Assembly: GCA_965644315.1 (NCBI GenBank)
Contig: CBFFRQ010000031.1
Span: 372,001 to 436,000 of the forward strand
Reading direction: 5' to 3'
Source of the DNA: Caecitellus pseudoparvulus
Lineage: Eukaryota; Protista; Bigyra: Bicosoecida
DNA: 64,000 bases
Below are positions 1 to 64,000 of this stretch, piece by piece. Both the position numbers and the translations under genes were made by a program. How positions within the stretch are numbered: position 1 is the first letter of the stretch; each line of letters starts with the position of its first letter. The notes beneath the pieces are model-generated. The model was not told the DNA's origin and ran no database searches. It was given only the letters and a program-made list of their open reading frames with translations.

Positions 1-257
1 AGAACGGGACCGCTGCACACGGGCACAGCGCAAGCAGGCAGGGTCCGAGCACACGAAGGGATGGTACTTGTATTGTTTTGCTTGCCCCAACAGCCACGGC
101 TGCAGCGGGCGCCGTGGCGAGGGGGGTGCAGGGGGCCTGCAAACCCGCACCAACGCTGCCGTGGGTCTAGTGCGTTTCCGCCACGCCAGTGCCGGGTGCA
201 GTGGAAGGATGCCGCGCGCAGGCAGGGCGAGGCCTGCACGTTGGCTGGCGTGCGAGT

Positions 258-1334
258 CTACTTGCCACTGCGCTCAATGCTCAGCCCAGGGCCCTTCGCA
301 GCGTGCTCCTCCGCTTCCGCTTCACTCAGCACGGACAGCGTGTACTCTGCGTTGCTGAACTGCGGAAGCTGCACCTCCTCCCCCGCCGGGTTCAGCAGCG
401 CCAGGCGCAGAGTGAAGGTGCTGCCATGCCCAGCCACCACCTTGGGGTGCAGGTTTGTGATGAGGAAGGCTGACCAAGTGCGCAGGGTGCCAACGGGCTC
501 GCCGTTGACGTGCACGCGCACTGCGAAGCCATGCGGCTCGGCGTTCACCTCGCAGTTGTTCACGAAGAAGTCCACCAGCAGGCCCTCTGCTGGCGTCGCC
601 GTCACTTCCCCCGCCGCAGCAGGCACCAGGACGTCCACTGTGTTGCGCAGGGCTGCCGTGCTGATGGCCGCTCGGGGTGTGAGGAATGAAATGCACGGCA
701 GGCCAAACATGTACGGCCTGTGGCGGGCGCGGGGCGGGCGCTGCGTGGTGCCTTCACGCCTGCCTGCCGGGCTCCGCCCCCTGCTGCACTCACCGAGGGT
801 GGGCAGCTGTCTCGCCGGTGAAGCTGACGACGTAAAACTCCGCTTCCACAAACGCCATGGGGCTCTTCAGGCAGGTGTCGCTGCTGCCGTCCACCAGCAC
901 TGCCCGGAGGAAGTGGTGCCCTGCTGAGAGACCCCGCACCTCCACCCGGTTGCCGTGGCTGTGCACGGCGACGTCATTGTCCACCAGCACAGTGAGGTAG
1001 CCTTGCCCGCCCTGCGCGCAGAGGCCGCCAGAGCGCGGAGGGGGGGGGCTGCCGACATGCTTTGCGAGACAGTGCTCCCCTCGCGCCCTCACCTCCGACA
1101 CGTCGAAGCCGTCCACTTGGAAGTCCAAAAAGAAGTCGTGCGGCAAGGGGGCGCCCAGGTCGCTCAGCAGCGTCAGCGCCAGGGAGCTCTGTGCAGCGCA
1201 GGAGCGAGCCGGGGTTGCTGGCCTGCTGGGCAGGGGCACTCGGTTGTGCATCGCACCTCGTCCACCACAGCCTGCTGCGCGACGGGAAAGAGGGCCACCT
1301 GCTTGCCCTCGCCAGCAACTGTCGCTGCAGCCAT
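258..1334 (-). CDS. Uncharacterised protein, probably two Ig-like beta-sandwich domains (4 exons; introns 1189-1256, 1012-1092, 718-793)
   Basis: ATG in GCCATGG context at 1334. Three GT..CAG introns join MAAATVAGE.. / SSLALTLL..FDVSE / GGQGYLTVLVDN..GHHFLRAVLV..HPR / PYMFGLPCISF..VDFFVNN..SGK* in frame. Confidence 0.65.
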
Positions 1335-1520
1335 GGCGAAACGGCACGGTCACCGCTCGCAAACGCCAGCCCAGCCTCAAAAGTGCCACAGCACGCCCGT
1401 GGGGGAGAGGCTGCATCAATGGCGTGCGCTACCAAGCGTGCAGCGCTTGGGAGCTTTTGTGGATTGGGCGATCGGTGTGCATTGCTGGGAGGCGTGGGCC
1501 CGTTTCGCCCGCGTTTCGTC

Positions 1521-2861
1521 ATGCCCACACGCACGCGCAAGCGACCACGCACCTCCGAGCAGGGTGCCTTGGCAGCAGCACACTTCAAGTCTGCTTGGGC
1601 GGGAGTCATGTCCTTCCTAGGTCCCTTTGACGCAACCTGTGCCAGCTGGGTGTGCCGCACGCTGCAAGCCGCCTCGTGGAATCAGTGCGTGGTGGCCCAC
1701 GTTCAGCTGCCCTTCCCTGCAGACGAACCCCGCGCCCCTGCGCGCACCCACACCGCCCGCCGGGCCGTGTCCAGTGGGAACTCCCCCGCGCCTTGGCCAG
1801 TGCTGGACCGCCCCAGCAGCAGCCAGGTGTGGGGCTTCCTCAAGGCACGTGCACGAAAAGTGGACACCCTGCACCTCGACGGCGCAAACACAAGCTCGGA
1901 GCTCTGGCTGCAGTGCCTCAGTGTGGCCCAAAACGCGGCATCCCTGACGGCCTTGTGCGTGTCCCACCTGAACTCCGCCCTCATGGCGTGCCCGCTGCCT
2001 GTGCGCGCGCCGCGCCTGACCCTGCAACGCAGCCGGCTGGGTGACTCGGCCGTCGAATGGCTGGCCAGCCAGCTGGCCCCTGCCACCCATGCCTCCTTCC
2101 ACGATGTGCACCTGCTGCGCAGCGGCGATGACCACATCGAGACGCTGCTGGCTGGCGGGCAGAGCTTGCGGAGCTTGGAGATTCGAGACTGCTGCACTGC
2201 ATCGCCGCAGGACCGCCAGCTGACACCGCGCGCACTCACGAGCAGCCTCCTCAGCATTCTGCACCTGTGTCCCGGTCTGCACACCCTGCGCCTCACGCGC
2301 CTACACAAAGCCAGCGGTCCCGGCGCCAGCGTCGCACTGCGCCGCCCTGCAGCAGTGCACGAGCTGCGCAGTTTGAGCCTGCAACGCACGCCCCTCAGCG
2401 TTGCAGGCGTGCGCTCGGCCCTGAACCACGTGGGGAAGCAACTTCACTCCCTCACCATCAGCCACAGTCGCCTGCTCCCGAGTGACGGCGGCGAAGGGCT
2501 GCTGCAGTGCATTCTGACCAGCTGCCCGAAGCTGAAACGCTTGCACCTGGACTGCCTGCTGTACCTACGCGACGTGCACCTGCAGACGGACGTGAAGCAC
2601 CACCCACTGCAGCACTTGTCCATGATTGGCGCCCGTGCGGGTGCTGATGCCATCCTGCCAGCTGTCATGTGCATGCCGCAGCTTGCCACGCTGACCCTCA
2701 AGCGTTGCTCAGGCGTGACTCCGCACCTCCTGCAGGCACTGGGCGACGCCTGCCCTGCCCTGCGCCTTGTGGACGTGCACGGCTGCCGGTGCATGCTGGC
2801 GGCGGCAGCGGCGCAGCAAGTGGCGAGTGCCGTGCCGCCACGACTGGTTCTGCTGACGTGA
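1521..2861 (+). CDS. F-box/RNI-type leucine-rich repeat protein
   Basis: F-box-like N-terminus (WAGVMSFLGPFDATCASWVCR) followed by LxxLxL and CPxLxxLxL repeats. Start placed at ATG 1521 inside ORF 1062-2861. Confidence 0.7.
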   Translation: MPTRTRKRPRTSEQGALAAAHFKSAWAGVMSFLGPFDATCASWVCRTLQAASWNQCVVAHVQLPFPADEPRAPARTHTARRAVSSGNSPAPWPVLDRPSSSQVWGFLKARARKVDTLHLDGANTSSELWLQCLSVAQNAASLTALCVSHLNSALMACPLPVRAPRLTLQRSRLGDSAVEWLASQLAPATHASFHDVHLLRSGDDHIETLLAGGQSLRSLEIRDCCTASPQDRQLTPRALTSSLLSILHLCPGLHTLRLTRLHKASGPGASVALRRPAAVHELRSLSLQRTPLSVAGVRSALNHVGKQLHSLTISHSRLLPSDGGEGLLQCILTSCPKLKRLHLDCLLYLRDVHLQTDVKHHPLQHLSMIGARAGADAILPAVMCMPQLATLTLKRCSGVTPHLLQALGDACPALRLVDVHGCRCMLAAAAAQQVASAVPPRLVLLT

Positions 2862-2880
2862 GCCCCACCCCCCCTGGGCT

Positions 2881-4833
2881 TCACCGCCCACGCCCCCCCA
2901 TCATCCCGATGGCTGACGCCGTCATGATGGCCTCTCGCTGCACCGTGCTCATGCGGCGACCTGCCTTGGGCCGGCGCAAGCTGGCTTTCGCCGCCTCCAT
3001 ATACGCCGCGTGGTCTGCGCTCCCCCCCTCCTCACCCGGGGGCGCACTGTTCATAGGCTTGGCACGGCCAGGCCGCCCCTCCGCCGCCGCCTGCCGCCGC
3101 TGCAGCGCTTCACGGGGCGTCTCAAGCGCTGAGTGCATGCCTTGCAGCACACCCGCCATGTCCACAACCGTGTCCGCCCCCACTCGCACAGTGGCAGCTC
3201 CAGGCAGCGCTGCCAGCGCCGCCTGCGCCGCTTGCAGCCTCAAACTGCTCGCGTTGGCTCGAATCCACTCCTCATCCTCGGCAGCAGCGGCAGCGGCGGC
3301 GGCGGCGGCAGCCTCTTCAGCCAGGCGTGCCTCTTCCGCTGCCTCTGCTTCAGCTGCCGCCCGCCGTGCTGCTGCCGTAATACGTTCGTACAGGTGCCGC
3401 CGGTGCAGGGCAGCGATGATGGAGGCATGGCCGCCGGCTGCTGCTGCTCGAAGTGGCCCCGCCAGGCTCAAGTTCCCACTGCTGCAGCCAAACATGTCCA
3501 TACCGTGTGTGGGCCAGAGAGTGGCGCCCTGCGCAGAGTCATGCCCCGCACTGAGCAGAGCCCCTGTGAGGGGCGCCGCAGACTGCCCTGCCAAGACTCG
3601 CGCCAGCTCAGCGCGCCGGGCGTCTGAGCCGGGGACATGGGACACTGCGCCGGTGTAGCCCCGCTCCGACCTGGAGCGCTGGTCCCAGGCCTTGCCGAAG
3701 TCACTGCGGTCACGGGGGATGTCGGCCACCCTCACCTCCAGGCGGGCGTCGCCCAGCAGCGCCGTGACCAGGCCCGCCTGTCCTGTCCACGCCGCGTGGG
3801 CCAGGGCCAGGTGTCCCCCCGCGCTGGGGTCCACACCTGGGTGTGCAAGCAGCACACGCAGGAGGGCGTCGTGGTGCAGGGCTGCGGCCAGGCGCAGAGG
3901 CAGGTCGCGCTCGCCGCCCACTGGGCAGGCGTCCTCCTGCAGCAGACGCCGAGCAGTGGACACGTGCCCCCCCTTGCAGGCAGCCACGAGGGCCAAGTGC
4001 AGGTGGGCAGGGGACGGCTTCAGGTCGGTGTGCTGCAGCAGCTCCTGCACGCAGGCGTCGTGGCCGCCCTGTGCTGCGCGGGTGAGGGCGCGGAAGTCAC
4101 AGGCCATCGGGTCGAACTCCCGCCGGCCCAGCTTGGACAGGAACAGACGCAGGACAGGAAGGTGGCCGCCCCCAGCGGCCTCTGCGACAGCCCGGCTGCC
4201 CTGCGCCTTGAGCTGCACGCGTGGATCCCGCAGCAGCAGCGTGCAGACGTCCAGAGCCCCAGCGCGCGCCGCTGCGATGAGGGCCGTGCCGCCGCCAGCG
4301 CCAGCCGGGCTGGCACCCGTGCTCAGAAACGCCAGCAGCGCGTCACAGCTGCCGCGCTCACAGGCAGCAATGACTGCTTGCTCAGCTGCAGCGCTCTCTG
4401 CGTCGTACGCAGCGTGGCTGGTGAGCTTGCGCAGCGTGGACGGCTGCAGCTTCCCAGCTGCAAGCGGCAGTGCCTGAGCCAGCGGCACAGCTGAGCTGGC
4501 ACAGCGCAGCAGCGTCGCCACTGCGCCGTCGTTGCCTTGCATGCACGCCCAAATGAATGGCTTGGACACCACCTCTGGTGGCAGTGCCCGCCGGCGCTTC
4601 AGGGCCTCCACCAGCGCTGTGAAGAGGGCAGGGGGTGCGCCCGTCGCAGCGGCCAGGATTGCAGCATATGCAGCATGCGGCAAGCCCTCGACGAGGCACG
4701 CCTGCAGTGCTGAAAGCGCAGCCCCCGCGTCATGGTCGCTGACTGCTTGATCCAGACGCTCCAAATTCGTCTGCCCCACCGTGCGCCGGACATACTCCGG
4801 CGTGGACAGGCTGCTGGCCTGCCCTGCTGCCAT
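2881..4833 (-). CDS. Ankyrin-repeat protein with C-terminal Ala/Glu coiled coil
   Basis: Many ankyrin-like units (ALIAAARAGALDVCTLLL, ALTRAAQGGHDACVQELL, PLRAAAAGGHASIIAAL). Start at MAAGQASS. Confidence 0.85.
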   Translation of the reverse strand: MAAGQASSLSTPEYVRRTVGQTNLERLDQAVSDHDAGAALSALQACLVEGLPHAAYAAILAAATGAPPALFTALVEALKRRRALPPEVVSKPFIWACMQGNDGAVATLLRCASSAVPLAQALPLAAGKLQPSTLRKLTSHAAYDAESAAAEQAVIAACERGSCDALLAFLSTGASPAGAGGGTALIAAARAGALDVCTLLLRDPRVQLKAQGSRAVAEAAGGGHLPVLRLFLSKLGRREFDPMACDFRALTRAAQGGHDACVQELLQHTDLKPSPAHLHLALVAACKGGHVSTARRLLQEDACPVGGERDLPLRLAAALHHDALLRVLLAHPGVDPSAGGHLALAHAAWTGQAGLVTALLGDARLEVRVADIPRDRSDFGKAWDQRSRSERGYTGAVSHVPGSDARRAELARVLAGQSAAPLTGALLSAGHDSAQGATLWPTHGMDMFGCSSGNLSLAGPLRAAAAGGHASIIAALHRRHLYERITAAARRAAAEAEAAEEARLAEEAAAAAAAAAAAEDEEWIRANASSLRLQAAQAALAALPGAATVRVGADTVVDMAGVLQGMHSALETPREALQRRQAAAEGRPGRAKPMNSAPPGEEGGSADHAAYMEAAKASLRRPKAGRRMSTVQREAIMTASAIGMMGGRGR

Positions 4834-5181
4834 GTTGCCGCGGTCCGCGTGCCACACCACCGGGAAGCAGCAATCGCCACAGGCAGGCCAAGGAGAGTAG
4901 CGTCTCGTCAAGTCCTAGCAATCAGCAGCTCCTGGCATTTGCACAGCACCCACGACTCCACACGATGCTGCCGCACACCGACTGCTCAAAAGCCGCACGG
5001 CCTGCCCGCACACACACCGCCTCCTCGCACTTTCCCGTGAACCCGAGCCTCTCAGCACACCTTGCATCTGCTTGCAGTTGTTGTGGTCTCGTCATCCGTG
5101 CGTACACGCGCCGTGTCTGCGCGGCGCAGGCCGCCCTGCACGCTCTGTCTCCCCTCGTGCAGGCACACACCAGCACCAACC

Positions 5182-5570
5182 ATGCCTCACCTCTGGAACA
5201 CCCACCCCCGCACTTACGGCTCCGGCTCCCGTTCTTGGTGAGTGGCTAGCTAGCAAGTCGGCCCTGCACAGCACCTTTTGCACCCGTGCGCCGCCTCCCC
5301 CCTTCGCAGCCGCGTGTGCGGCGCCCGCCAGGGTGCGTTTTTGCTGCACCATACCTCCGCCCAAACCACGTCCCTGCATTGCTGCCGCCCCACCCCGCCC
5401 CGCGCCTGCAGGTCTGATCCGCAAGTACCGCATGTTCATCTGCCGTCGCTGCTTCCGTGAGCAGGCCACCCACATTGGCTTCACCAAGGTACGCAGGCCC
5501 CCTCCGCGTTCCGAGCTCAGAGCCGCAGCCCTGCACCTACACATGCTGTCTGTCCGCGCAGTTCCGGTGA
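5182..5570 (+). CDS. RPS29: 40S ribosomal protein S29/uS14 (exons 5182-5237, 5310-5332, 5412-5488, 5562-5570)
   Basis: Spliced product [54 protein letters not shown] has the CxxC..CxxC zinc motif; all three introns are GT..CAG. Confidence 0.97.
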
Positions 5571-5823
5571 GCGGGGCCTCTCAGACGCAGGCAGACTGGT
5601 TTTCATGTCCAGCTGAATGCAATCTAGCGGTTCTGCACGGTGCCCGGCGTGGGCGCGGGCGTGGGTGTGGAGCGTGGTCTCGGCTGGTGCACTGCCTTGG
5701 CAGGCGCCGCCTGGACCTCTGCCTGCGCCCTCGCCCAAGGCCCTCCCCGGCACGCCACTCACTTCACACACTCTCTTGACACACTGCCTTGTACTTCTGC
5801 ATGCATTGGTGTGCGGGGTGGAC

Positions 5824-7341
5824 CTATTCGACCAAGCCGTAGATGATGCCGACGGTGCTGCCGATGCAGACAGCGGCGCCGACGATGAAGACGAGGATTG
5901 CAACCGGGATGTCCCCCACAAACTCCTGGGGCGCGCCGTGTTTCAGGCGCAGGAGCAGGAAGAAGGCGGCAGGGAAGCAGTACATGACGTTGGTGGCGGT
6001 GAGGCTGCCCGTCAGGCCAAACACGACGCTGACCTTGGGCACGGTGATGCCCACGACGGCGGTGGCCAGGGCAATGCCGATGGCCTGCCCGATGCGGTGC
6101 CAGTGCGTCGGCTCCACGCCAGCGAAGCCGAAGTTGTGCACGGACTGGCGCAGGGCGATGGCGATGACGGGGAAGGAGAAGATGATGACGAGGGCGTACG
6201 CGAGCTTGATCCACACGAACCAGGGGAAGGACGAGTGCGTGAAGTTCTTCAGCACGTCCTGCAGCGTGCCAGCCCGGAAGAGGGAGTACCCGAACACGGA
6301 CTGCAGGATGTACAGCGTCGCGCACAGCACGAGGGCCACACGCATGCCGTCCAGCATCTTGTTGCGCTTGGAGCCCCAGCGGGAGCCACGCCCCTCCCGT
6401 CCCCGCCGGCGCAGCTCCCCGTACAGCAGCAGCGCCGTGTTGTGCACGACGAAGGAGAAGAAGACGATGGGCACGCTCTGCAGGAAGCCGATGGCGCCCT
6501 TGGTGTCGTGGGCGGGCCACAGGTGCATGGGCTCGTGGCGGGTGGCTGGGTTGGGGTAGGACGCCGGGTGCAGGGCGGCGTGGATGCCCAGGGCGGTGGT
6601 GGTGATGACCAGCACCATCACGAACAGCATGGCCAGCAGGGACGTGTGCCGGAGGAAGTCCAGCTTGGGCAGCGCCGAGAGCGGCAGGAAGATGGCGCCC
6701 GACACGATGCACAGCAAGAAGGTGCGGTTGGTGACGATGCCCCCTGCGCCGAAGTCAGTCATGATGCTGGGCAGCAGGTCCCCCAGGATGACCACGTACC
6801 CCGTGCACAGCCCGAAGTTCTGCAGCAGCACCGTGAGGTCCACGGCCTTGGACATGCGCCACCCCAGCAGCTTGTCGCCGATCTGCGCGTACAGCCGGGA
6901 CCGCGTCTGGTCAGCGCAGTACAGCAGCATGAGCAGGGAGCGCTCCCCCAGGGCGGCCACCATGACGATCATGATGGCGCCCAGGATCGTGCCGTCTTGC
7001 TTCAGGGAGAAGGGCAGCGCCAGAATGCCCCCGCCCAGAATGCCGTTCACAGCGTTGAAGATGGTGCCTCGCAGGGTGGCCCCGGCCGTCGTCACCTTGC
7101 CCTCCTCTTCCCCCTCCTCTCCGCCCATGGCAAACACCATGCCGTTGGCAGAGAGGGAGGCTTGCTGCCGCACAGGCCAGGGTGTCCCCGGCGTGGAAGG
7201 CATGTCAGACTCAGACCCTGACAGCAGGGGCGCCTGGGCAGAGCCCGGGCCGCCCTCGCTCAAGCTGGATGCCTGCATGGTCTGGTCGTCTTTCGATTGG
7301 GACGAGCTGGCAGCGACGCCCATGCTGGCTGCGCCTTGCAC
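5824..7341 (-). CDS. Amino acid transporter, AAAP/SLC38 family
   Basis: IFNAVNGILGGGILALPF TM1 motif, about 11 hydrophobic segments, VFGLTGS..FPA C-terminal motif. Confidence 0.92.
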   Translation of the reverse strand: MQGAASMGVAASSSQSKDDQTMQASSLSEGGPGSAQAPLLSGSESDMPSTPGTPWPVRQQASLSANGMVFAMGGEEGEEEGKVTTAGATLRGTIFNAVNGILGGGILALPFSLKQDGTILGAIMIVMVAALGERSLLMLLYCADQTRSRLYAQIGDKLLGWRMSKAVDLTVLLQNFGLCTGYVVILGDLLPSIMTDFGAGGIVTNRTFLLCIVSGAIFLPLSALPKLDFLRHTSLLAMLFVMVLVITTTALGIHAALHPASYPNPATRHEPMHLWPAHDTKGAIGFLQSVPIVFFSFVVHNTALLLYGELRRRGREGRGSRWGSKRNKMLDGMRVALVLCATLYILQSVFGYSLFRAGTLQDVLKNFTHSSFPWFVWIKLAYALVIIFSFPVIAIALRQSVHNFGFAGVEPTHWHRIGQAIGIALATAVVGITVPKVSVVFGLTGSLTATNVMYCFPAAFFLLLRLKHGAPQEFVGDIPVAILVFIVGAAVCIGSTVGIIYGLVE

Positions 7342-7778
7342 ACCAGGTCAGAAGGTGTGCTCTCTGCCAAGTGCAGTGCACCACCAGTTCTGGCTTGCTC
7401 GGCAGGGGCCCCTTCAATGCACGCAGGATGCACCAGCGCCCAGGAGAGAAGCACAGGGAGTCAGGCTGACACCATGCACTGGCAGGGCGTGAGTTGACAT
7501 CCCCAAAAAATTTGCCCCCTGCCCAACACTGGCGCGCCCGCAGCAAGCACTCGCACAAGGAGAGGAGCCAGGCCTTTGGCAGACCTCACGAGACACAGTT
7601 GGCCGTGGTGCAGACAAAACACACTTGCGCGCTGCAAGGTGGGACTCAGGGATTTGGCCCGTGTTGTGAGCTCCTCGGCCCCATCCCTGTACCACCGCCA
7701 GAGACAGCACGCTTTCGGGTGAATGGCAGTGCGGTATTTGCTCCTGGCCTGTGCCTTCGAAACGGCTCCAAGCGCAGC

Positions 7779-10700
7779 ATGAAACTGAAGACCTTCAAGG
7801 TCTCCACGGGGCGCCCCAGCATTCACAAGCGCGCTCTTGGGGGCGCCAAGCGCCCACGGCCTGAAGGGGAGTCCCTGGACGCGTCGGCAGTCTCGCACGC
7901 TCCGGGACCGGCATCGACACAGACGGCACACGCTGCAGAGGCGCCTGCGCCCTCGGCAGCTCCGCCTGCTGAGGAGAGCAAGGCAGCGAAGCGAGCCAAG
8001 CGCCTCGCTCGTCTGAAGGCTCTGAAGTCCAAGGGTGCTTTCGCTGACAAAGGCACTGCGCCCGTCGTGGCCCTCGCTGCTCCCGGCCAGCGCCCACGTG
8101 ACGCACCTGCTGCCCCCACCACCGCACCAGGCTTCGGAGACGACGATGACGACGAGGCTAGTGAAAGTGCTGCCAAGGCGCGCGCAGGGAGTCTCTTGAG
8201 TTGGGCACAGGAGGAGGAAGGCGGCGACGGTGCACCCGCCCCGGCACCGAAGCCGGCCACCCCCCCCAGTGCCGCTGCAAGTGACGAGCTGGAGGCATAC
8301 ATGGCTGGCATTCGGGCAGAGGCAGGGGTGGACCTGGGCGGCCCTGGCATCGCAGGCGGCACGGCGGTGACGCTGGAGGACATCATGGCCCAGGAGGGGG
8401 GGGACGCCGGCGGCAGTGGCGGGGATGAGGGGGGCGTGGATGCCGCCGCCTTCACAGCGGCGCTCAAGGCGGGCCTGGCGGGGGAGGACGCGTCCTCCCC
8501 CGCCCCTGCACCAGCCCGTGCCCGCGCTGTGGAGGTGTTGGAGGGGGACGACGACCTCATGGACGACGCAGAGGTGATGGCCAGCACCAGCTCCAAGTCC
8601 GCTCTGGAGCTGCTGCGGGAGAAAATGGCCAAGAAGGACCTCAAGCCGGTAGACCACGCAGCCATGGACTACCCCGCCTTCCGCAAGGCGTTCTACATCG
8701 AGGCGCCCGACGTGGCGGCGCAGACGGCTGAGGAGGTGGCGCAGGCCCGGAAGGGCATGGAGATGGCGGTGCGGGGGCGGGACGTGCCCAAGCCCATCTT
8801 CGAGTGGGAGCACGCAGGCCTCAGCGCGCGGGTGATGCAGGCGCTGGAGGCGGGGGGCTTCCCCACCCCCTTCGCCATCCAGCGGCAGGCTCTGCCCGCC
8901 ATCATGTCCGGCCGGGACGTCATCGGCATCGCCAAGACCGGCAGCGGCAAGACGCTGGCGTACCTCCTGCCCATGCTGCGGCACATCCTGGACCAGCCTC
9001 CCGTGGCGGATGCCGAAGGGCCCGTTGGGCTCATCATGGTGCCGGCGCGGGAGCTGGCCATGCAGGTGTACAGCGCAGCCAAGCGCTTCTGCAAGGCCCT
9101 GGGCATGTCCATCGTGCCAGTGTACGGCGGAGCCAGCGTGGCAGAGCAAATCGCGGGGCTGAAGCGCGGCTGCCACATCGTCGTCTGCACGCCAGGGCGC
9201 CTCATTGACATCCTCACCATGAACTCGGGGCGCACGCTGTCCCTAGCCCGCGTGACATACCTGGTGCTGGACGAAGCCGACCGCATGTTTGACATGGGCT
9301 TCGAGCCACAGGTGGCGCGCATCGTCCGCAACACGCGCCCGGACAGGCAAACCGTCATGTTCTCCGCCACCTTTCCCTCCCACGTGGAGAGCTTGGCCAA
9401 GAAAGTGCTGGGGGCCCCCATCGAAATCGTCGTGGGGGGACGCAGCGTCTCGTCGGGGGACATTGACCAGCACGTGGAGATGGTGACGGAGGGTGGCAAG
9501 TTCAAGCGCCTGCTGAAGTGGATGGGGCAGTACTTTGACAAGGGCTGCGTGCTGGTGTTCGTGGACACGCAGGAGCGCTGCGACGGGCTGTTCGCAAAGC
9601 TGCTGGGGGCAGGGTACCCCTCCCTCTCGCTGCACGGCGGGAAGGACCAGTTTGACCGCGACTCCAGCATCGCGGACTTCAAGAACAAGGTGCGCCGGGT
9701 GATGGTGGCCACCAGCGTCGCGGGCCGAGGGCTGGACGTCAAGGACTTGGTGCTGGTGGTGAACTACAGCTGCCCCAACCACATGGAGGACTACGTGCAC
9801 CGCATCGGGCGCACGGGGCGCGCTGGCAAGAAGGGCACCGCCGTCACCTTCATCACGCCAGACGACGCGCAGTACGCGCCAGACATCGCCCGCGCCCTGC
9901 GCCAGAGCAAGCAAGAGGTGCCGCCTGCCCTGGCCGACATGGCGGCCAAGCACACCAAGGCGGTGAAGGCGGGGGAGGCTCGCAAGCGCCGCAGTGGGTA
10001 CGCCACCAAGGGCCACCGCTTCGACGGCACAGAGCTGAACGAGACGCAGTGGCTGGATCTGCTGCAGCGGCTGCGCGCCGGCGTGGCTGCTGGCACAGTG
10101 CACCCAGCCGAGCTGGACGAGTCTGAGGCAGAGTACAAGGCTTGGCGAGACAAGCAGGCCCCAGCTGACCGTGTGCATGCCAATGCCGCCGCTGGGGGTG
10201 GCGGGGAGGGTGGCGCAGTCGCCGCCTCCGACCAACCAGCCCGTGTGGTGGACAAGACGGCTGTGGCCCTTGCCAAAGCCAAGCTGGCCGCCATTACGAA
10301 GGCCGCTTCGGTGGGCAAGGCGACGCAGGAGGACGTGTCCAGCGCCAAGGCCGCCCTGGACGTCGCTGAGAAGGGCGTTGTGGAGGTGAAGGTGGACGAA
10401 GCGGCGGCGCAGGCTGCGAGGGCGGCCGCAGCGGGCGTCGCTGCCACCATCCAGAGCTCCCTCGGACTCACAGCTGCCTCGGGCATTGGGCAGAAGGCTG
10501 CTTTCAGCGCGGATCTAGAGATCAACGACTACCCCCAGAAGGCCCGCTTCCGCATCCAGAAGTCTGAGACGCTGCGGTACATTTATGAGCACACGGGCTG
10601 CGGCGTCACGAAGCGCGGCATGTTCTTCGCGCCTGGGCGCCGCCCCGGGCCAGGGGAGGAGAAGCTCTCCCTGCACATCGAAGGAGACAGCGAGAAGTCC

Positions 10701-10799
10701 GTCATGGCTGCCAAGTACGAGCTGCGCCGCATCCTGGAGGAGACCACCATGAGCGTGACGTACGACGCAGACGAGTACGCCCGCATGATGATGTCCTGA
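7779..10799 (+). CDS. DDX46: DEAD-box RNA helicase DDX46/Prp5
   Basis: AKTGSGKT, LDEADRMFDMGFEPQ, SAT and HRIGRTGRAG motifs; family-specific LKPVDH..Y..FRKAFY and C-terminal LEINDYPQKAR KH-like domain. Start codon uncertain. Confidence 0.95.
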   Translation: MKLKTFKVSTGRPSIHKRALGGAKRPRPEGESLDASAVSHAPGPASTQTAHAAEAPAPSAAPPAEESKAAKRAKRLARLKALKSKGAFADKGTAPVVALAAPGQRPRDAPAAPTTAPGFGDDDDDEASESAAKARAGSLLSWAQEEEGGDGAPAPAPKPATPPSAAASDELEAYMAGIRAEAGVDLGGPGIAGGTAVTLEDIMAQEGGDAGGSGGDEGGVDAAAFTAALKAGLAGEDASSPAPAPARARAVEVLEGDDDLMDDAEVMASTSSKSALELLREKMAKKDLKPVDHAAMDYPAFRKAFYIEAPDVAAQTAEEVAQARKGMEMAVRGRDVPKPIFEWEHAGLSARVMQALEAGGFPTPFAIQRQALPAIMSGRDVIGIAKTGSGKTLAYLLPMLRHILDQPPVADAEGPVGLIMVPARELAMQVYSAAKRFCKALGMSIVPVYGGASVAEQIAGLKRGCHIVVCTPGRLIDILTMNSGRTLSLARVTYLVLDEADRMFDMGFEPQVARIVRNTRPDRQTVMFSATFPSHVESLAKKVLGAPIEIVVGGRSVSSGDIDQHVEMVTEGGKFKRLLKWMGQYFDKGCVLVFVDTQERCDGLFAKLLGAGYPSLSLHGGKDQFDRDSSIADFKNKVRRVMVATSVAGRGLDVKDLVLVVNYSCPNHMEDYVHRIGRTGRAGKKGTAVTFITPDDAQYAPDIARALRQSKQEVPPALADMAAKHTKAVKAGEARKRRSGYATKGHRFDGTELNETQWLDLLQRLRAGVAAGTVHPAELDESEAEYKAWRDKQAPADRVHANAAAGGGGEGGAVAASDQPARVVDKTAVALAKAKLAAITKAASVGKATQEDVSSAKAALDVAEKGVVEVKVDEAAAQAARAAAAGVAATIQSSLGLTAASGIGQKAAFSADLEINDYPQKARFRIQKSETLRYIYEHTGCGVTKRGMFFAPGRRPGPGEEKLSLHIEGDSEKSVMAAKYELRRILEETTMSVTYDADEYARMMMS

Positions 10800-10864
10800 C
10801 GCAGGCGGCAAGCAAGCAATGCATTGCACACGCGCAGCAGACAGGGACACTCGCCTCCACTGCA

Positions 10865-11927
10865 TCACTGCTTGTTGAAGGCGCCCTCCAAGACCTTGGC
10901 CAGGAACATGGGGGCCTGGGAGGCGTCGAAGTCGATGGCGCTGTGCAGGAACGCCGGCAGCCGGTCAGTCCCGGTGCCCGGTGTGTATCGCACAGACGTG
11001 CTGCTGGATCCATCCCGGCTCTTTCCAGCTGAGAATCGCAGGGTGAAGGTCACCTTCGTGTGCTTGCTCACGAGCACAGAGACGGTGTACGCTGCTTGCT
11101 CCCCCTCCACCGGCGCGATCTTCATGCGCGTCATGTGTTGGAACACCTTCACAAGCTGGTGCTCGGCAGCTGCAGAGCTGTCCCCGCTGCCACCAGCGTG
11201 AGCGGCAGCGCCTGCTCGCTCAAGCTCCGACTCCAGCTCGGTCACTGTGACGGGCGAAGGGTGGTGATGTGTGGCCCTGCTGCGGCGCATGCAGCCCTTG
11301 CAGCATGTCTGCACTCACCACGAGCGTGCAGCACAGCCAATGCCTTTGTCGCCTCCACGTGAGCTGCCTGCAGCGCAGCATGCTCAGCAGCCAGCGACGC
11401 GCCAGAAGTGCTCTGCGCTTGCCCCAGCTCTGCGCGGAGGGTTTGGTTCTCCTGGCGCAGAGCCTCAATCACAGCTTGCTGGGCAGTAATGCGAGTCTCC
11501 CAGATCTTCTGTGCAGCTGACAAGTCAGCCTCGGCCTGTGTGGACCTCATGTGGCGCAGCTCCTCAAAAGCGTCCTTGAGAGCAGCGTAACGCGTCTGTG
11601 AAACGCCAAGGCCGGGCTGTGGGTGCCGAGCGACACAGGAAGGCCACCTGGACGTCGCGCTGCGTAGACGGCACGTACGTTCTCAACACCTGGCGCTGCT
11701 GGTGCCAGGGGCATGGTGCTGGCCTTGGCCGGGGCTGTGGACAGGATGTTGTGCACTGCTGCTAACGCCTGTGCTTTCGGAGGGTGGACGGTGCACCGAC
11801 GGCAGCCTGGCGCTGGCGCCCCGGCGAGACTCACAGACTCCTCGAAGCTCCGCCTGCGAGAGGAAGTCCCCGCTGAGGCGTAGGAATGCCGGACACCTGC
11901 TGCCGCCAGGGGCCGGGTGGAATCCAT
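10865..11927 (-). CDS. Monopolin subunit Csm1/Pcs1-like kinetochore protein (spliced)
   Basis: Coiled coil (FEELRHMRSTQAEADL..) then an RWD-like C-terminus (VFQHMTRMKI..VRYTP..LPAFLHSAIDFDASQAPMFLAKV) across ORFs 11547-11957, 11242-11550 and 10865-11314. Confidence 0.6.
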
Positions 11928-12323
11928 GCTTCCGTTCAGCTCTGTCTCAAGTGTCACAGGCGAAACGCAGGCTCAGAAGCAGTCGCTCGCTGCCTGTGGG
12001 GAGCGCTTGAAGGGGTAGCATGTTGATAATGGAGTGTCGAATGACTTTGCCGTGTCTTGCTGGAGAGCTGCCCAACGCACAGCTTCAGTGAGGCCCCCTC
12101 ACGCCGGAGCCCTGCGGCGCCGCTGCTGCCGCCCACTTGCAAGCGCCGAAACTGGCAGAGGAGCGCCCCCCTCTGACATGGAAGACGGAGTCACACACCA
12201 TGCACAGCAACAAAACTGCACATTCAGCAAGCTGCCTACCAGAGAGTCATGTGCGCTCGCACTGCACGCGGCTCCGCTGCGCCTGTCAAGCACTGCAGCA
12301 GCACGCCAACGGCACCACCCAAC

Positions 12324-15300
12324 ATGGCGTCCGAGTTCTCCAGCACCGTCAGCCCACCGCGCACAGAGCTGGGACTGGGCACCATGCCGTCCACCCAGCT
12401 CCTTGCCACGGCCAGCATGTCCAACTATGCCGCCGAGCGCAAGTACGCCCAAGCCCACCCAACGTGGCACAAACCCCAGATCATGCACTGCCCCAAGCCC
12501 TCTGGGCTGCCTGAGAGCCGCGGAGTGCAGGTGAGTGCATGCTCTGGTGTGCATGTGCCTCTCCTCTGCATGCAAGCGACTGTGTTGGACGTCAAGGGCT
12601 CACCGCCCCGGCGTCCCTCCCGACGGCGTGCCACCGTTGGTGGAAAACGGCTTTGCAACGGCTGCTTAGCAAGGCCGCAGCCCTTCACATGTCGCCCCGC
12701 GCGCGCCTCGCAGAACACAATGGACAGGGAATACGAAGGCCCTCTTCCAACAGGCGAGGCCTGGGCAGGTGACGCGTACGCTTCTCCGCGGGAGAAGCTG
12801 CGCCGTCGGCTGCCCGACCCAAAGACCGAGCAGCTGCAGCGCACGCGGTCAGACTACTTCCTGCAGCAGATGACGCTGCACTACCTCGCGTACTACGTGG
12901 AGGATGTCCGGGGATCTGCCCTGGAGACTCAGCGGGCCCGCATCGTGCGTTTCGACTACTTTGTGGAGGACGACACGCTGCGGGTGTACGAGCCGAGGGA
13001 AGACAACTCTGGCCTTGACCAGGGCATGCACTTGAAGCGCCACAAGGCGTTCACGGACGACGGCCAGCGTGTGACCCCCCTCATCATCACCATTGGCTCC
13101 CAGTTGACGCTGTTCGGCACGACGTACACCATCGTGGACGCCGACGCCCGCACACGGGCCTTCGCGCTGCGCCAGCTGGGGCTGGAGCTGGGGGAGCGGC
13201 AGCCCATCCCACCCCGCTACGTGCACCCGCCCACAAAGCGCCTGCACTGCGTGCGCCCCACTACTGTCGTGTACGACGTCGGGTACAAGGAGAACCCCAC
13301 GCTGGGCTTCTACTCCCGGGCTGGGGACACACGGGGCCAATTCCAGGACCACGCAGGGGAGGTCCTGCGCTTCGAAGCGGAGTGGACGGATGCTGCGGCT
13401 GGTGGGGACACGCACACCCTTCTGCTGCATTACTACCTCGCAGACGACACGCTGGAGCTCATCGAGCCCCCCTACCACAACAGTGGCCGGGGCCCCTTCG
13501 TCAAGGTTCTGGCGCGGCAGCGCCTGCCCCGAGTGGCAGTGGCGGCAGCCCCCACGCCAGCCCCCACAGGGGCAGCCCGCCTGGGCTTCCAGTCCCCGGA
13601 AGAGGCCTCCGCGGGGGTGTCTGCTGAGCTGGAGGCCAAGCGCATGCAGCAGAGGTACCGATTCTCCCGCGGCGCGGACTGGCGGTACCACCACTCCTCC
13701 CCCATCACCGGCAAGCCGATGTACACAAGCCCAGCTGGCGTGCCTGCCACCCCGCCACCCCCTGGCACTGCCTCCTACATCACAGCGGCAGACTTGGTGT
13801 GTGGCCGGACGCTCACGGTGTACGGCAAGCCCCTGCTCCTGCGGCGGGCAGACCCCTGGACCGTGCAGTGGTTCCGGCAGCAGCTGGGCGTGGACCAGAC
13901 GCAGCACTTCGTCACTGCCCCTCGAGGCAGCACGGCCCTGCCAGGCCAGCGCGTGCAGCCTGGGCTGGGCTGCGCCACTGCCCCGCCACCCGTCCCGCCC
14001 CACGTCGGAGCCACCGCCATCGGGGACGAAGCGGAGACACGCCACAACGCACACAAGCTCATCCCGACGCCCCTGCCTGGCAAGGACGTGGAGCAGCTGT
14101 ACAAGCAAGCTGGCAAGGTCATGCGCTTCCACGCGCGGCTGGTGACAGAGCACCCCATCGCCTCTCAGCGCCGCTTCGTCATGTCGTACTACCTGGAGGA
14201 CGACACGCTGCAGGTGTTTGAGACGGCAGCGCCCAACTCGGGCTTGACCACTGGCAAGTTCCTGGACCGCGGCGCATACCGTGTGCTGGAGGGCGACGAT
14301 GCCGCGGCAGAGGCCGCGTCCACCACCAAGCTGGCCCGGGAACGGCGCTTCGGTACCGTGGGGTACCTGCTGGGCTACGAACATGGGTACGGCCAGGGGT
14401 ACGCGGGGGGGTCCTTGGGTAAGGAGGACCGTGTGGGCCCCGGCGGCACCGGCGTCGCCCTCGCTCGCGGTGTGGGCGTGCACACAGACACTGTCACCAC
14501 CTTGGCAGCGGCGGCAGCACAGGGGCACCCCATCCGGTCACACCACCTGCGGCGTGGAGCCAAGCTGACCTTTGCACATGCGCCTGCCCAGACGTTTGAG
14601 CTGCTGGAACCAGACGCTTTCACTGCGCATCTCCTCACTGACATGGGGGTGGAGGGGTATGAGGTGCCTGGTGGCGACGAAGCCTCCGCCGCTGCAGACG
14701 AAGCCCGCGAAGAGGCACTGCCCCAGGCCCAAGAAGCCCTGCTGGCGCTCCTGTCAGGCTGCATGGCCTCTGCCCGCACCGTGTGTCGCCAGGCTGACTA
14801 CGGCAGCACCGGTGCACTGCACCCTGCAGCGGTTCGGACAGCTTTGCGACGGTACGGCGTAGCACCGCCTGCCGTGCCGGCGGGGGACTTGGATACAGTG
14901 CTGGCTGCGCACACCATCACCCTGCAACAGGCAGCGGACCGGAGCCTGCCCGCAGAGTGTGTTGGTCTCGTGGACTACGCCGGTCTCTTTGACGCGTTGA
15001 AGGCGAGGCAGGCCACGCTGCAGGCGCAAGCTGCTCGCAGTGACACCAAGCTGCTGGGGCAGCTGCGGTACGCCCTGCTGTCATCCCGGACGCACCTTCG
15101 GGAGGTGTTCCGGAACTTGGGGCTGGCCGTGCCGGGCTGCATCACGCCTGCGGAGTTCCGGCGCATGCTGCGGCGGCACAACTTGGACTTGGGCATGGGG
15201 GAGCGGGAGTTGTTGGAGGCCATGGCACACTACCCCCCCGCGCCGGTCGAGGCGGCGGCACAGGAGGGCAGCATCAGCCTGCGCGGCTTCATCGAGCGCC

Positions 15301-15929
15301 TGGTGGATGCCCATGGCCTGGGGCCCGCAGAGGTGGAGGACTTCGTGTCTCTCGTCACCGGCACGCGGCGCAGCCCGCGGGAGGGCGCCGCCGCGGGGCC
15401 GCCCGTGTTCAACCCCGTCAACCGCCAGCCCCTGTGGGCGGAGAGCGGGGCCAAGAAGGAGGCTCCTGGCAGCCCATTCCCGCCGCCAGTCCCTGCCGTG
15501 GAGGAGGCCCAGCCGCCCCTGGATACCAGTGTGGAGGAAGGAGCGGCTGCGGGCGGCAACCCTGACACTGCCGGCGCCAGCACGCCTTCACGGAGCACAG
15601 CGACTCCCCGCGTGACGCCGAGGGAAGAAGAGGGACCTTCACCTGCGAAAGATCCAGGGGCATCCAGTGGGGCAGCTGAGCTCTTCGGCCGCCTGGGTGA
15701 CTTCTTCCAGTACCGCCGCAGTGACCTGCACCGCACCATGGCGCTGTATGACCCCGGCTGCACCGGCAGCATCTCCGTCTCCTCCCTCATTGCTGCCTTG
15801 GAGTCTGCTGGCTTCAGTCTGCTTCCTTCAGAAGAGTCCACGTTGAGGCGTGTCCTGCAGCCTGCCACGGACAAGGTCGGCAAGCTCAGCTACGGAGACT
15901 TCCTTCTGCAACTCCTTGCTGCACCGTGA
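12324..15929 (+). CDS. EFHC1/EFHC2 (Rib72)-like ciliary microtubule inner protein: 3 DM10 domains plus EF-hands
   Basis: Three DM10 signatures (YFVEDDTLRVYEPREDNSGLDQG; YYLADDTLELIEP..NSGRGPF; YYLEDDTLQVFE..NSGLTTGKFL) and degenerate C-terminal EF-hands. Probable intron near 12531-12713. Confidence 0.9.
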   Translation: MASEFSSTVSPPRTELGLGTMPSTQLLATASMSNYAAERKYAQAHPTWHKPQIMHCPKPSGLPESRGVQVSACSGVHVPLLCMQATVLDVKGSPPRRPSRRRATVGGKRLCNGCLARPQPFTCRPARASQNTMDREYEGPLPTGEAWAGDAYASPREKLRRRLPDPKTEQLQRTRSDYFLQQMTLHYLAYYVEDVRGSALETQRARIVRFDYFVEDDTLRVYEPREDNSGLDQGMHLKRHKAFTDDGQRVTPLIITIGSQLTLFGTTYTIVDADARTRAFALRQLGLELGERQPIPPRYVHPPTKRLHCVRPTTVVYDVGYKENPTLGFYSRAGDTRGQFQDHAGEVLRFEAEWTDAAAGGDTHTLLLHYYLADDTLELIEPPYHNSGRGPFVKVLARQRLPRVAVAAAPTPAPTGAARLGFQSPEEASAGVSAELEAKRMQQRYRFSRGADWRYHHSSPITGKPMYTSPAGVPATPPPPGTASYITAADLVCGRTLTVYGKPLLLRRADPWTVQWFRQQLGVDQTQHFVTAPRGSTALPGQRVQPGLGCATAPPPVPPHVGATAIGDEAETRHNAHKLIPTPLPGKDVEQLYKQAGKVMRFHARLVTEHPIASQRRFVMSYYLEDDTLQVFETAAPNSGLTTGKFLDRGAYRVLEGDDAAAEAASTTKLARERRFGTVGYLLGYEHGYGQGYAGGSLGKEDRVGPGGTGVALARGVGVHTDTVTTLAAAAAQGHPIRSHHLRRGAKLTFAHAPAQTFELLEPDAFTAHLLTDMGVEGYEVPGGDEASAAADEAREEALPQAQEALLALLSGCMASARTVCRQADYGSTGALHPAAVRTALRRYGVAPPAVPAGDLDTVLAAHTITLQQAADRSLPAECVGLVDYAGLFDALKARQATLQAQAARSDTKLLGQLRYALLSSRTHLREVFRNLGLAVPGCITPAEFRRMLRRHNLDLGMGERELLEAMAHYPPAPVEAAAQEGSISLRGFIERLVDAHGLGPAEVEDFVSLVTGTRRSPREGAAAGPPVFNPVNRQPLWAESGAKKEAPGSPFPPPVPAVEEAQPPLDTSVEEGAAAGGNPDTAGASTPSRSTATPRVTPREEEGPSPAKDPGASSGAAELFGRLGDFFQYRRSDLHRTMALYDPGCTGSISVSSLIAALESAGFSLLPSEESTLRRVLQPATDKVGKLSYGDFLLQLLAAP

Positions 15930-16107
15930 GCCCCCCCCCACACACACCCGCTGGCGCTCAGGCGCCAGTGCAGGATAATGTATGCGCATGCGAAGACACA
16001 ATTACTATCAACCCACTCCCATGCTCACCACCTTAGATTCCCCCTGTGTCGGTGTGCAGTGCTTGTCGGCCAAGGCACACACGCCAAATCCCGCAGTTCA
16101 CCACGCC

Positions 16108-17184
16108 ATGGGGGCAGGCGCGTCGTCATGGACGGCACGTGACATGCCCAGCAGCATTGAGGGGCAGATTGTTGTTGTGACAGGTGGGAATGCCGGCTTG
16201 GGGTTTCAGCTCTGCAACTTCCTCGCCCAAGCAGGCGCAATCGTGGTTATGGCAGGCCGAAGTGAGGCTCGACTTGCCAACGCACGCAGCCGCATAACTG
16301 CAGGGACCGTGCACACCATGGTGGTGGACCTGGCATCCTTACGGTCTATTCATGAGTTTGCCGCCAACTTCACCCGCCGCTTCGGCCGTGTCGACATCGT
16401 GCGTGCACGGCGCAGGGCCACACCTCGCGACGCACGAGGTCTCTGTCACACACACCCCAACTCGCCTGCGCAGCTCATCAACAACGCAGGCGTCATGCTG
16501 ACCCCAGACCTGACCCGCACAGAGGATGGCTTGGAGTTGCAGGTGGGAGTGAACCACTTTGGGGCGTTTGCCTTGACAGGCGCGCTGCTGCCGGCTCTCA
16601 AAGCGTCCAGCCTGGACCCAGCCGTGGACACGCGGGTGGTCAATGTCTCCTCCATGCTGCACCGCACCAACCAAGCAGCTGCAGGTGTGGACTGGGACAA
16701 CCTGAACGCGGAGAAGAAGTACGACGCTGCGGACGCGTACAGCGTGTCCAAGCTGTGCAACCTGCTCTTCACGGCCGGCTTCAATGCGTGGGCAGAGGAG
16801 CGCTCCCTGGGTGTGAAAGCCGTCACGGCACACCCAGGCTTCTCTGCCACCAACCTCACGCAGCACATGGCGTGTGGCGCGTGCTTGCGGTGCTGCTTCG
16901 CCTCCCCGCCCAGCGAAGGCTGCCTCTCCATCCTCCGCGCAGCCACTGACCCTGACGTGCAGGCTGGGGAATTCTACGGCCCAAGGGGCTCCTGTGGCGG
17001 AGGGGAGCGAGAAGGACCGCCGGAGCTGTGCGTGCCCAGCGCAGCGGCTCAGAACAAGCTCGATGCCGTGCGTTTGTGGGACGTGTCTATGCACCTAACC
17101 AACGTCAACTTTGACGAGCAGCTGGCCCAGGCACTGCCTGATGCCGCAGGTGGTGTGGCGGAGTCCAAGGCGCCGCGCACCTAG
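16108..17184 (+). CDS. Short-chain dehydrogenase/reductase (retinol dehydrogenase/WWOX-like)
   Basis: TGGNAGLG, LINNAGVM, VNHFG and YSVSK motifs; possible N-myristoylation (MGAGAS); in-frame intron about 16399-16473. Confidence 0.93.
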   Translation: MGAGASSWTARDMPSSIEGQIVVVTGGNAGLGFQLCNFLAQAGAIVVMAGRSEARLANARSRITAGTVHTMVVDLASLRSIHEFAANFTRRFGRVDIVRARRRATPRDARGLCHTHPNSPAQLINNAGVMLTPDLTRTEDGLELQVGVNHFGAFALTGALLPALKASSLDPAVDTRVVNVSSMLHRTNQAAAGVDWDNLNAEKKYDAADAYSVSKLCNLLFTAGFNAWAEERSLGVKAVTAHPGFSATNLTQHMACGACLRCCFASPPSEGCLSILRAATDPDVQAGEFYGPRGSCGGGEREGPPELCVPSAAAQNKLDAVRLWDVSMHLTNVNFDEQLAQALPDAAGGVAESKAPRT

Positions 17185-17597
17185 TCGGCCTCGTCTTGCC
17201 GCTGAGCCTTGCAGGGGAGGCACGCTGCGCCATCCACAATGTCGCAGGGGCTACCCGACCCCCCCCCCAAACAGGCTCGGACCAATGCACGGTGCATGTT
17301 GGGCGCAGCATGGCGCCCGGCGTTCTTGTGGCCACACAGCATGCCGCACAGAGCCTCTGCTGCACTCTCATCACGCGCAGGGTTGGCGCAGACCTTGAGC
17401 CGCAACCCTGGCGAAGCCACAACTTGCCCCCCCTTCCGCAAGGCTGGCCTCACCACCTGTCGCTGACACTTCTCTCCGCGCAGTGTTGTCACTGGTTTAC
17501 AAAGCATCTCAAGAGAACAAGCCCTGTCCCCTCTCCCTGCTTCCCTGCTCTGTGCCACCTCGCCTGCCCGCTCAGCGTTTCACTGCCGTTTCACATC

Positions 17598-18134
17598 ATG
17601 GCTTCCGAATCCACCCCAGCGTCCCCGCCAAGCGAAGCGTCAGAGGACCCTCTCGTGCAGTACATAGTCGTGAGATCAGACCTTGACTGGCCTTCCGGGG
17701 CGTTGATGGGCCAGGCTTCCCATGGTGAGCTACTACGTGCCCACCCCCTGTCACCCACAACAGCATGCTGTGCCGCAATCCGTACCATTGCGCGCAGCAT
17801 CCATCGCTGCTCTGTATGAGCACGGAGAGCTTCCAAAAACCAAAGAGTACTTGAAGCAGCTCAAGTCCATGCATACTGGTGAGTGGCCTGCGCATGCACG
17901 CCCGCTTCCCGCGAGCAAGCCTGTGTCCCCTCCTTGCCGGCTCCAGTTGTCTTGGCTGCAAAGAGCGAGGCAGTGCTGCAGAAGACAGCCGCGAAGCTGG
18001 CAGAGCAGAAGGTGCCCCACTACGTATGGATTGAGCAGCCCGAGGGCATAGCGTCAGCGCTGGCGACCGCGCCTGTGAACAAGTCACTGGCACGTGCCGG
18101 TAAGTGGTTCGGCCGCCTGCGCATGTTCAAGTAG
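17598..18134 (+). CDS. PTRHD1: Peptidyl-tRNA hydrolase domain protein (PTH2 family), 3 exons
   Basis: LVQYIVVRSDL.WP.GALMGQASHAS, MHTVVL and WIEQPEGIASALATAP, joined by two GT-AG introns. Confidence 0.88.
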
Positions 18135-18149
18135 CAGGGCCGCGGGCAG

Positions 18150-21100
18150 TCACAGGTAGGCCACTGACGAGGAGCTAGTGTTGGCAGCTGAAAGTTGCCA
18201 GCCGGGGCGCATGGGGCTTGTCCGCCCTGTCGCATCAGACATGATAGACGCGTGTGGAGTGGCGATGACGCTGGGCTTGCCTTTGCGCTGCACAACCTGG
18301 CCTCGGGAGTCAATGACCACCGTCCCACTGCGGTCATACCGCAGTTGAGGGTCCGGCTTGGATGGAAGCTTCACCATGGTGCTTGCGGCAGCCTGCATGA
18401 GCTTGTGGGTGCCGACTGAGGACGCTGTGGCTGGCCGCGAAATGCCCGGCAGGACTGTCCCCTTCGACACCAGCCTCCGCTGCGCATCGAGCGCCGCCCG
18501 CAAGCTGCGCGAGGCGAGAGCGTCTTCTCGAGTTTGGGCCTGGTACGCTTTGATTTGCTGCTCCAGCTTCTTGATGTACTGCATGGTCGGGTGCCCGCTC
18601 ACCTCCTTCAACACCTGGGCTTCCAGCTTGTCTCGCAGGCCGTGCTTGACCATGGCCTGCAGCGAGGCTGTGTACATCTGCAGGGTCGACAGGTCCATGG
18701 CATGGATGTCTGCAGATGCGTCCAGCTCCTCAGTGCCGTCAGAGCCTGTCACGTGCCACCGCTGCGTGGAAACAGGCTGGGGGTCTGCGGCAGCCATGTG
18801 CTCGGCGGCGGAGCGCTCCAGAATGGCTCGCTGCGGCTTCTTCCCTTGTCCATGGAGCAGTCTCGGAGCCGGTCGACCGAGAGAATGCAGGAGGTGGTGC
18901 AGTTCAGCTGCCGGCCGTTGTTTGTCGAAGAGCGGGCAGGGTGGCAGGCACTCCTTCGGCACGTGCACTTGCCTCTGCCCACGAACCTGCAGGATGGGGA
19001 ACACGCCCTGCCGCAAGTCTGATACTAGCTTGCACAGCATGATTGCGTACTCCACGAAGCGCAGCAGGTCTTCTTGTGTGCCCTCCAGCCGCTCCTGCAC
19101 CGCAGAGTACTGCTGCTGCGCTTCTCGCCTGAGCTCTGTACGAGCACTTTCTGCAGCTCCGGCTGTGTCTTTCAGCTTCTGCTGCAGTAGTTGCACTTCA
19201 GCTGCAGCAGAAGCTCGAACTGTCGCGATGTGCGCGTCGTACCGCCTTTCGTACTCCTGCTCGACGTTTTTCGGCGTGTGGGGGGTGGGGGTGGACACAG
19301 CTGCCAGCAGCGCGTCTGGCCGCGCGGTCGCACGCAGAACTTGAGTCTCCACCATGCGTGTCCCCTCATTCATCACAGTGCGAACCTTGGCGTCAGCTGC
19401 GAGCCTTGCGGCCTCAACCTCATGCTCCACGCTCCGCTGTGCTTCTGCAGCCTGCCGTACGGCCTCCTCTGCCGTGGCCCGTGCGGCCTTGACCTGTTGG
19501 CGCAAATGCTCAGCCTCAGCCCTCGCGCTTTCCCGGACCTCTGCCAGGAGTTTCTTGGTCGCCTTGACTTTGGACTTGGATGATGCGAGCGCGTCTCGCT
19601 CGGTGGCTTGCAAGAGCTCCTGCTGGAAGCCCCCCTGCCCGCCGCAGTACTTGCGGGACAGGCTGACACCGATCCTGGCCGAGAGCCTCGCAGCTTCATC
19701 TGCACCGAACATGGCAGAGGCATCGCCATGAGCGATTCCGCTGCTGAAGCTGCCTGATGGTTCACGCGCTAGCAAGGAGGGGCTCAAATCCTCCACGAGC
19801 CGCTGCGCGTACTGAGACCTGCACGCTTCTTCGTCAGTCATGCCGATGATGGTGCCGTCCTCAAGCTGAAACTGGCCGTTGGGCAACATCGCGCCTGGAA
19901 GCCCCAGCTCCAGGATAAGGCGCGTCATGCGCATGTCACAGGCAATGCGCATGAGTGCGACTTGCCGGCGAAGCTGGGCGTTCTCAGCCGACAGCGCGGC
20001 AAGGCGCTGCTCCTTGTCGTCTGTGGCGGTGCGAGCATGGTTCACGACAGGACGAGTGTGCACTGACCTGCACCGCTGGGCAAACTGGAGCGTGGACATG
20101 CTCTCGTCAAAGTCCGCTGCGCGAGGGTGCACAGCTGCCAACACGGAGGTGATGCTGTTGCCACCCAGCGAGTTCTGCAGGAGGCGGGTGAGTTTGGAGA
20201 TGCGGTACGGCACGTGAATGCCGGGATCGCCGCCGCCACTCTGCAGGGCCATGACGACCTTTCCCAGCGCCGAGAGGGAAGAGTTTATGGCCATGGCCTC
20301 CACCATGCGCTGGCCCCTGGATTCACTGCGGGCCAGGCGCTCAGACCCAGCCAAGTCCACCATGTTCAGCATGCCGGTGATGGTGTCTCCAGTGTTCTTG
20401 TCCTTCTGGATGACATGAAGCGTCAGCACAGTGTGGCTGCGCGACGAAACCGTGTTCATCTTCGTCTCGTGGGTCGCCCGCAGCCGGAACCCCATCTGCA
20501 CCATGGCCATCACCTCCTCTGGCGTCCCGACGGGGATCACGCTTAGGTCCTTGACAAAGACGTTCCCTCCGGCATCTTCGTGGATGCGGAGGCTCTCTGC
20601 TGCATATCGTTGAGCGACGCTGTCGCGTCGTGTGGCAGCAAAGGCGGCCTTGGTGTTCCCGCCACGGTACCAATCACTCGTCCGCTGGGCGGTGCGGCCA
20701 GCCTCGCTGCCGTGCTGCAAGTACGCCGTCCCCAGGTCCCGGATGCGGTCGCAGTAAATCTCCAGGAACGACCCCACCACTGCCACTTCATGAGTCGCAG
20801 CCCTCGCCTCGAGTGCGGCAAACACAGCCTCCACAGCTCGTGGGATCATGCCTCGGCTTCCACCTCGCTCCCCGAACATCCTGTGCAACGAGGCTCGGAG
20901 ACACTGGCTACGGTGCTGTGTGGAACGCTTCGGGGCTGCTCACGTGAATGTCTTTCCTGACCCTGTCTGGCCGTATGCAAAGCAGCAGGCGTTGTATCCC
21001 CGCAGGACGTGCTGCAGCATGCCACTGATGACCTGCGAGGCACGCTCGGGGAGCTCTGCAGCGCTGCAATCCACGAGGCATGCCCTCTTCAAGGCTCACC

Positions 21101-21508
21101 GTGTCATATACTTCATCTTGGGTTGAAGCTTGGTCGAAGACTCCGTCGAATTCGTGTGCCTGGGCACCACCGTCGCCAGCAGGCGGCTGCGTTTGCAGGA
21201 GGGAGGACTCCTGAAGGCACGATTCCAGGTCAATGCATCCAAATTCATGCTCACCTTTGAAATCAAACTCGAGGGCAGATCAGGGTCAACCTGGAGGCAT
21301 GGCTGTGAATCTGGGGTGTCGTACACTGGCCGCAACCGCACAAAGACCTGCGCATGCATCACAGCGTCCGTGCAGTACTGGTCCGCGCAGGTGTTGACTT
21401 GCCGGTGCGGAAATCGATGCACCACCCCACCTTGACCCTGGCAGACACCGCAGGCTCATGTGCATGCCGATGTATACCCTTGCCGAGCTCACTTGACGGA
21501 GATGCCAT
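18150..21508 (-). CDS. Kinesin motor protein with long coiled-coil tail (spliced)
   Basis: RVK|[57 protein letters not shown]; ATG in GCCATGG context at 21508. Confidence 0.93.
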
Positions 21509-22008
21509 GGCGCATGCGGGTCCTGCATTCAGCCCGCTGGCGTCCTTCCTTTGGGGCCCACCAACGCAGCAGGCAGCGCAGATAGCCGCTGGCCGAGGGC
21601 GACTTCACGGACACTGGTGCTCTAGATCCCTTGGCGATGCCTTTGTACCGGGATGGCTTGTCAGAGAGGCGCCTAGATTTTTTCTTTTTCTGACATACCC
21701 GCACTAGCGCCTATGTGACAAAGGCAACAATAGTTACAGTTACTCGGGAAAGCACTCACCTTTTTACTTTGCTATGGACACTCCGCTTTTCAACAAAACA
21801 CGCATCGAGTGCCCGGCAGGCAGCACACGGTAGCAGGCGTGCCCTCTGCAATCATTGCGACCCACGTACATTCGCACTGGCCTGACACTTGGTCGTGTCA
21901 CTGCCGGGCGCTTGGCGGGTGGTACGAAACACGCGACTGACCCAAGTGCACGTGGCCAAGGGGGCAGCGACACGGGAGCGACACATAGGCCCCCAGCCTC
22001 TCGTACTC

Positions 22009-24132
22009 ATGAGTGCCATGGCTTCCCTTCCGCGTCGTGCTGCCCAGGTGATGGGATCTTTGCGCAGAGCGGGGCGGGTGCGGGTAGCGGAAATTGGTTC
22101 CTGCCGCAGCGTCATGTTGCGGAAAGCGTTGCCATGGGCGCGTGGGGCTGGAGCACTGCGCCCGCTCAGCACGAAGACGGGAAGCAAGGTGTCCACGGGC
22201 AGGGACGACGCCAAGGAGGTGGAGAGCGTCGGCCAAATCCTTCGGGGCGTGTTTTCGGGGGCCCTGGCGAAGCCGCCAGCAGCCAGCAAAAGTGCCACAG
22301 AAGGCCACGAATCCAAGCCCAAGGCCGGAGCAGCAGACATCAAAAAGTTTTTATCATTGGCCCTGGATGAGCGGTGGAACATCGGCGTTGCCACTGGGGC
22401 GGTGCTGGCCTCCTCCAGCATCTCCCTCGTGTTTCCCACAGCCATCGGGCAGGTGCTGGATGTGGCGCTGGACCCGGCCGCCGGACAGACACCCAGCGGC
22501 ATCGCGCTGGCGCTCTGCGCGCTGTTCGGAGTCCAAAGCGCCCTCATCATCCTCCGCAGCGCCCTGCTGTCCGTGTCTGGAGAGCGCATCGCTGCTCGTC
22601 TGCGGGAGCGCGTGTTCGGGCGCATGCTGCACCAGGACGTGCCGTGGTTCGACCGGCACCGGGTGGGGCAGCTGTCCAACACGCTGTCCAGCGACATCAG
22701 CAAGATGCAGTCGTGCCTGACGTCCCAGGTCACCACTGCCCTGCGCTCCAGCGTCATGACGGGCGCCTCCGCCGGCATGCTGTTCGCCATCTCACCTTCC
22801 CTGGCCGCTGTCAGCATGGCCCTCGTGCCGCCCACCATCGTCAGCGCTGTGCTGTTCGGACGCTACACGAAACGCAAGCAAGCACAGGTGCAAGAAGACC
22901 TGGGGAAGACCCTGGCCGTGGCAGAGGAGGTGCTGGGCGGCATGCGCGTCGTGCGGCAGTTCGCGGCGGAGGAGCGGGAGGTGGCACGGTACCGCTCGGC
23001 GGTGAGGCAGGCGTTTTCACATGCACGGTCCGTGGGCATTGCCAGCGCCATCCTGGACGGCACGGTGCACATGGCCGCCAACTTCGCCATCATCGCCGTC
23101 CTGTGGCACGGCGGCAACCTGGTGCTGGAGGGCGGGCTCAGCGCGGGGCAGCTGACGTCCTTCCTCATGTACTCCCTCTACGTCGGCTTCAACGCGGGGA
23201 ACCTGTCCACTGTGTACACGGAGTTCATGAAGGGCGTCGGCGCCTCTGCCAAGGTGTTCGACATCCTGGAGCGCCAGCCGCCCGTGGCGCTGACAGGCGG
23301 CGCTACGTCCCTGCCGGCACCCCCTGCGCCGGCAGCACTGGGACCACAGCGCGTGTCTCGCCAGAACAGCATCGGCATTCACTTCCAAGACGTCAGCTTC
23401 GCGTACGACGGCCGGGATGAGCAGGCTGTGCTGTCGCGCCTGAGCATGCGCGTGGAGCCTGGGGAGCACGCGGCCCTCGTGGGCCCCTCTGGCTCAGGCA
23501 AGTCCACCATCGGCGCTCTGCTGACGCGCCTGTACGAGCCCAGCGCCGGCAGCATCACTGCCAACGGCGTGGACATCCGCACACTGGACCCATCTTGGTG
23601 GCGCAGGCAAGTGGGCGTGGTGCAGCAAGAGGCACCTTTGTTCTCCGGCACAGTGCTGCAGAACTTGCGGTACGGAGCCCCCGACGCGACGCTGCAGCAG
23701 GTGCAGGATGCCGCCCGGGCGGCTCAAGTGCATGCCTTCCTGCAAGACCTCCCCCGTGGCTACGACACTGAGGTGGGCAGCCGTGGCATGCAGCTGAGCG
23801 GCGGCCAGCGCCAGCGCCTGTGCATTGCACGCATGATGCTGATGGACCCCGCCCTCGTGCTGCTGGATGAGGCGACCTCTGCCCAGGATGCCGCGACAGA
23901 GGGGGACGTGCACGAGGCGCTGGAGGAGTTCCTGCACGGCCGCACGGTGCTGAGCATCGCTCACCGCCTGAGCACCATCCAGGCCGCCGACAGCGTGCGC
24001 ATGTTGCTGGGGGGGCAAGTGGTGGAGGAGGGCACCTTCTCGCAGCTTGTGCAGCGCCCGGGCGGCGCCTTCAAGGCCCTGGTGGAGAAGCAGCTGGCCA
24101 GCGGCAACATGGACGCAGTGGTGGATGGATAG
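22009..24132 (+). CDS. Mitochondrial half ABC transporter, ABCB10/Mdl1-like
   Basis: Arg-rich transit-like N-terminus, ABC membrane domain (GERIAARLR), GPSGSGKST, LSGGQRQR and LLDEATSA. Confidence 0.9.
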   Translation: MSAMASLPRRAAQVMGSLRRAGRVRVAEIGSCRSVMLRKALPWARGAGALRPLSTKTGSKVSTGRDDAKEVESVGQILRGVFSGALAKPPAASKSATEGHESKPKAGAADIKKFLSLALDERWNIGVATGAVLASSSISLVFPTAIGQVLDVALDPAAGQTPSGIALALCALFGVQSALIILRSALLSVSGERIAARLRERVFGRMLHQDVPWFDRHRVGQLSNTLSSDISKMQSCLTSQVTTALRSSVMTGASAGMLFAISPSLAAVSMALVPPTIVSAVLFGRYTKRKQAQVQEDLGKTLAVAEEVLGGMRVVRQFAAEEREVARYRSAVRQAFSHARSVGIASAILDGTVHMAANFAIIAVLWHGGNLVLEGGLSAGQLTSFLMYSLYVGFNAGNLSTVYTEFMKGVGASAKVFDILERQPPVALTGGATSLPAPPAPAALGPQRVSRQNSIGIHFQDVSFAYDGRDEQAVLSRLSMRVEPGEHAALVGPSGSGKSTIGALLTRLYEPSAGSITANGVDIRTLDPSWWRRQVGVVQQEAPLFSGTVLQNLRYGAPDATLQQVQDAARAAQVHAFLQDLPRGYDTEVGSRGMQLSGGQRQRLCIARMMLMDPALVLLDEATSAQDAATEGDVHEALEEFLHGRTVLSIAHRLSTIQAADSVRMLLGGQVVEEGTFSQLVQRPGGAFKALVEKQLASGNMDAVVDG

Positions 24133-24328
24133 TGAACAATGCACTTCTTCATGTCCACATTGGGGTGTGCGCCCTTGAGGGGGGGGAGTGGTGCGCGCGA
24201 ACGCCGCCAGCTGCTGCGAAACGCAGAGCGGAGGCCGTGCCCAAATTACTCTCCCCTCCATCACCCCCGCACCCGTCAGCGACCCGGCCACATGCACGCC
24301 CCAGCACCACTGTAGTGCTTATTCTGGA

Positions 24329-25933
24329 ATGTCAGACAGCGCCCTGCGCAAGCGCGCCTCGAAGCCAGCTCAGTCTGCGCCCGCCATGCCAGCCAGCGGC
24401 AGCGATCAGCCGGCTGCGGCCGCTTCAGCTGATGCCGCTACAGCTCCCACTGTCGACAAGGCACTGCTAGGGGGTGATAAAGAGGCAAACCCACCGTCTT
24501 CTGCGTCCCCCGCTGAGAAGGAACCCGAGAAGGTGCAGGTGTGTGCGCGGGCGGTTGTTTCTGGTCAGTCAGCTGCTGATCAGCTGATTCCCTCGCTTCA
24601 CCACCTTTACAGGAGTCCTCCCTGGCGATGAAGCTGGCTGGGACGGTCTTGAGCGCCCTGCTCTTTGGCTGGGCTCTGAACAAGGGCGGGGTGTATCGCT
24701 CGGATGTCATCCAAGATCAGTTCTTGTTCACCAACAACACAATGCTGGTAGGTGCCGCACGCCGCCTTGCGGAATATGAATGCGGCACCCAGCTGCCAGC
24801 GAATCGGTGACGTTCACACCGCCTCCCCATGCGTTTGGCTGACAGATGATGTTTCTCAGTGCAACAGCTTCATCGATTCTGTTCATCGCGCTGCTCAAGG
24901 CGAGCCCCTTCCGCCCTGCCGTAGAGAAGGCAGGCAAGAAATATGTGCGTAGGCCGCGCAGCTGGTCCGGCAACCTTCAGCTGACCCCGCACCAGCACCG
25001 CCTGTGACGCAGCTGACTGACGCAACCATCAGCCTCTTCAGCGCGACCCTTGGGGGCATGATGATCGGCATTGGTGAGTGTGCCTCCGATTGGCCACTGC
25101 TTGCGTGCGCTGAGCCCTCACTTAGCATCGTGCCGCAACTTACCGCAGGTATGCGCGTCAGCGGCACGTGCCCCGGCACTATCTTCGCCCAGCTTGGCTC
25201 GGGGGCCGTTAAGACTTGGGCGACCTTCGGCGCGGCGCTGCTGGGGGCTTTTTTCCACGGTGTCGTGCGGGAGCCCTTCATGCCTTGGTTGAAGTGGGGG
25301 CAGGTGAAGAACCGCCCCATGTACGCCGTGCTGGGCGTCAGCCCGGCTGTCACCACCTCTGCCTTTGTTGTGGGGCTGGCCGCCGTTGTGGGTCTGGTGG
25401 GCGCCTTCGCGTGGGAGCCCATCCCTGGGTCTGCGCAGGGCGTGCAGTTCACGGCCGCGTACTGGCACCCTGCCCTCGTCGGCTGCTTCGTGGGCTTCCT
25501 GCAGATCCCCCTGACGCTCATGGTGCAGAAAAACCTGGGTGCCAGCACCTCCCTCTCCGTGCTTGTGGCCCAGGCGGCTTGGTGCTACACTGGCTCCCCC
25601 TACCTCAACAAGCTGCGCGCCGACAAGAGCAAGTGGATGGACGTGCTGTTTGCGGCGGTGTGTGTGCTGGGATCCACAGCCGCCGCGGCGACGGCCGACC
25701 CTGGTCCCAACTGGACCACCGCAGCAGACATGGCCAGCGTCTCATGGGTGGAGGCCGTCATCGGGGGTTTTGTCCTGGGGGCTGGCGCCCGCCTCGCCAA
25801 TGGCTGCACCTCTGGCCACGGCATCACTGGCGCAGGCCACCAAAGCCTCGTGTCTTTCGTCGGCGTCGCGGCAATTTTCGGCGGGGGCATTCTGACGGCC
25901 CTCGTGTACGCGGGCGTGAACGGCACGCTGTGA
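24329..25933 (+). CDS. YeeE/YedE-family (thio)sulfur transporter, spliced
   Basis: FGWALNKGGVY..IQDQFLF, GTCPGT and GARLANGCTSGHGITG motifs in hydrophobic segments across several exons. Confidence 0.85.
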
Positions 25934-25965
25934 GCACGCCACAAGCTGCCTCAATGCATGTTCAT

Positions 25966-27636
25966 TCACAGGGCAGGCTCCTCAGCCTCGGCAGGCGGCG
26001 ACACGGGCTGCATGTTCAGCGCTTCCAGCGGCCGGTGCACCTTGGAAATGCGGTGCACTTTGATGCCTGACCGAGCCAAAGCATCGAACATCTCGGAGGT
26101 GTGCTGTGCGCCACGCGTCTCTGCCACACACACAATGTGCACCGACGAAAAGTCGTGGTCCAGCCACGCGCGCTCGTGGAACAGGTCCTTCACAGAGGCA
26201 CCTGACTCCGCCAACTGGGTGGTCAGCCGCTGAATGCCGCCGGGGCGATCTGGCACCGTTGCCACGAAACGCACGAGGCGGGAATCGGCAGCGAGGCCTC
26301 GGTCAATGACCCGCCCAAGCACTGGCGTGTCCACGTTCCCGCCACACAGCGGGAACACCACTTTCTTGCCGGCCAAGTCAGGCAGCACCCCCTGCAAGGC
26401 GGCTGCGAGGCCCGTCGCGCCGCCGCCCTCAACGATGCACTTCTCCGCCTCCACCAGACGCAGCATAGCCAGCGCGATGTACTTCTCTCGCACAGTCACC
26501 ATTTCGTCCACGTACTTGCAGGCGAGGTGGTACGCGTTGAGGCCCACCTTGGGCACGAGCAGGCCGTCTGCCAGCGTCGCACCGCCCAGGGGGGTGTCTA
26601 CGGGGTGCCCCGCCGCCATGGCAGCGGCAAGGGAGGGCATGTTCTCCGGCTCCACGCCGATGATGCGGACGTCTGGGCGCATACTCTTGATGGCGACAGC
26701 CACGCCCGCGATGAGGCCAGCCCCCCCCACGGGCACGACGACGGCCGACACATCTGGCACCTGCTCCAGGATCTCCAGACCCATCGTGCCTGCGCCTGCG
26801 ATGATGTTGGGGTGGTCGTAGCCATTGATGTAGGTGAGGCCCTTCTCAGCTGCCACTTTCACAGCAGCATCCCGGGCCTCGCCGATGTGCTCGCCCTGCA
26901 CGACCACCTCCGCCCCAATGTCCCTGCAGGCCTGAATCTTCGTCAACGGCGCGATGGTGGGCATGTACACCGTGCAGGGAATGCCCTGCTGCTTGGCGTG
27001 GTATGCCATGGCCTGTGCATGGTTCCCTGCGAAGCGCAGGAGAATGACGCGATGCTGCCAGACAGTGGGGGCAAGGATGCACAGCTGGGAGAAAGGGCTC
27101 ACCTGCCGATGCGGCAATAACCCCGATCCGTTTTGCCTCTTCATCCAGGCGTTTCAGGGCAAAACTGGCCCCTCTCTCCTTGAAGCTGCACAGGGCACAC
27201 GAAACGCTGCCGAAACTCAGAAGCTTGCGAAACATGCGCTGCCCGCACGCACCTGCCCGTGGGGAGTCGGTACTCGTGCTTGAAGTAAACGTGCATGCCG
27301 CCACATTGCTCTTCCAACTTCAAGTTCCGCGAGACAGCCGTTCTGGGGTGGCACGGGGCAAGAGTTGCAGCGGGTGCGCTGCTGCACTGCACCTCTGCAA
27401 GGTACACACGTTGGCACGGCATCTCTGTTGCGGAAGTGAGCATACGAAATGTCCGACAGCGTGACGTCCACCACAGACTCAAACTCGTGCCCATCAGGCT
27501 GGTCAAACTCGAGAGTGGAGCCATACCCCGCTTCTGTGGAGCACGCAGCAACGCGCCATGCCAAGCGGGCAGGTGGCACTGATACCACCCGAGCGCCTGC
27601 GGCACACAGCGCCCGCCGGGCGAGGGCAGCAGCCAT
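25966..27636 (-). CDS. Threonine/serine dehydratase (PLP-dependent) with C-terminal ACT domain and transit peptide, spliced
   Basis: FKHEYRLPTG|SFKERGA (PLP lysine), SAGNHAQA, VPVGGAGLIAG, CGGNVD and VPDRPGG (ACT). Confidence 0.93.
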
Positions 27637-28068
27637 CAATCCAAGGCCTGAGAGCTAACTCAGAAAGCAGCGCAAGGATAAGGAGTGCGGCGACTTGACT
27701 GAGGAACCAGTGGATTGAGCGTGCAAGGAATATGTGTTCGCAGGGCAGGAGCAGAATCGTGCCGGGCACATGAGACGACGAGACTCGAAGAGCATGTGAG
27801 AATCTGTCCTCCTGATCTGCTAGGCGGTGATAAGCGGTGCCTCGAGCACCCTGTGCCTTATTACAGGCGCGGGGGACGTGGATGGATTTCGTCGGTCTGA
27901 GCGGAAGCAGAACTGAGAGACTGGAGCAAGGGAATCGACAGACACTTACCTTCAGTGCTTGCACAAACCTGACATGGTGCACAGGTGCGGGTGGGCCAGG
28001 CTGTGGGGGGAGGTGTGGTGCGGCTTGGAAAGGGGGGGGGTGTGACTGGGCGAGGGGGTCAAAACTCA

Positions 28069-28117
28069 CGCAAGTCCTTGAAAAAGTTGAGTGGGGCAAC
28101 TTTTTCAAGGACTTGCG
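28069..28117. repeat. Perfect 21-bp inverted repeat with 7-nt loop
   Basis: CGCAAGTCCTTGAAAAAGTTG-agtgggg-CAACTTTTTCAAGGACTTGCG read directly. Confidence 0.97.
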
Positions 28118-28537
28118 GTGAATTAGAGGGTCCTTGCACCGCGAGCTTGAAGTTGCCCCCCCCCCCCACCGGAAACACTGGGGCAGGGGGCCACTGGTAA
28201 CTAGCCTACATTCAGCTCTCATGAAGGGCCCTTAACCTTTCCGGCATACAAAACATATACGGCTGGACCTTTATGCCACAAAATTTAAGATGAGCGCTGA
28301 CTTACGGGGATTTGCGTCCGCACGTGTTCGTAGTGGCTCCTTGAAAGCAACGTCCCAAGGGTGGATGGTGTCAGCGCAGGTGCAGTGACACAAGGCCAGC
28401 CTAGCGTGACTACACAGGCTTCCCAGAGCTTGAATTTTGCTCTGTTACATTATGAGTGAACGTTGAATTTGGTTTAGTCGAAAGTATGCCTGGAACCTCA
28501 ACAGGGCCTGCCGGAGAGGTGCAACTCCAGGTGGGCA

Positions 28538-28553
28538 GAGTTTCATGAAACTC
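28538..28553. repeat. Perfect 16-bp palindrome
   Basis: GAGTTTCATGAAACTC. Confidence 0.9.
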
Positions 28554-29264
28554 CACAGAGCTTCGGGGCTCTATCTTCGGCTTCCTCAAGCAAGCACCAA
28601 CAGGACATTGTGTGGGGGCTCGATCAGTATGCATGAAACACTACCTGCGTAGTCTGCGTGGGTGAAAGGCCCTGTGCATTGCGGAATCCGTGTCGGCGAC
28701 TTCTTGGTGCGGGCTGGCGTCTCCTGCCTTCCGCCGACCCGGATTGCCGCCCATCCTTGCGCAAGCCCTGGCGATTTGCATGCTAAGGTCAAACCCGAAG
28801 ACCTATAGCAGGTCCAGCATAGGCTGTTGCGTCTCCACAGCTTCTCCGCTGACCTCGTGGACCTCCAGCTCCACTTGGCTTCTTGCCTTAGGTCCCATTC
28901 CGGAAGTCTTGTGCGATGCTTCCTCCCTTTACCAACCCTGGGGGCCATGGCTCCTCAGCAAGAAAGTAGATGCCAAGTAGAACCACTCTGACTGTCACAG
29001 CCCTGCTGCTGTGGGCCTGCAGTGCTCCCCGGAGCTCACCCGCAGAGTAGGCAGCCCCTCCTGCTGTCAGGTCTTCCTGCGTTTTCCTCTGGAAATAATG
29101 CGGTACTCGCTCTTGCGGGTCAAAAAGGTTGACCTGGATATGAGCAACTCTGCTCGGTCTTCCCCGATGTCGCCTGTCAGATGTTGGGGACTCACTGGCT
29201 CGCACTTCGTGACCAGTTCAAGCAGCTCGCCGCCGTCCAGCTTCATGTACTCCGCTTCAATGAC

Positions 29265-30785
29265 CTAGGACCCTTCCTGGAACCTCCCACACACAGTTTT
29301 GTCATCACGCGGGTCGTAGAAGTACGCCCGCGTTTGCGCACGGGTGTTGGCCATGAGGTACCACTGCGGCTGCTCCATGAGGCTGAGCACATCCCCATCC
29401 TGCACTTCACTGCCGTCATCCTCGTCATCCTCTGCAACACAAGCTGCCCCAGACCTTGCCAGACTTGCAGCCGATCTTTCCCGCTGTCTCTTTGTCCCGC
29501 CCAGCCTTTTCCGCGACCTCTGTGGCACCTGCACAGACTTGGCAGGCACTCTGTCGTGGCTGTCGCCATCGTCAAAGGTGATGGAGTGTGTGCCGTCGGC
29601 TCGCACCTGTGATACACGCCCGGGGTACCAGCCATCAGACCCATTCGTCCACCCCCAGTCCATGGACTCTCCGTCCTCCCCTTGGCCGGGTGGGATGAAT
29701 GCCCGTGCGAAGACTGAGTCCCCTTCTTGGAACTTGGGCTGGAACGGGACTGGCGGGTGGACAACTGACCTCTCCCTCGTTGCATGGATGTATCGCATGG
29801 CCTTGGGAATATCTTGCAGACCCCTCTCTCTCCAAAGCCTGCCAAGGTCCCCAACCATGTGCGTCACCGCCTCAGTCCATTCAGCCTTGGGCACGTGTGC
29901 AAGGCGGCTGTGGTCCACTTGGTCTCTGACTGGTCCAAGACGGCCATCAGGGAAGCACTGAGCAAGCAATGGCTGCGACTCATTCCCCAGTACAACGTAC
30001 ACGCAGTCCCAGCCTTGCGCATCATACGCCCGGACGATGTCGCCTTGAATGGTTGTGACGGAGGCCGCCGCTGAGGGCTGGCTGAGACCTGCAAGGACAT
30101 CCGGGCGCCAGAAGGCACCTGCACGCCGCTCTGCATCCTCTGAGAAGGCGCTCCATAATACCAGGCTTATCATCTGTGCCAGACAGTCCCCGCTCTCAGC
30201 TTTTCGCAGGCTGCGCAAGAGCGCCCAGTGCTTCGTTGCCGCCTTCGCAAGGCGCTGGACTGCCAAAGGAAGGAAGTCATCCACGAGCAGGAAGGCTGGC
30301 TTGGGGGGCACTCTTACCACTCTGTCCATTATGAAGCCCTTGGAGTCTACGATGATGGTGTGTTCAGGGTTGTCCCCAAGCCAAACGCGGAAGACTCGCT
30401 TCGTGGACACGGCATCCGCTCCCTCTCGAGCCACGTACAGCGTGTCCAGTCCGATCGCATCAAGGCTGCCTTCAGCCGGCCTGGATGCAACTGGTGCGCG
30501 TGTTGAAAACTTCCTCACCATGTTCTTGCTTGTAACCGACGATGGTTTCGTTTGTTGCGTCCGGCGGTTGGGGTGCTTGCAGAGAGCTGGCTGTGCGCTC
30601 GAAGTGTCAGAGGGCTTCAGTCTGCGTGCGTGTGCTGGGTCCACTTGGGAACCCTTACCAGGCGAAGTTCGCAATGACTTCTTTCGTCGAAGTTTTCTGG
30701 CCACGTGCCCTGAAAAGTTCCCAGAGTTTGCAACGTACTTCTCCCTGCTCCGTGCCCCCTTGGCGGCGGCATCCAGCTCTGGAGC
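29265..30785 (-). CDS. In-frame continuation of the transposase containing a Tudor/Agenet-like domain
   Basis: Same frame as the transposase, open directly after TAG 30786-30788. Tudor signature FQEGDSVFAR..WYPGRVSQVRADGTHSITFDDGD at ~29530-29735. Confidence 0.65.
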   Translation of the reverse strand, partial: APELDAAAKGARSREKYVANSGNFSGHVARKLRRKKSLRTSPGKGSQVDPAHARRLKPSDTSSAQPALCKHPNRRTQQTKPSSVTSKNMVRKFSTRAPVASRPAEGSLDAIGLDTLYVAREGADAVSTKRVFRVWLGDNPEHTIIVDSKGFIMDRVVRVPPKPAFLLVDDFLPLAVQRLAKAATKHWALLRSLRKAESGDCLAQMISLVLWSAFSEDAERRAGAFWRPDVLAGLSQPSAAASVTTIQGDIVRAYDAQGWDCVYVVLGNESQPLLAQCFPDGRLGPVRDQVDHSRLAHVPKAEWTEAVTHMVGDLGRLWRERGLQDIPKAMRYIHATRERSVVHPPVPFQPKFQEGDSVFARAFIPPGQGEDGESMDWGWTNGSDGWYPGRVSQVRADGTHSITFDDGDSHDRVPAKSVQVPQRSRKRLGGTKRQRERSAASLARSGAACVAEDDEDDGSEVQDGDVLSLMEQPQWYLMANTRAQTRAYFYDPRDDKTVCGRFQEGS

Positions 30786-33700
30786 CTAGCAGATCTCTGG
30801 GTCACACTCCGTTGCAGCCCGCTTAGCAAGCCTGACTGCTGAACTTGGAATGGCTGAACCGAGTCGTTCCATCTTCAGTGCCAGGGCTGCCAGCTCCTTT
30901 GCAATCGCCTTGGCCTCTGGTGCGCTCGGCTCACTGGCGCCTTCAGTCGTTGAGGGAGACTCTGTGACTGGCGAGGCAGCACCCTCCGGATCCTGGGCGC
31001 AACCAGGGCTCATCTGAGACCCATCAACTGGATTCGAGTCCGTCTCAGTGACGCTCAGCTCTTTCCCTCCAAATGTTTCCGATATCTTGCCTGCGACATC
31101 ACAGCGCAGGATCTCCTGAGCGTAGTGGCGTGCTGCCCAGCCGTGCTTGCACGAAGCTGTGGATCCGTGGGCAGAGCAGTCGCAGATTGGGCCACATGTT
31201 CGGGGGTTAGCCAACGAGACGAGGTAGATGGTATTGGTCCGTGACTCGCTGTGGATCTCGAAGGTCAGAGTCTTGCAGTCTTGCAGGTTGATGCGTTCCT
31301 CCAAGACACCCCCCTTCTTCCACCTCAGGAACATCTCGAGCCCTTTCTTTTTTGACTCTCTCGCTATTCGTTGTACGGAACTCCGGGCACCTGTCCTGTA
31401 CGTCCGGGCCACTTCACGACACTGGATGTACGACACTAAACAGCCTCCCTTGTCTGGCTCTGGCCCTCCTACAAGCGCAACGAGCATCTCATAGGTTGAA
31501 TGGTTGTAGCGCCGCTTCAAGACCCGGTACTTGAGCATGTTCCACATTGACTCAACATAGTTTGTTGTGTTGTCCATGGAGCGGTCATTGCGAAACCAAA
31601 GTGCCCAAGTTGGCAGCCACGCGTCACACAGCCAGTTCGCCTCCAAGTACTCCAGCGCTTTGCGGTACTTAGGATCAGCGCACGCGTCTTGCCTCATGAC
31701 TTGCCAGTGGCGGTGGAGCTCTTGAGGCGACGTTGCCGTGAACAGAGTGCGGGCTGCATCCGTGAAGGTGGTTTTGCTCTCTTGGTCTGGAAGGGTCATG
31801 GTGACGCTCTCGTTCACAGCCTTCAAAGCGTGGAAGTGACAGAGGAACAGCTTGCTATGCAGCATGCGTTCCAGCATCCGCACTTCTGGAATGTGTCTGA
31901 AGGCGCTGAGTTCATGGGTATGCTCGCGAAGCGCCTGGATGGTTTCGTGCACAGGCAGCCACTTCGCCTTGCTGGCATCCTCCACCGCGCCGAAGTCGCC
32001 CAGCTGCCGCTGGGCCGCCTGGGCAGAGACCTGCAGCGAACGGGACACGCTGGGATCACTCCCCACTTTGTCCAGCAGCCTCTTCATCTTGGTCCCCACG
32101 TGCCATGCGAAGGCGGAGTGGCCATGCGGGCACTTGTCCATCATCTTGGCGGTGAGGTGAAACGCACCACCCAGCTCGGCCTCCATCTTCTGGTACGACC
32201 ACACGAGGGCGTGGGCTAGGGCCCCAGGCACTGGGTGTTCCCCTGCATGGAAGTACATGAACGCAACTGGGATGCCATGTGAGGTGTGGGGTGACCTGTA
32301 CAGCCACGTGAAGAGCTTTGACTTGAACTTGTCGGTGCCCCCCGTGTCGTCTTCGTACACCAGGGAGTTCATGGACTCCTTGTACTCGCTTGTAGCTGCA
32401 TACTTCCTCATTTGCGGTGTGATTATGAGCAAGACACTGAAGTCTTCCGCTTGGTTGAGCTTGTTTAGGTGGAAGTAGGTGTTGGTCGTGTCTGCCGCCG
32501 CCATGTCCACACACGCCTGAAAGACGGACATCCCCCCGCGCTGCTCTCGCTTCATTTTGTCCAAATATCCCTGGATTGCGGCAGGGGAGGGGTGAATGTT
32601 GAACAGTCCATGCTTGCGTCTGAGACCAGCGTCCTGCATGAGCTGGGACGTGGCTGTGTGCTTGTCTTTGAGCATCTGGTCGTGCTCCATGTATACCTCA
32701 GGGGTTGAGCACTGTGTCTTGGCTAGGAGATAGGTAAGGATGTCAAGCATGGATGCGCCAGGCGTGCTTGCTGCCCTTTTTTTGATGATTTCCGTCACCA
32801 CGGGGCTGAGGGGCAGGGACATGTACTCCGCACGACCGACCTGCTTGGTCGGGTCAACGGGTTCATCGATTGCGAAGTACTTTGCAGGGGTGTGGTTATG
32901 GTGCATGCAAACCTCCAGAGTGTATCCCTTCTGACTTAGGGCCACCCTAATCCTGAAGGGGCACTGCTGGCAAAGTCTCTGTGGCGAAGCCAGAGCAGCG
33001 TCACGCTGTTGCGGATCGTGAACAGGGCTACTTGATTCTGGACTGCAACCCGAACCTGCAGAGTCAGGGCTTGTGTGGGCGCATGCAAAAGTCAACATGA
33101 CTTGCCCCTGCTTCCCGTGCCACGGCTTGTTCTCCAGCTTGATGAGGCATCCAAACTCCCTCGCCGCTTGTGAGAGCGCTGGGCCACATTCTTCGAGCGG
33201 GCCAAATCGAATGCGCTGCCCGAGTGACCGTCGATGGACAAGTAAGGCATGCAGAGGACTGCTTGCTTCCTTTGGTTTTGGCAGGATGCTGGAGACAGTG
33301 TTGTCTGTCCGGGGAGTCCTGTCCACACGGGATAGTCGGACCTGGATGACGGTGGCCTGAACAGTCGCATGCGCTAGAGTCACTTGACTATGGTGCCGGT
33401 GCTCCTTCAAGATGAGCGCCCCTTGATGAGACGCAGCTCGCACGGCGCGCACGACATCCACCGGCGCCACCCCAGCATGTCTGGTTGCTGCCAGCACATC
33501 TCGCAAGCGGGTCAAGGCTTCCCTGTTCTCCAAAACGCACTGCTTATCTACCTCGTTGGGGAGCTTGCCGATGCTTGCCATGCTATACACACTGGCAAGA
33601 GTCAGCTCAAGGTCTGGGTTGAGCTGCAGGCACGAGCGGATGGCTTCAATCACGCGTGCAAAGTCCAGCAGCACAGGCGCGGGAGTCTCGACGTGGGAGC

Positions 33701-36195
33701 AAGAGCTACCGACCGCGCCACCCTCTGAGCTGGTGCTTGTGGTGTCGCTGTCAAAGAGGGCAACCGGACTCAGGCCGAAGTCCAGATAAGCAGCCAGCCC
33801 AGCCCACGCATCCCTGTCTGGCCTTCCCTTGTGAAGCTCTGCCCAGCTCTTGGCCAAATTGAAGTCAAGGAGGTCACTTGCACGTGCACCATCTTCCTCC
33901 ATGCCAGCAATCACCCTTGAAGCTTCAGACTTGTTGAATAAGACGTACATGTGTCCAGGTACGTCCACTGCACACTTGGCTGCAAGCTCGGCAAGGGTGG
34001 CCAGGTCTCCTGGGAAGTCATGGACAATGACGCGATCGTATGCGTACTGCGGCATGTCCAACGCCACTGGCAGCAGGATCACGTCCACGCAGAGGCCTTG
34101 TTGTGTTTGGGGCGACCCACCAGAGCTTTGGGGTTCAAGAGCTTCCGTGTCACTTCGAGCCAGAGCTTTGCGGACACGCCTGTCCAGCGCGTTTGTCGTG
34201 GCTTCGTCTCGGCACACAACAAGCACCCTTTCGAAGCTCTGGAACTGAGCTAACAAGTTTAATACTTCATCAAAAGAGTGGTGCTTCGTGTCTGCTGCAG
34301 CAGACCTTGGGCGAGCTCCGCTGCTGTCCTTGGCCAGTAGCTTGTGTGTCACATGCACCTGCACCGCAGTCCGGACACTGCGCCTGGCAATGGCAGTGTG
34401 CTCCGGGGCAAGATGCAGGTACGAAAGGATGCGAGGGACGGTGCCTGGCGCAGCTACAGTGCTCGTGGCGAGAACAGGGATGCTTGCTGCTTGGGCAGCC
34501 TGGCTCAGCTGCCTCAGGGGATCACTGTCGACTTGCATGAGTGGCAAAGGACCCGCAGGCAGGTTGATGACTAGTGCCGCAAACATGCTATCTTCACGTG
34601 TCGATGAAGGTATCGAGAAGAACTGCATCGCCTGTGGGATGGACGCAACTATCACGGCCCCTTGCGTCAAGCTTGAATGGAGTGCGGCATCGCTGGGAAC
34701 CATGTCGCCAGCCGACGCACAGGTGGCGACGCAGTCCCCGAACGAGGGCACTTGTCCGACTGCAAGCTTGCGTACCACTTCACAGTTGCAATCAACTTCA
34801 TCGGAGGGCAAGATGCACGCTGCTATTCCACTTACAAGCAGGCGCGACACCTTTGCCCAATGCCGGGATGGACAAGGGCTCGCCAGGAGGAAAACCCCCT
34901 GCAAAGTGCCAGCCAGCAAGCCGAAAAGATCCGCCTGATCGTTATCCAGGGGTGAAATAACAAGCGAGTGCTTCCCTGCACTGATGCTTTGAAGCACTTG
35001 GGCGTGGTGAGGCTGTGGGCTTGCTCGGCCCCCCAGCACCGCCTCGATCGCTGCCGGTTGCCCTCCACCAGCGCCTTCAAAGGCAGCAACTGAGCTTCGG
35101 TCAGAAAGGCAGGACTTCTGGAAGTCCAGAGCCTTGATGAGCGCCGCTGCGTGTGCTCCGGTCGCGGGCTCCACCACTTGTTGGGGAGTGGCCTCTGCCA
35201 CTGTGCCTCCGCCTGCCCCCGAGGCTGGACTGGGCGCTGCAGAGCTCCCAAACCGCCGTGTCTCGATGACAGTTTCCTCTCTAGCCCCTGGAAGTTCAGT
35301 ATCCGCGTCGTCTGAATCCTCAGCTGTGGCTGCCTGCAGCCTGGACGACTTGCGAGAAGCACGTGCTTGGCCCGCTGCTCCTCCGGCCAAGGATGCACAG
35401 TGTCTCGGTTCCAAAGCCCTGAGGCTGCTGTGGCCCTCGCTCAAGAGTGTGAGCATTTCGACTCCAAGGTGTTTGACAACTTCCTGTGCGACTTGAGCCT
35501 TTGTCCAGCCAACAGGATGACGCGAGGACTCCTGTGCTCTGCGATGGACTGCGCTTGCGCCTGCAGCGACGAAGCTCTGGATGTACTCCTCCTTGATTGC
35601 CCATGGATGCCTTCCTGCCAAATTCTGCCTCTTTGCCTGCATATGGAGTGAGCAAAGTGAAGGGGTGAGCGCTTAGGAGCCACACATGGCCACCTACTTC
35701 GTCGAAGAGGAAGCCCGCACCACGCTTTCCCTTGTAGAAGCCGCCATCCTGTACCAAGGCGAAGATTATCGAGTCCCAGGTATCTGTAGGAAGTAGATAT
35801 GTTCCCCCGCTTGACATGAGGTGCACTGTGTCGTGGCTTGCGTCCTCGGGAGGGTCATCTGTGACCTGCAGCGCATCCTCTCGGGCCAGAGTCAGGATGG
35901 ACGACGCCAGAGCGGCAATCTGGGCCTTCACGACATCATCACCGAGGGCATGAGAGTCCCATAGAACTTTACAGTCCTTGATCCTGTTCCATGCTTGCGA
36001 TAAGTCAACTGTGGCAGGCAAACTGCCTCTGGACGTGAGTCTCTGTGATTTCAAACCAGGCCTCTTCATGGAATTGAGCATGATCTGGGCGAGGCGACGA
36101 GAAGCCAAAGCACCAAAGGACACTGAACATGATTTCATGCCCGCAACATGCTTCACGTTTGTGTGGGTGGTGCCTTTCTGGCCAACGGAAGCCAT
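30786..36195 (-). CDS. MULE-family transposase fused to a degenerate RecQ-like helicase (exons 36195-35698 and 35636-30786; ~1,780 aa)
   Basis: YEDDTGG (D1), MMDKC (D2), CHFH (CxxH), NTTNYVES (E), SWIM finger CDC..CKH, and CPFRI..HNH finger. A 61-nt GTAGGT..GCAG intron joins ORF 35320-36306 to ORF 30786-35642 in frame (..FDE|AKRQ..). Confidence 0.85.
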
Positions 36196-36843
36196 TTTAG
36201 GTGTAGGGTACCCGAAACGCCTGTGTAACGCCAGGGGGGAAATGCACATAAGCCCGTATCTCACGACACCTGGAAGTCCCGAAAACAAGAACACGTTCAG
36301 AGGCAACTAGAACACTTGGAGAATACGTTGCAGTGCAGTCAGGGTGTCAATTTTGCATACGAGAGACTCTATCGGCTAATGTTGGCTACCTCGGCGTGAA
36401 AGTAGATCACAGTGTCGTCCCCCCCCACAGACACTGCAGGCGTGCATGTGGGTCCCCCAAACAATATACAAACAAACACACTTTGCTCAAGTCTTTTCTT
36501 ATGACTTGTCAGCATGCTCAGTGCTTCCTTGGGCACTGCTTCGAAGAGTGCGAGCCAAGTCGCTGCGAGCTGAAGGCTACCATTGCAGTTGGTCTTGACA
36601 AGGTGCGTGCGCGGTTTGAGTGCTTGGCGTTCTGAAGTAGGACTTCTAGTGCCAGATCATGAGATGGGCATATTTTTTCCCCTTGTTCTTGCGCGATTGG
36701 AGGCTGCGAGGGCGGTCGGAGTGTGCGGAGCGGGACTTGCGGAAGTCGTGACAGGGACCATTGGCGATACGCCTGGCGCCCAGTGTGGACCATTCACCGC
36801 TTCACTTCGCACTCCTTCCTGTGCAGATTGGACTTTTCTTCCC

Positions 36844-39800
36844 ATGGCGCAGAGTAAACTTGCTCAGGTTCCGCCTGCCGCGAGCAGCTGTGCATCGCGA
36901 GGAGCGCGCAGTGCAACGTCAACGCGAGGGAGGCGAGGCCTCGCCTTGCTGCTTCTGGCCATGTCAGCCCTCCGTGCGCACGCCGGGCTGCCACCATCAT
37001 GCACGCTAAGCGGCTCCACGCTGACTTCCTGCAGCGGCTGTGCGGGGATGGAGGAGGTGGTCATCTCAGGCGCGAACGTGACAGCCATCTCTCCCACCGC
37101 CTTCTCCACCTTGAACTGCACGCAGTCGTTGACGCTGCAAGGGCTGCATGTGACGACATTGCCGGCGTCTGTGCTGACGGGCATGACGAGCTTGGTGTCA
37201 TTTCATGTGGTGTCTTGTCCTCTCGTGGAGCTGCCAGTGTTTGGGTCGCTTTCGAGTCTGCGTGAGGTGTGGTTGGAGAACGTGGAGTTGACTGTGTTAG
37301 ACTGGGGCTGGTTTGACAACACCCCTCATGTGACGAATGTGACTGTGCGGGGCTCGAAAATTTCGCACACATCATATGCTTCTGGCATGACGTCACTGAA
37401 GCACTTGGAGGTGTCGGACAGTCTCATCAGATACATAAATTATGTTGTCATCCCAAGCACTGCTCCATTGATCTCGCTCCGACTGAATGGAAACCTGTTT
37501 GAGCAGCTTGGGAGTAGTGCGCTGTCCCATTGGGGGGCTACTCTTGAGTTTCTCGACATGAGTGACCATCACCTCAACTACATGAGCAGCGGCATGTTCA
37601 ACGGTCTGAGCAACGTCAAGACACTGCTATTCAGGGGCTCACAAGTTAGCGAATTGAGTGACTTCTTCACTCCGCTGACCAGTCTTGAAGTCCTCGACCT
37701 CTCTGACAACGAATTGTACTTCAGCCCTCGCCAGGGCCAGCTGTCCACCACCCTCAAACACCTCAACCTCAGCTACAACGCCATGCAGTCCGTGTACCAC
37801 GATGCCTTCGGCTTCATGTCTGCCCTGGAGACGCTTGATCTATCCCACAACCCCCTCACCTCCCTGCCCGACACTCTCTTCACTCACACGACAGCCCTGT
37901 CCACGCTGGACCTACGCGGCACGCATGGCCTGCAGCTGAGCGAGACGCTGTTGACACCATTGGCCAGTCTGCAGGAAGTGTACCTGTCAGGGGCGTCCAC
38001 AACATTGCCAGTGTCAGCGGCATCGCAGCTGACCGGACTGCAGGCTCTGCATTTGGAGTACTGTTCATCCATCATCGTCGACAGCGCTCTGCTGTCACTG
38101 TTCAGCGGGCTGAGGAGCTTCACATGCATCGCCTGCCGTGTGCGCGAGCTGGGCAGCGACACGTTCCAGGGGCTGAACAGCCTGGAGTCCATCACCATCG
38201 AGCAGAGCGGGCTGCACACAGTTGGGGACGGTGTGTTCGCGAGTTTGCCAGCCTTGCGCCGTGTGGACCTGTCAGAGAACCGACTGTCATCCCTGTCTGC
38301 TGGCGTGCTGGCGGACTTGACCGGTGTCACGCACTTGGACCTGAGCGGCAACCGCTTGACAAGCTTGCCGTCCAGTGGGTGGTCGTCGCCGGCCCTGCAG
38401 TACCTGGACATGTCAAGCAACGACATGTCTGACGTACCGGTCGGGTCGTGGGGCATGACGGCGCTGCGCGCTCTGCGTGCAAGTGGGAACAGTGTGGCAT
38501 CCTTGCCTGCGGACTGGCTGCAAGGTCTGGATCACCTGGAGCTGGTGAATGTGTCGCACAACCCGTTGGCCAGTGCAGGCGATGGTGCGTTCGTGGCGGG
38601 CGGCAGCGGGGCTGGGCTCAGTGTGGACTTGTCACACACGGCTCTGACGGCGTTGCCAGCAAGTGCGCTGGCTGGCGCGTCAGTCGTGCGGCTGGTGCTG
38701 CGGGGCTCGCTCGTGACCGGGTTGGACAGTGGCGACCTGTCGACGCTGGCTGGGCTGTCGTTGACCGAGCTGGACATGTCCCATCTGTCCCTGGGCAGCT
38801 GGCCGCTTGCTGACTGCAGTGGTCTGTCCCTTGAAGTGCTGCACCTGGGAAGTGCTGGTGTGACATCAATACCGGCCGGAGCGAGCGCATGCTTCGGGAG
38901 CCTGCGGGAGGTTGACTTGAGTGGCAATGGGTTGAGTGACTTGCCAATGTTTGTGGGCGCCTCACCGAGCCTGGAGGTGCTGAGCGTGAGTGGCAACGCG
39001 TTGAGCAGCTTGCCGCAGGGTCTGTTGGTGGCATGTGGCGAGAGTGTGCGAGTGTTGGATGTGAGTGGGAACGCGTTGCCTGCGGAGTCAGTGCTGGCTG
39101 AGTTGCGGAGCACTGAGCAGCTGTCTGAGCTGCGTGCGTCAAACTGCTCATGGACGGACTTGAGTGTGCTGGAGAGCATACTGGGTGCATGTCCAACGCT
39201 GCGATCGTTGTCGTTGGCGGAGAATGCGTTTGCGTCGTGGGCCGTGGTGGGTGATGTGCGCTTACCGTCAGGGCTGCGTGAGCTGGACATGAGTCGAACT
39301 CGGCTGCTGGACATGTACTCAACCTTTTGGAGGAGCCCAAACCTGTTGGAGGTGTTGATGCTGGAGGGGAATCCTTTGACACACGTGCCGGAGGCTGCCT
39401 TAGGCGGCTCCCGAAGCTTGAAGAGGTTGTCGTTCGCTTCGTGTGCAGAATTGGACAGAATCGAGATGTCATTTGTTGACTGTCCTGCAAACTTGGAGTA
39501 CTTCGCAGTGCGTGGTACGAAATTGGAAGACATCGGCACGCGATGCGGAGGTGGTCCTTTTGTGTATGATGCGTCAGATTTGAGCAGTGTCGCGAGCGCG
39601 GACTATTTCTTGGACTCATGGACCACCCGAACACTTGCACTGAGTGCCAGCATGTGGAGTCGAGTCAGCCGATACTACCTGCGGCGTTCAGTGATGGAAT
39701 CGGCATTCGCCACCAACGCCACCGCTGACAGCCTGTCTGACTTGGCCTCAGCTCATTGGCTCACATCCATCCACTTTTCTCAGTCTCCACACCTGCAGTA

Positions 39801-40425
39801 CTTGAGTCCGGTGCCCAGCACACTCGCCCCGCTGTCTTTTTTGTCCTTCTCAGACACGGCCTTGACCCATGTGCTGAAAGGTGCGAGCATCGAGCCGCTG
39901 GACATGGTGCCACACATCGCATGGGGCGACGCACCTGGCGCGGTGTCCTGCAGCTCAGCCCCGTCTCACCTGCAATGCTCGATGCAGTTGTTGAGCTCGA
40001 GTGAGTTCTGTGTGTGTGAGGGGGGGCTGCCAGCCTCTCCGACACCGACAGCTTCACCGGCTGCAAGCTCGTCGCCCTCGCCAAGTGTGTCACCGGCTGC
40101 ATCAACCCCTGCTGGCTCCGGCGGAGGTGGCCCAGCGTCACCTTCGCCAACGCCAGCATCTGGCCAGTCCGGTGGAAACTCTCAAGGAGCAGGGCAGGTG
40201 GCTAGCAAGCAGCCAGACAATGAGGGGGCAATCATCGGTCTCAGTGTTGTCGTTGCGGTTCTGGCAGTGGCTGTCATTGCGGTGGCAATCTCTGTCTGGG
40301 GGCGCACAAGCAACGTGACAAGTCCGAAGATGCCTGCCACGAGCGCCAGTTCAAGTGGAGCGACGGCACCTGGTGCCAGTGGGGACAAAGAGACGCATGT
40401 GACCAACCCCATGTCATCGGCCTGA
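36844..40425 (+). CDS. Single-pass LRR receptor-like surface protein
   Basis: Signal-like hydrophobic stretch (LALLLLAMSALRAHA), Cys-rich cap, about 25-30 LxxLxLxxNxL repeats, Ser/Pro stalk, TM AIIGLSVVVAVLAVAVIAVAISVW, short tail without a kinase or TIR domain. Confidence 0.9.
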   Translation: MAQSKLAQVPPAASSCASRGARSATSTRGRRGLALLLLAMSALRAHAGLPPSCTLSGSTLTSCSGCAGMEEVVISGANVTAISPTAFSTLNCTQSLTLQGLHVTTLPASVLTGMTSLVSFHVVSCPLVELPVFGSLSSLREVWLENVELTVLDWGWFDNTPHVTNVTVRGSKISHTSYASGMTSLKHLEVSDSLIRYINYVVIPSTAPLISLRLNGNLFEQLGSSALSHWGATLEFLDMSDHHLNYMSSGMFNGLSNVKTLLFRGSQVSELSDFFTPLTSLEVLDLSDNELYFSPRQGQLSTTLKHLNLSYNAMQSVYHDAFGFMSALETLDLSHNPLTSLPDTLFTHTTALSTLDLRGTHGLQLSETLLTPLASLQEVYLSGASTTLPVSAASQLTGLQALHLEYCSSIIVDSALLSLFSGLRSFTCIACRVRELGSDTFQGLNSLESITIEQSGLHTVGDGVFASLPALRRVDLSENRLSSLSAGVLADLTGVTHLDLSGNRLTSLPSSGWSSPALQYLDMSSNDMSDVPVGSWGMTALRALRASGNSVASLPADWLQGLDHLELVNVSHNPLASAGDGAFVAGGSGAGLSVDLSHTALTALPASALAGASVVRLVLRGSLVTGLDSGDLSTLAGLSLTELDMSHLSLGSWPLADCSGLSLEVLHLGSAGVTSIPAGASACFGSLREVDLSGNGLSDLPMFVGASPSLEVLSVSGNALSSLPQGLLVACGESVRVLDVSGNALPAESVLAELRSTEQLSELRASNCSWTDLSVLESILGACPTLRSLSLAENAFASWAVVGDVRLPSGLRELDMSRTRLLDMYSTFWRSPNLLEVLMLEGNPLTHVPEAALGGSRSLKRLSFASCAELDRIEMSFVDCPANLEYFAVRGTKLEDIGTRCGGGPFVYDASDLSSVASADYFLDSWTTRTLALSASMWSRVSRYYLRRSVMESAFATNATADSLSDLASAHWLTSIHFSQSPHLQYLSPVPSTLAPLSFLSFSDTALTHVLKGASIEPLDMVPHIAWGDAPGAVSCSSAPSHLQCSMQLLSSSEFCVCEGGLPASPTPTASPAASSSPSPSVSPAASTPAGSGGGGPASPSPTPASGQSGGNSQGAGQVASKQPDNEGAIIGLSVVVAVLAVAVIAVAISVWGRTSNVTSPKMPATSASSSGATAPGASGDKETHVTNPMSSA

Positions 40426-40897
40426 TTGTTGGCCCGCGACCGTGCGTGATATTGTGAACCAAGCATGCGTGTGGCAGATGAGCTGTTGCTCCTGAGGCAG
40501 GACCATGAAGCTTGTAATGCATCGCATGCAGAAACAGCGGCAATTTCTTCTTCTGTGACCAGGTGCGTATGACGTGAAATTGTGATGGAGCTGGCAGCGC
40601 AAGCTGTTCGCTTTAGCTAAATTTGCGGGTCTTGACCAGCACACACCGACATACGAGACGGGTGCAAGCAGCTGAAGGTGGACCCTGGAGAGAGATCTTC
40701 CCACTCTCTGCGTTAGCCCCAGCGTCCATGCTGGTTGTGCTCGGCGTTCTTGTGTGACAGCGATCATTGCATTCCTACATCCTCGTCAGGAAGGTGGGAG
40801 CCTAAACAACTGGCAGGCTAGGTTTGGCCACCAAAATGCAGAGCATCTGGAGAGTAGAACAGCCAATATGGACGAGGCATCCAATCGAGGCACGGAA

Positions 40898-43800
40898 TCA
40901 CAGTGCATCTGAGGCCACGACGTAGTCTGAACAGGGTCCATCCTGCCCATCTTCCCTCATGGACGGCGTGAGACCCACACCTTCTAGATCGTCTGGGCAT
41001 GTGTCTGTGACATCAACAGCAGTGCTGTAGTAGCCCTCTTTGCCTGGTGTATCTCCTGTCGCAACGCTATGCAGGCGCGCATCAGCAAAGCCCCACATGG
41101 CGAAGGCTTGGCACTTGGCCTCGTACTGGAGTAACGCTTCACACACAACCCCTGCTCCATCGTCGTTGAGAATCACACTTTCCTTCGTGTAGTATCCAGC
41201 AGGCTTGGTGATTGTGCAGCCCCCGCCAGCTCTGTCTAGACTCTGCACGCGGCCACGTCGGGACTTGGGCAGGCACGCGCATGAGCCTGACCGCAGCAGG
41301 CCAGTGTGCAGCGGCACCTGCTGCAGGCGGTCCGAAGTCTCTGGCCCCCACAGGCCGTCCTCTGTGATGCCTTGTGCTACACCTTCACTAACTCGGTGGG
41401 AATTCACAAGGCGCGGCAAGTCTGCGTTCCACCGGCGCTGGTATGCCAGCACTGTCAGGCGCCGCACATCCTTCCAGCCTTTGGTGCCGGTCTGGCCGCC
41501 GCAAGTGGGGCCTCCTTTGTACCTGAGCACGCTCAATCCTTCTTTAATGTACTGCTGGGTTGCTGGGTGCTGGGCAAGGTACTCGCTTTCTTCAGTGCTC
41601 CAGCCGCCTGTGGGAGGCTGAATCTGGCCAGGTTCCACCAAAGTGCCTTCCAACACCCACCCACTTCGCTGCAAAGCCCGGGCGTACCCCGCATCCAACG
41701 TACTGCTCAAGACCAGCATCGTCGTCCCGAAAGCCATGGACACCCTGCCAACAGAGTGGATGCGCTCTTCCTTGGGCATACTCTTGCTGTCATCCACGGT
41801 GCCGCAGCTTTCATGGGCTGACAGCACGCTGTGCTCCAGCAGCGGCCGCCACATGTGCGTCACATTCATCAAGGTCGGGTTCCAATCTGCGTACATCTCG
41901 TCGGCGATGCTGATGGCGATGTTGCGGTCGGCATTTGACATGCTTTCCACGGTGACGTCAAGTTCCGCTGCCCGCTCGTCCAGTGCTGCTTCCTTCATTG
42001 CGTCGTGAATGAGCTGGCGATACGCGGATGTTGCATGCATGAGGGCCTGTGCAGCGGGACGCTGTAGAAATGGCGCTTCTGCTGCGCGACCTTGCAAGCC
42101 GACACCGGAGGGCGGAACCACGCGAACTAGAGCGCCTTGGTCAAGGCACAGCAGATCGTCTGTGATTTGTGCGTTGAGGCGCGACAACGCAGGCAGGTCG
42201 CAAGCTACGTGGCGCAGCTCAGAATCCTTTGGAGGCAGTCTCCAGGGCTCTGGTAGACTGCTCCACTTTCCGCTGTACAGATGCCTTACGCTTGGCTCCA
42301 CTACCATGGTGACGGGGGGCTCCACGGGAGTCGGCGCGGCATCCCCAAGTGGCTCCCACAACCCAGTAGTCTCATCGAAAGCTTCCAGCTCCCCATCTAA
42401 ATCCGGCATGACTCCACTATCAATGTTGCTCACGTCGACGGTCTTTTTCTTGCAAGGGCTGGTGGACACGCCGCAAGTCTGCACTGCTGGATGTGTGAGA
42501 GGCTGTCCGTTCTCCACGAGTTTGTGGATGCAGTCGGCACGAGCCACGGCATCGTGGATGACTTCCTGCCCAGAGCAAGGGCGAGGAAAACGCTTCTCGA
42601 ACATTTCGAGGAATCGAATGGCAGCCCGGACCAAGAACCGCTTGCAGCGCTTCTCTTTGGGTGGGTGCTGCACGGCAACGCTCGGCCAGAAGGCGCAGTT
42701 GGCGCCGATGGGGAATCCATCTGCTGGAGTCGCTGCCATCGCTTGCTGTGTCGGCCCATCCATGCGCCCGGTCACTCGCAAGACAACGGAGGGGTCCTCC
42801 ATGCCAACATTCGCATTCCACAGCAGCTGAAAGGCTTCCAGCATGGTGCTTGCCGGGAAGGGAGCGATGCCTGTAGCTGCTCCTCTGGCGTCCACGCCTG
42901 GCAAAGCCCACACGCTCCAGGACACACTCTCACCATCCACTTTACTGGGGGCGAAAGGCTGTGCATGGTTCACTTCCCACTGGTAGTCATAGTCACCCAG
43001 AGACAGGGGCATAACGTCTGCCCAAGTCGTGACACTCACCTCGGAGCCGTCCCGAAGCTTGATGGGAACGCTGGCTCCAGTCGCTGTCAAGGGGGTATCT
43101 CCAAGCACAACTGCCGAGCCGGTCTCAAACATGGACAGGCCAGGGAGCTCCACTGCCGTGTTGGCATTCCCTGCCCCGCCGTTGCTCTGCCAGGTGTGCA
43201 AGAAGTGCTGCGTGATGGGGGTGCGCAGGCCTGCCGCAATGGTAAGTTGGGCGCTGGACCCAACGGCAGCCCGTGTCAGCTCCACCTTTCGCCGTAGTGC
43301 TTGCAGCACTGCACGTTGAGCGTATGGAATGACTTTGGCCTCTGAGGTCAGGCGGACCAAGCCAAGGTTGACGAGCAACTGCATCGAGTGGAAGGGGCCG
43401 CCTTCTGTGCACATTAACATGGACAAGATCTGCAGACTGACTTGCCCACCGCATGTGGCAGGGTTGCGGGCGCACAAGTCCACCATTTGAGGGGGAAGCG
43501 GGTCCCGGCTAAAGCCACCGCTGACGCTCGGCACTGGCGCGAGCGGCTGCGGTGTAGTTGTGTCATCCTCGACTTGGACTGAGCGGGCAGCTGCCGAGCG
43601 CTTGAGTAGGTCCTGCAGCCCAGTTCCCCATGCCCTTGTCTCGGCAAACTGTAGGAAGGCGCTGGTGTTACCATTCGGCGGCGGGGCATTGCCAGGAGGA
43701 GGAGTGTATCCGTACAGCGAGGTCGCGCCAACGCGCCCTGCGAGCACATCCGCATGTAAGATGGGGGCCACTACCCGCCCCTGCGTGTCAATGGTCACTC

Positions 43801-46800
43801 CCAACTTTGCAGGGGAAAGCGGCTGAGGCCCTGTAGCGGACTCTGCTGCGGCTTCTCTGCACCGCTTGATGAGCGCCATCGCGTTCGCAAATCGGGTCCG
43901 AGCTTTCTCCTCCATCGCCAGCTCCAAGAGCACGGGCGGCTCGTCGATCAGAAGTTCGCCGAGAACCGGCGAAGTTACACCCGAACTCAGGACTTCTCCT
44001 GGAACCACGGGTGTAATAAGCTCGGCTGACCCAGGAGGCAGTTTGTACCAGGGGATCGGTGGTAAGGTGATGCTGACTTTGTACGGGGACAGGCGAGTGA
44101 ATACTGGCACATGCGGGACTCCACCCACAGTGGAGCCTGCGTCAGCTTCAGACTTGGAGGTGCGCACAGTTTCGGGGTGTGGACACTGTCCAGTTGACTT
44201 CATAACACCACCTTCATCGTCATATGCAGCGGAGACTTGTGGCTTGAAGACACGAGACTCTTTTTTGTTTCCACACTCGTTTGCCAGGGTCTGCCCGTCA
44301 CTCTGGATCCGACGTACGCGAATCGCTCGCCGTTCATCGTACCAGAAGGCTGGGCGGCAGAAAGTTTGCGATGCTTCGCGTTCAATTTGCTCAACCTCAG
44401 AGGATCCTGCTAGAGAACGACGGCTGGAACTGAGAGAGGCCCCGGCAGCCTCGCGGTCTGCGTACGCAAGCGAAGCTGGGTCCAGGGGGGGTCCACTGCT
44501 GAGAGCCCCAGCCGACGAATCGGTGTGTACCGTCCAGAAAGCCTGAGCTGGCGGCCCAAACATGGCGAGGGTCGGGTCGAATTCAGAAGGAAGGCTTGCA
44601 AAGTTCGCTAGGGGATGGCCAGAATCCACGACCTCGCCTACGGGCGTCCAGAAAAGGATGCACTCAGCGTGGCGCCGCTGGACCAGCGCAGATGATACCG
44701 AAATCTCAGCGGCTGTGCTCGCTGGAGTCGAGCCAGCAACGCTGACAGTCGTAGTAGAGATGCTGGCGCTTGGAAGACCAGTGTATGCACTGGCTTCACG
44801 TCGGATAAAGGAGCAGACTTCGTCGTATCGCCCTTGGACAAGAGCAGAGCGAAGACCAGACACACGGCGCTCAGCTAGCACACTGCAGTCCGTCGAGAGC
44901 ACAAATGAAACCAATGCGGAGAACTGGTTTGCGTTCAGCACCACCCCTCGAGGAAGGTGGTTGCGCACGCAGCGCTCGGCATCTTGCACGTCAGCAAGCA
45001 AGAACGCCCGCGCCCTGTCCATGGAGATGGGCGAAGTTCCCAGGATAGAAGCAGCTTCGGCCACTGTGCTTGCGCCTTCCACAATGTGCCCGTACCCAAC
45101 AGACACCAGACCAGGCTCATCGTATGCGCCATGGTATGGTGCCAAGCGCCCTTGCAAAGTGGATCCACCGGCGTCTGCTCCCTCAAAGTGCTCAATCAAG
45201 GCCATGCCTTCAGGGCTGGTGGATAGCAAGCTCAAACTTGATGTTGCGGCGTGGCCGCCAGGCGAGCACAAGCCACCTCGACCTCCACAATGATCTGCCG
45301 TGGCAAGTGTTTTCAGGGGGCGGGTAACCCCACCACCATGCGACAGGAAGGGGTCTTGCCCATGGGGAGTGTATGTTGGCCCGCGAGCGCACTGGGTCCC
45401 AGTGGAACAAGCGCGGGTCTCAACCAGCGCAGGGCAGGGGCCGCCTACTGCACTTGTGCTGCTTGAACCAGGTGGTGCAGCAGTCACTGACCGTGACCGC
45501 GTGCTGATCCCTGTCCCACAGCTCACACTGCATGCAGACCAGTCTGACCAGCCCCCCACAATGCACGTGGACAGGGATCGCGCCAGGGAGCGTGCGTGGG
45601 GCGACATACCGCCTCGAGGGGGGGAGGGGTGCAGCTTCTCTGCCTCTCTCATGGCTACCACAGCATTCGCAGTGTGGATGCCTATGGCGGGCCCCATGCT
45701 GAAAATTTCCGCGTCACTCTCAAGGCGTAAGACGCGGCTGGGCCGTTCTTCAAGAATAGCGACGATCTCCGACTCAGCTGCTCCTGCTCCTTGCTCGGTG
45801 ACAATGAGGTGTGCTCCATCCTCATGCTGGAAGAGCGCTGTAGCTGGCCCTTCCAACTGCAGCAGACGCCGCGAGGTGCACTTTGCGTTCGTGAATGCAG
45901 GGTCAACGTGGCCATTTGGCAGGCCGGGGTAGGTCCACCAAGAGTTCGTGTCAGTTCGGGGATCAACCGTAGGCACTGCGCCCGTAAAGCCCCTGAACGC
46001 CTTGGACGGGTCAAACGTTGCCGAAGGCAGCGATGGCTGGTAAAAGCTGCGTAGTGGTGGGTCTTCTCCAGGAGGTGTCCAGAACAGAACGCACTCCATG
46101 TGTCGGCGTTGCACGGCGTCCTCATCCCAGCACCCTGGCGACGCGGGGCTTCCTTGAATGAAGGTACGCAAGCGCGGGCAAAACCCAGACCAATTGTCAC
46201 TGCTTATGCCAGCGTTGGCAGAGTCGGCAGCTGTCCATGCAGCAGGGCCGACATCGTATGCGAAGGCAACAAGGGCAGAGAACTGATTCACAGTCAAGGG
46301 CACACCTTCCCACTTCTCTGCTACCTGGCTCGCCAGCATCTCTACCGCCGCTCTCAGTCCCGCTTCGGCCTCTGCTTGGCTCCATGAACAAAAGGATGCG
46401 GCGCCTCCGCCCAAGCATTTAGAAACCTCTGTTTGCGCAGCAACCACGGATGGAAACTCACGCACAGGGCTGCTATACCCGTTTGTGATTAGCCAAGGCC
46501 GTGCTGTTCGATGAGAGCCTGCGGAGGAGGTGTAGGCCCAAGACTGGCGGATGAGCTCCATGGCGGCGGGCACAACGGTAGTTGTCGTGTGATCCACGGA
46601 CGCTTGGCCGTCCGAGACAGGGAACGGGCCGCACGCAAATCCGCGACCGCCACACCAATCGGCAAAAGCTGATGTCGGGCTGAATCGAACTGCTCCTCCA
46701 GAGCCATGGATGAGAGTGTTGGCAGGCCATGAGGCAGGGATACTTGTGGGTGGCGAGGAGCCAGGCAAGAATGGCCCGCCCACGTACGTCACACCGCCGT

Positions 46801-49800
46801 CAGCTCCGCGAATATCTTCTGCACTGCCTTGCGCGCCATTCAACGGCTTGTCGTCGGCATAAAGGTTGTTCGTCGCAGAGAGGAAGGTCCCCATGTCCTC
46901 CACTGCTGCCACATACAGCAAAGGAACAACGACAGTGTCCCAGACTGGCGCGCTAGACACCTCCTTCGCCCAGGCCATGAGCAGGTCTCTCGGGATGCCA
47001 CCTGCAGCTGCGATGGCCCTGCGCTGCTCCGACGGGGTGGAAGCCAGGAACGCCTGCAGTCCTGCTGGCAGCTCAGCAACCTGCTTGGGCGTAAGGACTT
47101 TGAGGCGCTCTCGCGCTTGCTCTAGAGTGCTGCCAACGGGTTCCTCCCATTCAGACTTGCCCTCGCCTTCTTGCGGGAAATCAGGTGGGCGCGTGATGCT
47201 GTGGAAAGCGGCAGCGTTCAAGGTGGTGTTGGGGAGGAACAAGTCGATGTTCAGCGTATGCCCTGTGTACTCGTTCCCCACATAGTTCCAGTCGCCGACC
47301 TCCTTTATCGGATCTGACGGGGAGCCAAGCAGCACATCGATGCCTTGCAGAGTGGGATGAGGTCGCGTGCGGAGCCATTCAAAGTTCTTCACAGAGTTTT
47401 CGTTCAGGTACTTTGCCGCGTGTGTGTAGTTTGAGGCCAAGCCCCGGACCAAGGCCGCGCGCATGAATGGGTTGCTCACGACGTCCTCAGCGAACGTGTC
47501 ACATGACGACTCAAAGGTGATGGTGACACCCCCACGCTGCAGGGCTGCTGCAGAGGGCAGCACCTGCCCGCTTTGGGCGACCAGTTCTGATGTGACCCTC
47601 ATCGGCCATGTTGTCAATGGAGTGACAGACACCTTGTGCATGCCGCCTTCGGGGGAGACCTCCTCAATGGTGGCAGTGTACGTCGCAGAGAACTCCTTCA
47701 CATCTACAGGCACGTCTTTAATGTCGCCGTAAGCTAGGCGATTTTCCGGGCTGCTCGGCTTCAAGGCTTGGCCTTCCCACAGAAGGGCGGTGTCGGCGCC
47801 CGTTTTGGCTGAGTGAACACGCGCGGATATGATCTCCTCAGACACGCCTAAGTTTGGGTCAGGGTTGCCACCCACTTTGGAAATCCCATCCACTAGTGGA
47901 CCAGATACAGGGAATAGAGACTGGAGTGCCGACGTGGGAACTTGGAACGAATCTGCGTCGGGGTCAGAGACCTTGAATGCAGCCGCGCCAGCTCTGTATG
48001 TGCGCTGCAGCTCCATCCAGTACACACTTAGCTTGTCAATGGGTTGGCGCCCAGCGATTGCAGTCAAGTTGCTGTTTCCACTAGTCTGAGCCGAGGCTTG
48101 TGTGCCAGGGGTGATTTGGTCCCCCCCTGCGACTCGCAGCGCATCCGGAAGCACGGGGTTTGTGTCGTCAGCACCAGCAGGCACGACAGTGATTGTGGAT
48201 GGTGCCCTTCCGCTGACAGAATCCAGACTGTTCGCAGGGTCATCTTCCATGGTGGGTAGGGGGAACAATTGTGTGCTCGCACGAGTGCTAATGCGCAGCA
48301 TGATGTTTGGGTCGCCAGCGTACAGACCTCGCACTGGTTTCGTCTTGATGCACACTCCTCGTGACCAAGTTGGCAGTCGCCCAGAGTAGAAGGCATACGA
48401 TTGGGAGGGCAGGTACGTGCGAGCACAGTGAGAGTCTCCGATGGCCTGCAGCGTTGCCCACTGTAAGGTCATATCAGCCACAAACAGCGACCGATCCTCC
48501 ACCCGGGTCCTTGGGACCTCAGAACTGCTGAAGCCTGCGGGAGGGACGCCGGAACCATCGTCACCGGCAGGATTGCCGCCAACTCCACCATCAACTGAGC
48601 CAGGGGATGTCGGGGGCGCATCTTCTGCTGCTTTGCTCGCCCCTTCTGCGCTCAATGCGTGGAGGGACAGAAATGCCATCGTGGGGGCCAAGGTCCTGCC
48701 TTCATGCTGCGTGCGAATGTCGCGCTTGGACTGACTCAAGATGCAAGATTGCACAGCTGAGCCATCGTCAGTAGATTCCTCGACAACCTTAGCCGCTGTG
48801 GGGGGAACTTTGGCTGGTTTGCAAGCCGAAGTAGCGTCATTTGCCAGGGTTTCTACCGGCAGGTACTTGCTGCGCAGGAAAGCAATGTCCGCACTGTCTG
48901 TCTTGGTGGAGAACTCGGACGGCAACCGCCACAAGGGGGTGTATGCGTATGACGCAAACAAGCGTGGGTGAACTTCAGCTGCAGCCATGGCTCCAGCATA
49001 GGGCTTGCCAGCTGTTGCACTAGAAGGGGCTGTTGGGATGTAGGCAGCTGCGATGCCACCGGCCGTGATCACACGTGGAGAGAGCGGAGCGTCGAAGAAC
49101 AGGGCGCTGTCCAAGGGCATGGAGAAGCGCTGCAGTACACCAGGCTTGACAGAAGCGATGGGGTAGACAGTTATGGTGGAATATGTCATCCACCTGCCAA
49201 CAGCCTCTACCTCGAGGAAGATGAAGCGCAAGCGCTGTGCTTCCCCTGGCTCGCCATCCTCTACAGGCTCTGTGGCCGCGCTGGTGTCAGAGAGGCCTCG
49301 CACCGTGCCGTTGCCCGCAGCATGCTTCGGATCCGAGGACAGGTCAGAGGTATAGAACTCGACGAAGTGTCCTTCTCGCCCCAGGCCACGCCCCACGTGG
49401 GGCGCGAAGCTTTCCTCCACAGCAGCTTTAATTTCGCTAGAGACCGATACTGTCAGCTCAGCATGCTTACGTAGCTTCCCGTCAAGGACTCTGACGCGTG
49501 TCTGGGCTGATGACGCCTTGGCCTTGTTTACAGTCTTGCCGTCCAAGCGCTGCTTGCACAGCTCAGCCCAGACATCGCTATCGATGACTTCGGATGACCC
49601 CGTTAACCCTGAGCGAGCACCACGGAAATCAACCACGAGCTGACCAGTGTCTTTACCCCCACCTTGATACTTAGGATCACTCCAAGTTCCAGATGGTGTG
49701 AACTGCACCGGTCTCAGGCCCAGGGCATCCACAAGAAGCTCTTGGGCAAGCCACAAGTCATCGCTGGGCGGCGAGGAGCTGGACAGCTGTGGCTTGGTGT

Positions 49801-52800
49801 CACATACACCAATTGGCAAGTGTGATGCATGGACAACAATGCGCTTGGCATCCACTGGGATGGGCACTGCGAAATAGCGTCTGCGCCCTCGAACGGCAGT
49901 AACTCGCTGGGGCCGCCCAGCGTGCATGGGCAGCACCTCGCTCACTGTGACGGAGCCCTGGAAGTCCTCGCCCACCTTGCTTTTTCGAGAAGGGTCTGGG
50001 AGGAGATAGGCACCAAAGTACCCGTCGAAGTTTACGTCGCGGCATCTTTGAGCCCATGGAGTGGGCACGCCCGCAGGTGATGCCTCCCCATCCACAGTGG
50101 CTTCGTCAAGGCACGGCACCCAAATGCGATCCGAGCCTGACATGGTGATTTGGGCAGTGTGCTTGCGACCTGGGACAGGCACAGTGTGGGGCTCATTCCA
50201 ACGCATGCTCTGCTTCTTCTTCTTGCCAGACACAAAGGAGTCCATGTTTGCCACGGCTGAGTTGAAGGCAGTGGTCAGGGGTGTGTTGGAGTAGTACACG
50301 TCCAGGTCTCCCTTCACCTCAGAAGTGGTCACAAAGAGCCCGATGGCTCGGTCAGAAATCACTGGCTGCAACAATGCGTGAGTCTTGCTGTTGTCCATGC
50401 AGCGCTGCTTTGCAGTGACCGTGATGGGCTTGTTCAGGAGCATGCCTCGCACCAGGTTCATGCCCACCGCGGCTTGGCACAACTCAACATTGGGCGTGAT
50501 GAAAGTCAAGAGGTTCCACTTGCCACCACCCGGTGCATGGAAACTGTGCCCTTCCACGCATACAGTCATCGCAGACACTGACCCGCTTTCGGCAGCTTTC
50601 ACGACATCGTTGACGCCGGATACGTGCACGAGCCGCCGGGAGGCAGCCTCAGAGTTCCAAGATTCTGGAGCAAGATCAAGGTGAGAGGCCCACATAGACG
50701 AGTTGAGATTGTGTGTAATGGTGTCATCGAAAGGCTCCAGGGAGAGGTGCAGGTTTACTTTCCCGATCACCTTCTTCGTGCTAGAAGACTGGTCCCACAC
50801 CGTTGTGTGCGACGTGACGTAGAAGTGCAGGGTGTCGTCCGGGATATCCAACTTGTACAGTGTTCTTCCACCAGCAGCGTGGTCGTCAAGGGTGCCCGCC
50901 AAAGAACTGCCAATGGCAGTCTTGATTGTTGAGCCAGCTCCGATGGGCATGGTGGCAACGTGCACTAACCCTGGCTCCAACTTGCGCAGTGGAGAAAACA
51001 GGGTGCTAAGCACCGCGTAAGTGGATCGATGGTTGAGTCGCCCTGCGTCGGTGAGCGTTTTTACTCGTGTAACCATTGCCGTTTTTGAGCTCTGCTGCCA
51101 GTACTCGCAGGTGCTGTCCTGCCCTTTGTGCCCCTCAGCGCTGGGTCCAGTCTTTGAGCACGACAGAGGCACAGTGCGAATGAAGGAATGGTAGAGGTCC
51201 TTTCCGAAGTAGCGCAGGGTGTTGGCGATCCACAGCTCGTGTCGCATGACGCCGCACCGATCGTACACTGGGAGCCGCGCGTACTTCTTTGGCGAAGGGA
51301 CTGCGTCGATGAACTCGTTTCCGTCTTCTTCGCGCCAGTTCTCGTCAGTTGCAGCGAATGGACCACTCTTATGCCACTCTTCCTGTGCAGAGGCCCGCTG
51401 TGACAGATCAGTTTGGAACACAACTTGCCCATCGTTGTTCTTATTCGCCCACTGTGGGTCGGTCCAGTAGGTGAACTGCAAGCTGGAATCGTATGCAGCT
51501 GGCACGTTGTTGAAAGACTCCAGTCGATGCGTGACAACCCCTAGTTCGTTCTTGAGGGGCGGGTGCAACCAGCCGCTTGAGCCGGGTACCGGGATGGGAC
51601 CCAGGCATTTCCATGCGACGGTTCGAGGGTACATCAGCCACCACGCCTTGTTGTATGATAGCTTATCACCTATGCCAGTGGACTTAAGCTTCTTCTGTAT
51701 CCACTCGTTCTTCTTGATGAAGGACACAAGTTTGGTGATGTCGCCATCGCCTCCCCCGCCGCCACTCTTGGCCTTGGTTTCCTGTTTAACTTTCACTTTG
51801 GCCAGTCCTGGGTTGTCTCGCTTCCAGTTCTTGTAGTCTCCACGCACCTCGTCAACCATGGCGCAATCTTCTTCAGAGCCTCGGCAGCTTGACGACTGCA
51901 AATTGCGCTTCACACGAGTCAGGAGACCGTCGTGCTTGGCAACATCAAGCGCCGCATGAACGGCTGCCAGGTGCCGGGCAGAAGAGAACGGGTCTTGCAG
52001 CGCATGTTGGCTTGGGGCGCGAAGCTCGACCAAGGTCTGCCCCAGAGCGCGACCATGAGCTGTTATTACGGCGTTCGATGCGTTCAGGACGATTGGAGCG
52101 TGCTGGTTCACCGCGTAGTCGCGTTGGTGGCGGACGTGCTCAAGTCGCAGGCGGTGAAGCGTGCGGGCGGAAGAAACAGAGCCGACCAATTCCACAGCTA
52201 CAAGGTTGTCCCCATCATGGAGCAGATGCAAGCCCGCATCTCCTTTGCCTGCCAACTCGTGCACAAGGGTATTGAACCCAGGGACCTTGCTCAGGGTCTC
52301 ATCGAGCTGATCATCTCCAGCCTCTACAACACGAACGGCCGCTTGGGGGTCAGGCATGCGGCTCCCCAACACGGTTCCATATGCAGCCTTCAGGGTCTCA
52401 GCAGTGCGTTGTGTTTGGCTTTGGGGTACTGAACCCGCATGCACTGAGTATACAGCAGCTTGAGTGTGCTCGTGCCCGGCACGGGCTCCAAAGTACGAAG
52501 AGACATCCCTCGCCAGAATAGGCTCACGGCCACCCTTGGCAATATCACGGAGCTGGCGGTGCAGTGCTGCATGACGAAGGCTATCTGCTGAAATGAAACG
52601 GTGCGAAATCTTGCGCCTCGTGGCTTTGGGGGCTTCCCACGGGAGCATTTCACCAGGCACGGCATCCACCTCCACTCCATCTGCGTCGAGGATGCGAACG
52701 TTCTCGCGCTCGAGAGGAACGCTTGACGGAGTAGGTGTCTCGTCAGACAGACGCCTAGCGGCAACTTTGCGCCACAGCGCCCCATGTCCAGGGGCATGAT

Positions 52801-54973
52801 GCGGGGCTGCACTTCGGCCTCGCTCATGGAGCAAGCCGGGTTGAGCAAGCTCCAATCCCAAAGGGCCAGGAAGCACGCCTCGCAGAGAGCCGGGCGGGAG
52901 GGTGTCTGCCCACGCCTCTACTTTGGCGAATGGTGTCGATGTGGAGCTTGAAAGGTTGCTACCCCACGCAGTCTCGTTGTCTGCCAGGCTCGTGTGGGCA
53001 AGGAGGCGCTTTCGTTGGTTGGATAGCACGAGGCCGTCATAGCCGACGGGGTGGGAGTACACAGACACGCTGGGCGGCTCATCGCCCAGGTAGTTGCTGG
53101 CTGTCATCGGGGAGAACTCTTTGTCAAACAGCTCAAGCATCTTCTCTCGCATAGCCTTGAGAGGGTCCTCATCTACTATGTCCACCCGCACATCCAACGC
53201 AATCTGGAAGGACAAGTCAGCAGTCAGCAGCAGCTCCAGGGGGTCCTTGTGCCGCAGCAACGTTGGCCGGCTGCACTTGTTGGTGGGGTCTGGCAGTGTG
53301 CCCGTGACGAGGAACTGGCCACACATCATGACAGTGATGGGGACCACGAAGTACACTCGCATTTCGCCGTAGAAGCACACCTCAGGCTTCATCCACAGCG
53401 TGACACGCATGTCGTCTGCGATCACTTGCTCCTTTTTTCCGACTGGCTGGTCCACATCAAATGTCAGGGCACCTGCCCACGGCTTCTCGCCATCAATATA
53501 GCGGAACCCAGCCTCATGGCGCTTGGCATTCTGATAGGTCCGGGTGGCAAAAAAGCCGTTGATGCGCAGACCCAGCTCCATGCCCACGCGCATGCCGAAC
53601 GCCGCGTTTACGTGGACAGGCACCTTGCCCACCATGACCCACTTGCCCCCTTCCCCGAACAGCAAGCGGTGGAAAAGGTTCCAGTCTTTGCGCCACCGTT
53701 TGGGATGTTCCCATAGATCCAGCTTGAAGCGGATGCTGTAGCCGTATTCGAAGTGAGCCATGAACGACAATTCCATGAGCTGTGGGCAAAGCTTCACCAC
53801 ATCCACCTTGTGGCACTTGGTCGCCTTCACGTTCAGCTTGAAGTCATAGCCAGAGAAGGCATATGCGTAGCAGTTCTCACACTTAATGGCGCCCATGATG
53901 GCTTTGGCAGCACTGCATGCTTTGCCATCGTCTCCTTCGTCCCAACAGGCGCCAACCTTCCACCCGAGTTTCTTCAAGGCATCATTGACTTTTCCTTGGT
54001 TTTCCTTCACATGCGTGCTCAAGGCTGCCGCCATGTCATTGAGAGTAACTTCATCTTCCAAGATTTCCTTCTTGTCAAAGTCCCAGTTCCACCCAATTCG
54101 AGCAAATCCGTAGGGGTCCTTGATCTCGACCTTGCATCGGTCATCGACAATGTAGGAGTCCAACGAGCAGTCGATGTTGCGCTCTTGGGTGCTCTCCAGC
54201 AGGCGTGCATGCACCAAGTCTGGACCAGCCTCACTACTCCAAGCCTTGACGTCCTCTGCGTCCGCATCCCACAGCTGCCGCCGGTGCTGTGGCAGCGGGT
54301 GCTCCACGCCCATGGCCTCCTTGGCTGGGCTGATGCCTGGGAAAGCTGGGATGGCATTCGGGGAGGCCCTGAAAGCAGCTTCGTCTGGTGTCTTGGTGTC
54401 TTTTTCAGCTGCAGCCCGAAGGCCTCGTGCCATGGCTTCTGGAGCAGATGATCCATGGTGCAGAGCGTGTCCGGTCCGGTGCTTGATGGACACTTCCGCA
54501 GAATGGAACATCTCCCACAGCTGCAAGTCTTCAGTCTCCACGAGGAGTGTGGAGAATGCAGGTGCGGTGGTTATGCGCGTCACAGCCTTCACGCGGCGGT
54601 AGATGGGCGTGGGCTCTGAAGCAGTGGGGTCGGTGTGGCAGCGCCAGACAGCAGAGCCAGACAGGATGGGGTTGCCAGCCGTGACGGTGAGATGGTGCTG
54701 CAACGCCGCATCGGCACCATCCTCAGTGGCCACGCGAAGCAAGAGGAAATCCTCCTCACACTCAACGTCCAGAAGGTGAGTGAGCTCGTCCATGTTCACC
54801 ATGCCAGCATGGTGCTGCACGGAGTACTTGATGTCATGCAAGCTGCCTCCTTGCCGTGTGCGCGAAAGCCCCGTGGCGTGGCTGGGGACAGAGGGGATCT
54901 GGAACGCTGAGATCCTTCGTATGGCTTGCCACACGATAACTAAGGCAAGCGTTGCAGTAAAGTGCCTTGCCAT
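40898..54973 (-). CDS. Giant (4,691 aa) secreted multidomain protein: 2x GH24 lysozyme-like, TSP1, 2x M15-peptidase-like/peptidoglycan-binding modules
   Basis: Uninterrupted ORF with N-terminal signal peptide and no C-terminal TM. GH24-like at ~46073-46587 and ~44642-45223; TSP1 (WSDWSACSVSCGTG..RSR) at 45407-45565; M15/PG-binding-like at ~42695-43453 and ~41300-42205. Confidence 0.85.
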   Translation of the reverse strand: MARHFTATLALVIVWQAIRRISAFQIPSVPSHATGLSRTRQGGSLHDIKYSVQHHAGMVNMDELTHLLDVECEEDFLLLRVATEDGADAALQHHLTVTAGNPILSGSAVWRCHTDPTASEPTPIYRRVKAVTRITTAPAFSTLLVETEDLQLWEMFHSAEVSIKHRTGHALHHGSSAPEAMARGLRAAAEKDTKTPDEAAFRASPNAIPAFPGISPAKEAMGVEHPLPQHRRQLWDADAEDVKAWSSEAGPDLVHARLLESTQERNIDCSLDSYIVDDRCKVEIKDPYGFARIGWNWDFDKKEILEDEVTLNDMAAALSTHVKENQGKVNDALKKLGWKVGACWDEGDDGKACSAAKAIMGAIKCENCYAYAFSGYDFKLNVKATKCHKVDVVKLCPQLMELSFMAHFEYGYSIRFKLDLWEHPKRWRKDWNLFHRLLFGEGGKWVMVGKVPVHVNAAFGMRVGMELGLRINGFFATRTYQNAKRHEAGFRYIDGEKPWAGALTFDVDQPVGKKEQVIADDMRVTLWMKPEVCFYGEMRVYFVVPITVMMCGQFLVTGTLPDPTNKCSRPTLLRHKDPLELLLTADLSFQIALDVRVDIVDEDPLKAMREKMLELFDKEFSPMTASNYLGDEPPSVSVYSHPVGYDGLVLSNQRKRLLAHTSLADNETAWGSNLSSSTSTPFAKVEAWADTLPPGSLRGVLPGPLGLELAQPGLLHERGRSAAPHHAPGHGALWRKVAARRLSDETPTPSSVPLERENVRILDADGVEVDAVPGEMLPWEAPKATRRKISHRFISADSLRHAALHRQLRDIAKGGREPILARDVSSYFGARAGHEHTQAAVYSVHAGSVPQSQTQRTAETLKAAYGTVLGSRMPDPQAAVRVVEAGDDQLDETLSKVPGFNTLVHELAGKGDAGLHLLHDGDNLVAVELVGSVSSARTLHRLRLEHVRHQRDYAVNQHAPIVLNASNAVITAHGRALGQTLVELRAPSQHALQDPFSSARHLAAVHAALDVAKHDGLLTRVKRNLQSSSCRGSEEDCAMVDEVRGDYKNWKRDNPGLAKVKVKQETKAKSGGGGGDGDITKLVSFIKKNEWIQKKLKSTGIGDKLSYNKAWWLMYPRTVAWKCLGPIPVPGSSGWLHPPLKNELGVVTHRLESFNNVPAAYDSSLQFTYWTDPQWANKNNDGQVVFQTDLSQRASAQEEWHKSGPFAATDENWREEDGNEFIDAVPSPKKYARLPVYDRCGVMRHELWIANTLRYFGKDLYHSFIRTVPLSCSKTGPSAEGHKGQDSTCEYWQQSSKTAMVTRVKTLTDAGRLNHRSTYAVLSTLFSPLRKLEPGLVHVATMPIGAGSTIKTAIGSSLAGTLDDHAAGGRTLYKLDIPDDTLHFYVTSHTTVWDQSSSTKKVIGKVNLHLSLEPFDDTITHNLNSSMWASHLDLAPESWNSEAASRRLVHVSGVNDVVKAAESGSVSAMTVCVEGHSFHAPGGGKWNLLTFITPNVELCQAAVGMNLVRGMLLNKPITVTAKQRCMDNSKTHALLQPVISDRAIGLFVTTSEVKGDLDVYYSNTPLTTAFNSAVANMDSFVSGKKKKQSMRWNEPHTVPVPGRKHTAQITMSGSDRIWVPCLDEATVDGEASPAGVPTPWAQRCRDVNFDGYFGAYLLPDPSRKSKVGEDFQGSVTVSEVLPMHAGRPQRVTAVRGRRRYFAVPIPVDAKRIVVHASHLPIGVCDTKPQLSSSSPPSDDLWLAQELLVDALGLRPVQFTPSGTWSDPKYQGGGKDTGQLVVDFRGARSGLTGSSEVIDSDVWAELCKQRLDGKTVNKAKASSAQTRVRVLDGKLRKHAELTVSVSSEIKAAVEESFAPHVGRGLGREGHFVEFYTSDLSSDPKHAAGNGTVRGLSDTSAATEPVEDGEPGEAQRLRFIFLEVEAVGRWMTYSTITVYPIASVKPGVLQRFSMPLDSALFFDAPLSPRVITAGGIAAAYIPTAPSSATAGKPYAGAMAAAEVHPRLFASYAYTPLWRLPSEFSTKTDSADIAFLRSKYLPVETLANDATSACKPAKVPPTAAKVVEESTDDGSAVQSCILSQSKRDIRTQHEGRTLAPTMAFLSLHALSAEGASKAAEDAPPTSPGSVDGGVGGNPAGDDGSGVPPAGFSSSEVPRTRVEDRSLFVADMTLQWATLQAIGDSHCARTYLPSQSYAFYSGRLPTWSRGVCIKTKPVRGLYAGDPNIMLRISTRASTQLFPLPTMEDDPANSLDSVSGRAPSTITVVPAGADDTNPVLPDALRVAGGDQITPGTQASAQTSGNSNLTAIAGRQPIDKLSVYWMELQRTYRAGAAAFKVSDPDADSFQVPTSALQSLFPVSGPLVDGISKVGGNPDPNLGVSEEIISARVHSAKTGADTALLWEGQALKPSSPENRLAYGDIKDVPVDVKEFSATYTATIEEVSPEGGMHKVSVTPLTTWPMRVTSELVAQSGQVLPSAAALQRGGVTITFESSCDTFAEDVVSNPFMRAALVRGLASNYTHAAKYLNENSVKNFEWLRTRPHPTLQGIDVLLGSPSDPIKEVGDWNYVGNEYTGHTLNIDLFLPNTTLNAAAFHSITRPPDFPQEGEGKSEWEEPVGSTLEQARERLKVLTPKQVAELPAGLQAFLASTPSEQRRAIAAAGGIPRDLLMAWAKEVSSAPVWDTVVVPLLYVAAVEDMGTFLSATNNLYADDKPLNGAQGSAEDIRGADGGVTYVGGPFLPGSSPPTSIPASWPANTLIHGSGGAVRFSPTSAFADWCGGRGFACGPFPVSDGQASVDHTTTTVVPAAMELIRQSWAYTSSAGSHRTARPWLITNGYSSPVREFPSVVAAQTEVSKCLGGGAASFCSWSQAEAEAGLRAAVEMLASQVAEKWEGVPLTVNQFSALVAFAYDVGPAAWTAADSANAGISSDNWSGFCPRLRTFIQGSPASPGCWDEDAVQRRHMECVLFWTPPGEDPPLRSFYQPSLPSATFDPSKAFRGFTGAVPTVDPRTDTNSWWTYPGLPNGHVDPAFTNAKCTSRRLLQLEGPATALFQHEDGAHLIVTEQGAGAAESEIVAILEERPSRVLRLESDAEIFSMGPAIGIHTANAVVAMREAEKLHPSPPRGGMSPHARSLARSLSTCIVGGWSDWSACSVSCGTGISTRSRSVTAAPPGSSSTSAVGGPCPALVETRACSTGTQCARGPTYTPHGQDPFLSHGGGVTRPLKTLATADHCGGRGGLCSPGGHAATSSLSLLSTSPEGMALIEHFEGADAGGSTLQGRLAPYHGAYDEPGLVSVGYGHIVEGASTVAEAASILGTSPISMDRARAFLLADVQDAERCVRNHLPRGVVLNANQFSALVSFVLSTDCSVLAERRVSGLRSALVQGRYDEVCSFIRREASAYTGLPSASISTTTVSVAGSTPASTAAEISVSSALVQRRHAECILFWTPVGEVVDSGHPLANFASLPSEFDPTLAMFGPPAQAFWTVHTDSSAGALSSGPPLDPASLAYADREAAGASLSSSRRSLAGSSEVEQIEREASQTFCRPAFWYDERRAIRVRRIQSDGQTLANECGNKKESRVFKPQVSAAYDDEGGVMKSTGQCPHPETVRTSKSEADAGSTVGGVPHVPVFTRLSPYKVSITLPPIPWYKLPPGSAELITPVVPGEVLSSGVTSPVLGELLIDEPPVLLELAMEEKARTRFANAMALIKRCREAAAESATGPQPLSPAKLGVTIDTQGRVVAPILHADVLAGRVGATSLYGYTPPPGNAPPPNGNTSAFLQFAETRAWGTGLQDLLKRSAAARSVQVEDDTTTPQPLAPVPSVSGGFSRDPLPPQMVDLCARNPATCGGQVSLQILSMLMCTEGGPFHSMQLLVNLGLVRLTSEAKVIPYAQRAVLQALRRKVELTRAAVGSSAQLTIAAGLRTPITQHFLHTWQSNGGAGNANTAVELPGLSMFETGSAVVLGDTPLTATGASVPIKLRDGSEVSVTTWADVMPLSLGDYDYQWEVNHAQPFAPSKVDGESVSWSVWALPGVDARGAATGIAPFPASTMLEAFQLLWNANVGMEDPSVVLRVTGRMDGPTQQAMAATPADGFPIGANCAFWPSVAVQHPPKEKRCKRFLVRAAIRFLEMFEKRFPRPCSGQEVIHDAVARADCIHKLVENGQPLTHPAVQTCGVSTSPCKKKTVDVSNIDSGVMPDLDGELEAFDETTGLWEPLGDAAPTPVEPPVTMVVEPSVRHLYSGKWSSLPEPWRLPPKDSELRHVACDLPALSRLNAQITDDLLCLDQGALVRVVPPSGVGLQGRAAEAPFLQRPAAQALMHATSAYRQLIHDAMKEAALDERAAELDVTVESMSNADRNIAISIADEMYADWNPTLMNVTHMWRPLLEHSVLSAHESCGTVDDSKSMPKEERIHSVGRVSMAFGTTMLVLSSTLDAGYARALQRSGWVLEGTLVEPGQIQPPTGGWSTEESEYLAQHPATQQYIKEGLSVLRYKGGPTCGGQTGTKGWKDVRRLTVLAYQRRWNADLPRLVNSHRVSEGVAQGITEDGLWGPETSDRLQQVPLHTGLLRSGSCACLPKSRRGRVQSLDRAGGGCTITKPAGYYTKESVILNDDGAGVVCEALLQYEAKCQAFAMWGFADARLHSVATGDTPGKEGYYSTAVDVTDTCPDDLEGVGLTPSMREDGQDGPCSDYVVASDAL

Positions 54974-55540
54974 GGTGCCGCGGCTGGCTAGGCACCCCAG
55001 TCACTGAGGCAGTGGCGTTTCACTCTGCACTCTCTGTTCAGATGGTGCCGCCAGCAGCGGGCGTCCTTCAATCACTACAGGCCTTTCAAGTAGAGAAGTG
55101 ACAAATACTGTATTGCTTGGGGCCAGGGAAGTTTGTCCCCTGCAGAAGATTTTCTGCACGTGCTTAAGATTTGCATAGCGCCAACGCAGATAGCCAGCGG
55201 TGCTTGGGTGGCTGTGCAGCTCAGCTCGGAACCCGTGCGGAACGTTCCTAAGGGGCTGCCAGAATGAGGAGAAGAAGAGAGACTCTGCATTGGATATGCG
55301 TAGGAGAACAATTCATACCCGTAGAGCAGTGAAAAAGAGGGCGCTCTGCCCTAGTTTAGCGAAGAATGGTTGCCCAAAGGCACCTTGCTCATGGCCGGGG
55401 TCCGCCACGCACGGGACGCGCCGGCTACTGAAGCATGGAGCTCCAGGATGGCGCATGCTTTGGGCACCACCGACACAGTCGGCAGACAGCAGATGATAGT
55501 TCCCTCGCGGCGCAACTGTTATTTGCCCAAGAATGTTGCT

Positions 55541-58500
55541 TCAGTTCTGGGAGCGCAAGTTTGAGCGGTCAGGCACCGCCAAGTGCGTACCCCGTCTCAG
55601 AGGGAAACTCCTCGTGTTGACTCGCCGCTCTGTGCTCGAGATAATGTGCCCGCCGCGAATGCGCCCTCGCTCTATGTCCGTGGGATGCCCTCTTGCGAGT
55701 CCTTTGTGCTTCCGTCCACCTGGAGATGGCTGTTGACCAATAGATGGCATGAGAGACATGCGTGCTGTTGAGTGCTTCGCACCCGGCGTGCCTGACACCT
55801 GAAGGAAAGACTTTGAGGGCAAAATACTCTTCCTACTGCCGCTTTTCCGGTCGCTTTGCGCACTGTTCTTAAAGTTGATCGGGTTCACTTGCCGATAGTC
55901 GAGCTCTTCGACATACTGGGAGCTAGTGTGCAAGCGTGAGGACTCGTATCCTTGCCGGTGCGAATCGCCGATGGCTGCGACGTTAGGCCCTTGGAGCGAA
56001 GCATGGGCGAGTGATTGTCGGCGTCGAGCAGCAATAGCAGCGGCAGCGAGACTTGTAGATAGCATGGGATTCATGCCAGTCACGATGCTGCCTCTTCCGG
56101 AAGAGCGTCGGGTGTTCCCATGGAGAGCGTGGCCTGGCACTCCTGGTCGAGGGCGCTCGGACTTTGTCGCGGTCCGTGCAGAGCGAAGCTCTCTTGAAGC
56201 TGTCAAGCGCGCAACTGCCAACGCATCTCGCTTTTGAAAGACTGAAGAACGTGTCGGCTTGACTGCGGCAACGAACTGACTTTGTAGAGCAATACCAGAC
56301 TGGCGGAAGGTGCGCCTTCGCTGAGTTTTCCTCGGGACTTCAACCGAGCTCATGGGCATCGGAGCAGCTGACTCCCGCTTTGCTTCCTTCATTCGTAACG
56401 GATTGAGGCCGTCCACGGGTACGCTTCGGCGACGGGCTGCTGCCAGAGATCGTTTTTGACCGGCTTTTAGACGGCGTCGGAAGACCACAACAGCTGAAAC
56501 GATCACGAGTGCCATGCACACGGCGATGACTGGGCCGAGCCACACCCAAATGCTGAAGACTGGCACAGGCTCCTCCTCACTTGTTTTTCCGAGACGATGG
56601 GACTCGTACCCCACAACCACCGCTGAAGAGGTGGATGCACCAGCATCATCCACAACCACCGCTTCGAGAATGTACACACCTGGCTGACTGAGAGAAGCCA
56701 CTGTCCCAGCAGAGGCCGACACGGGGACTGGATCTGCGGCTGGGCCAGCAAGGAACAGCGTCTGCGACGCCGAAGCGCCCCCCAGCACCTCTTCCGAGCA
56801 GTCTCGAACGTCCTCAGCGGCGTCCAACCAGTGCAGTTGCGAGGTGCCTTCTGGCAGAGCTGCTAGTGAAAAGCCAAGCTCACTGTGCTGGCGGGCGAGA
56901 GTCATTGACGCCTTCTCAGCGACAAAGGTAACATTGCCGAAGTCACGAGTCACAGCACAGCGCCAGAAAGTGCGCGTCACGTTGCCATCAGCATCGGCAG
57001 TTCCTGCCAGCTGCACCATGACACCTTCTGGGGACTGCGCCAGGAGGGAAGCCACGGGCACGCTCGCGGCAGTGGCTGGTCCCCGCAGATCCACACTGCC
57101 CGCGGCGGTACTGTGTGTCGCAGCATTCACAGCCAGAACAGGCGGAATGGTCACTCTGAATGCCAGCTCAGCCGTGGCCACTGCTCCTTGAGCATCTTCC
57201 ACCTCAACTGCCACGCGATGCGCGCCTGGGAGCAGCGATCCAAGGGTGAGAGTCGCGCCGTTCCGGCTCATGGCTGCTGTGGCTTGCACAGGTACCTGCT
57301 CAAGGGCCGAAGCCGCGCTAGTTTGACCAGAGGCAGCGCTAACCACGGCTGGGTCGCTGCTAGCCCATGCAGATGGAGCTGCGAGGTTTGCTGACCGCGC
57401 TGATGTCGCAGGGGCGATGCTGCCGTACAGCGCCAGGACTGAATCAGCGAAGCCTGTGCTGAACGCGCGCCCATTTGGAGGCGAGTTGGCAGCCACGGAG
57501 GATCCATCCACCCTGTGGCTGGGATCAAACGCCCCGCCTTCCACATAAAACCACGAGAAGCCGAGTGCATCTGAGGAATCTCCATCTGAGCTCCCTGATG
57601 CATCCAGCGTTACTTCAGCTGCAACCTGCCCAGGAGGCACGAGGAACAGAGTCTGGTTGGAGAAGAGGGCAGCGCTGGGACGCTCCTGCAGCATGGGGGC
57701 GAACTCTGTCAAGTGGCAGATGTTCACTGTGTAGTACTTGGCGACCACGTCCAGGTGCCAGTAGTAGTCGTCACCTGTGCAGGTGTCGGCGGCATTCATC
57801 CACCTGCCTTCTGCTACAGAGTAGAAGAAGAGCGTAGGCGCAGCAGCCGCGGGGTCAATGCTGCCACCAGCAGACCCCACGCCGTAGAACAGGGAGATTT
57901 GAATGGGTTCTTGGAAGACGAAGGAATCCAGGGGAGCGCCATCTTCATCCAAGGCCTTGATGGCAAAGGAGTAGCCGTTCCACTTGAAGTTGTTTGCTGG
58001 GGGCTTGTCGTCTGGGTTGTGTAGGCCGTTGACCTTGAGCGGGTCAGTGCTGCTTCCCCCTGCTCCAACATCATCGGGGCCAAAGCTGGACGCCATGAAG
58101 CGTGTGGACGAATTCACAGACCCAGGTGGAATGTACACTGAGCCAAACGTGGCGTCGTCGTCGAAGTCCGAAGGCTTGGCTCCGACTGCTGGCCCTGAAG
58201 TGGAAGTGCCGTTGCCCACCAAGCCTTCATCTGTGACATTCCCCAGCTTGACGGTATCAAACGCCATGACAGTGCCACTGGTAGGTGTGACAGACGTGTC
58301 CCCACGCCCCACACGGACACCTGAAGAGACCATGAAGAGGGACTTGAGCCCAACAGGGTTGATTGCTCGCACTGCAACGTAGTACACTGTGCTGGCCTGG
58401 AGCTCTGCCCCCAGCAGCGTGAGGACAGGCGCCTTAACTCCGATAAGGTACCCGCCTGTCGCGTCACATGAGATGGCAGTCCTGGACACGTTGACCCATC

Positions 58501-61500
58501 CTCCAACGTTGTTGTCGGTGACTGGGACGCCAGCCACAGGGCTTGCTTGCAGTTGCTGGATGCCGTGCACCTCATCGTCATCGTCAGTTCCAAGACCGAC
58601 ACCTGGAGGCGAACTGCTGATGCAGTACTCGAAGGACAAGTCGCCAGTCTGAGGCGTCGCAGCCAAGGCCTCGTCCTGAGGAGAGGGGGTGGTGCTGGCG
58701 TCTGTCTCTCCTGCTGTAAGCATGGAGGAAGCAGGCTGCACCTTGGCCACCGCACTCTCAGCGTCGCTGGTAGACCAGTGGGCGAACAGCGCATCGGTGT
58801 AGCTCTGCGTCGCCACATCCAGGCCTTGGATGCCATCCTTCACAAAGTCCATGGTGGGAGGTGTCGTGTCCACGACGACACCATCTGTCGTAACGGATGA
58901 GGCAAGGCCTGCCTGGTTCCAAACCCAGACAGTTGCGAAGTACCTGGTGCCCGTGACCAAGGTCAGGCCCGTGGCCACAGCGTACGTGGTCACCCCCACA
59001 TGCCCGAAGGGGACTGTGTCGCAGGCACCAGGCGTCGTGCCAGCGCACCAGCCATACCCGGCAATGCCGGACTCGGAGTCTGACACGCCGCTCCAGGACA
59101 CAGACAGGGCAGTGGTGTTGGCAGTGTAGTTTGCATCTGTGCCTGGCGACGGGACACGGAGGCCCTTTGAGCCAGCGAGCTCAAAAACGCGTTCAGGGGG
59201 CAGGAAGCCATCATCTGCAACGGCAGCTACATCGTCAACGAGGTACATCTGACTGGGGTCAGTGTCTTCAGGTGAGTTGAGCGCCGCGAGGCCATCCACG
59301 ATGGCGCCTGTGGGGATCACTGGCGGGGTAGTGTCCACAGTGAACCCACTGGATCGCACTTCGAACGTGGAGCCGGCCTCGCTGCGGCTGCGCAAGTACA
59401 CCGTGTAGTGCCGGCCGTGCACCAGCGGCTGTGCCAGGGAGTTGTTCAAGGAGGTTCCGTTGACTGACGCCTCAGCCAGCACATCTGCCTGCGCAACAGC
59501 CCCAGAGCAGGACACATCGCCGCACGAAGAGCACGCTGTGGCCAGGCCACCTGGAGACCGTGTCCCAGCTGGGCAAGCGGTGCACAGCATGGCAGCATCC
59601 CCGTGAATGGCGAGGTCAGTGGCTTGGATGTAGAAGCCTGGATCACAGAAAGCCGACCTTGAAGCGGTTGCATAGCCATTTCCAGGGGCAGTTGGGGTGG
59701 ACACCGTCACAAGCTGCTGCTGCTGCAGGTTGGCTTCAGCACGAAGGGCTGGGGGAGGGAGGGTGCTTGGGTTAATCAGCTGACTGGTGCGAATGGGAGC
59801 CGTGCCCACTTGCTGCAGCACAACGCGGCATGCACCGCTGGCCGGGTTTACGTGCACCACTGCGTCCCACGACATGGTGGCTACGATGCTGGCGTTGTAT
59901 GCGGACGCAACACCCGCAACGGCAAGGAGAGTCGTGCCTGGGGCAAGCGAATGGGATGAAGGCACGTCAGATGCACGCACGCTTGTGATGAAGTTTGTCA
60001 CGAGGGGGAAGCTACTGCCGTTGCTTGCAGCTTGAGACACAGCGCCAGCCGCTGCAGATCCCAATTCCTCACTTGCCAGTGCACAGATCGAGTCGGCAGT
60101 TGCGGAGGCGCCCGACAGAGCAAACACCTGCAGGGAGTTTCCAGATGCTGCCACTGGCGCGGATGTAGAGTCACCGGATGTGGATGACGTAGATGTGGAG
60201 GAAGCGCTCGCTAGCTCTGGCTGTACGGCGGCGAGAACACCCAACGTGCCTGCACCAGCCACCGCGATGGACTGCTGGAATGCAGGCACCTCTTGCAGCG
60301 GCACTTCCAACTGCCAAGGTAGGTTTGTTCCGGCATCGGTAGCAGTGACGCCAGCGGCTGTAGCCGCTGGGTCGCCGGCAGCCCGGACTGCCGCAATGTC
60401 ACTGCTGATGCTAGCCGCAGCATCCAAGCTAGGCATGGATGCTGCCTTGGCACAGAAGAATGCACCAGCTGACAGGCACTGAGAACTGAGGGCAGCTACC
60501 CAAGATCCGCTGGCAGCGACGACAGGGGCGGGATAGCGATCTGCTGCCAACGAGATGGGGAGCGACCCTGCCGCGAACGCAGCCTGAACGCCGTTCGAGA
60601 TCACGAACGGTGCCACGTAGACGCGGGCTGACACAGGCGACAGAACGGTTGGGATGGCAACAAAACCTTCATCCGCGGAGGATGCTCCCGCACGGGGAGG
60701 GCCCCACGTGCCAGTGCTTCCTCCAGCGGATGCAATTGCGGCGAAGGAGACTCCGGCTCCTCCCGCACACGCAGAAGTAGCACACGAAGAACCTGCAACA
60801 GAGAAGCCCGCTGCATCCAGCATGACAGTCAGCGGTGCTCCGTTGACAGCTGAGAAGGCAGTGTGAGAGGACGTCAGCACCTGTACTTCGTCGCCCAATT
60901 GCACGGCAGCGCCGGTACCAGCTGCCACGAATGCAGTAGCGGCGTCACTAAATGCCACGCTTGAGTGCTCGCTACCAAGTGCAGGGAGAGGCAGCACCGA
61001 TTGAGGTGCAACGACCAGAGCATGTGCGGCAAAGTCATGGCAGCAAGGGCTGGAGAGCGGCTGAGGGCCGCCGAGGCCCGGGCCCAAAACTTTGTCAATG
61101 ACGGCCCAGTGGCGATGGGTGTCGTTTGACACGTGCAGTCCTGTGGGCGCGCGAGCTCCCACGGGGGCCACAGGGAGTTGGAAACCGTCTCGCCACGCGC
61201 CGTCGTCATCAGTAGATGGCACAGGGACAGTCGAGTACTCAGAGGTCGAGCTCGTGAAAACTGTCGTTGTTCCATCAGCTTCGCCAACTGTGACGTTGTC
61301 ACTCGGACGGCTGGGGGCTTCGTCCCCGCTTTGAACGAGGGCCCACTCAAAGTGCTTGAGCGGAGCCAATCGAGGCGGGTTGTGGCCTGCAAGCTCAGGC
61401 GCAAGGGCAGCAAACTCAGCAGATGTCATGTTCAGGTCTGCATACATGTCAAACCCTGGGCTGTTTGCAATGATAGGGTCCGTGCCCAAGTCTCCCAGGC

Positions 61501-64000
61501 CCACAGACGGCGAGGGGCAGCCACTGCCATCAGCTGTGACAGGCAGCCCCACAGAAGCGCCGGATGACCACAGCAAGGACATGGTGTCTGTTCGAGTTAT
61601 GAATGCGGCATCAGCTGCTTCTCGAGCGCTCACATTGACACCAGGCAGAGTGGGCGCAGCCGGTGCAGGTGGCCAGGCTTCCTCTGCAACATCCTTCACG
61701 TTCACTGCATCCCAGACGCAAACCCCGGCCGAATCATCAGCGACAAAGCCGTCAGCAACTCCAAGCCCGCAGAGGCCTGCGCCGTTGCATGCAGCTACAA
61801 TTGCGACGTACAAGTGCGCGTGTTGCAATGCGACCGCATCACTCGTGATGCAGAGAGAGTGCTGCTGCAAGCCAGAGGAATTGCCCTCTGCAGCCCGAAG
61901 GCTCTCAGCAGCTGAAGTCAGCGGCACTGCCCAAGCAGACGCACGGTCGAGCTGCCGCGATCCAGTGGCTTGTGACGACAATGAACTGAGGTAGTCGGTG
62001 ATTGATGCGACCCCAGCCATACCATCTGCTGTTGCGGCTGAGGCAGCTGCAACGACTGAGGCAGCCATTGGGTCTTGCCCAAGGTGCAGGATGCCCCAGT
62101 ACACGCTCGAGCGAGCATCGGCTTGCCAGCAAACTTGCACCTGCTGCCCTGGGGCCAGTGCCACGTAGTCCGCCTCGGTCGCCACGAAGCCATCGAAGGC
62201 ATCACTCTCACCAGAGAAGGGAGTGGCAAAGACCCTCCCGGCCGCTGACGCCAGGCGGACACCTGCGCTTGTGGCAGCGTTGGCGGCTGCACCTGGCCTT
62301 ACGGCATCGTCGAGGTCCACAGCTGTAGACCCTGCAGTGGATGTGATGAATGCCCCGGTATTGGTGCTGTTCTCGTCATTGGCGTAGGCTGGGTTCGGCC
62401 AAATTGGACGAACCTTCACGGTGCGCTCCGTAACCTGGGAAACTGCTGGGGCTGAGCTTGCCACACGCAGAGGCAAATAGGAGGTGTGACGAGCCCCCGT
62501 CACGTCTGCGACGACAACCGTGGTCCACACCAGAGAGTCATGGACAAGGGACAAGTCATTGATCTCAATTGCGAGAGAGAGAGTGGTTGCCCGGGACGTG
62601 GTGCCCAGAACACCCTCCCCTGACTCGACAAGCGCCACAACGGAGCGCTGGGTCGCGCTTGCAATATCGTACCCACCTGGGCTGGAACCCACAGACCAAC
62701 CAACTGCAAAGACGGGAACTTCAGACATCCACGTTCCAGTCAGAGTAAGCTTTGATGCGTCGGACTGCGTAACCACGCCACCGACGTGCGTGCACAAGTC
62801 GATCTGCGGAGCAGAGGACGGCCCGCTGTCTGCAGAAGGAAGTTGAGGATGCCACGGAGTGGGGATGATGGCCGCAGCTGTGTGGGGCTGTGGAGGAGCA
62901 CGAATGAAGGTAAACCCAGAGGAGGACGTCTGCAAATCTTGGCCAGCCTCCGTGGTTGCTCGGATCAGGGCCCGCAGGCGAGTAGGAGTGGAGCAAGCTT
63001 CAACGTCTGCTTCTTGCGGACAGAGGTCCACAGAAGTCACCACCCCCAAGCTGCTCAACATGGTGTTGGAGGCATCCTTCTCAACGCATGGCAAGGCAGC
63101 GACGGTCAGGTCGGCAGGGAGGGCCACTGCGGTGCGGCGCCCTGGAACGAAGGGCTTCCAAGCCATCACGTCACACATGCCGTCTCTCGAGGACAAGCAC
63201 CACTGGACGTCTCGCAAGTGCATGTGCCACGGCAGAGCGGTGCTAGCATCAACGCCGATGCTTGTTGTGGCATACACAGCCTCGGCGTCCTCATGGAACC
63301 CTGCCCGGGACTCCACGTCCGCAGCTTGCAGGAAGTTCAAGTCTGGCTTGAACACGAGAGAGTTGGACGGACCGGGTGTGCGGCGGACCAGGTCTGCGGG
63401 CGGCAAGACATCCACTGCCACCGACACCGGCACTTGACGTGGCTCGATAAAGAGGCCGGCCGACCACGCCTCGGCCACTGCACCTGCAGCGTTGATGGCC
63501 CGCACGCCAACAGCATACCGCTGCCCTGCAACCATGCCTGTAGCGGAGACTCCTTCAATGACGAGCACTCCGTCGTTGTCCAGGATTGCAGAGCTGGGGA
63601 GGTCTACCCACGGTTGCAGCGCGCTCCCGCGGGATGCGTCCAGCGCCACAGTGTACTGGTAGCCGACGATGTAGCTGTCTGGCTCGACAGCCAACGGGAC
63701 ATAGGCAGCAACACGCTGACCTTCAATTGCCGCCGTGTCGCTCCTGAAGCCAGCAGCCGCAACTACCTGCAGTTCCGAGCGAGCACTTGCGACAGTTGAT
63801 GCAGCCAGGGCCACGAACCGAGGCAGTTGCAGCTGGGGAGGGGTGGTATCCACGGTCAACGTGCCAACACGGCTCCAAGCTGACAGGCCATTGCAGGCCG
63901 TCGTGCGCAGCCAAACAGACCCAAGAGATCCTTGCGTCATCGTTACCGAAACAGTCACAGTATCAGCAGGCGCGTACGCGTTGCCTTCAGCGCTGGTGGG
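55541..64000 (-). CDS. Giant single-pass surface protein (5' end outside window): FN3-like VDTTPP repeats, Cys-rich repeat, GPS-like motif, PKD-like domains, TM, basic tail
   Basis: Frame is open to position 64000. Repeats VDTTPP..DSESGIAGY.W..GT.PG..YFATV..N.AGL..DGV; CTACPAGT; ICHLTEFA; VTLDASGSSDGD; TM WVWLGPVIAVCMALVIVSAVVVF followed by RRR (~56480-56548). Confidence 0.85.
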   Translation of the reverse strand, partial: PTSAEGNAYAPADTVTVSVTMTQGSLGSVWLRTTACNGLSAWSRVGTLTVDTTPPQLQLPRFVALAASTVASARSELQVVAAAGFRSDTAAIEGQRVAAYVPLAVEPDSYIVGYQYTVALDASRGSALQPWVDLPSSAILDNDGVLVIEGVSATGMVAGQRYAVGVRAINAAGAVAEAWSAGLFIEPRQVPVSVAVDVLPPADLVRRTPGPSNSLVFKPDLNFLQAADVESRAGFHEDAEAVYATTSIGVDASTALPWHMHLRDVQWCLSSRDGMCDVMAWKPFVPGRRTAVALPADLTVAALPCVEKDASNTMLSSLGVVTSVDLCPQEADVEACSTPTRLRALIRATTEAGQDLQTSSSGFTFIRAPPQPHTAAAIIPTPWHPQLPSADSGPSSAPQIDLCTHVGGVVTQSDASKLTLTGTWMSEVPVFAVGWSVGSSPGGYDIASATQRSVVALVESGEGVLGTTSRATTLSLAIEINDLSLVHDSLVWTTVVVADVTGARHTSYLPLRVASSAPAVSQVTERTVKVRPIWPNPAYANDENSTNTGAFITSTAGSTAVDLDDAVRPGAAANAATSAGVRLASAAGRVFATPFSGESDAFDGFVATEADYVALAPGQQVQVCWQADARSSVYWGILHLGQDPMAASVVAAASAATADGMAGVASITDYLSSLSSQATGSRQLDRASAWAVPLTSAAESLRAAEGNSSGLQQHSLCITSDAVALQHAHLYVAIVAACNGAGLCGLGVADGFVADDSAGVCVWDAVNVKDVAEEAWPPAPAAPTLPGVNVSAREAADAAFITRTDTMSLLWSSGASVGLPVTADGSGCPSPSVGLGDLGTDPIIANSPGFDMYADLNMTSAEFAALAPELAGHNPPRLAPLKHFEWALVQSGDEAPSRPSDNVTVGEADGTTTVFTSSTSEYSTVPVPSTDDDGAWRDGFQLPVAPVGARAPTGLHVSNDTHRHWAVIDKVLGPGLGGPQPLSSPCCHDFAAHALVVAPQSVLPLPALGSEHSSVAFSDAATAFVAAGTGAAVQLGDEVQVLTSSHTAFSAVNGAPLTVMLDAAGFSVAGSSCATSACAGGAGVSFAAIASAGGSTGTWGPPRAGASSADEGFVAIPTVLSPVSARVYVAPFVISNGVQAAFAAGSLPISLAADRYPAPVVAASGSWVAALSSQCLSAGAFFCAKAASMPSLDAAASISSDIAAVRAAGDPAATAAGVTATDAGTNLPWQLEVPLQEVPAFQQSIAVAGAGTLGVLAAVQPELASASSTSTSSTSGDSTSAPVAASGNSLQVFALSGASATADSICALASEELGSAAAGAVSQAASNGSSFPLVTNFITSVRASDVPSSHSLAPGTTLLAVAGVASAYNASIVATMSWDAVVHVNPASGACRVVLQQVGTAPIRTSQLINPSTLPPPALRAEANLQQQQLVTVSTPTAPGNGYATASRSAFCDPGFYIQATDLAIHGDAAMLCTACPAGTRSPGGLATACSSCGDVSCSGAVAQADVLAEASVNGTSLNNSLAQPLVHGRHYTVYLRSRSEAGSTFEVRSSGFTVDTTPPVIPTGAIVDGLAALNSPEDTDPSQMYLVDDVAAVADDGFLPPERVFELAGSKGLRVPSPGTDANYTANTTALSVSWSGVSDSESGIAGYGWCAGTTPGACDTVPFGHVGVTTYAVATGLTLVTGTRYFATVWVWNQAGLASSVTTDGVVVDTTPPTMDFVKDGIQGLDVATQSYTDALFAHWSTSDAESAVAKVQPASSMLTAGETDASTTPSPQDEALAATPQTGDLSFEYCISSSPPGVGLGTDDDDEVHGIQQLQASPVAGVPVTDNNVGGWVNVSRTAISCDATGGYLIGVKAPVLTLLGAELQASTVYYVAVRAINPVGLKSLFMVSSGVRVGRGDTSVTPTSGTVMAFDTVKLGNVTDEGLVGNGTSTSGPAVGAKPSDFDDDATFGSVYIPPGSVNSSTRFMASSFGPDDVGAGGSSTDPLKVNGLHNPDDKPPANNFKWNGYSFAIKALDEDGAPLDSFVFQEPIQISLFYGVGSAGGSIDPAAAAPTLFFYSVAEGRWMNAADTCTGDDYYWHLDVVAKYYTVNICHLTEFAPMLQERPSAALFSNQTLFLVPPGQVAAEVTLDASGSSDGDSSDALGFSWFYVEGGAFDPSHRVDGSSVAANSPPNGRAFSTGFADSVLALYGSIAPATSARSANLAAPSAWASSDPAVVSAASGQTSAASALEQVPVQATAAMSRNGATLTLGSLLPGAHRVAVEVEDAQGAVATAELAFRVTIPPVLAVNAATHSTAAGSVDLRGPATAASVPVASLLAQSPEGVMVQLAGTADADGNVTRTFWRCAVTRDFGNVTFVAEKASMTLARQHSELGFSLAALPEGTSQLHWLDAAEDVRDCSEEVLGGASASQTLFLAGPAADPVPVSASAGTVASLSQPGVYILEAVVVDDAGASTSSAVVVGYESHRLGKTSEEEPVPVFSIWVWLGPVIAVCMALVIVSAVVVFRRRLKAGQKRSLAAARRRSVPVDGLNPLRMKEAKRESAAPMPMSSVEVPRKTQRRRTFRQSGIALQSQFVAAVKPTRSSVFQKRDALAVARLTASRELRSARTATKSERPRPGVPGHALHGNTRRSSGRGSIVTGMNPMLSTSLAAAAIAARRRQSLAHASLQGPNVAAIGDSHRQGYESSRLHTSSQYVEELDYRQVNPINFKNSAQSDRKSGSRKSILPSKSFLQVSGTPGAKHSTARMSLMPSIGQQPSPGGRKHKGLARGHPTDIERGRIRGGHIISSTERRVNTRSFPLRRGTHLAVPDRSNLRSQN

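Follow-up and report, generated by a model that had tools for sequence, protein, structure and literature searches.

Phage endolysins, bacterial autolysins and cellulosome-like scaffolds combine glycosidase, peptidase and binding domains for use on an insoluble substrate, and among the lysozymes the catalytic set of GH24 consists of Glu, Asp/Cys and Thr, with the pattern E11/D20/T26 in T4 lysozyme. For small flagellates, which are major grazers of aquatic bacteria, knowledge of wall recognition and breakage comes largely from inventories of small lysozymes. In the predatory stramenopile MAST-4, GH24 ranks among the glycosidase families with the highest expression (PMC8237690), and the wall-binding domain of a fungal GH24 enzyme triples its lysis, with an OD drop of 0.50 vs 0.17 (PMC10394673). 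M15 enzymes carry the zinc/catalytic motifs SxHxxGxAxD and ExxH, with a further zinc-binding His downstream (PMC3610138). Each of the modules treated here is already known, as are eukaryotic GH24 enzymes and small M15-lysozyme fusions. A giant GH24/M15 architecture was not found in the literature searched, the coverage of which was incomplete, and a eukaryotic family of 4,700-6,000-aa proteins with up to three lysozyme and up to five M15 domains, whose paralogues differ in their live sites, has apparently not been described.

The window, i.e. the whole stretch of 64,000 nucleotides that was analysed, contains on its reverse strand an ORF at 40898-54973 which encodes 4,691 aa without intron or stop codon (~502 kDa without the signal peptide). 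The gene lies on contig C31; a copy on contig C57, a paralogue on contig C29 and a relative on a metagenome contig, L027, were used for comparison. A signal peptide is predicted by eye for aa 1-23 (54905-54973, reverse strand, as for all features of the protein), where the hydrophobic N-terminus is divergent between C31 and C57 and the mature sequence that follows is nearly identical. A hydropathy scan for helices showed no transmembrane segment in the window protein, and its end does not resemble a GPI tail.

For the ~2,700 N-terminal residues, more than half of the protein, no family match was obtained with Pfam or NCBIfam. An N1 domain (54479-54841, aa ~45-165) is probably beta-rich, has no family match and resembles by eye the first exon of C29. 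The Cys-containing N2 domain (53114-54106, aa ~290-620) is weakly alignable to C29; a homologue search with N2 returned none and its match in the Atlas serves as a lead only. The middle scaffold (46694-50626, aa 1450-2760) is colinear with C29 and comprises several probable small beta-sandwich domains. Within it a possible third PG_binding_1-like subdomain (49550-49762, aa ~1738-1808), which the earlier note does not mention, is likewise a lead only, with a weak likeness consisting of PF01471 at E 0.14 in the C29 equivalent and a profile-profile match at E 0.0026 and 12% probability. Two beta-strand blocks conserved in C29, at aa ~2435-2520 and at 43949-44266 (aa ~3570-3675), lie on either side of the lysozyme cassette and might be one domain that the cassette has split; an AlphaFold model of aa 2470-3669, built from a 3-row alignment only, reached a pLDDT of 29, too low for use. 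The protein ends in a Cys-rich tail (40901-41272, aa 4568-4691), which is partly conserved in C29.

The lysozyme cassette contains two GH24 domains, for which Pfam PF00959 matched at aa ~2863-2940 (E 5.5e-8, 33.6 bits) and aa 3283-3390 (E 1.2e-11, 45.5 bits), both above the curated cut-off of 22.3 bits; NCBIfam returned GH24-type models alone for the window protein, far below cut-off. The two domains align with each other at 32% over 276 columns (E 1e-15), and each is preceded by a short Cys motif and followed by a conserved Cys/Trp motif. In GH24a (46049-46666, dN/dS 0.065) the lysozyme fold is present and the catalytic residues are gone, with Trp2812 at the Glu position and Ala2824 at the Asp position. 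The site is degenerate in C31, C57, C29 and L027 alike, and judged by these residues GH24a is a pseudoenzyme which fails as an active GH24. GH24b (44633-45301) is a predicted active muramidase with Glu3264, Asp3285 and Ser3291, a set kept in all four family members. Its activity is to be read as a prediction because 12 residues are inserted between Glu and Asp and Ser replaces Thr. The best solved match of GH24b is a fungal GH24 (PDB 8B2S, E 5e-7; E 4e-10 with the family profile). Between the two lysozyme domains lies a TSP1 repeat (45389-45565, aa 3137-3195, E 1.4e-10), in which PF00090 and PF19028 exceed their cut-offs (31.4 and 41.7 bits) and the WxxW and CSVSCG motifs and six Cys are found.

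The C-terminal part contains two M15 modules, each with a PG-binding-like subdomain: M15a, which is VanY-type (42695-43462, aa ~3838-4093), and M15b (41273-42211, aa ~4255-4567). Other tests than Pfam were needed for them, because both remained below its cut-offs (VanY at E 0.11 for the first, no match for the second). With a profile derived from 145 modules of the database, M15a scored 37+28 bits and M15b 21+18 bits, M15b having been absent from the query by which the 145 modules were recovered. An AlphaFold model, made for M15b alone (pLDDT 83), is not fully independent of this result, since the family alignment steered it. The best solved matches of the model were VanXY (Z 8.6), LdcB (Z 7.9), Hedgehog (Z 7.1) and VanX, and it aligned with a VanY+PG_binding_1 cluster of the Atlas over the whole length (residues 2-315) at a TM of 0.54. 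Foldseek with the M15b model gave no match at E<=0.001, with LdcB top-ranked; a homologue search with M15b found none, and a sequence search of the PDB with the C-terminal 892 aa yielded no match. On the strength of the profile matches, with the second module unseen by the query, and of the M15b model matches, the assignment of both C-terminal modules to the M15/LAS fold holds. The PG-binding label of the subdomains after M15 is likely and weaker than the M15 label: PF01471 (PG_binding_1) gave no Pfam match on the window pieces and matches 6 of 140 family modules. The earlier note had read two GH24 domains flanking a TSP1 repeat, followed by two C-terminal M15 plus PG-binding modules, and this anatomy was confirmed, with the reservation just given for the PG-binding label.

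A profile search with the first M15 module retrieved 387 proteins, in which a VanY-type domain is followed by a small helical subdomain; PF02557 was present in 135 of the 140 modules that were aligned. The members with a named source belong to Myxococcales, Polyangiaceae, the amoeba Clydonella and the sponge Oscarella, and many others resemble myxobacterial lipoproteins by their ends, the labels being noisy. In one member, P0002 from Oscarella pearsei (2,253 aa), the M15 module occurs twice in degenerate form, together with trypsin, PLAT and Hedgehog signalling domains. The subfamily profile matched Ply500 and LdcB at E 1e-9 to 1e-7. In a tree of 140 M15 modules, M15a grouped with M15a of C29 and L027 and M15b with M15b of C29 and L027; no donor was supported, and a direction of transfer is accordingly not proposed. 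By its sequence relatives the M15 module is assigned to a VanY-type subfamily of myxobacteria, amoeba and sponge and not to a phage type; the view that the modules demonstrably derive from phages was rejected, given this subfamily and the lack of a donor in the tree.

The module family keeps the His and Asp zinc ligands at 98-99%. In M15a of the window protein they are replaced by Phe3949 and Val3956 while Arg3917 is kept; these ligands are lost in C31 and C57 and intact in C29 and L027, and in the tree the M15a branch of C31 and C57 is long (1.01 vs 0.39 and 0.17). M15b has Met4413 and Leu4420 at the two positions, with Arg4376 kept, and none of the four family members has an intact M15b. The invariant Arg is retained in every dead M15 copy. 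Both modules of the window protein are thus predicted pseudopeptidases, which leaves GH24b as the sole probably catalytic fold among its four enzyme folds.

The C57 copy is full length and 83% identical to the window protein. The dN/dS between C31 and C57 is 0.11 overall and 0.06-0.16 in each region that allowed its calculation, and over the C-terminal half dS approaches saturation; the modules without catalysis lie at 0.07-0.12 and the live module at 0.06. The uninterrupted 14-kb ORF of the earlier note is therefore a real gene under purifying selection, which acts on live and dead modules alike.

The C29 paralogue (G000:C29:48302-66226, reverse strand) has a main exon of 5,967 aa that is colinear with the window protein in N2, the middle scaffold, GH24a, GH24b, M15a and M15b, and an upstream exon with a clear signal peptide (by eye) and an N1-like part; the exons were read separately and not joined into a spliced model. 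TSP1 is missing from it. Beyond the shared modules it contains a third GH24, three peptidases of M15C type and an extended tract of Cys-rich repeats. Three GH24 domains and M15/VanY/M15_4 domains (PF02557 and PF13539 among them) exceed the Pfam cut-offs. Two of the three GH24 domains have intact motifs, as do four of the five M15-fold domains, with SxHxxGxAxD and the third His ligand, and one domain matches the Ply500 L-Ala-D-Glu peptidase at E 4e-21. The metagenome contig L027 (Ga0307982_1000180, 95-14635) carries an orthologue of C29 with 52% identity over 4,846 aa and an identical module order; in its first M15C domain the ligands are lost, which C29 keeps. Because of the intact motifs of C29 and this orthologue, the genes are read as a conserved family of which the window copy is a partly disarmed branch. 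The window gene descends from a C29-type gene, and of the two the C29 paralogue is by its motifs the more plausible as a genuine multi-enzyme lysis machine.

Several claims of the earlier note have to be narrowed accordingly. The proposal of four peptidoglycan-directed modules is strengthened as to their role by the intact motifs of C29 and L027; four active enzymes were rejected for the window protein, in which the catalytic residues of GH24a, M15a and M15b are replaced. With three of its four enzyme folds lacking catalytic residues, it does not read as a lysis machine with four activities. The description of the modules as of bacterial or phage type is too simple, because the M15 kin are myxobacterial and eukaryotic, GH24 has its best solved match in a fungal enzyme and the tree supported no donor. 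The eukaryotic setting of the supposed extracellular scaffold stood. TSP1, which occurs in C31 and C57, is not that scaffold and is an add-on, because it is absent from C29-type genes, and TSP1 as scaffold was rejected.

C31 and C57 have a block of at least 50 kb in common (window 40905-54915 and 56460-64000; G000:C31:412905-462561 vs C57:310233-360000), with 95-96% identity over the upstream genes and 72-88% over most of the giant gene. The block ends at the stop codon, the downstream flanks of the two contigs being unrelated, and it represents either a segmental duplication that has undergone conversion or a haplotype that has diverged strongly. Upstream, an ORF from window 55541-64000 (reverse strand) to G000:C31:456538 encodes 9,665 aa; the protein begins with a sequence like a signal peptide, carries repeated extracellular domains rich in beta structure and has a single transmembrane helix at its C-terminal end. 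Together with another long ORF still further upstream, these genes form a group that codes for giant extracellular proteins. A single-pass leucine-rich-repeat protein encoded at 36583-40425 (forward strand) lies tail to tail with the giant gene. An 8.3-kb repeat at ~28150-36420, present in at least seven nearly complete copies (93-97%), contains an ORF at 30786-35642 (reverse strand, 1,618 aa) which by eye combines a degenerate helicase, a Mutator-type transposase and a SWIM finger. Terminal inverted repeats of this element were not found; close to one of its ends, at 28069-28117, there is a perfect hairpin of 21 nt.

The host organism, tentatively a bicosoecid-like heterotrophic flagellate, is inferred to be a bacteria-eater. 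On balance, the window protein is somewhat probably a secretory-pathway precursor that acts on the peptidoglycan of prey by multi-site binding and glycan cutting, most likely in the food vacuole. The signal peptide would take it into the ER, and the chain may be cut at Arg-x-Leu sites in its linkers. The groove of dead GH24a would bind glycan strands, the dead M15 domains would bind stem peptides via the retained Arg, and the PG-binding-like subdomains would add avidity. Together these binders could hold the single live muramidase GH24b on the insoluble wall, like the binding domain of the fungal GH24, while the C29 paralogue would supply both cuts, in the glycan and in the stem peptide. After the duplication the C31/C57 branch would have lost M15a catalysis and the extra enzymes and gained TSP1. 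Support for the reading as a wall-digesting precursor comes from the conserved residues of GH24b, the constraint on the dead modules, the retained M15 Arg, the intact hydrolases of C29 and its metagenome orthologue, and further from the fusions of this M15 module to other wall-acting domains, the gain in lysis through the binding domain of the fungal GH24 and the strong expression of GH24 in MAST-4. Against it, GH24b has its insertion and the exchange of Thr for Ser, most of the chain matches no family, purifying selection shows that the dead folds matter and not that they bind peptidoglycan, and the M15 fold has been put to other uses elsewhere, as in Hedgehog. Moreover, simple digestion needs no 500-kDa protein, since two small tandem GH24 genes with a canonical Glu-x8-Asp-x5-Thr triad are present at C40:330156-331781 (forward strand).

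Other readings of the same data were weighed. An artefact or contamination, by which the frame would be a chance ORF, a misassembly or part of a bacterial contig, could draw on the protein collection, where no full-length homologue of the window protein was found in a search spanning 0.55-1.75x its length; this reading is almost certainly wrong, given three family members with open frames in the genome, the dN/dS of 0.11, the independent metagenome orthologue, the TSP1 domain in the protein and the location of the C29 signal peptide in a separate upstream exon. The contig that bears the window measures 856 kb, in a genome of 30.6 Mb with a eukaryotic SSU rRNA of 1,697 nt, and its genes read as eukaryotic (DEAD-box helicase, kinesin, EFHC-type flagellar protein, ABC transporter). 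Contamination of the ORF was rejected, as it is already largely refuted by the family, the orthologue and the eukaryotic context. It is unlikely, though to be taken seriously, that the protein serves in the capture or recognition of prey, at the surface or discharged, with non-catalytic binders and TSP1 tethering or sorting bacteria before uptake and lysis being secondary. The dead yet conserved state of three of the four enzyme folds, the gain of TSP1 in the C31/C57 branch only and the co-duplicated single-pass extracellular neighbour of 9,665 aa would suit such a role, whereas the lack of a membrane anchor and the conserved catalytic residues of GH24b speak against it. In Gram-negative bacteria, moreover, the peptidoglycan is covered by the outer membrane and would be hidden from such a protein.

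A repurposed extracellular structural or signalling protein, in which the dead folds would be spacers or protein-interaction modules and the recognition of peptidoglycan would be lost, is quite improbable. The co-option of the M15 fold in Hedgehog, the sponge protein that joins degenerate copies of the same module to Hedgehog, trypsin and PLAT domains and the long branch of M15a are consistent with it; the retained catalytic residues of GH24b, the retained M15 Arg and a paralogue full of intact wall hydrolases are not. The linkers raise yet another possibility, namely a polyprotein from which cuts at Arg-x-Leu would free small proteins, so that lysozyme, binders and propeptides are co-delivered and no single machine exists. 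Such sites lie in linkers at aa 231, 654, 740, 1022, 1446, 3035, 3128 and 3518, C31, C57 and C29 each have a site after GH24a and L027 has one like it there, and the window protein has 37 RxL motifs vs 23 expected, a modest enrichment. In diatom proteins, propeptides are cleaved at RXL (PMC5647440). However, the enrichment is weak in C29, dibasic-plus-Leu motifs are enriched in intracellular controls too (21 vs 13), the sharper pattern was picked after the data were seen, and the module order is strictly kept. Cutting would also be compatible with an assembled complex. The polyprotein reading is considered very unlikely, and the wall-acting precursor is retained as the preferred reading.

A broader proposal, which is offered tentatively and may well prove wrong, is that some bacterivorous flagellates possess single-chain, cellulosome-like peptidoglycan machines of 500-620 kDa for digesting or catching prey, in which the C29 type with six active sites would cut glycan and stem peptide and the window gene would be a pattern-recognition or prey-selection device made of dead lysozyme and M15 folds. 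The family supplies named, testable modules for the recognition and breakage of walls, places stem-peptide peptidases beside lysozymes on one eukaryotic chain and brings to view an uncharacterised M15 subfamily common to myxobacteria and eukaryotes. Additionally, C29 vs C31/C57 forms a natural live/dead pair for studying how hydrolases become peptidoglycan binders.

Compared with known systems, the direct source family of M15a and M15b is the module family represented by P0001 (Clydonella), P0002 (Oscarella), P0014 (Myxococcales) and P0016. Its members are mostly of 250-1,000 aa with one intact module, which elsewhere is fused to GH24, GH19, GH25 or PG_binding_1; in P0016 (803 aa) the same M15 module is joined to GH24 behind a signal peptide. 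Two lysozymes or TSP1 occurred in none of 76 mostly longer family matches scanned, and none of the 150 best of the 387 family matches exceeded 2,253 aa. The window M15 modules have their fold in common with VanY/VanXY, LdcB (M15B) and Ply500/LysB4 (M15C), and C29 has intact M15C-like domains; VanY has Glu-x-x-His where the window M15 subfamily has Asp-x-x-His, and both window domains are without the His and Asp ligands. The GH24 lysozyme of MAST-4, a predatory flagellate, is highly expressed in the ocean and is not described as a giant multidomain protein (PMC8237690). The fungal TsCWBD-GH24 (PDB 8B2S; PMC10394673) is similar in being a eukaryotic GH24 whose non-catalytic wall-binding part boosts lysis, but it consists of 245 aa with one catalytic domain and an SH3-like binder, whereas no SH3-like domain was found in the 4,691 aa of the window protein, where the dead folds are the candidate binders. 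Neither was a cohesin/dockerin system detected in it. With endolysins, autolysins and cellulosome-like scaffolds the window protein shares the assembly of wall-enzyme folds and candidate binders in a single chain, and it differs from them in being eukaryotic, several times larger and furnished with conserved pseudoenzymes.
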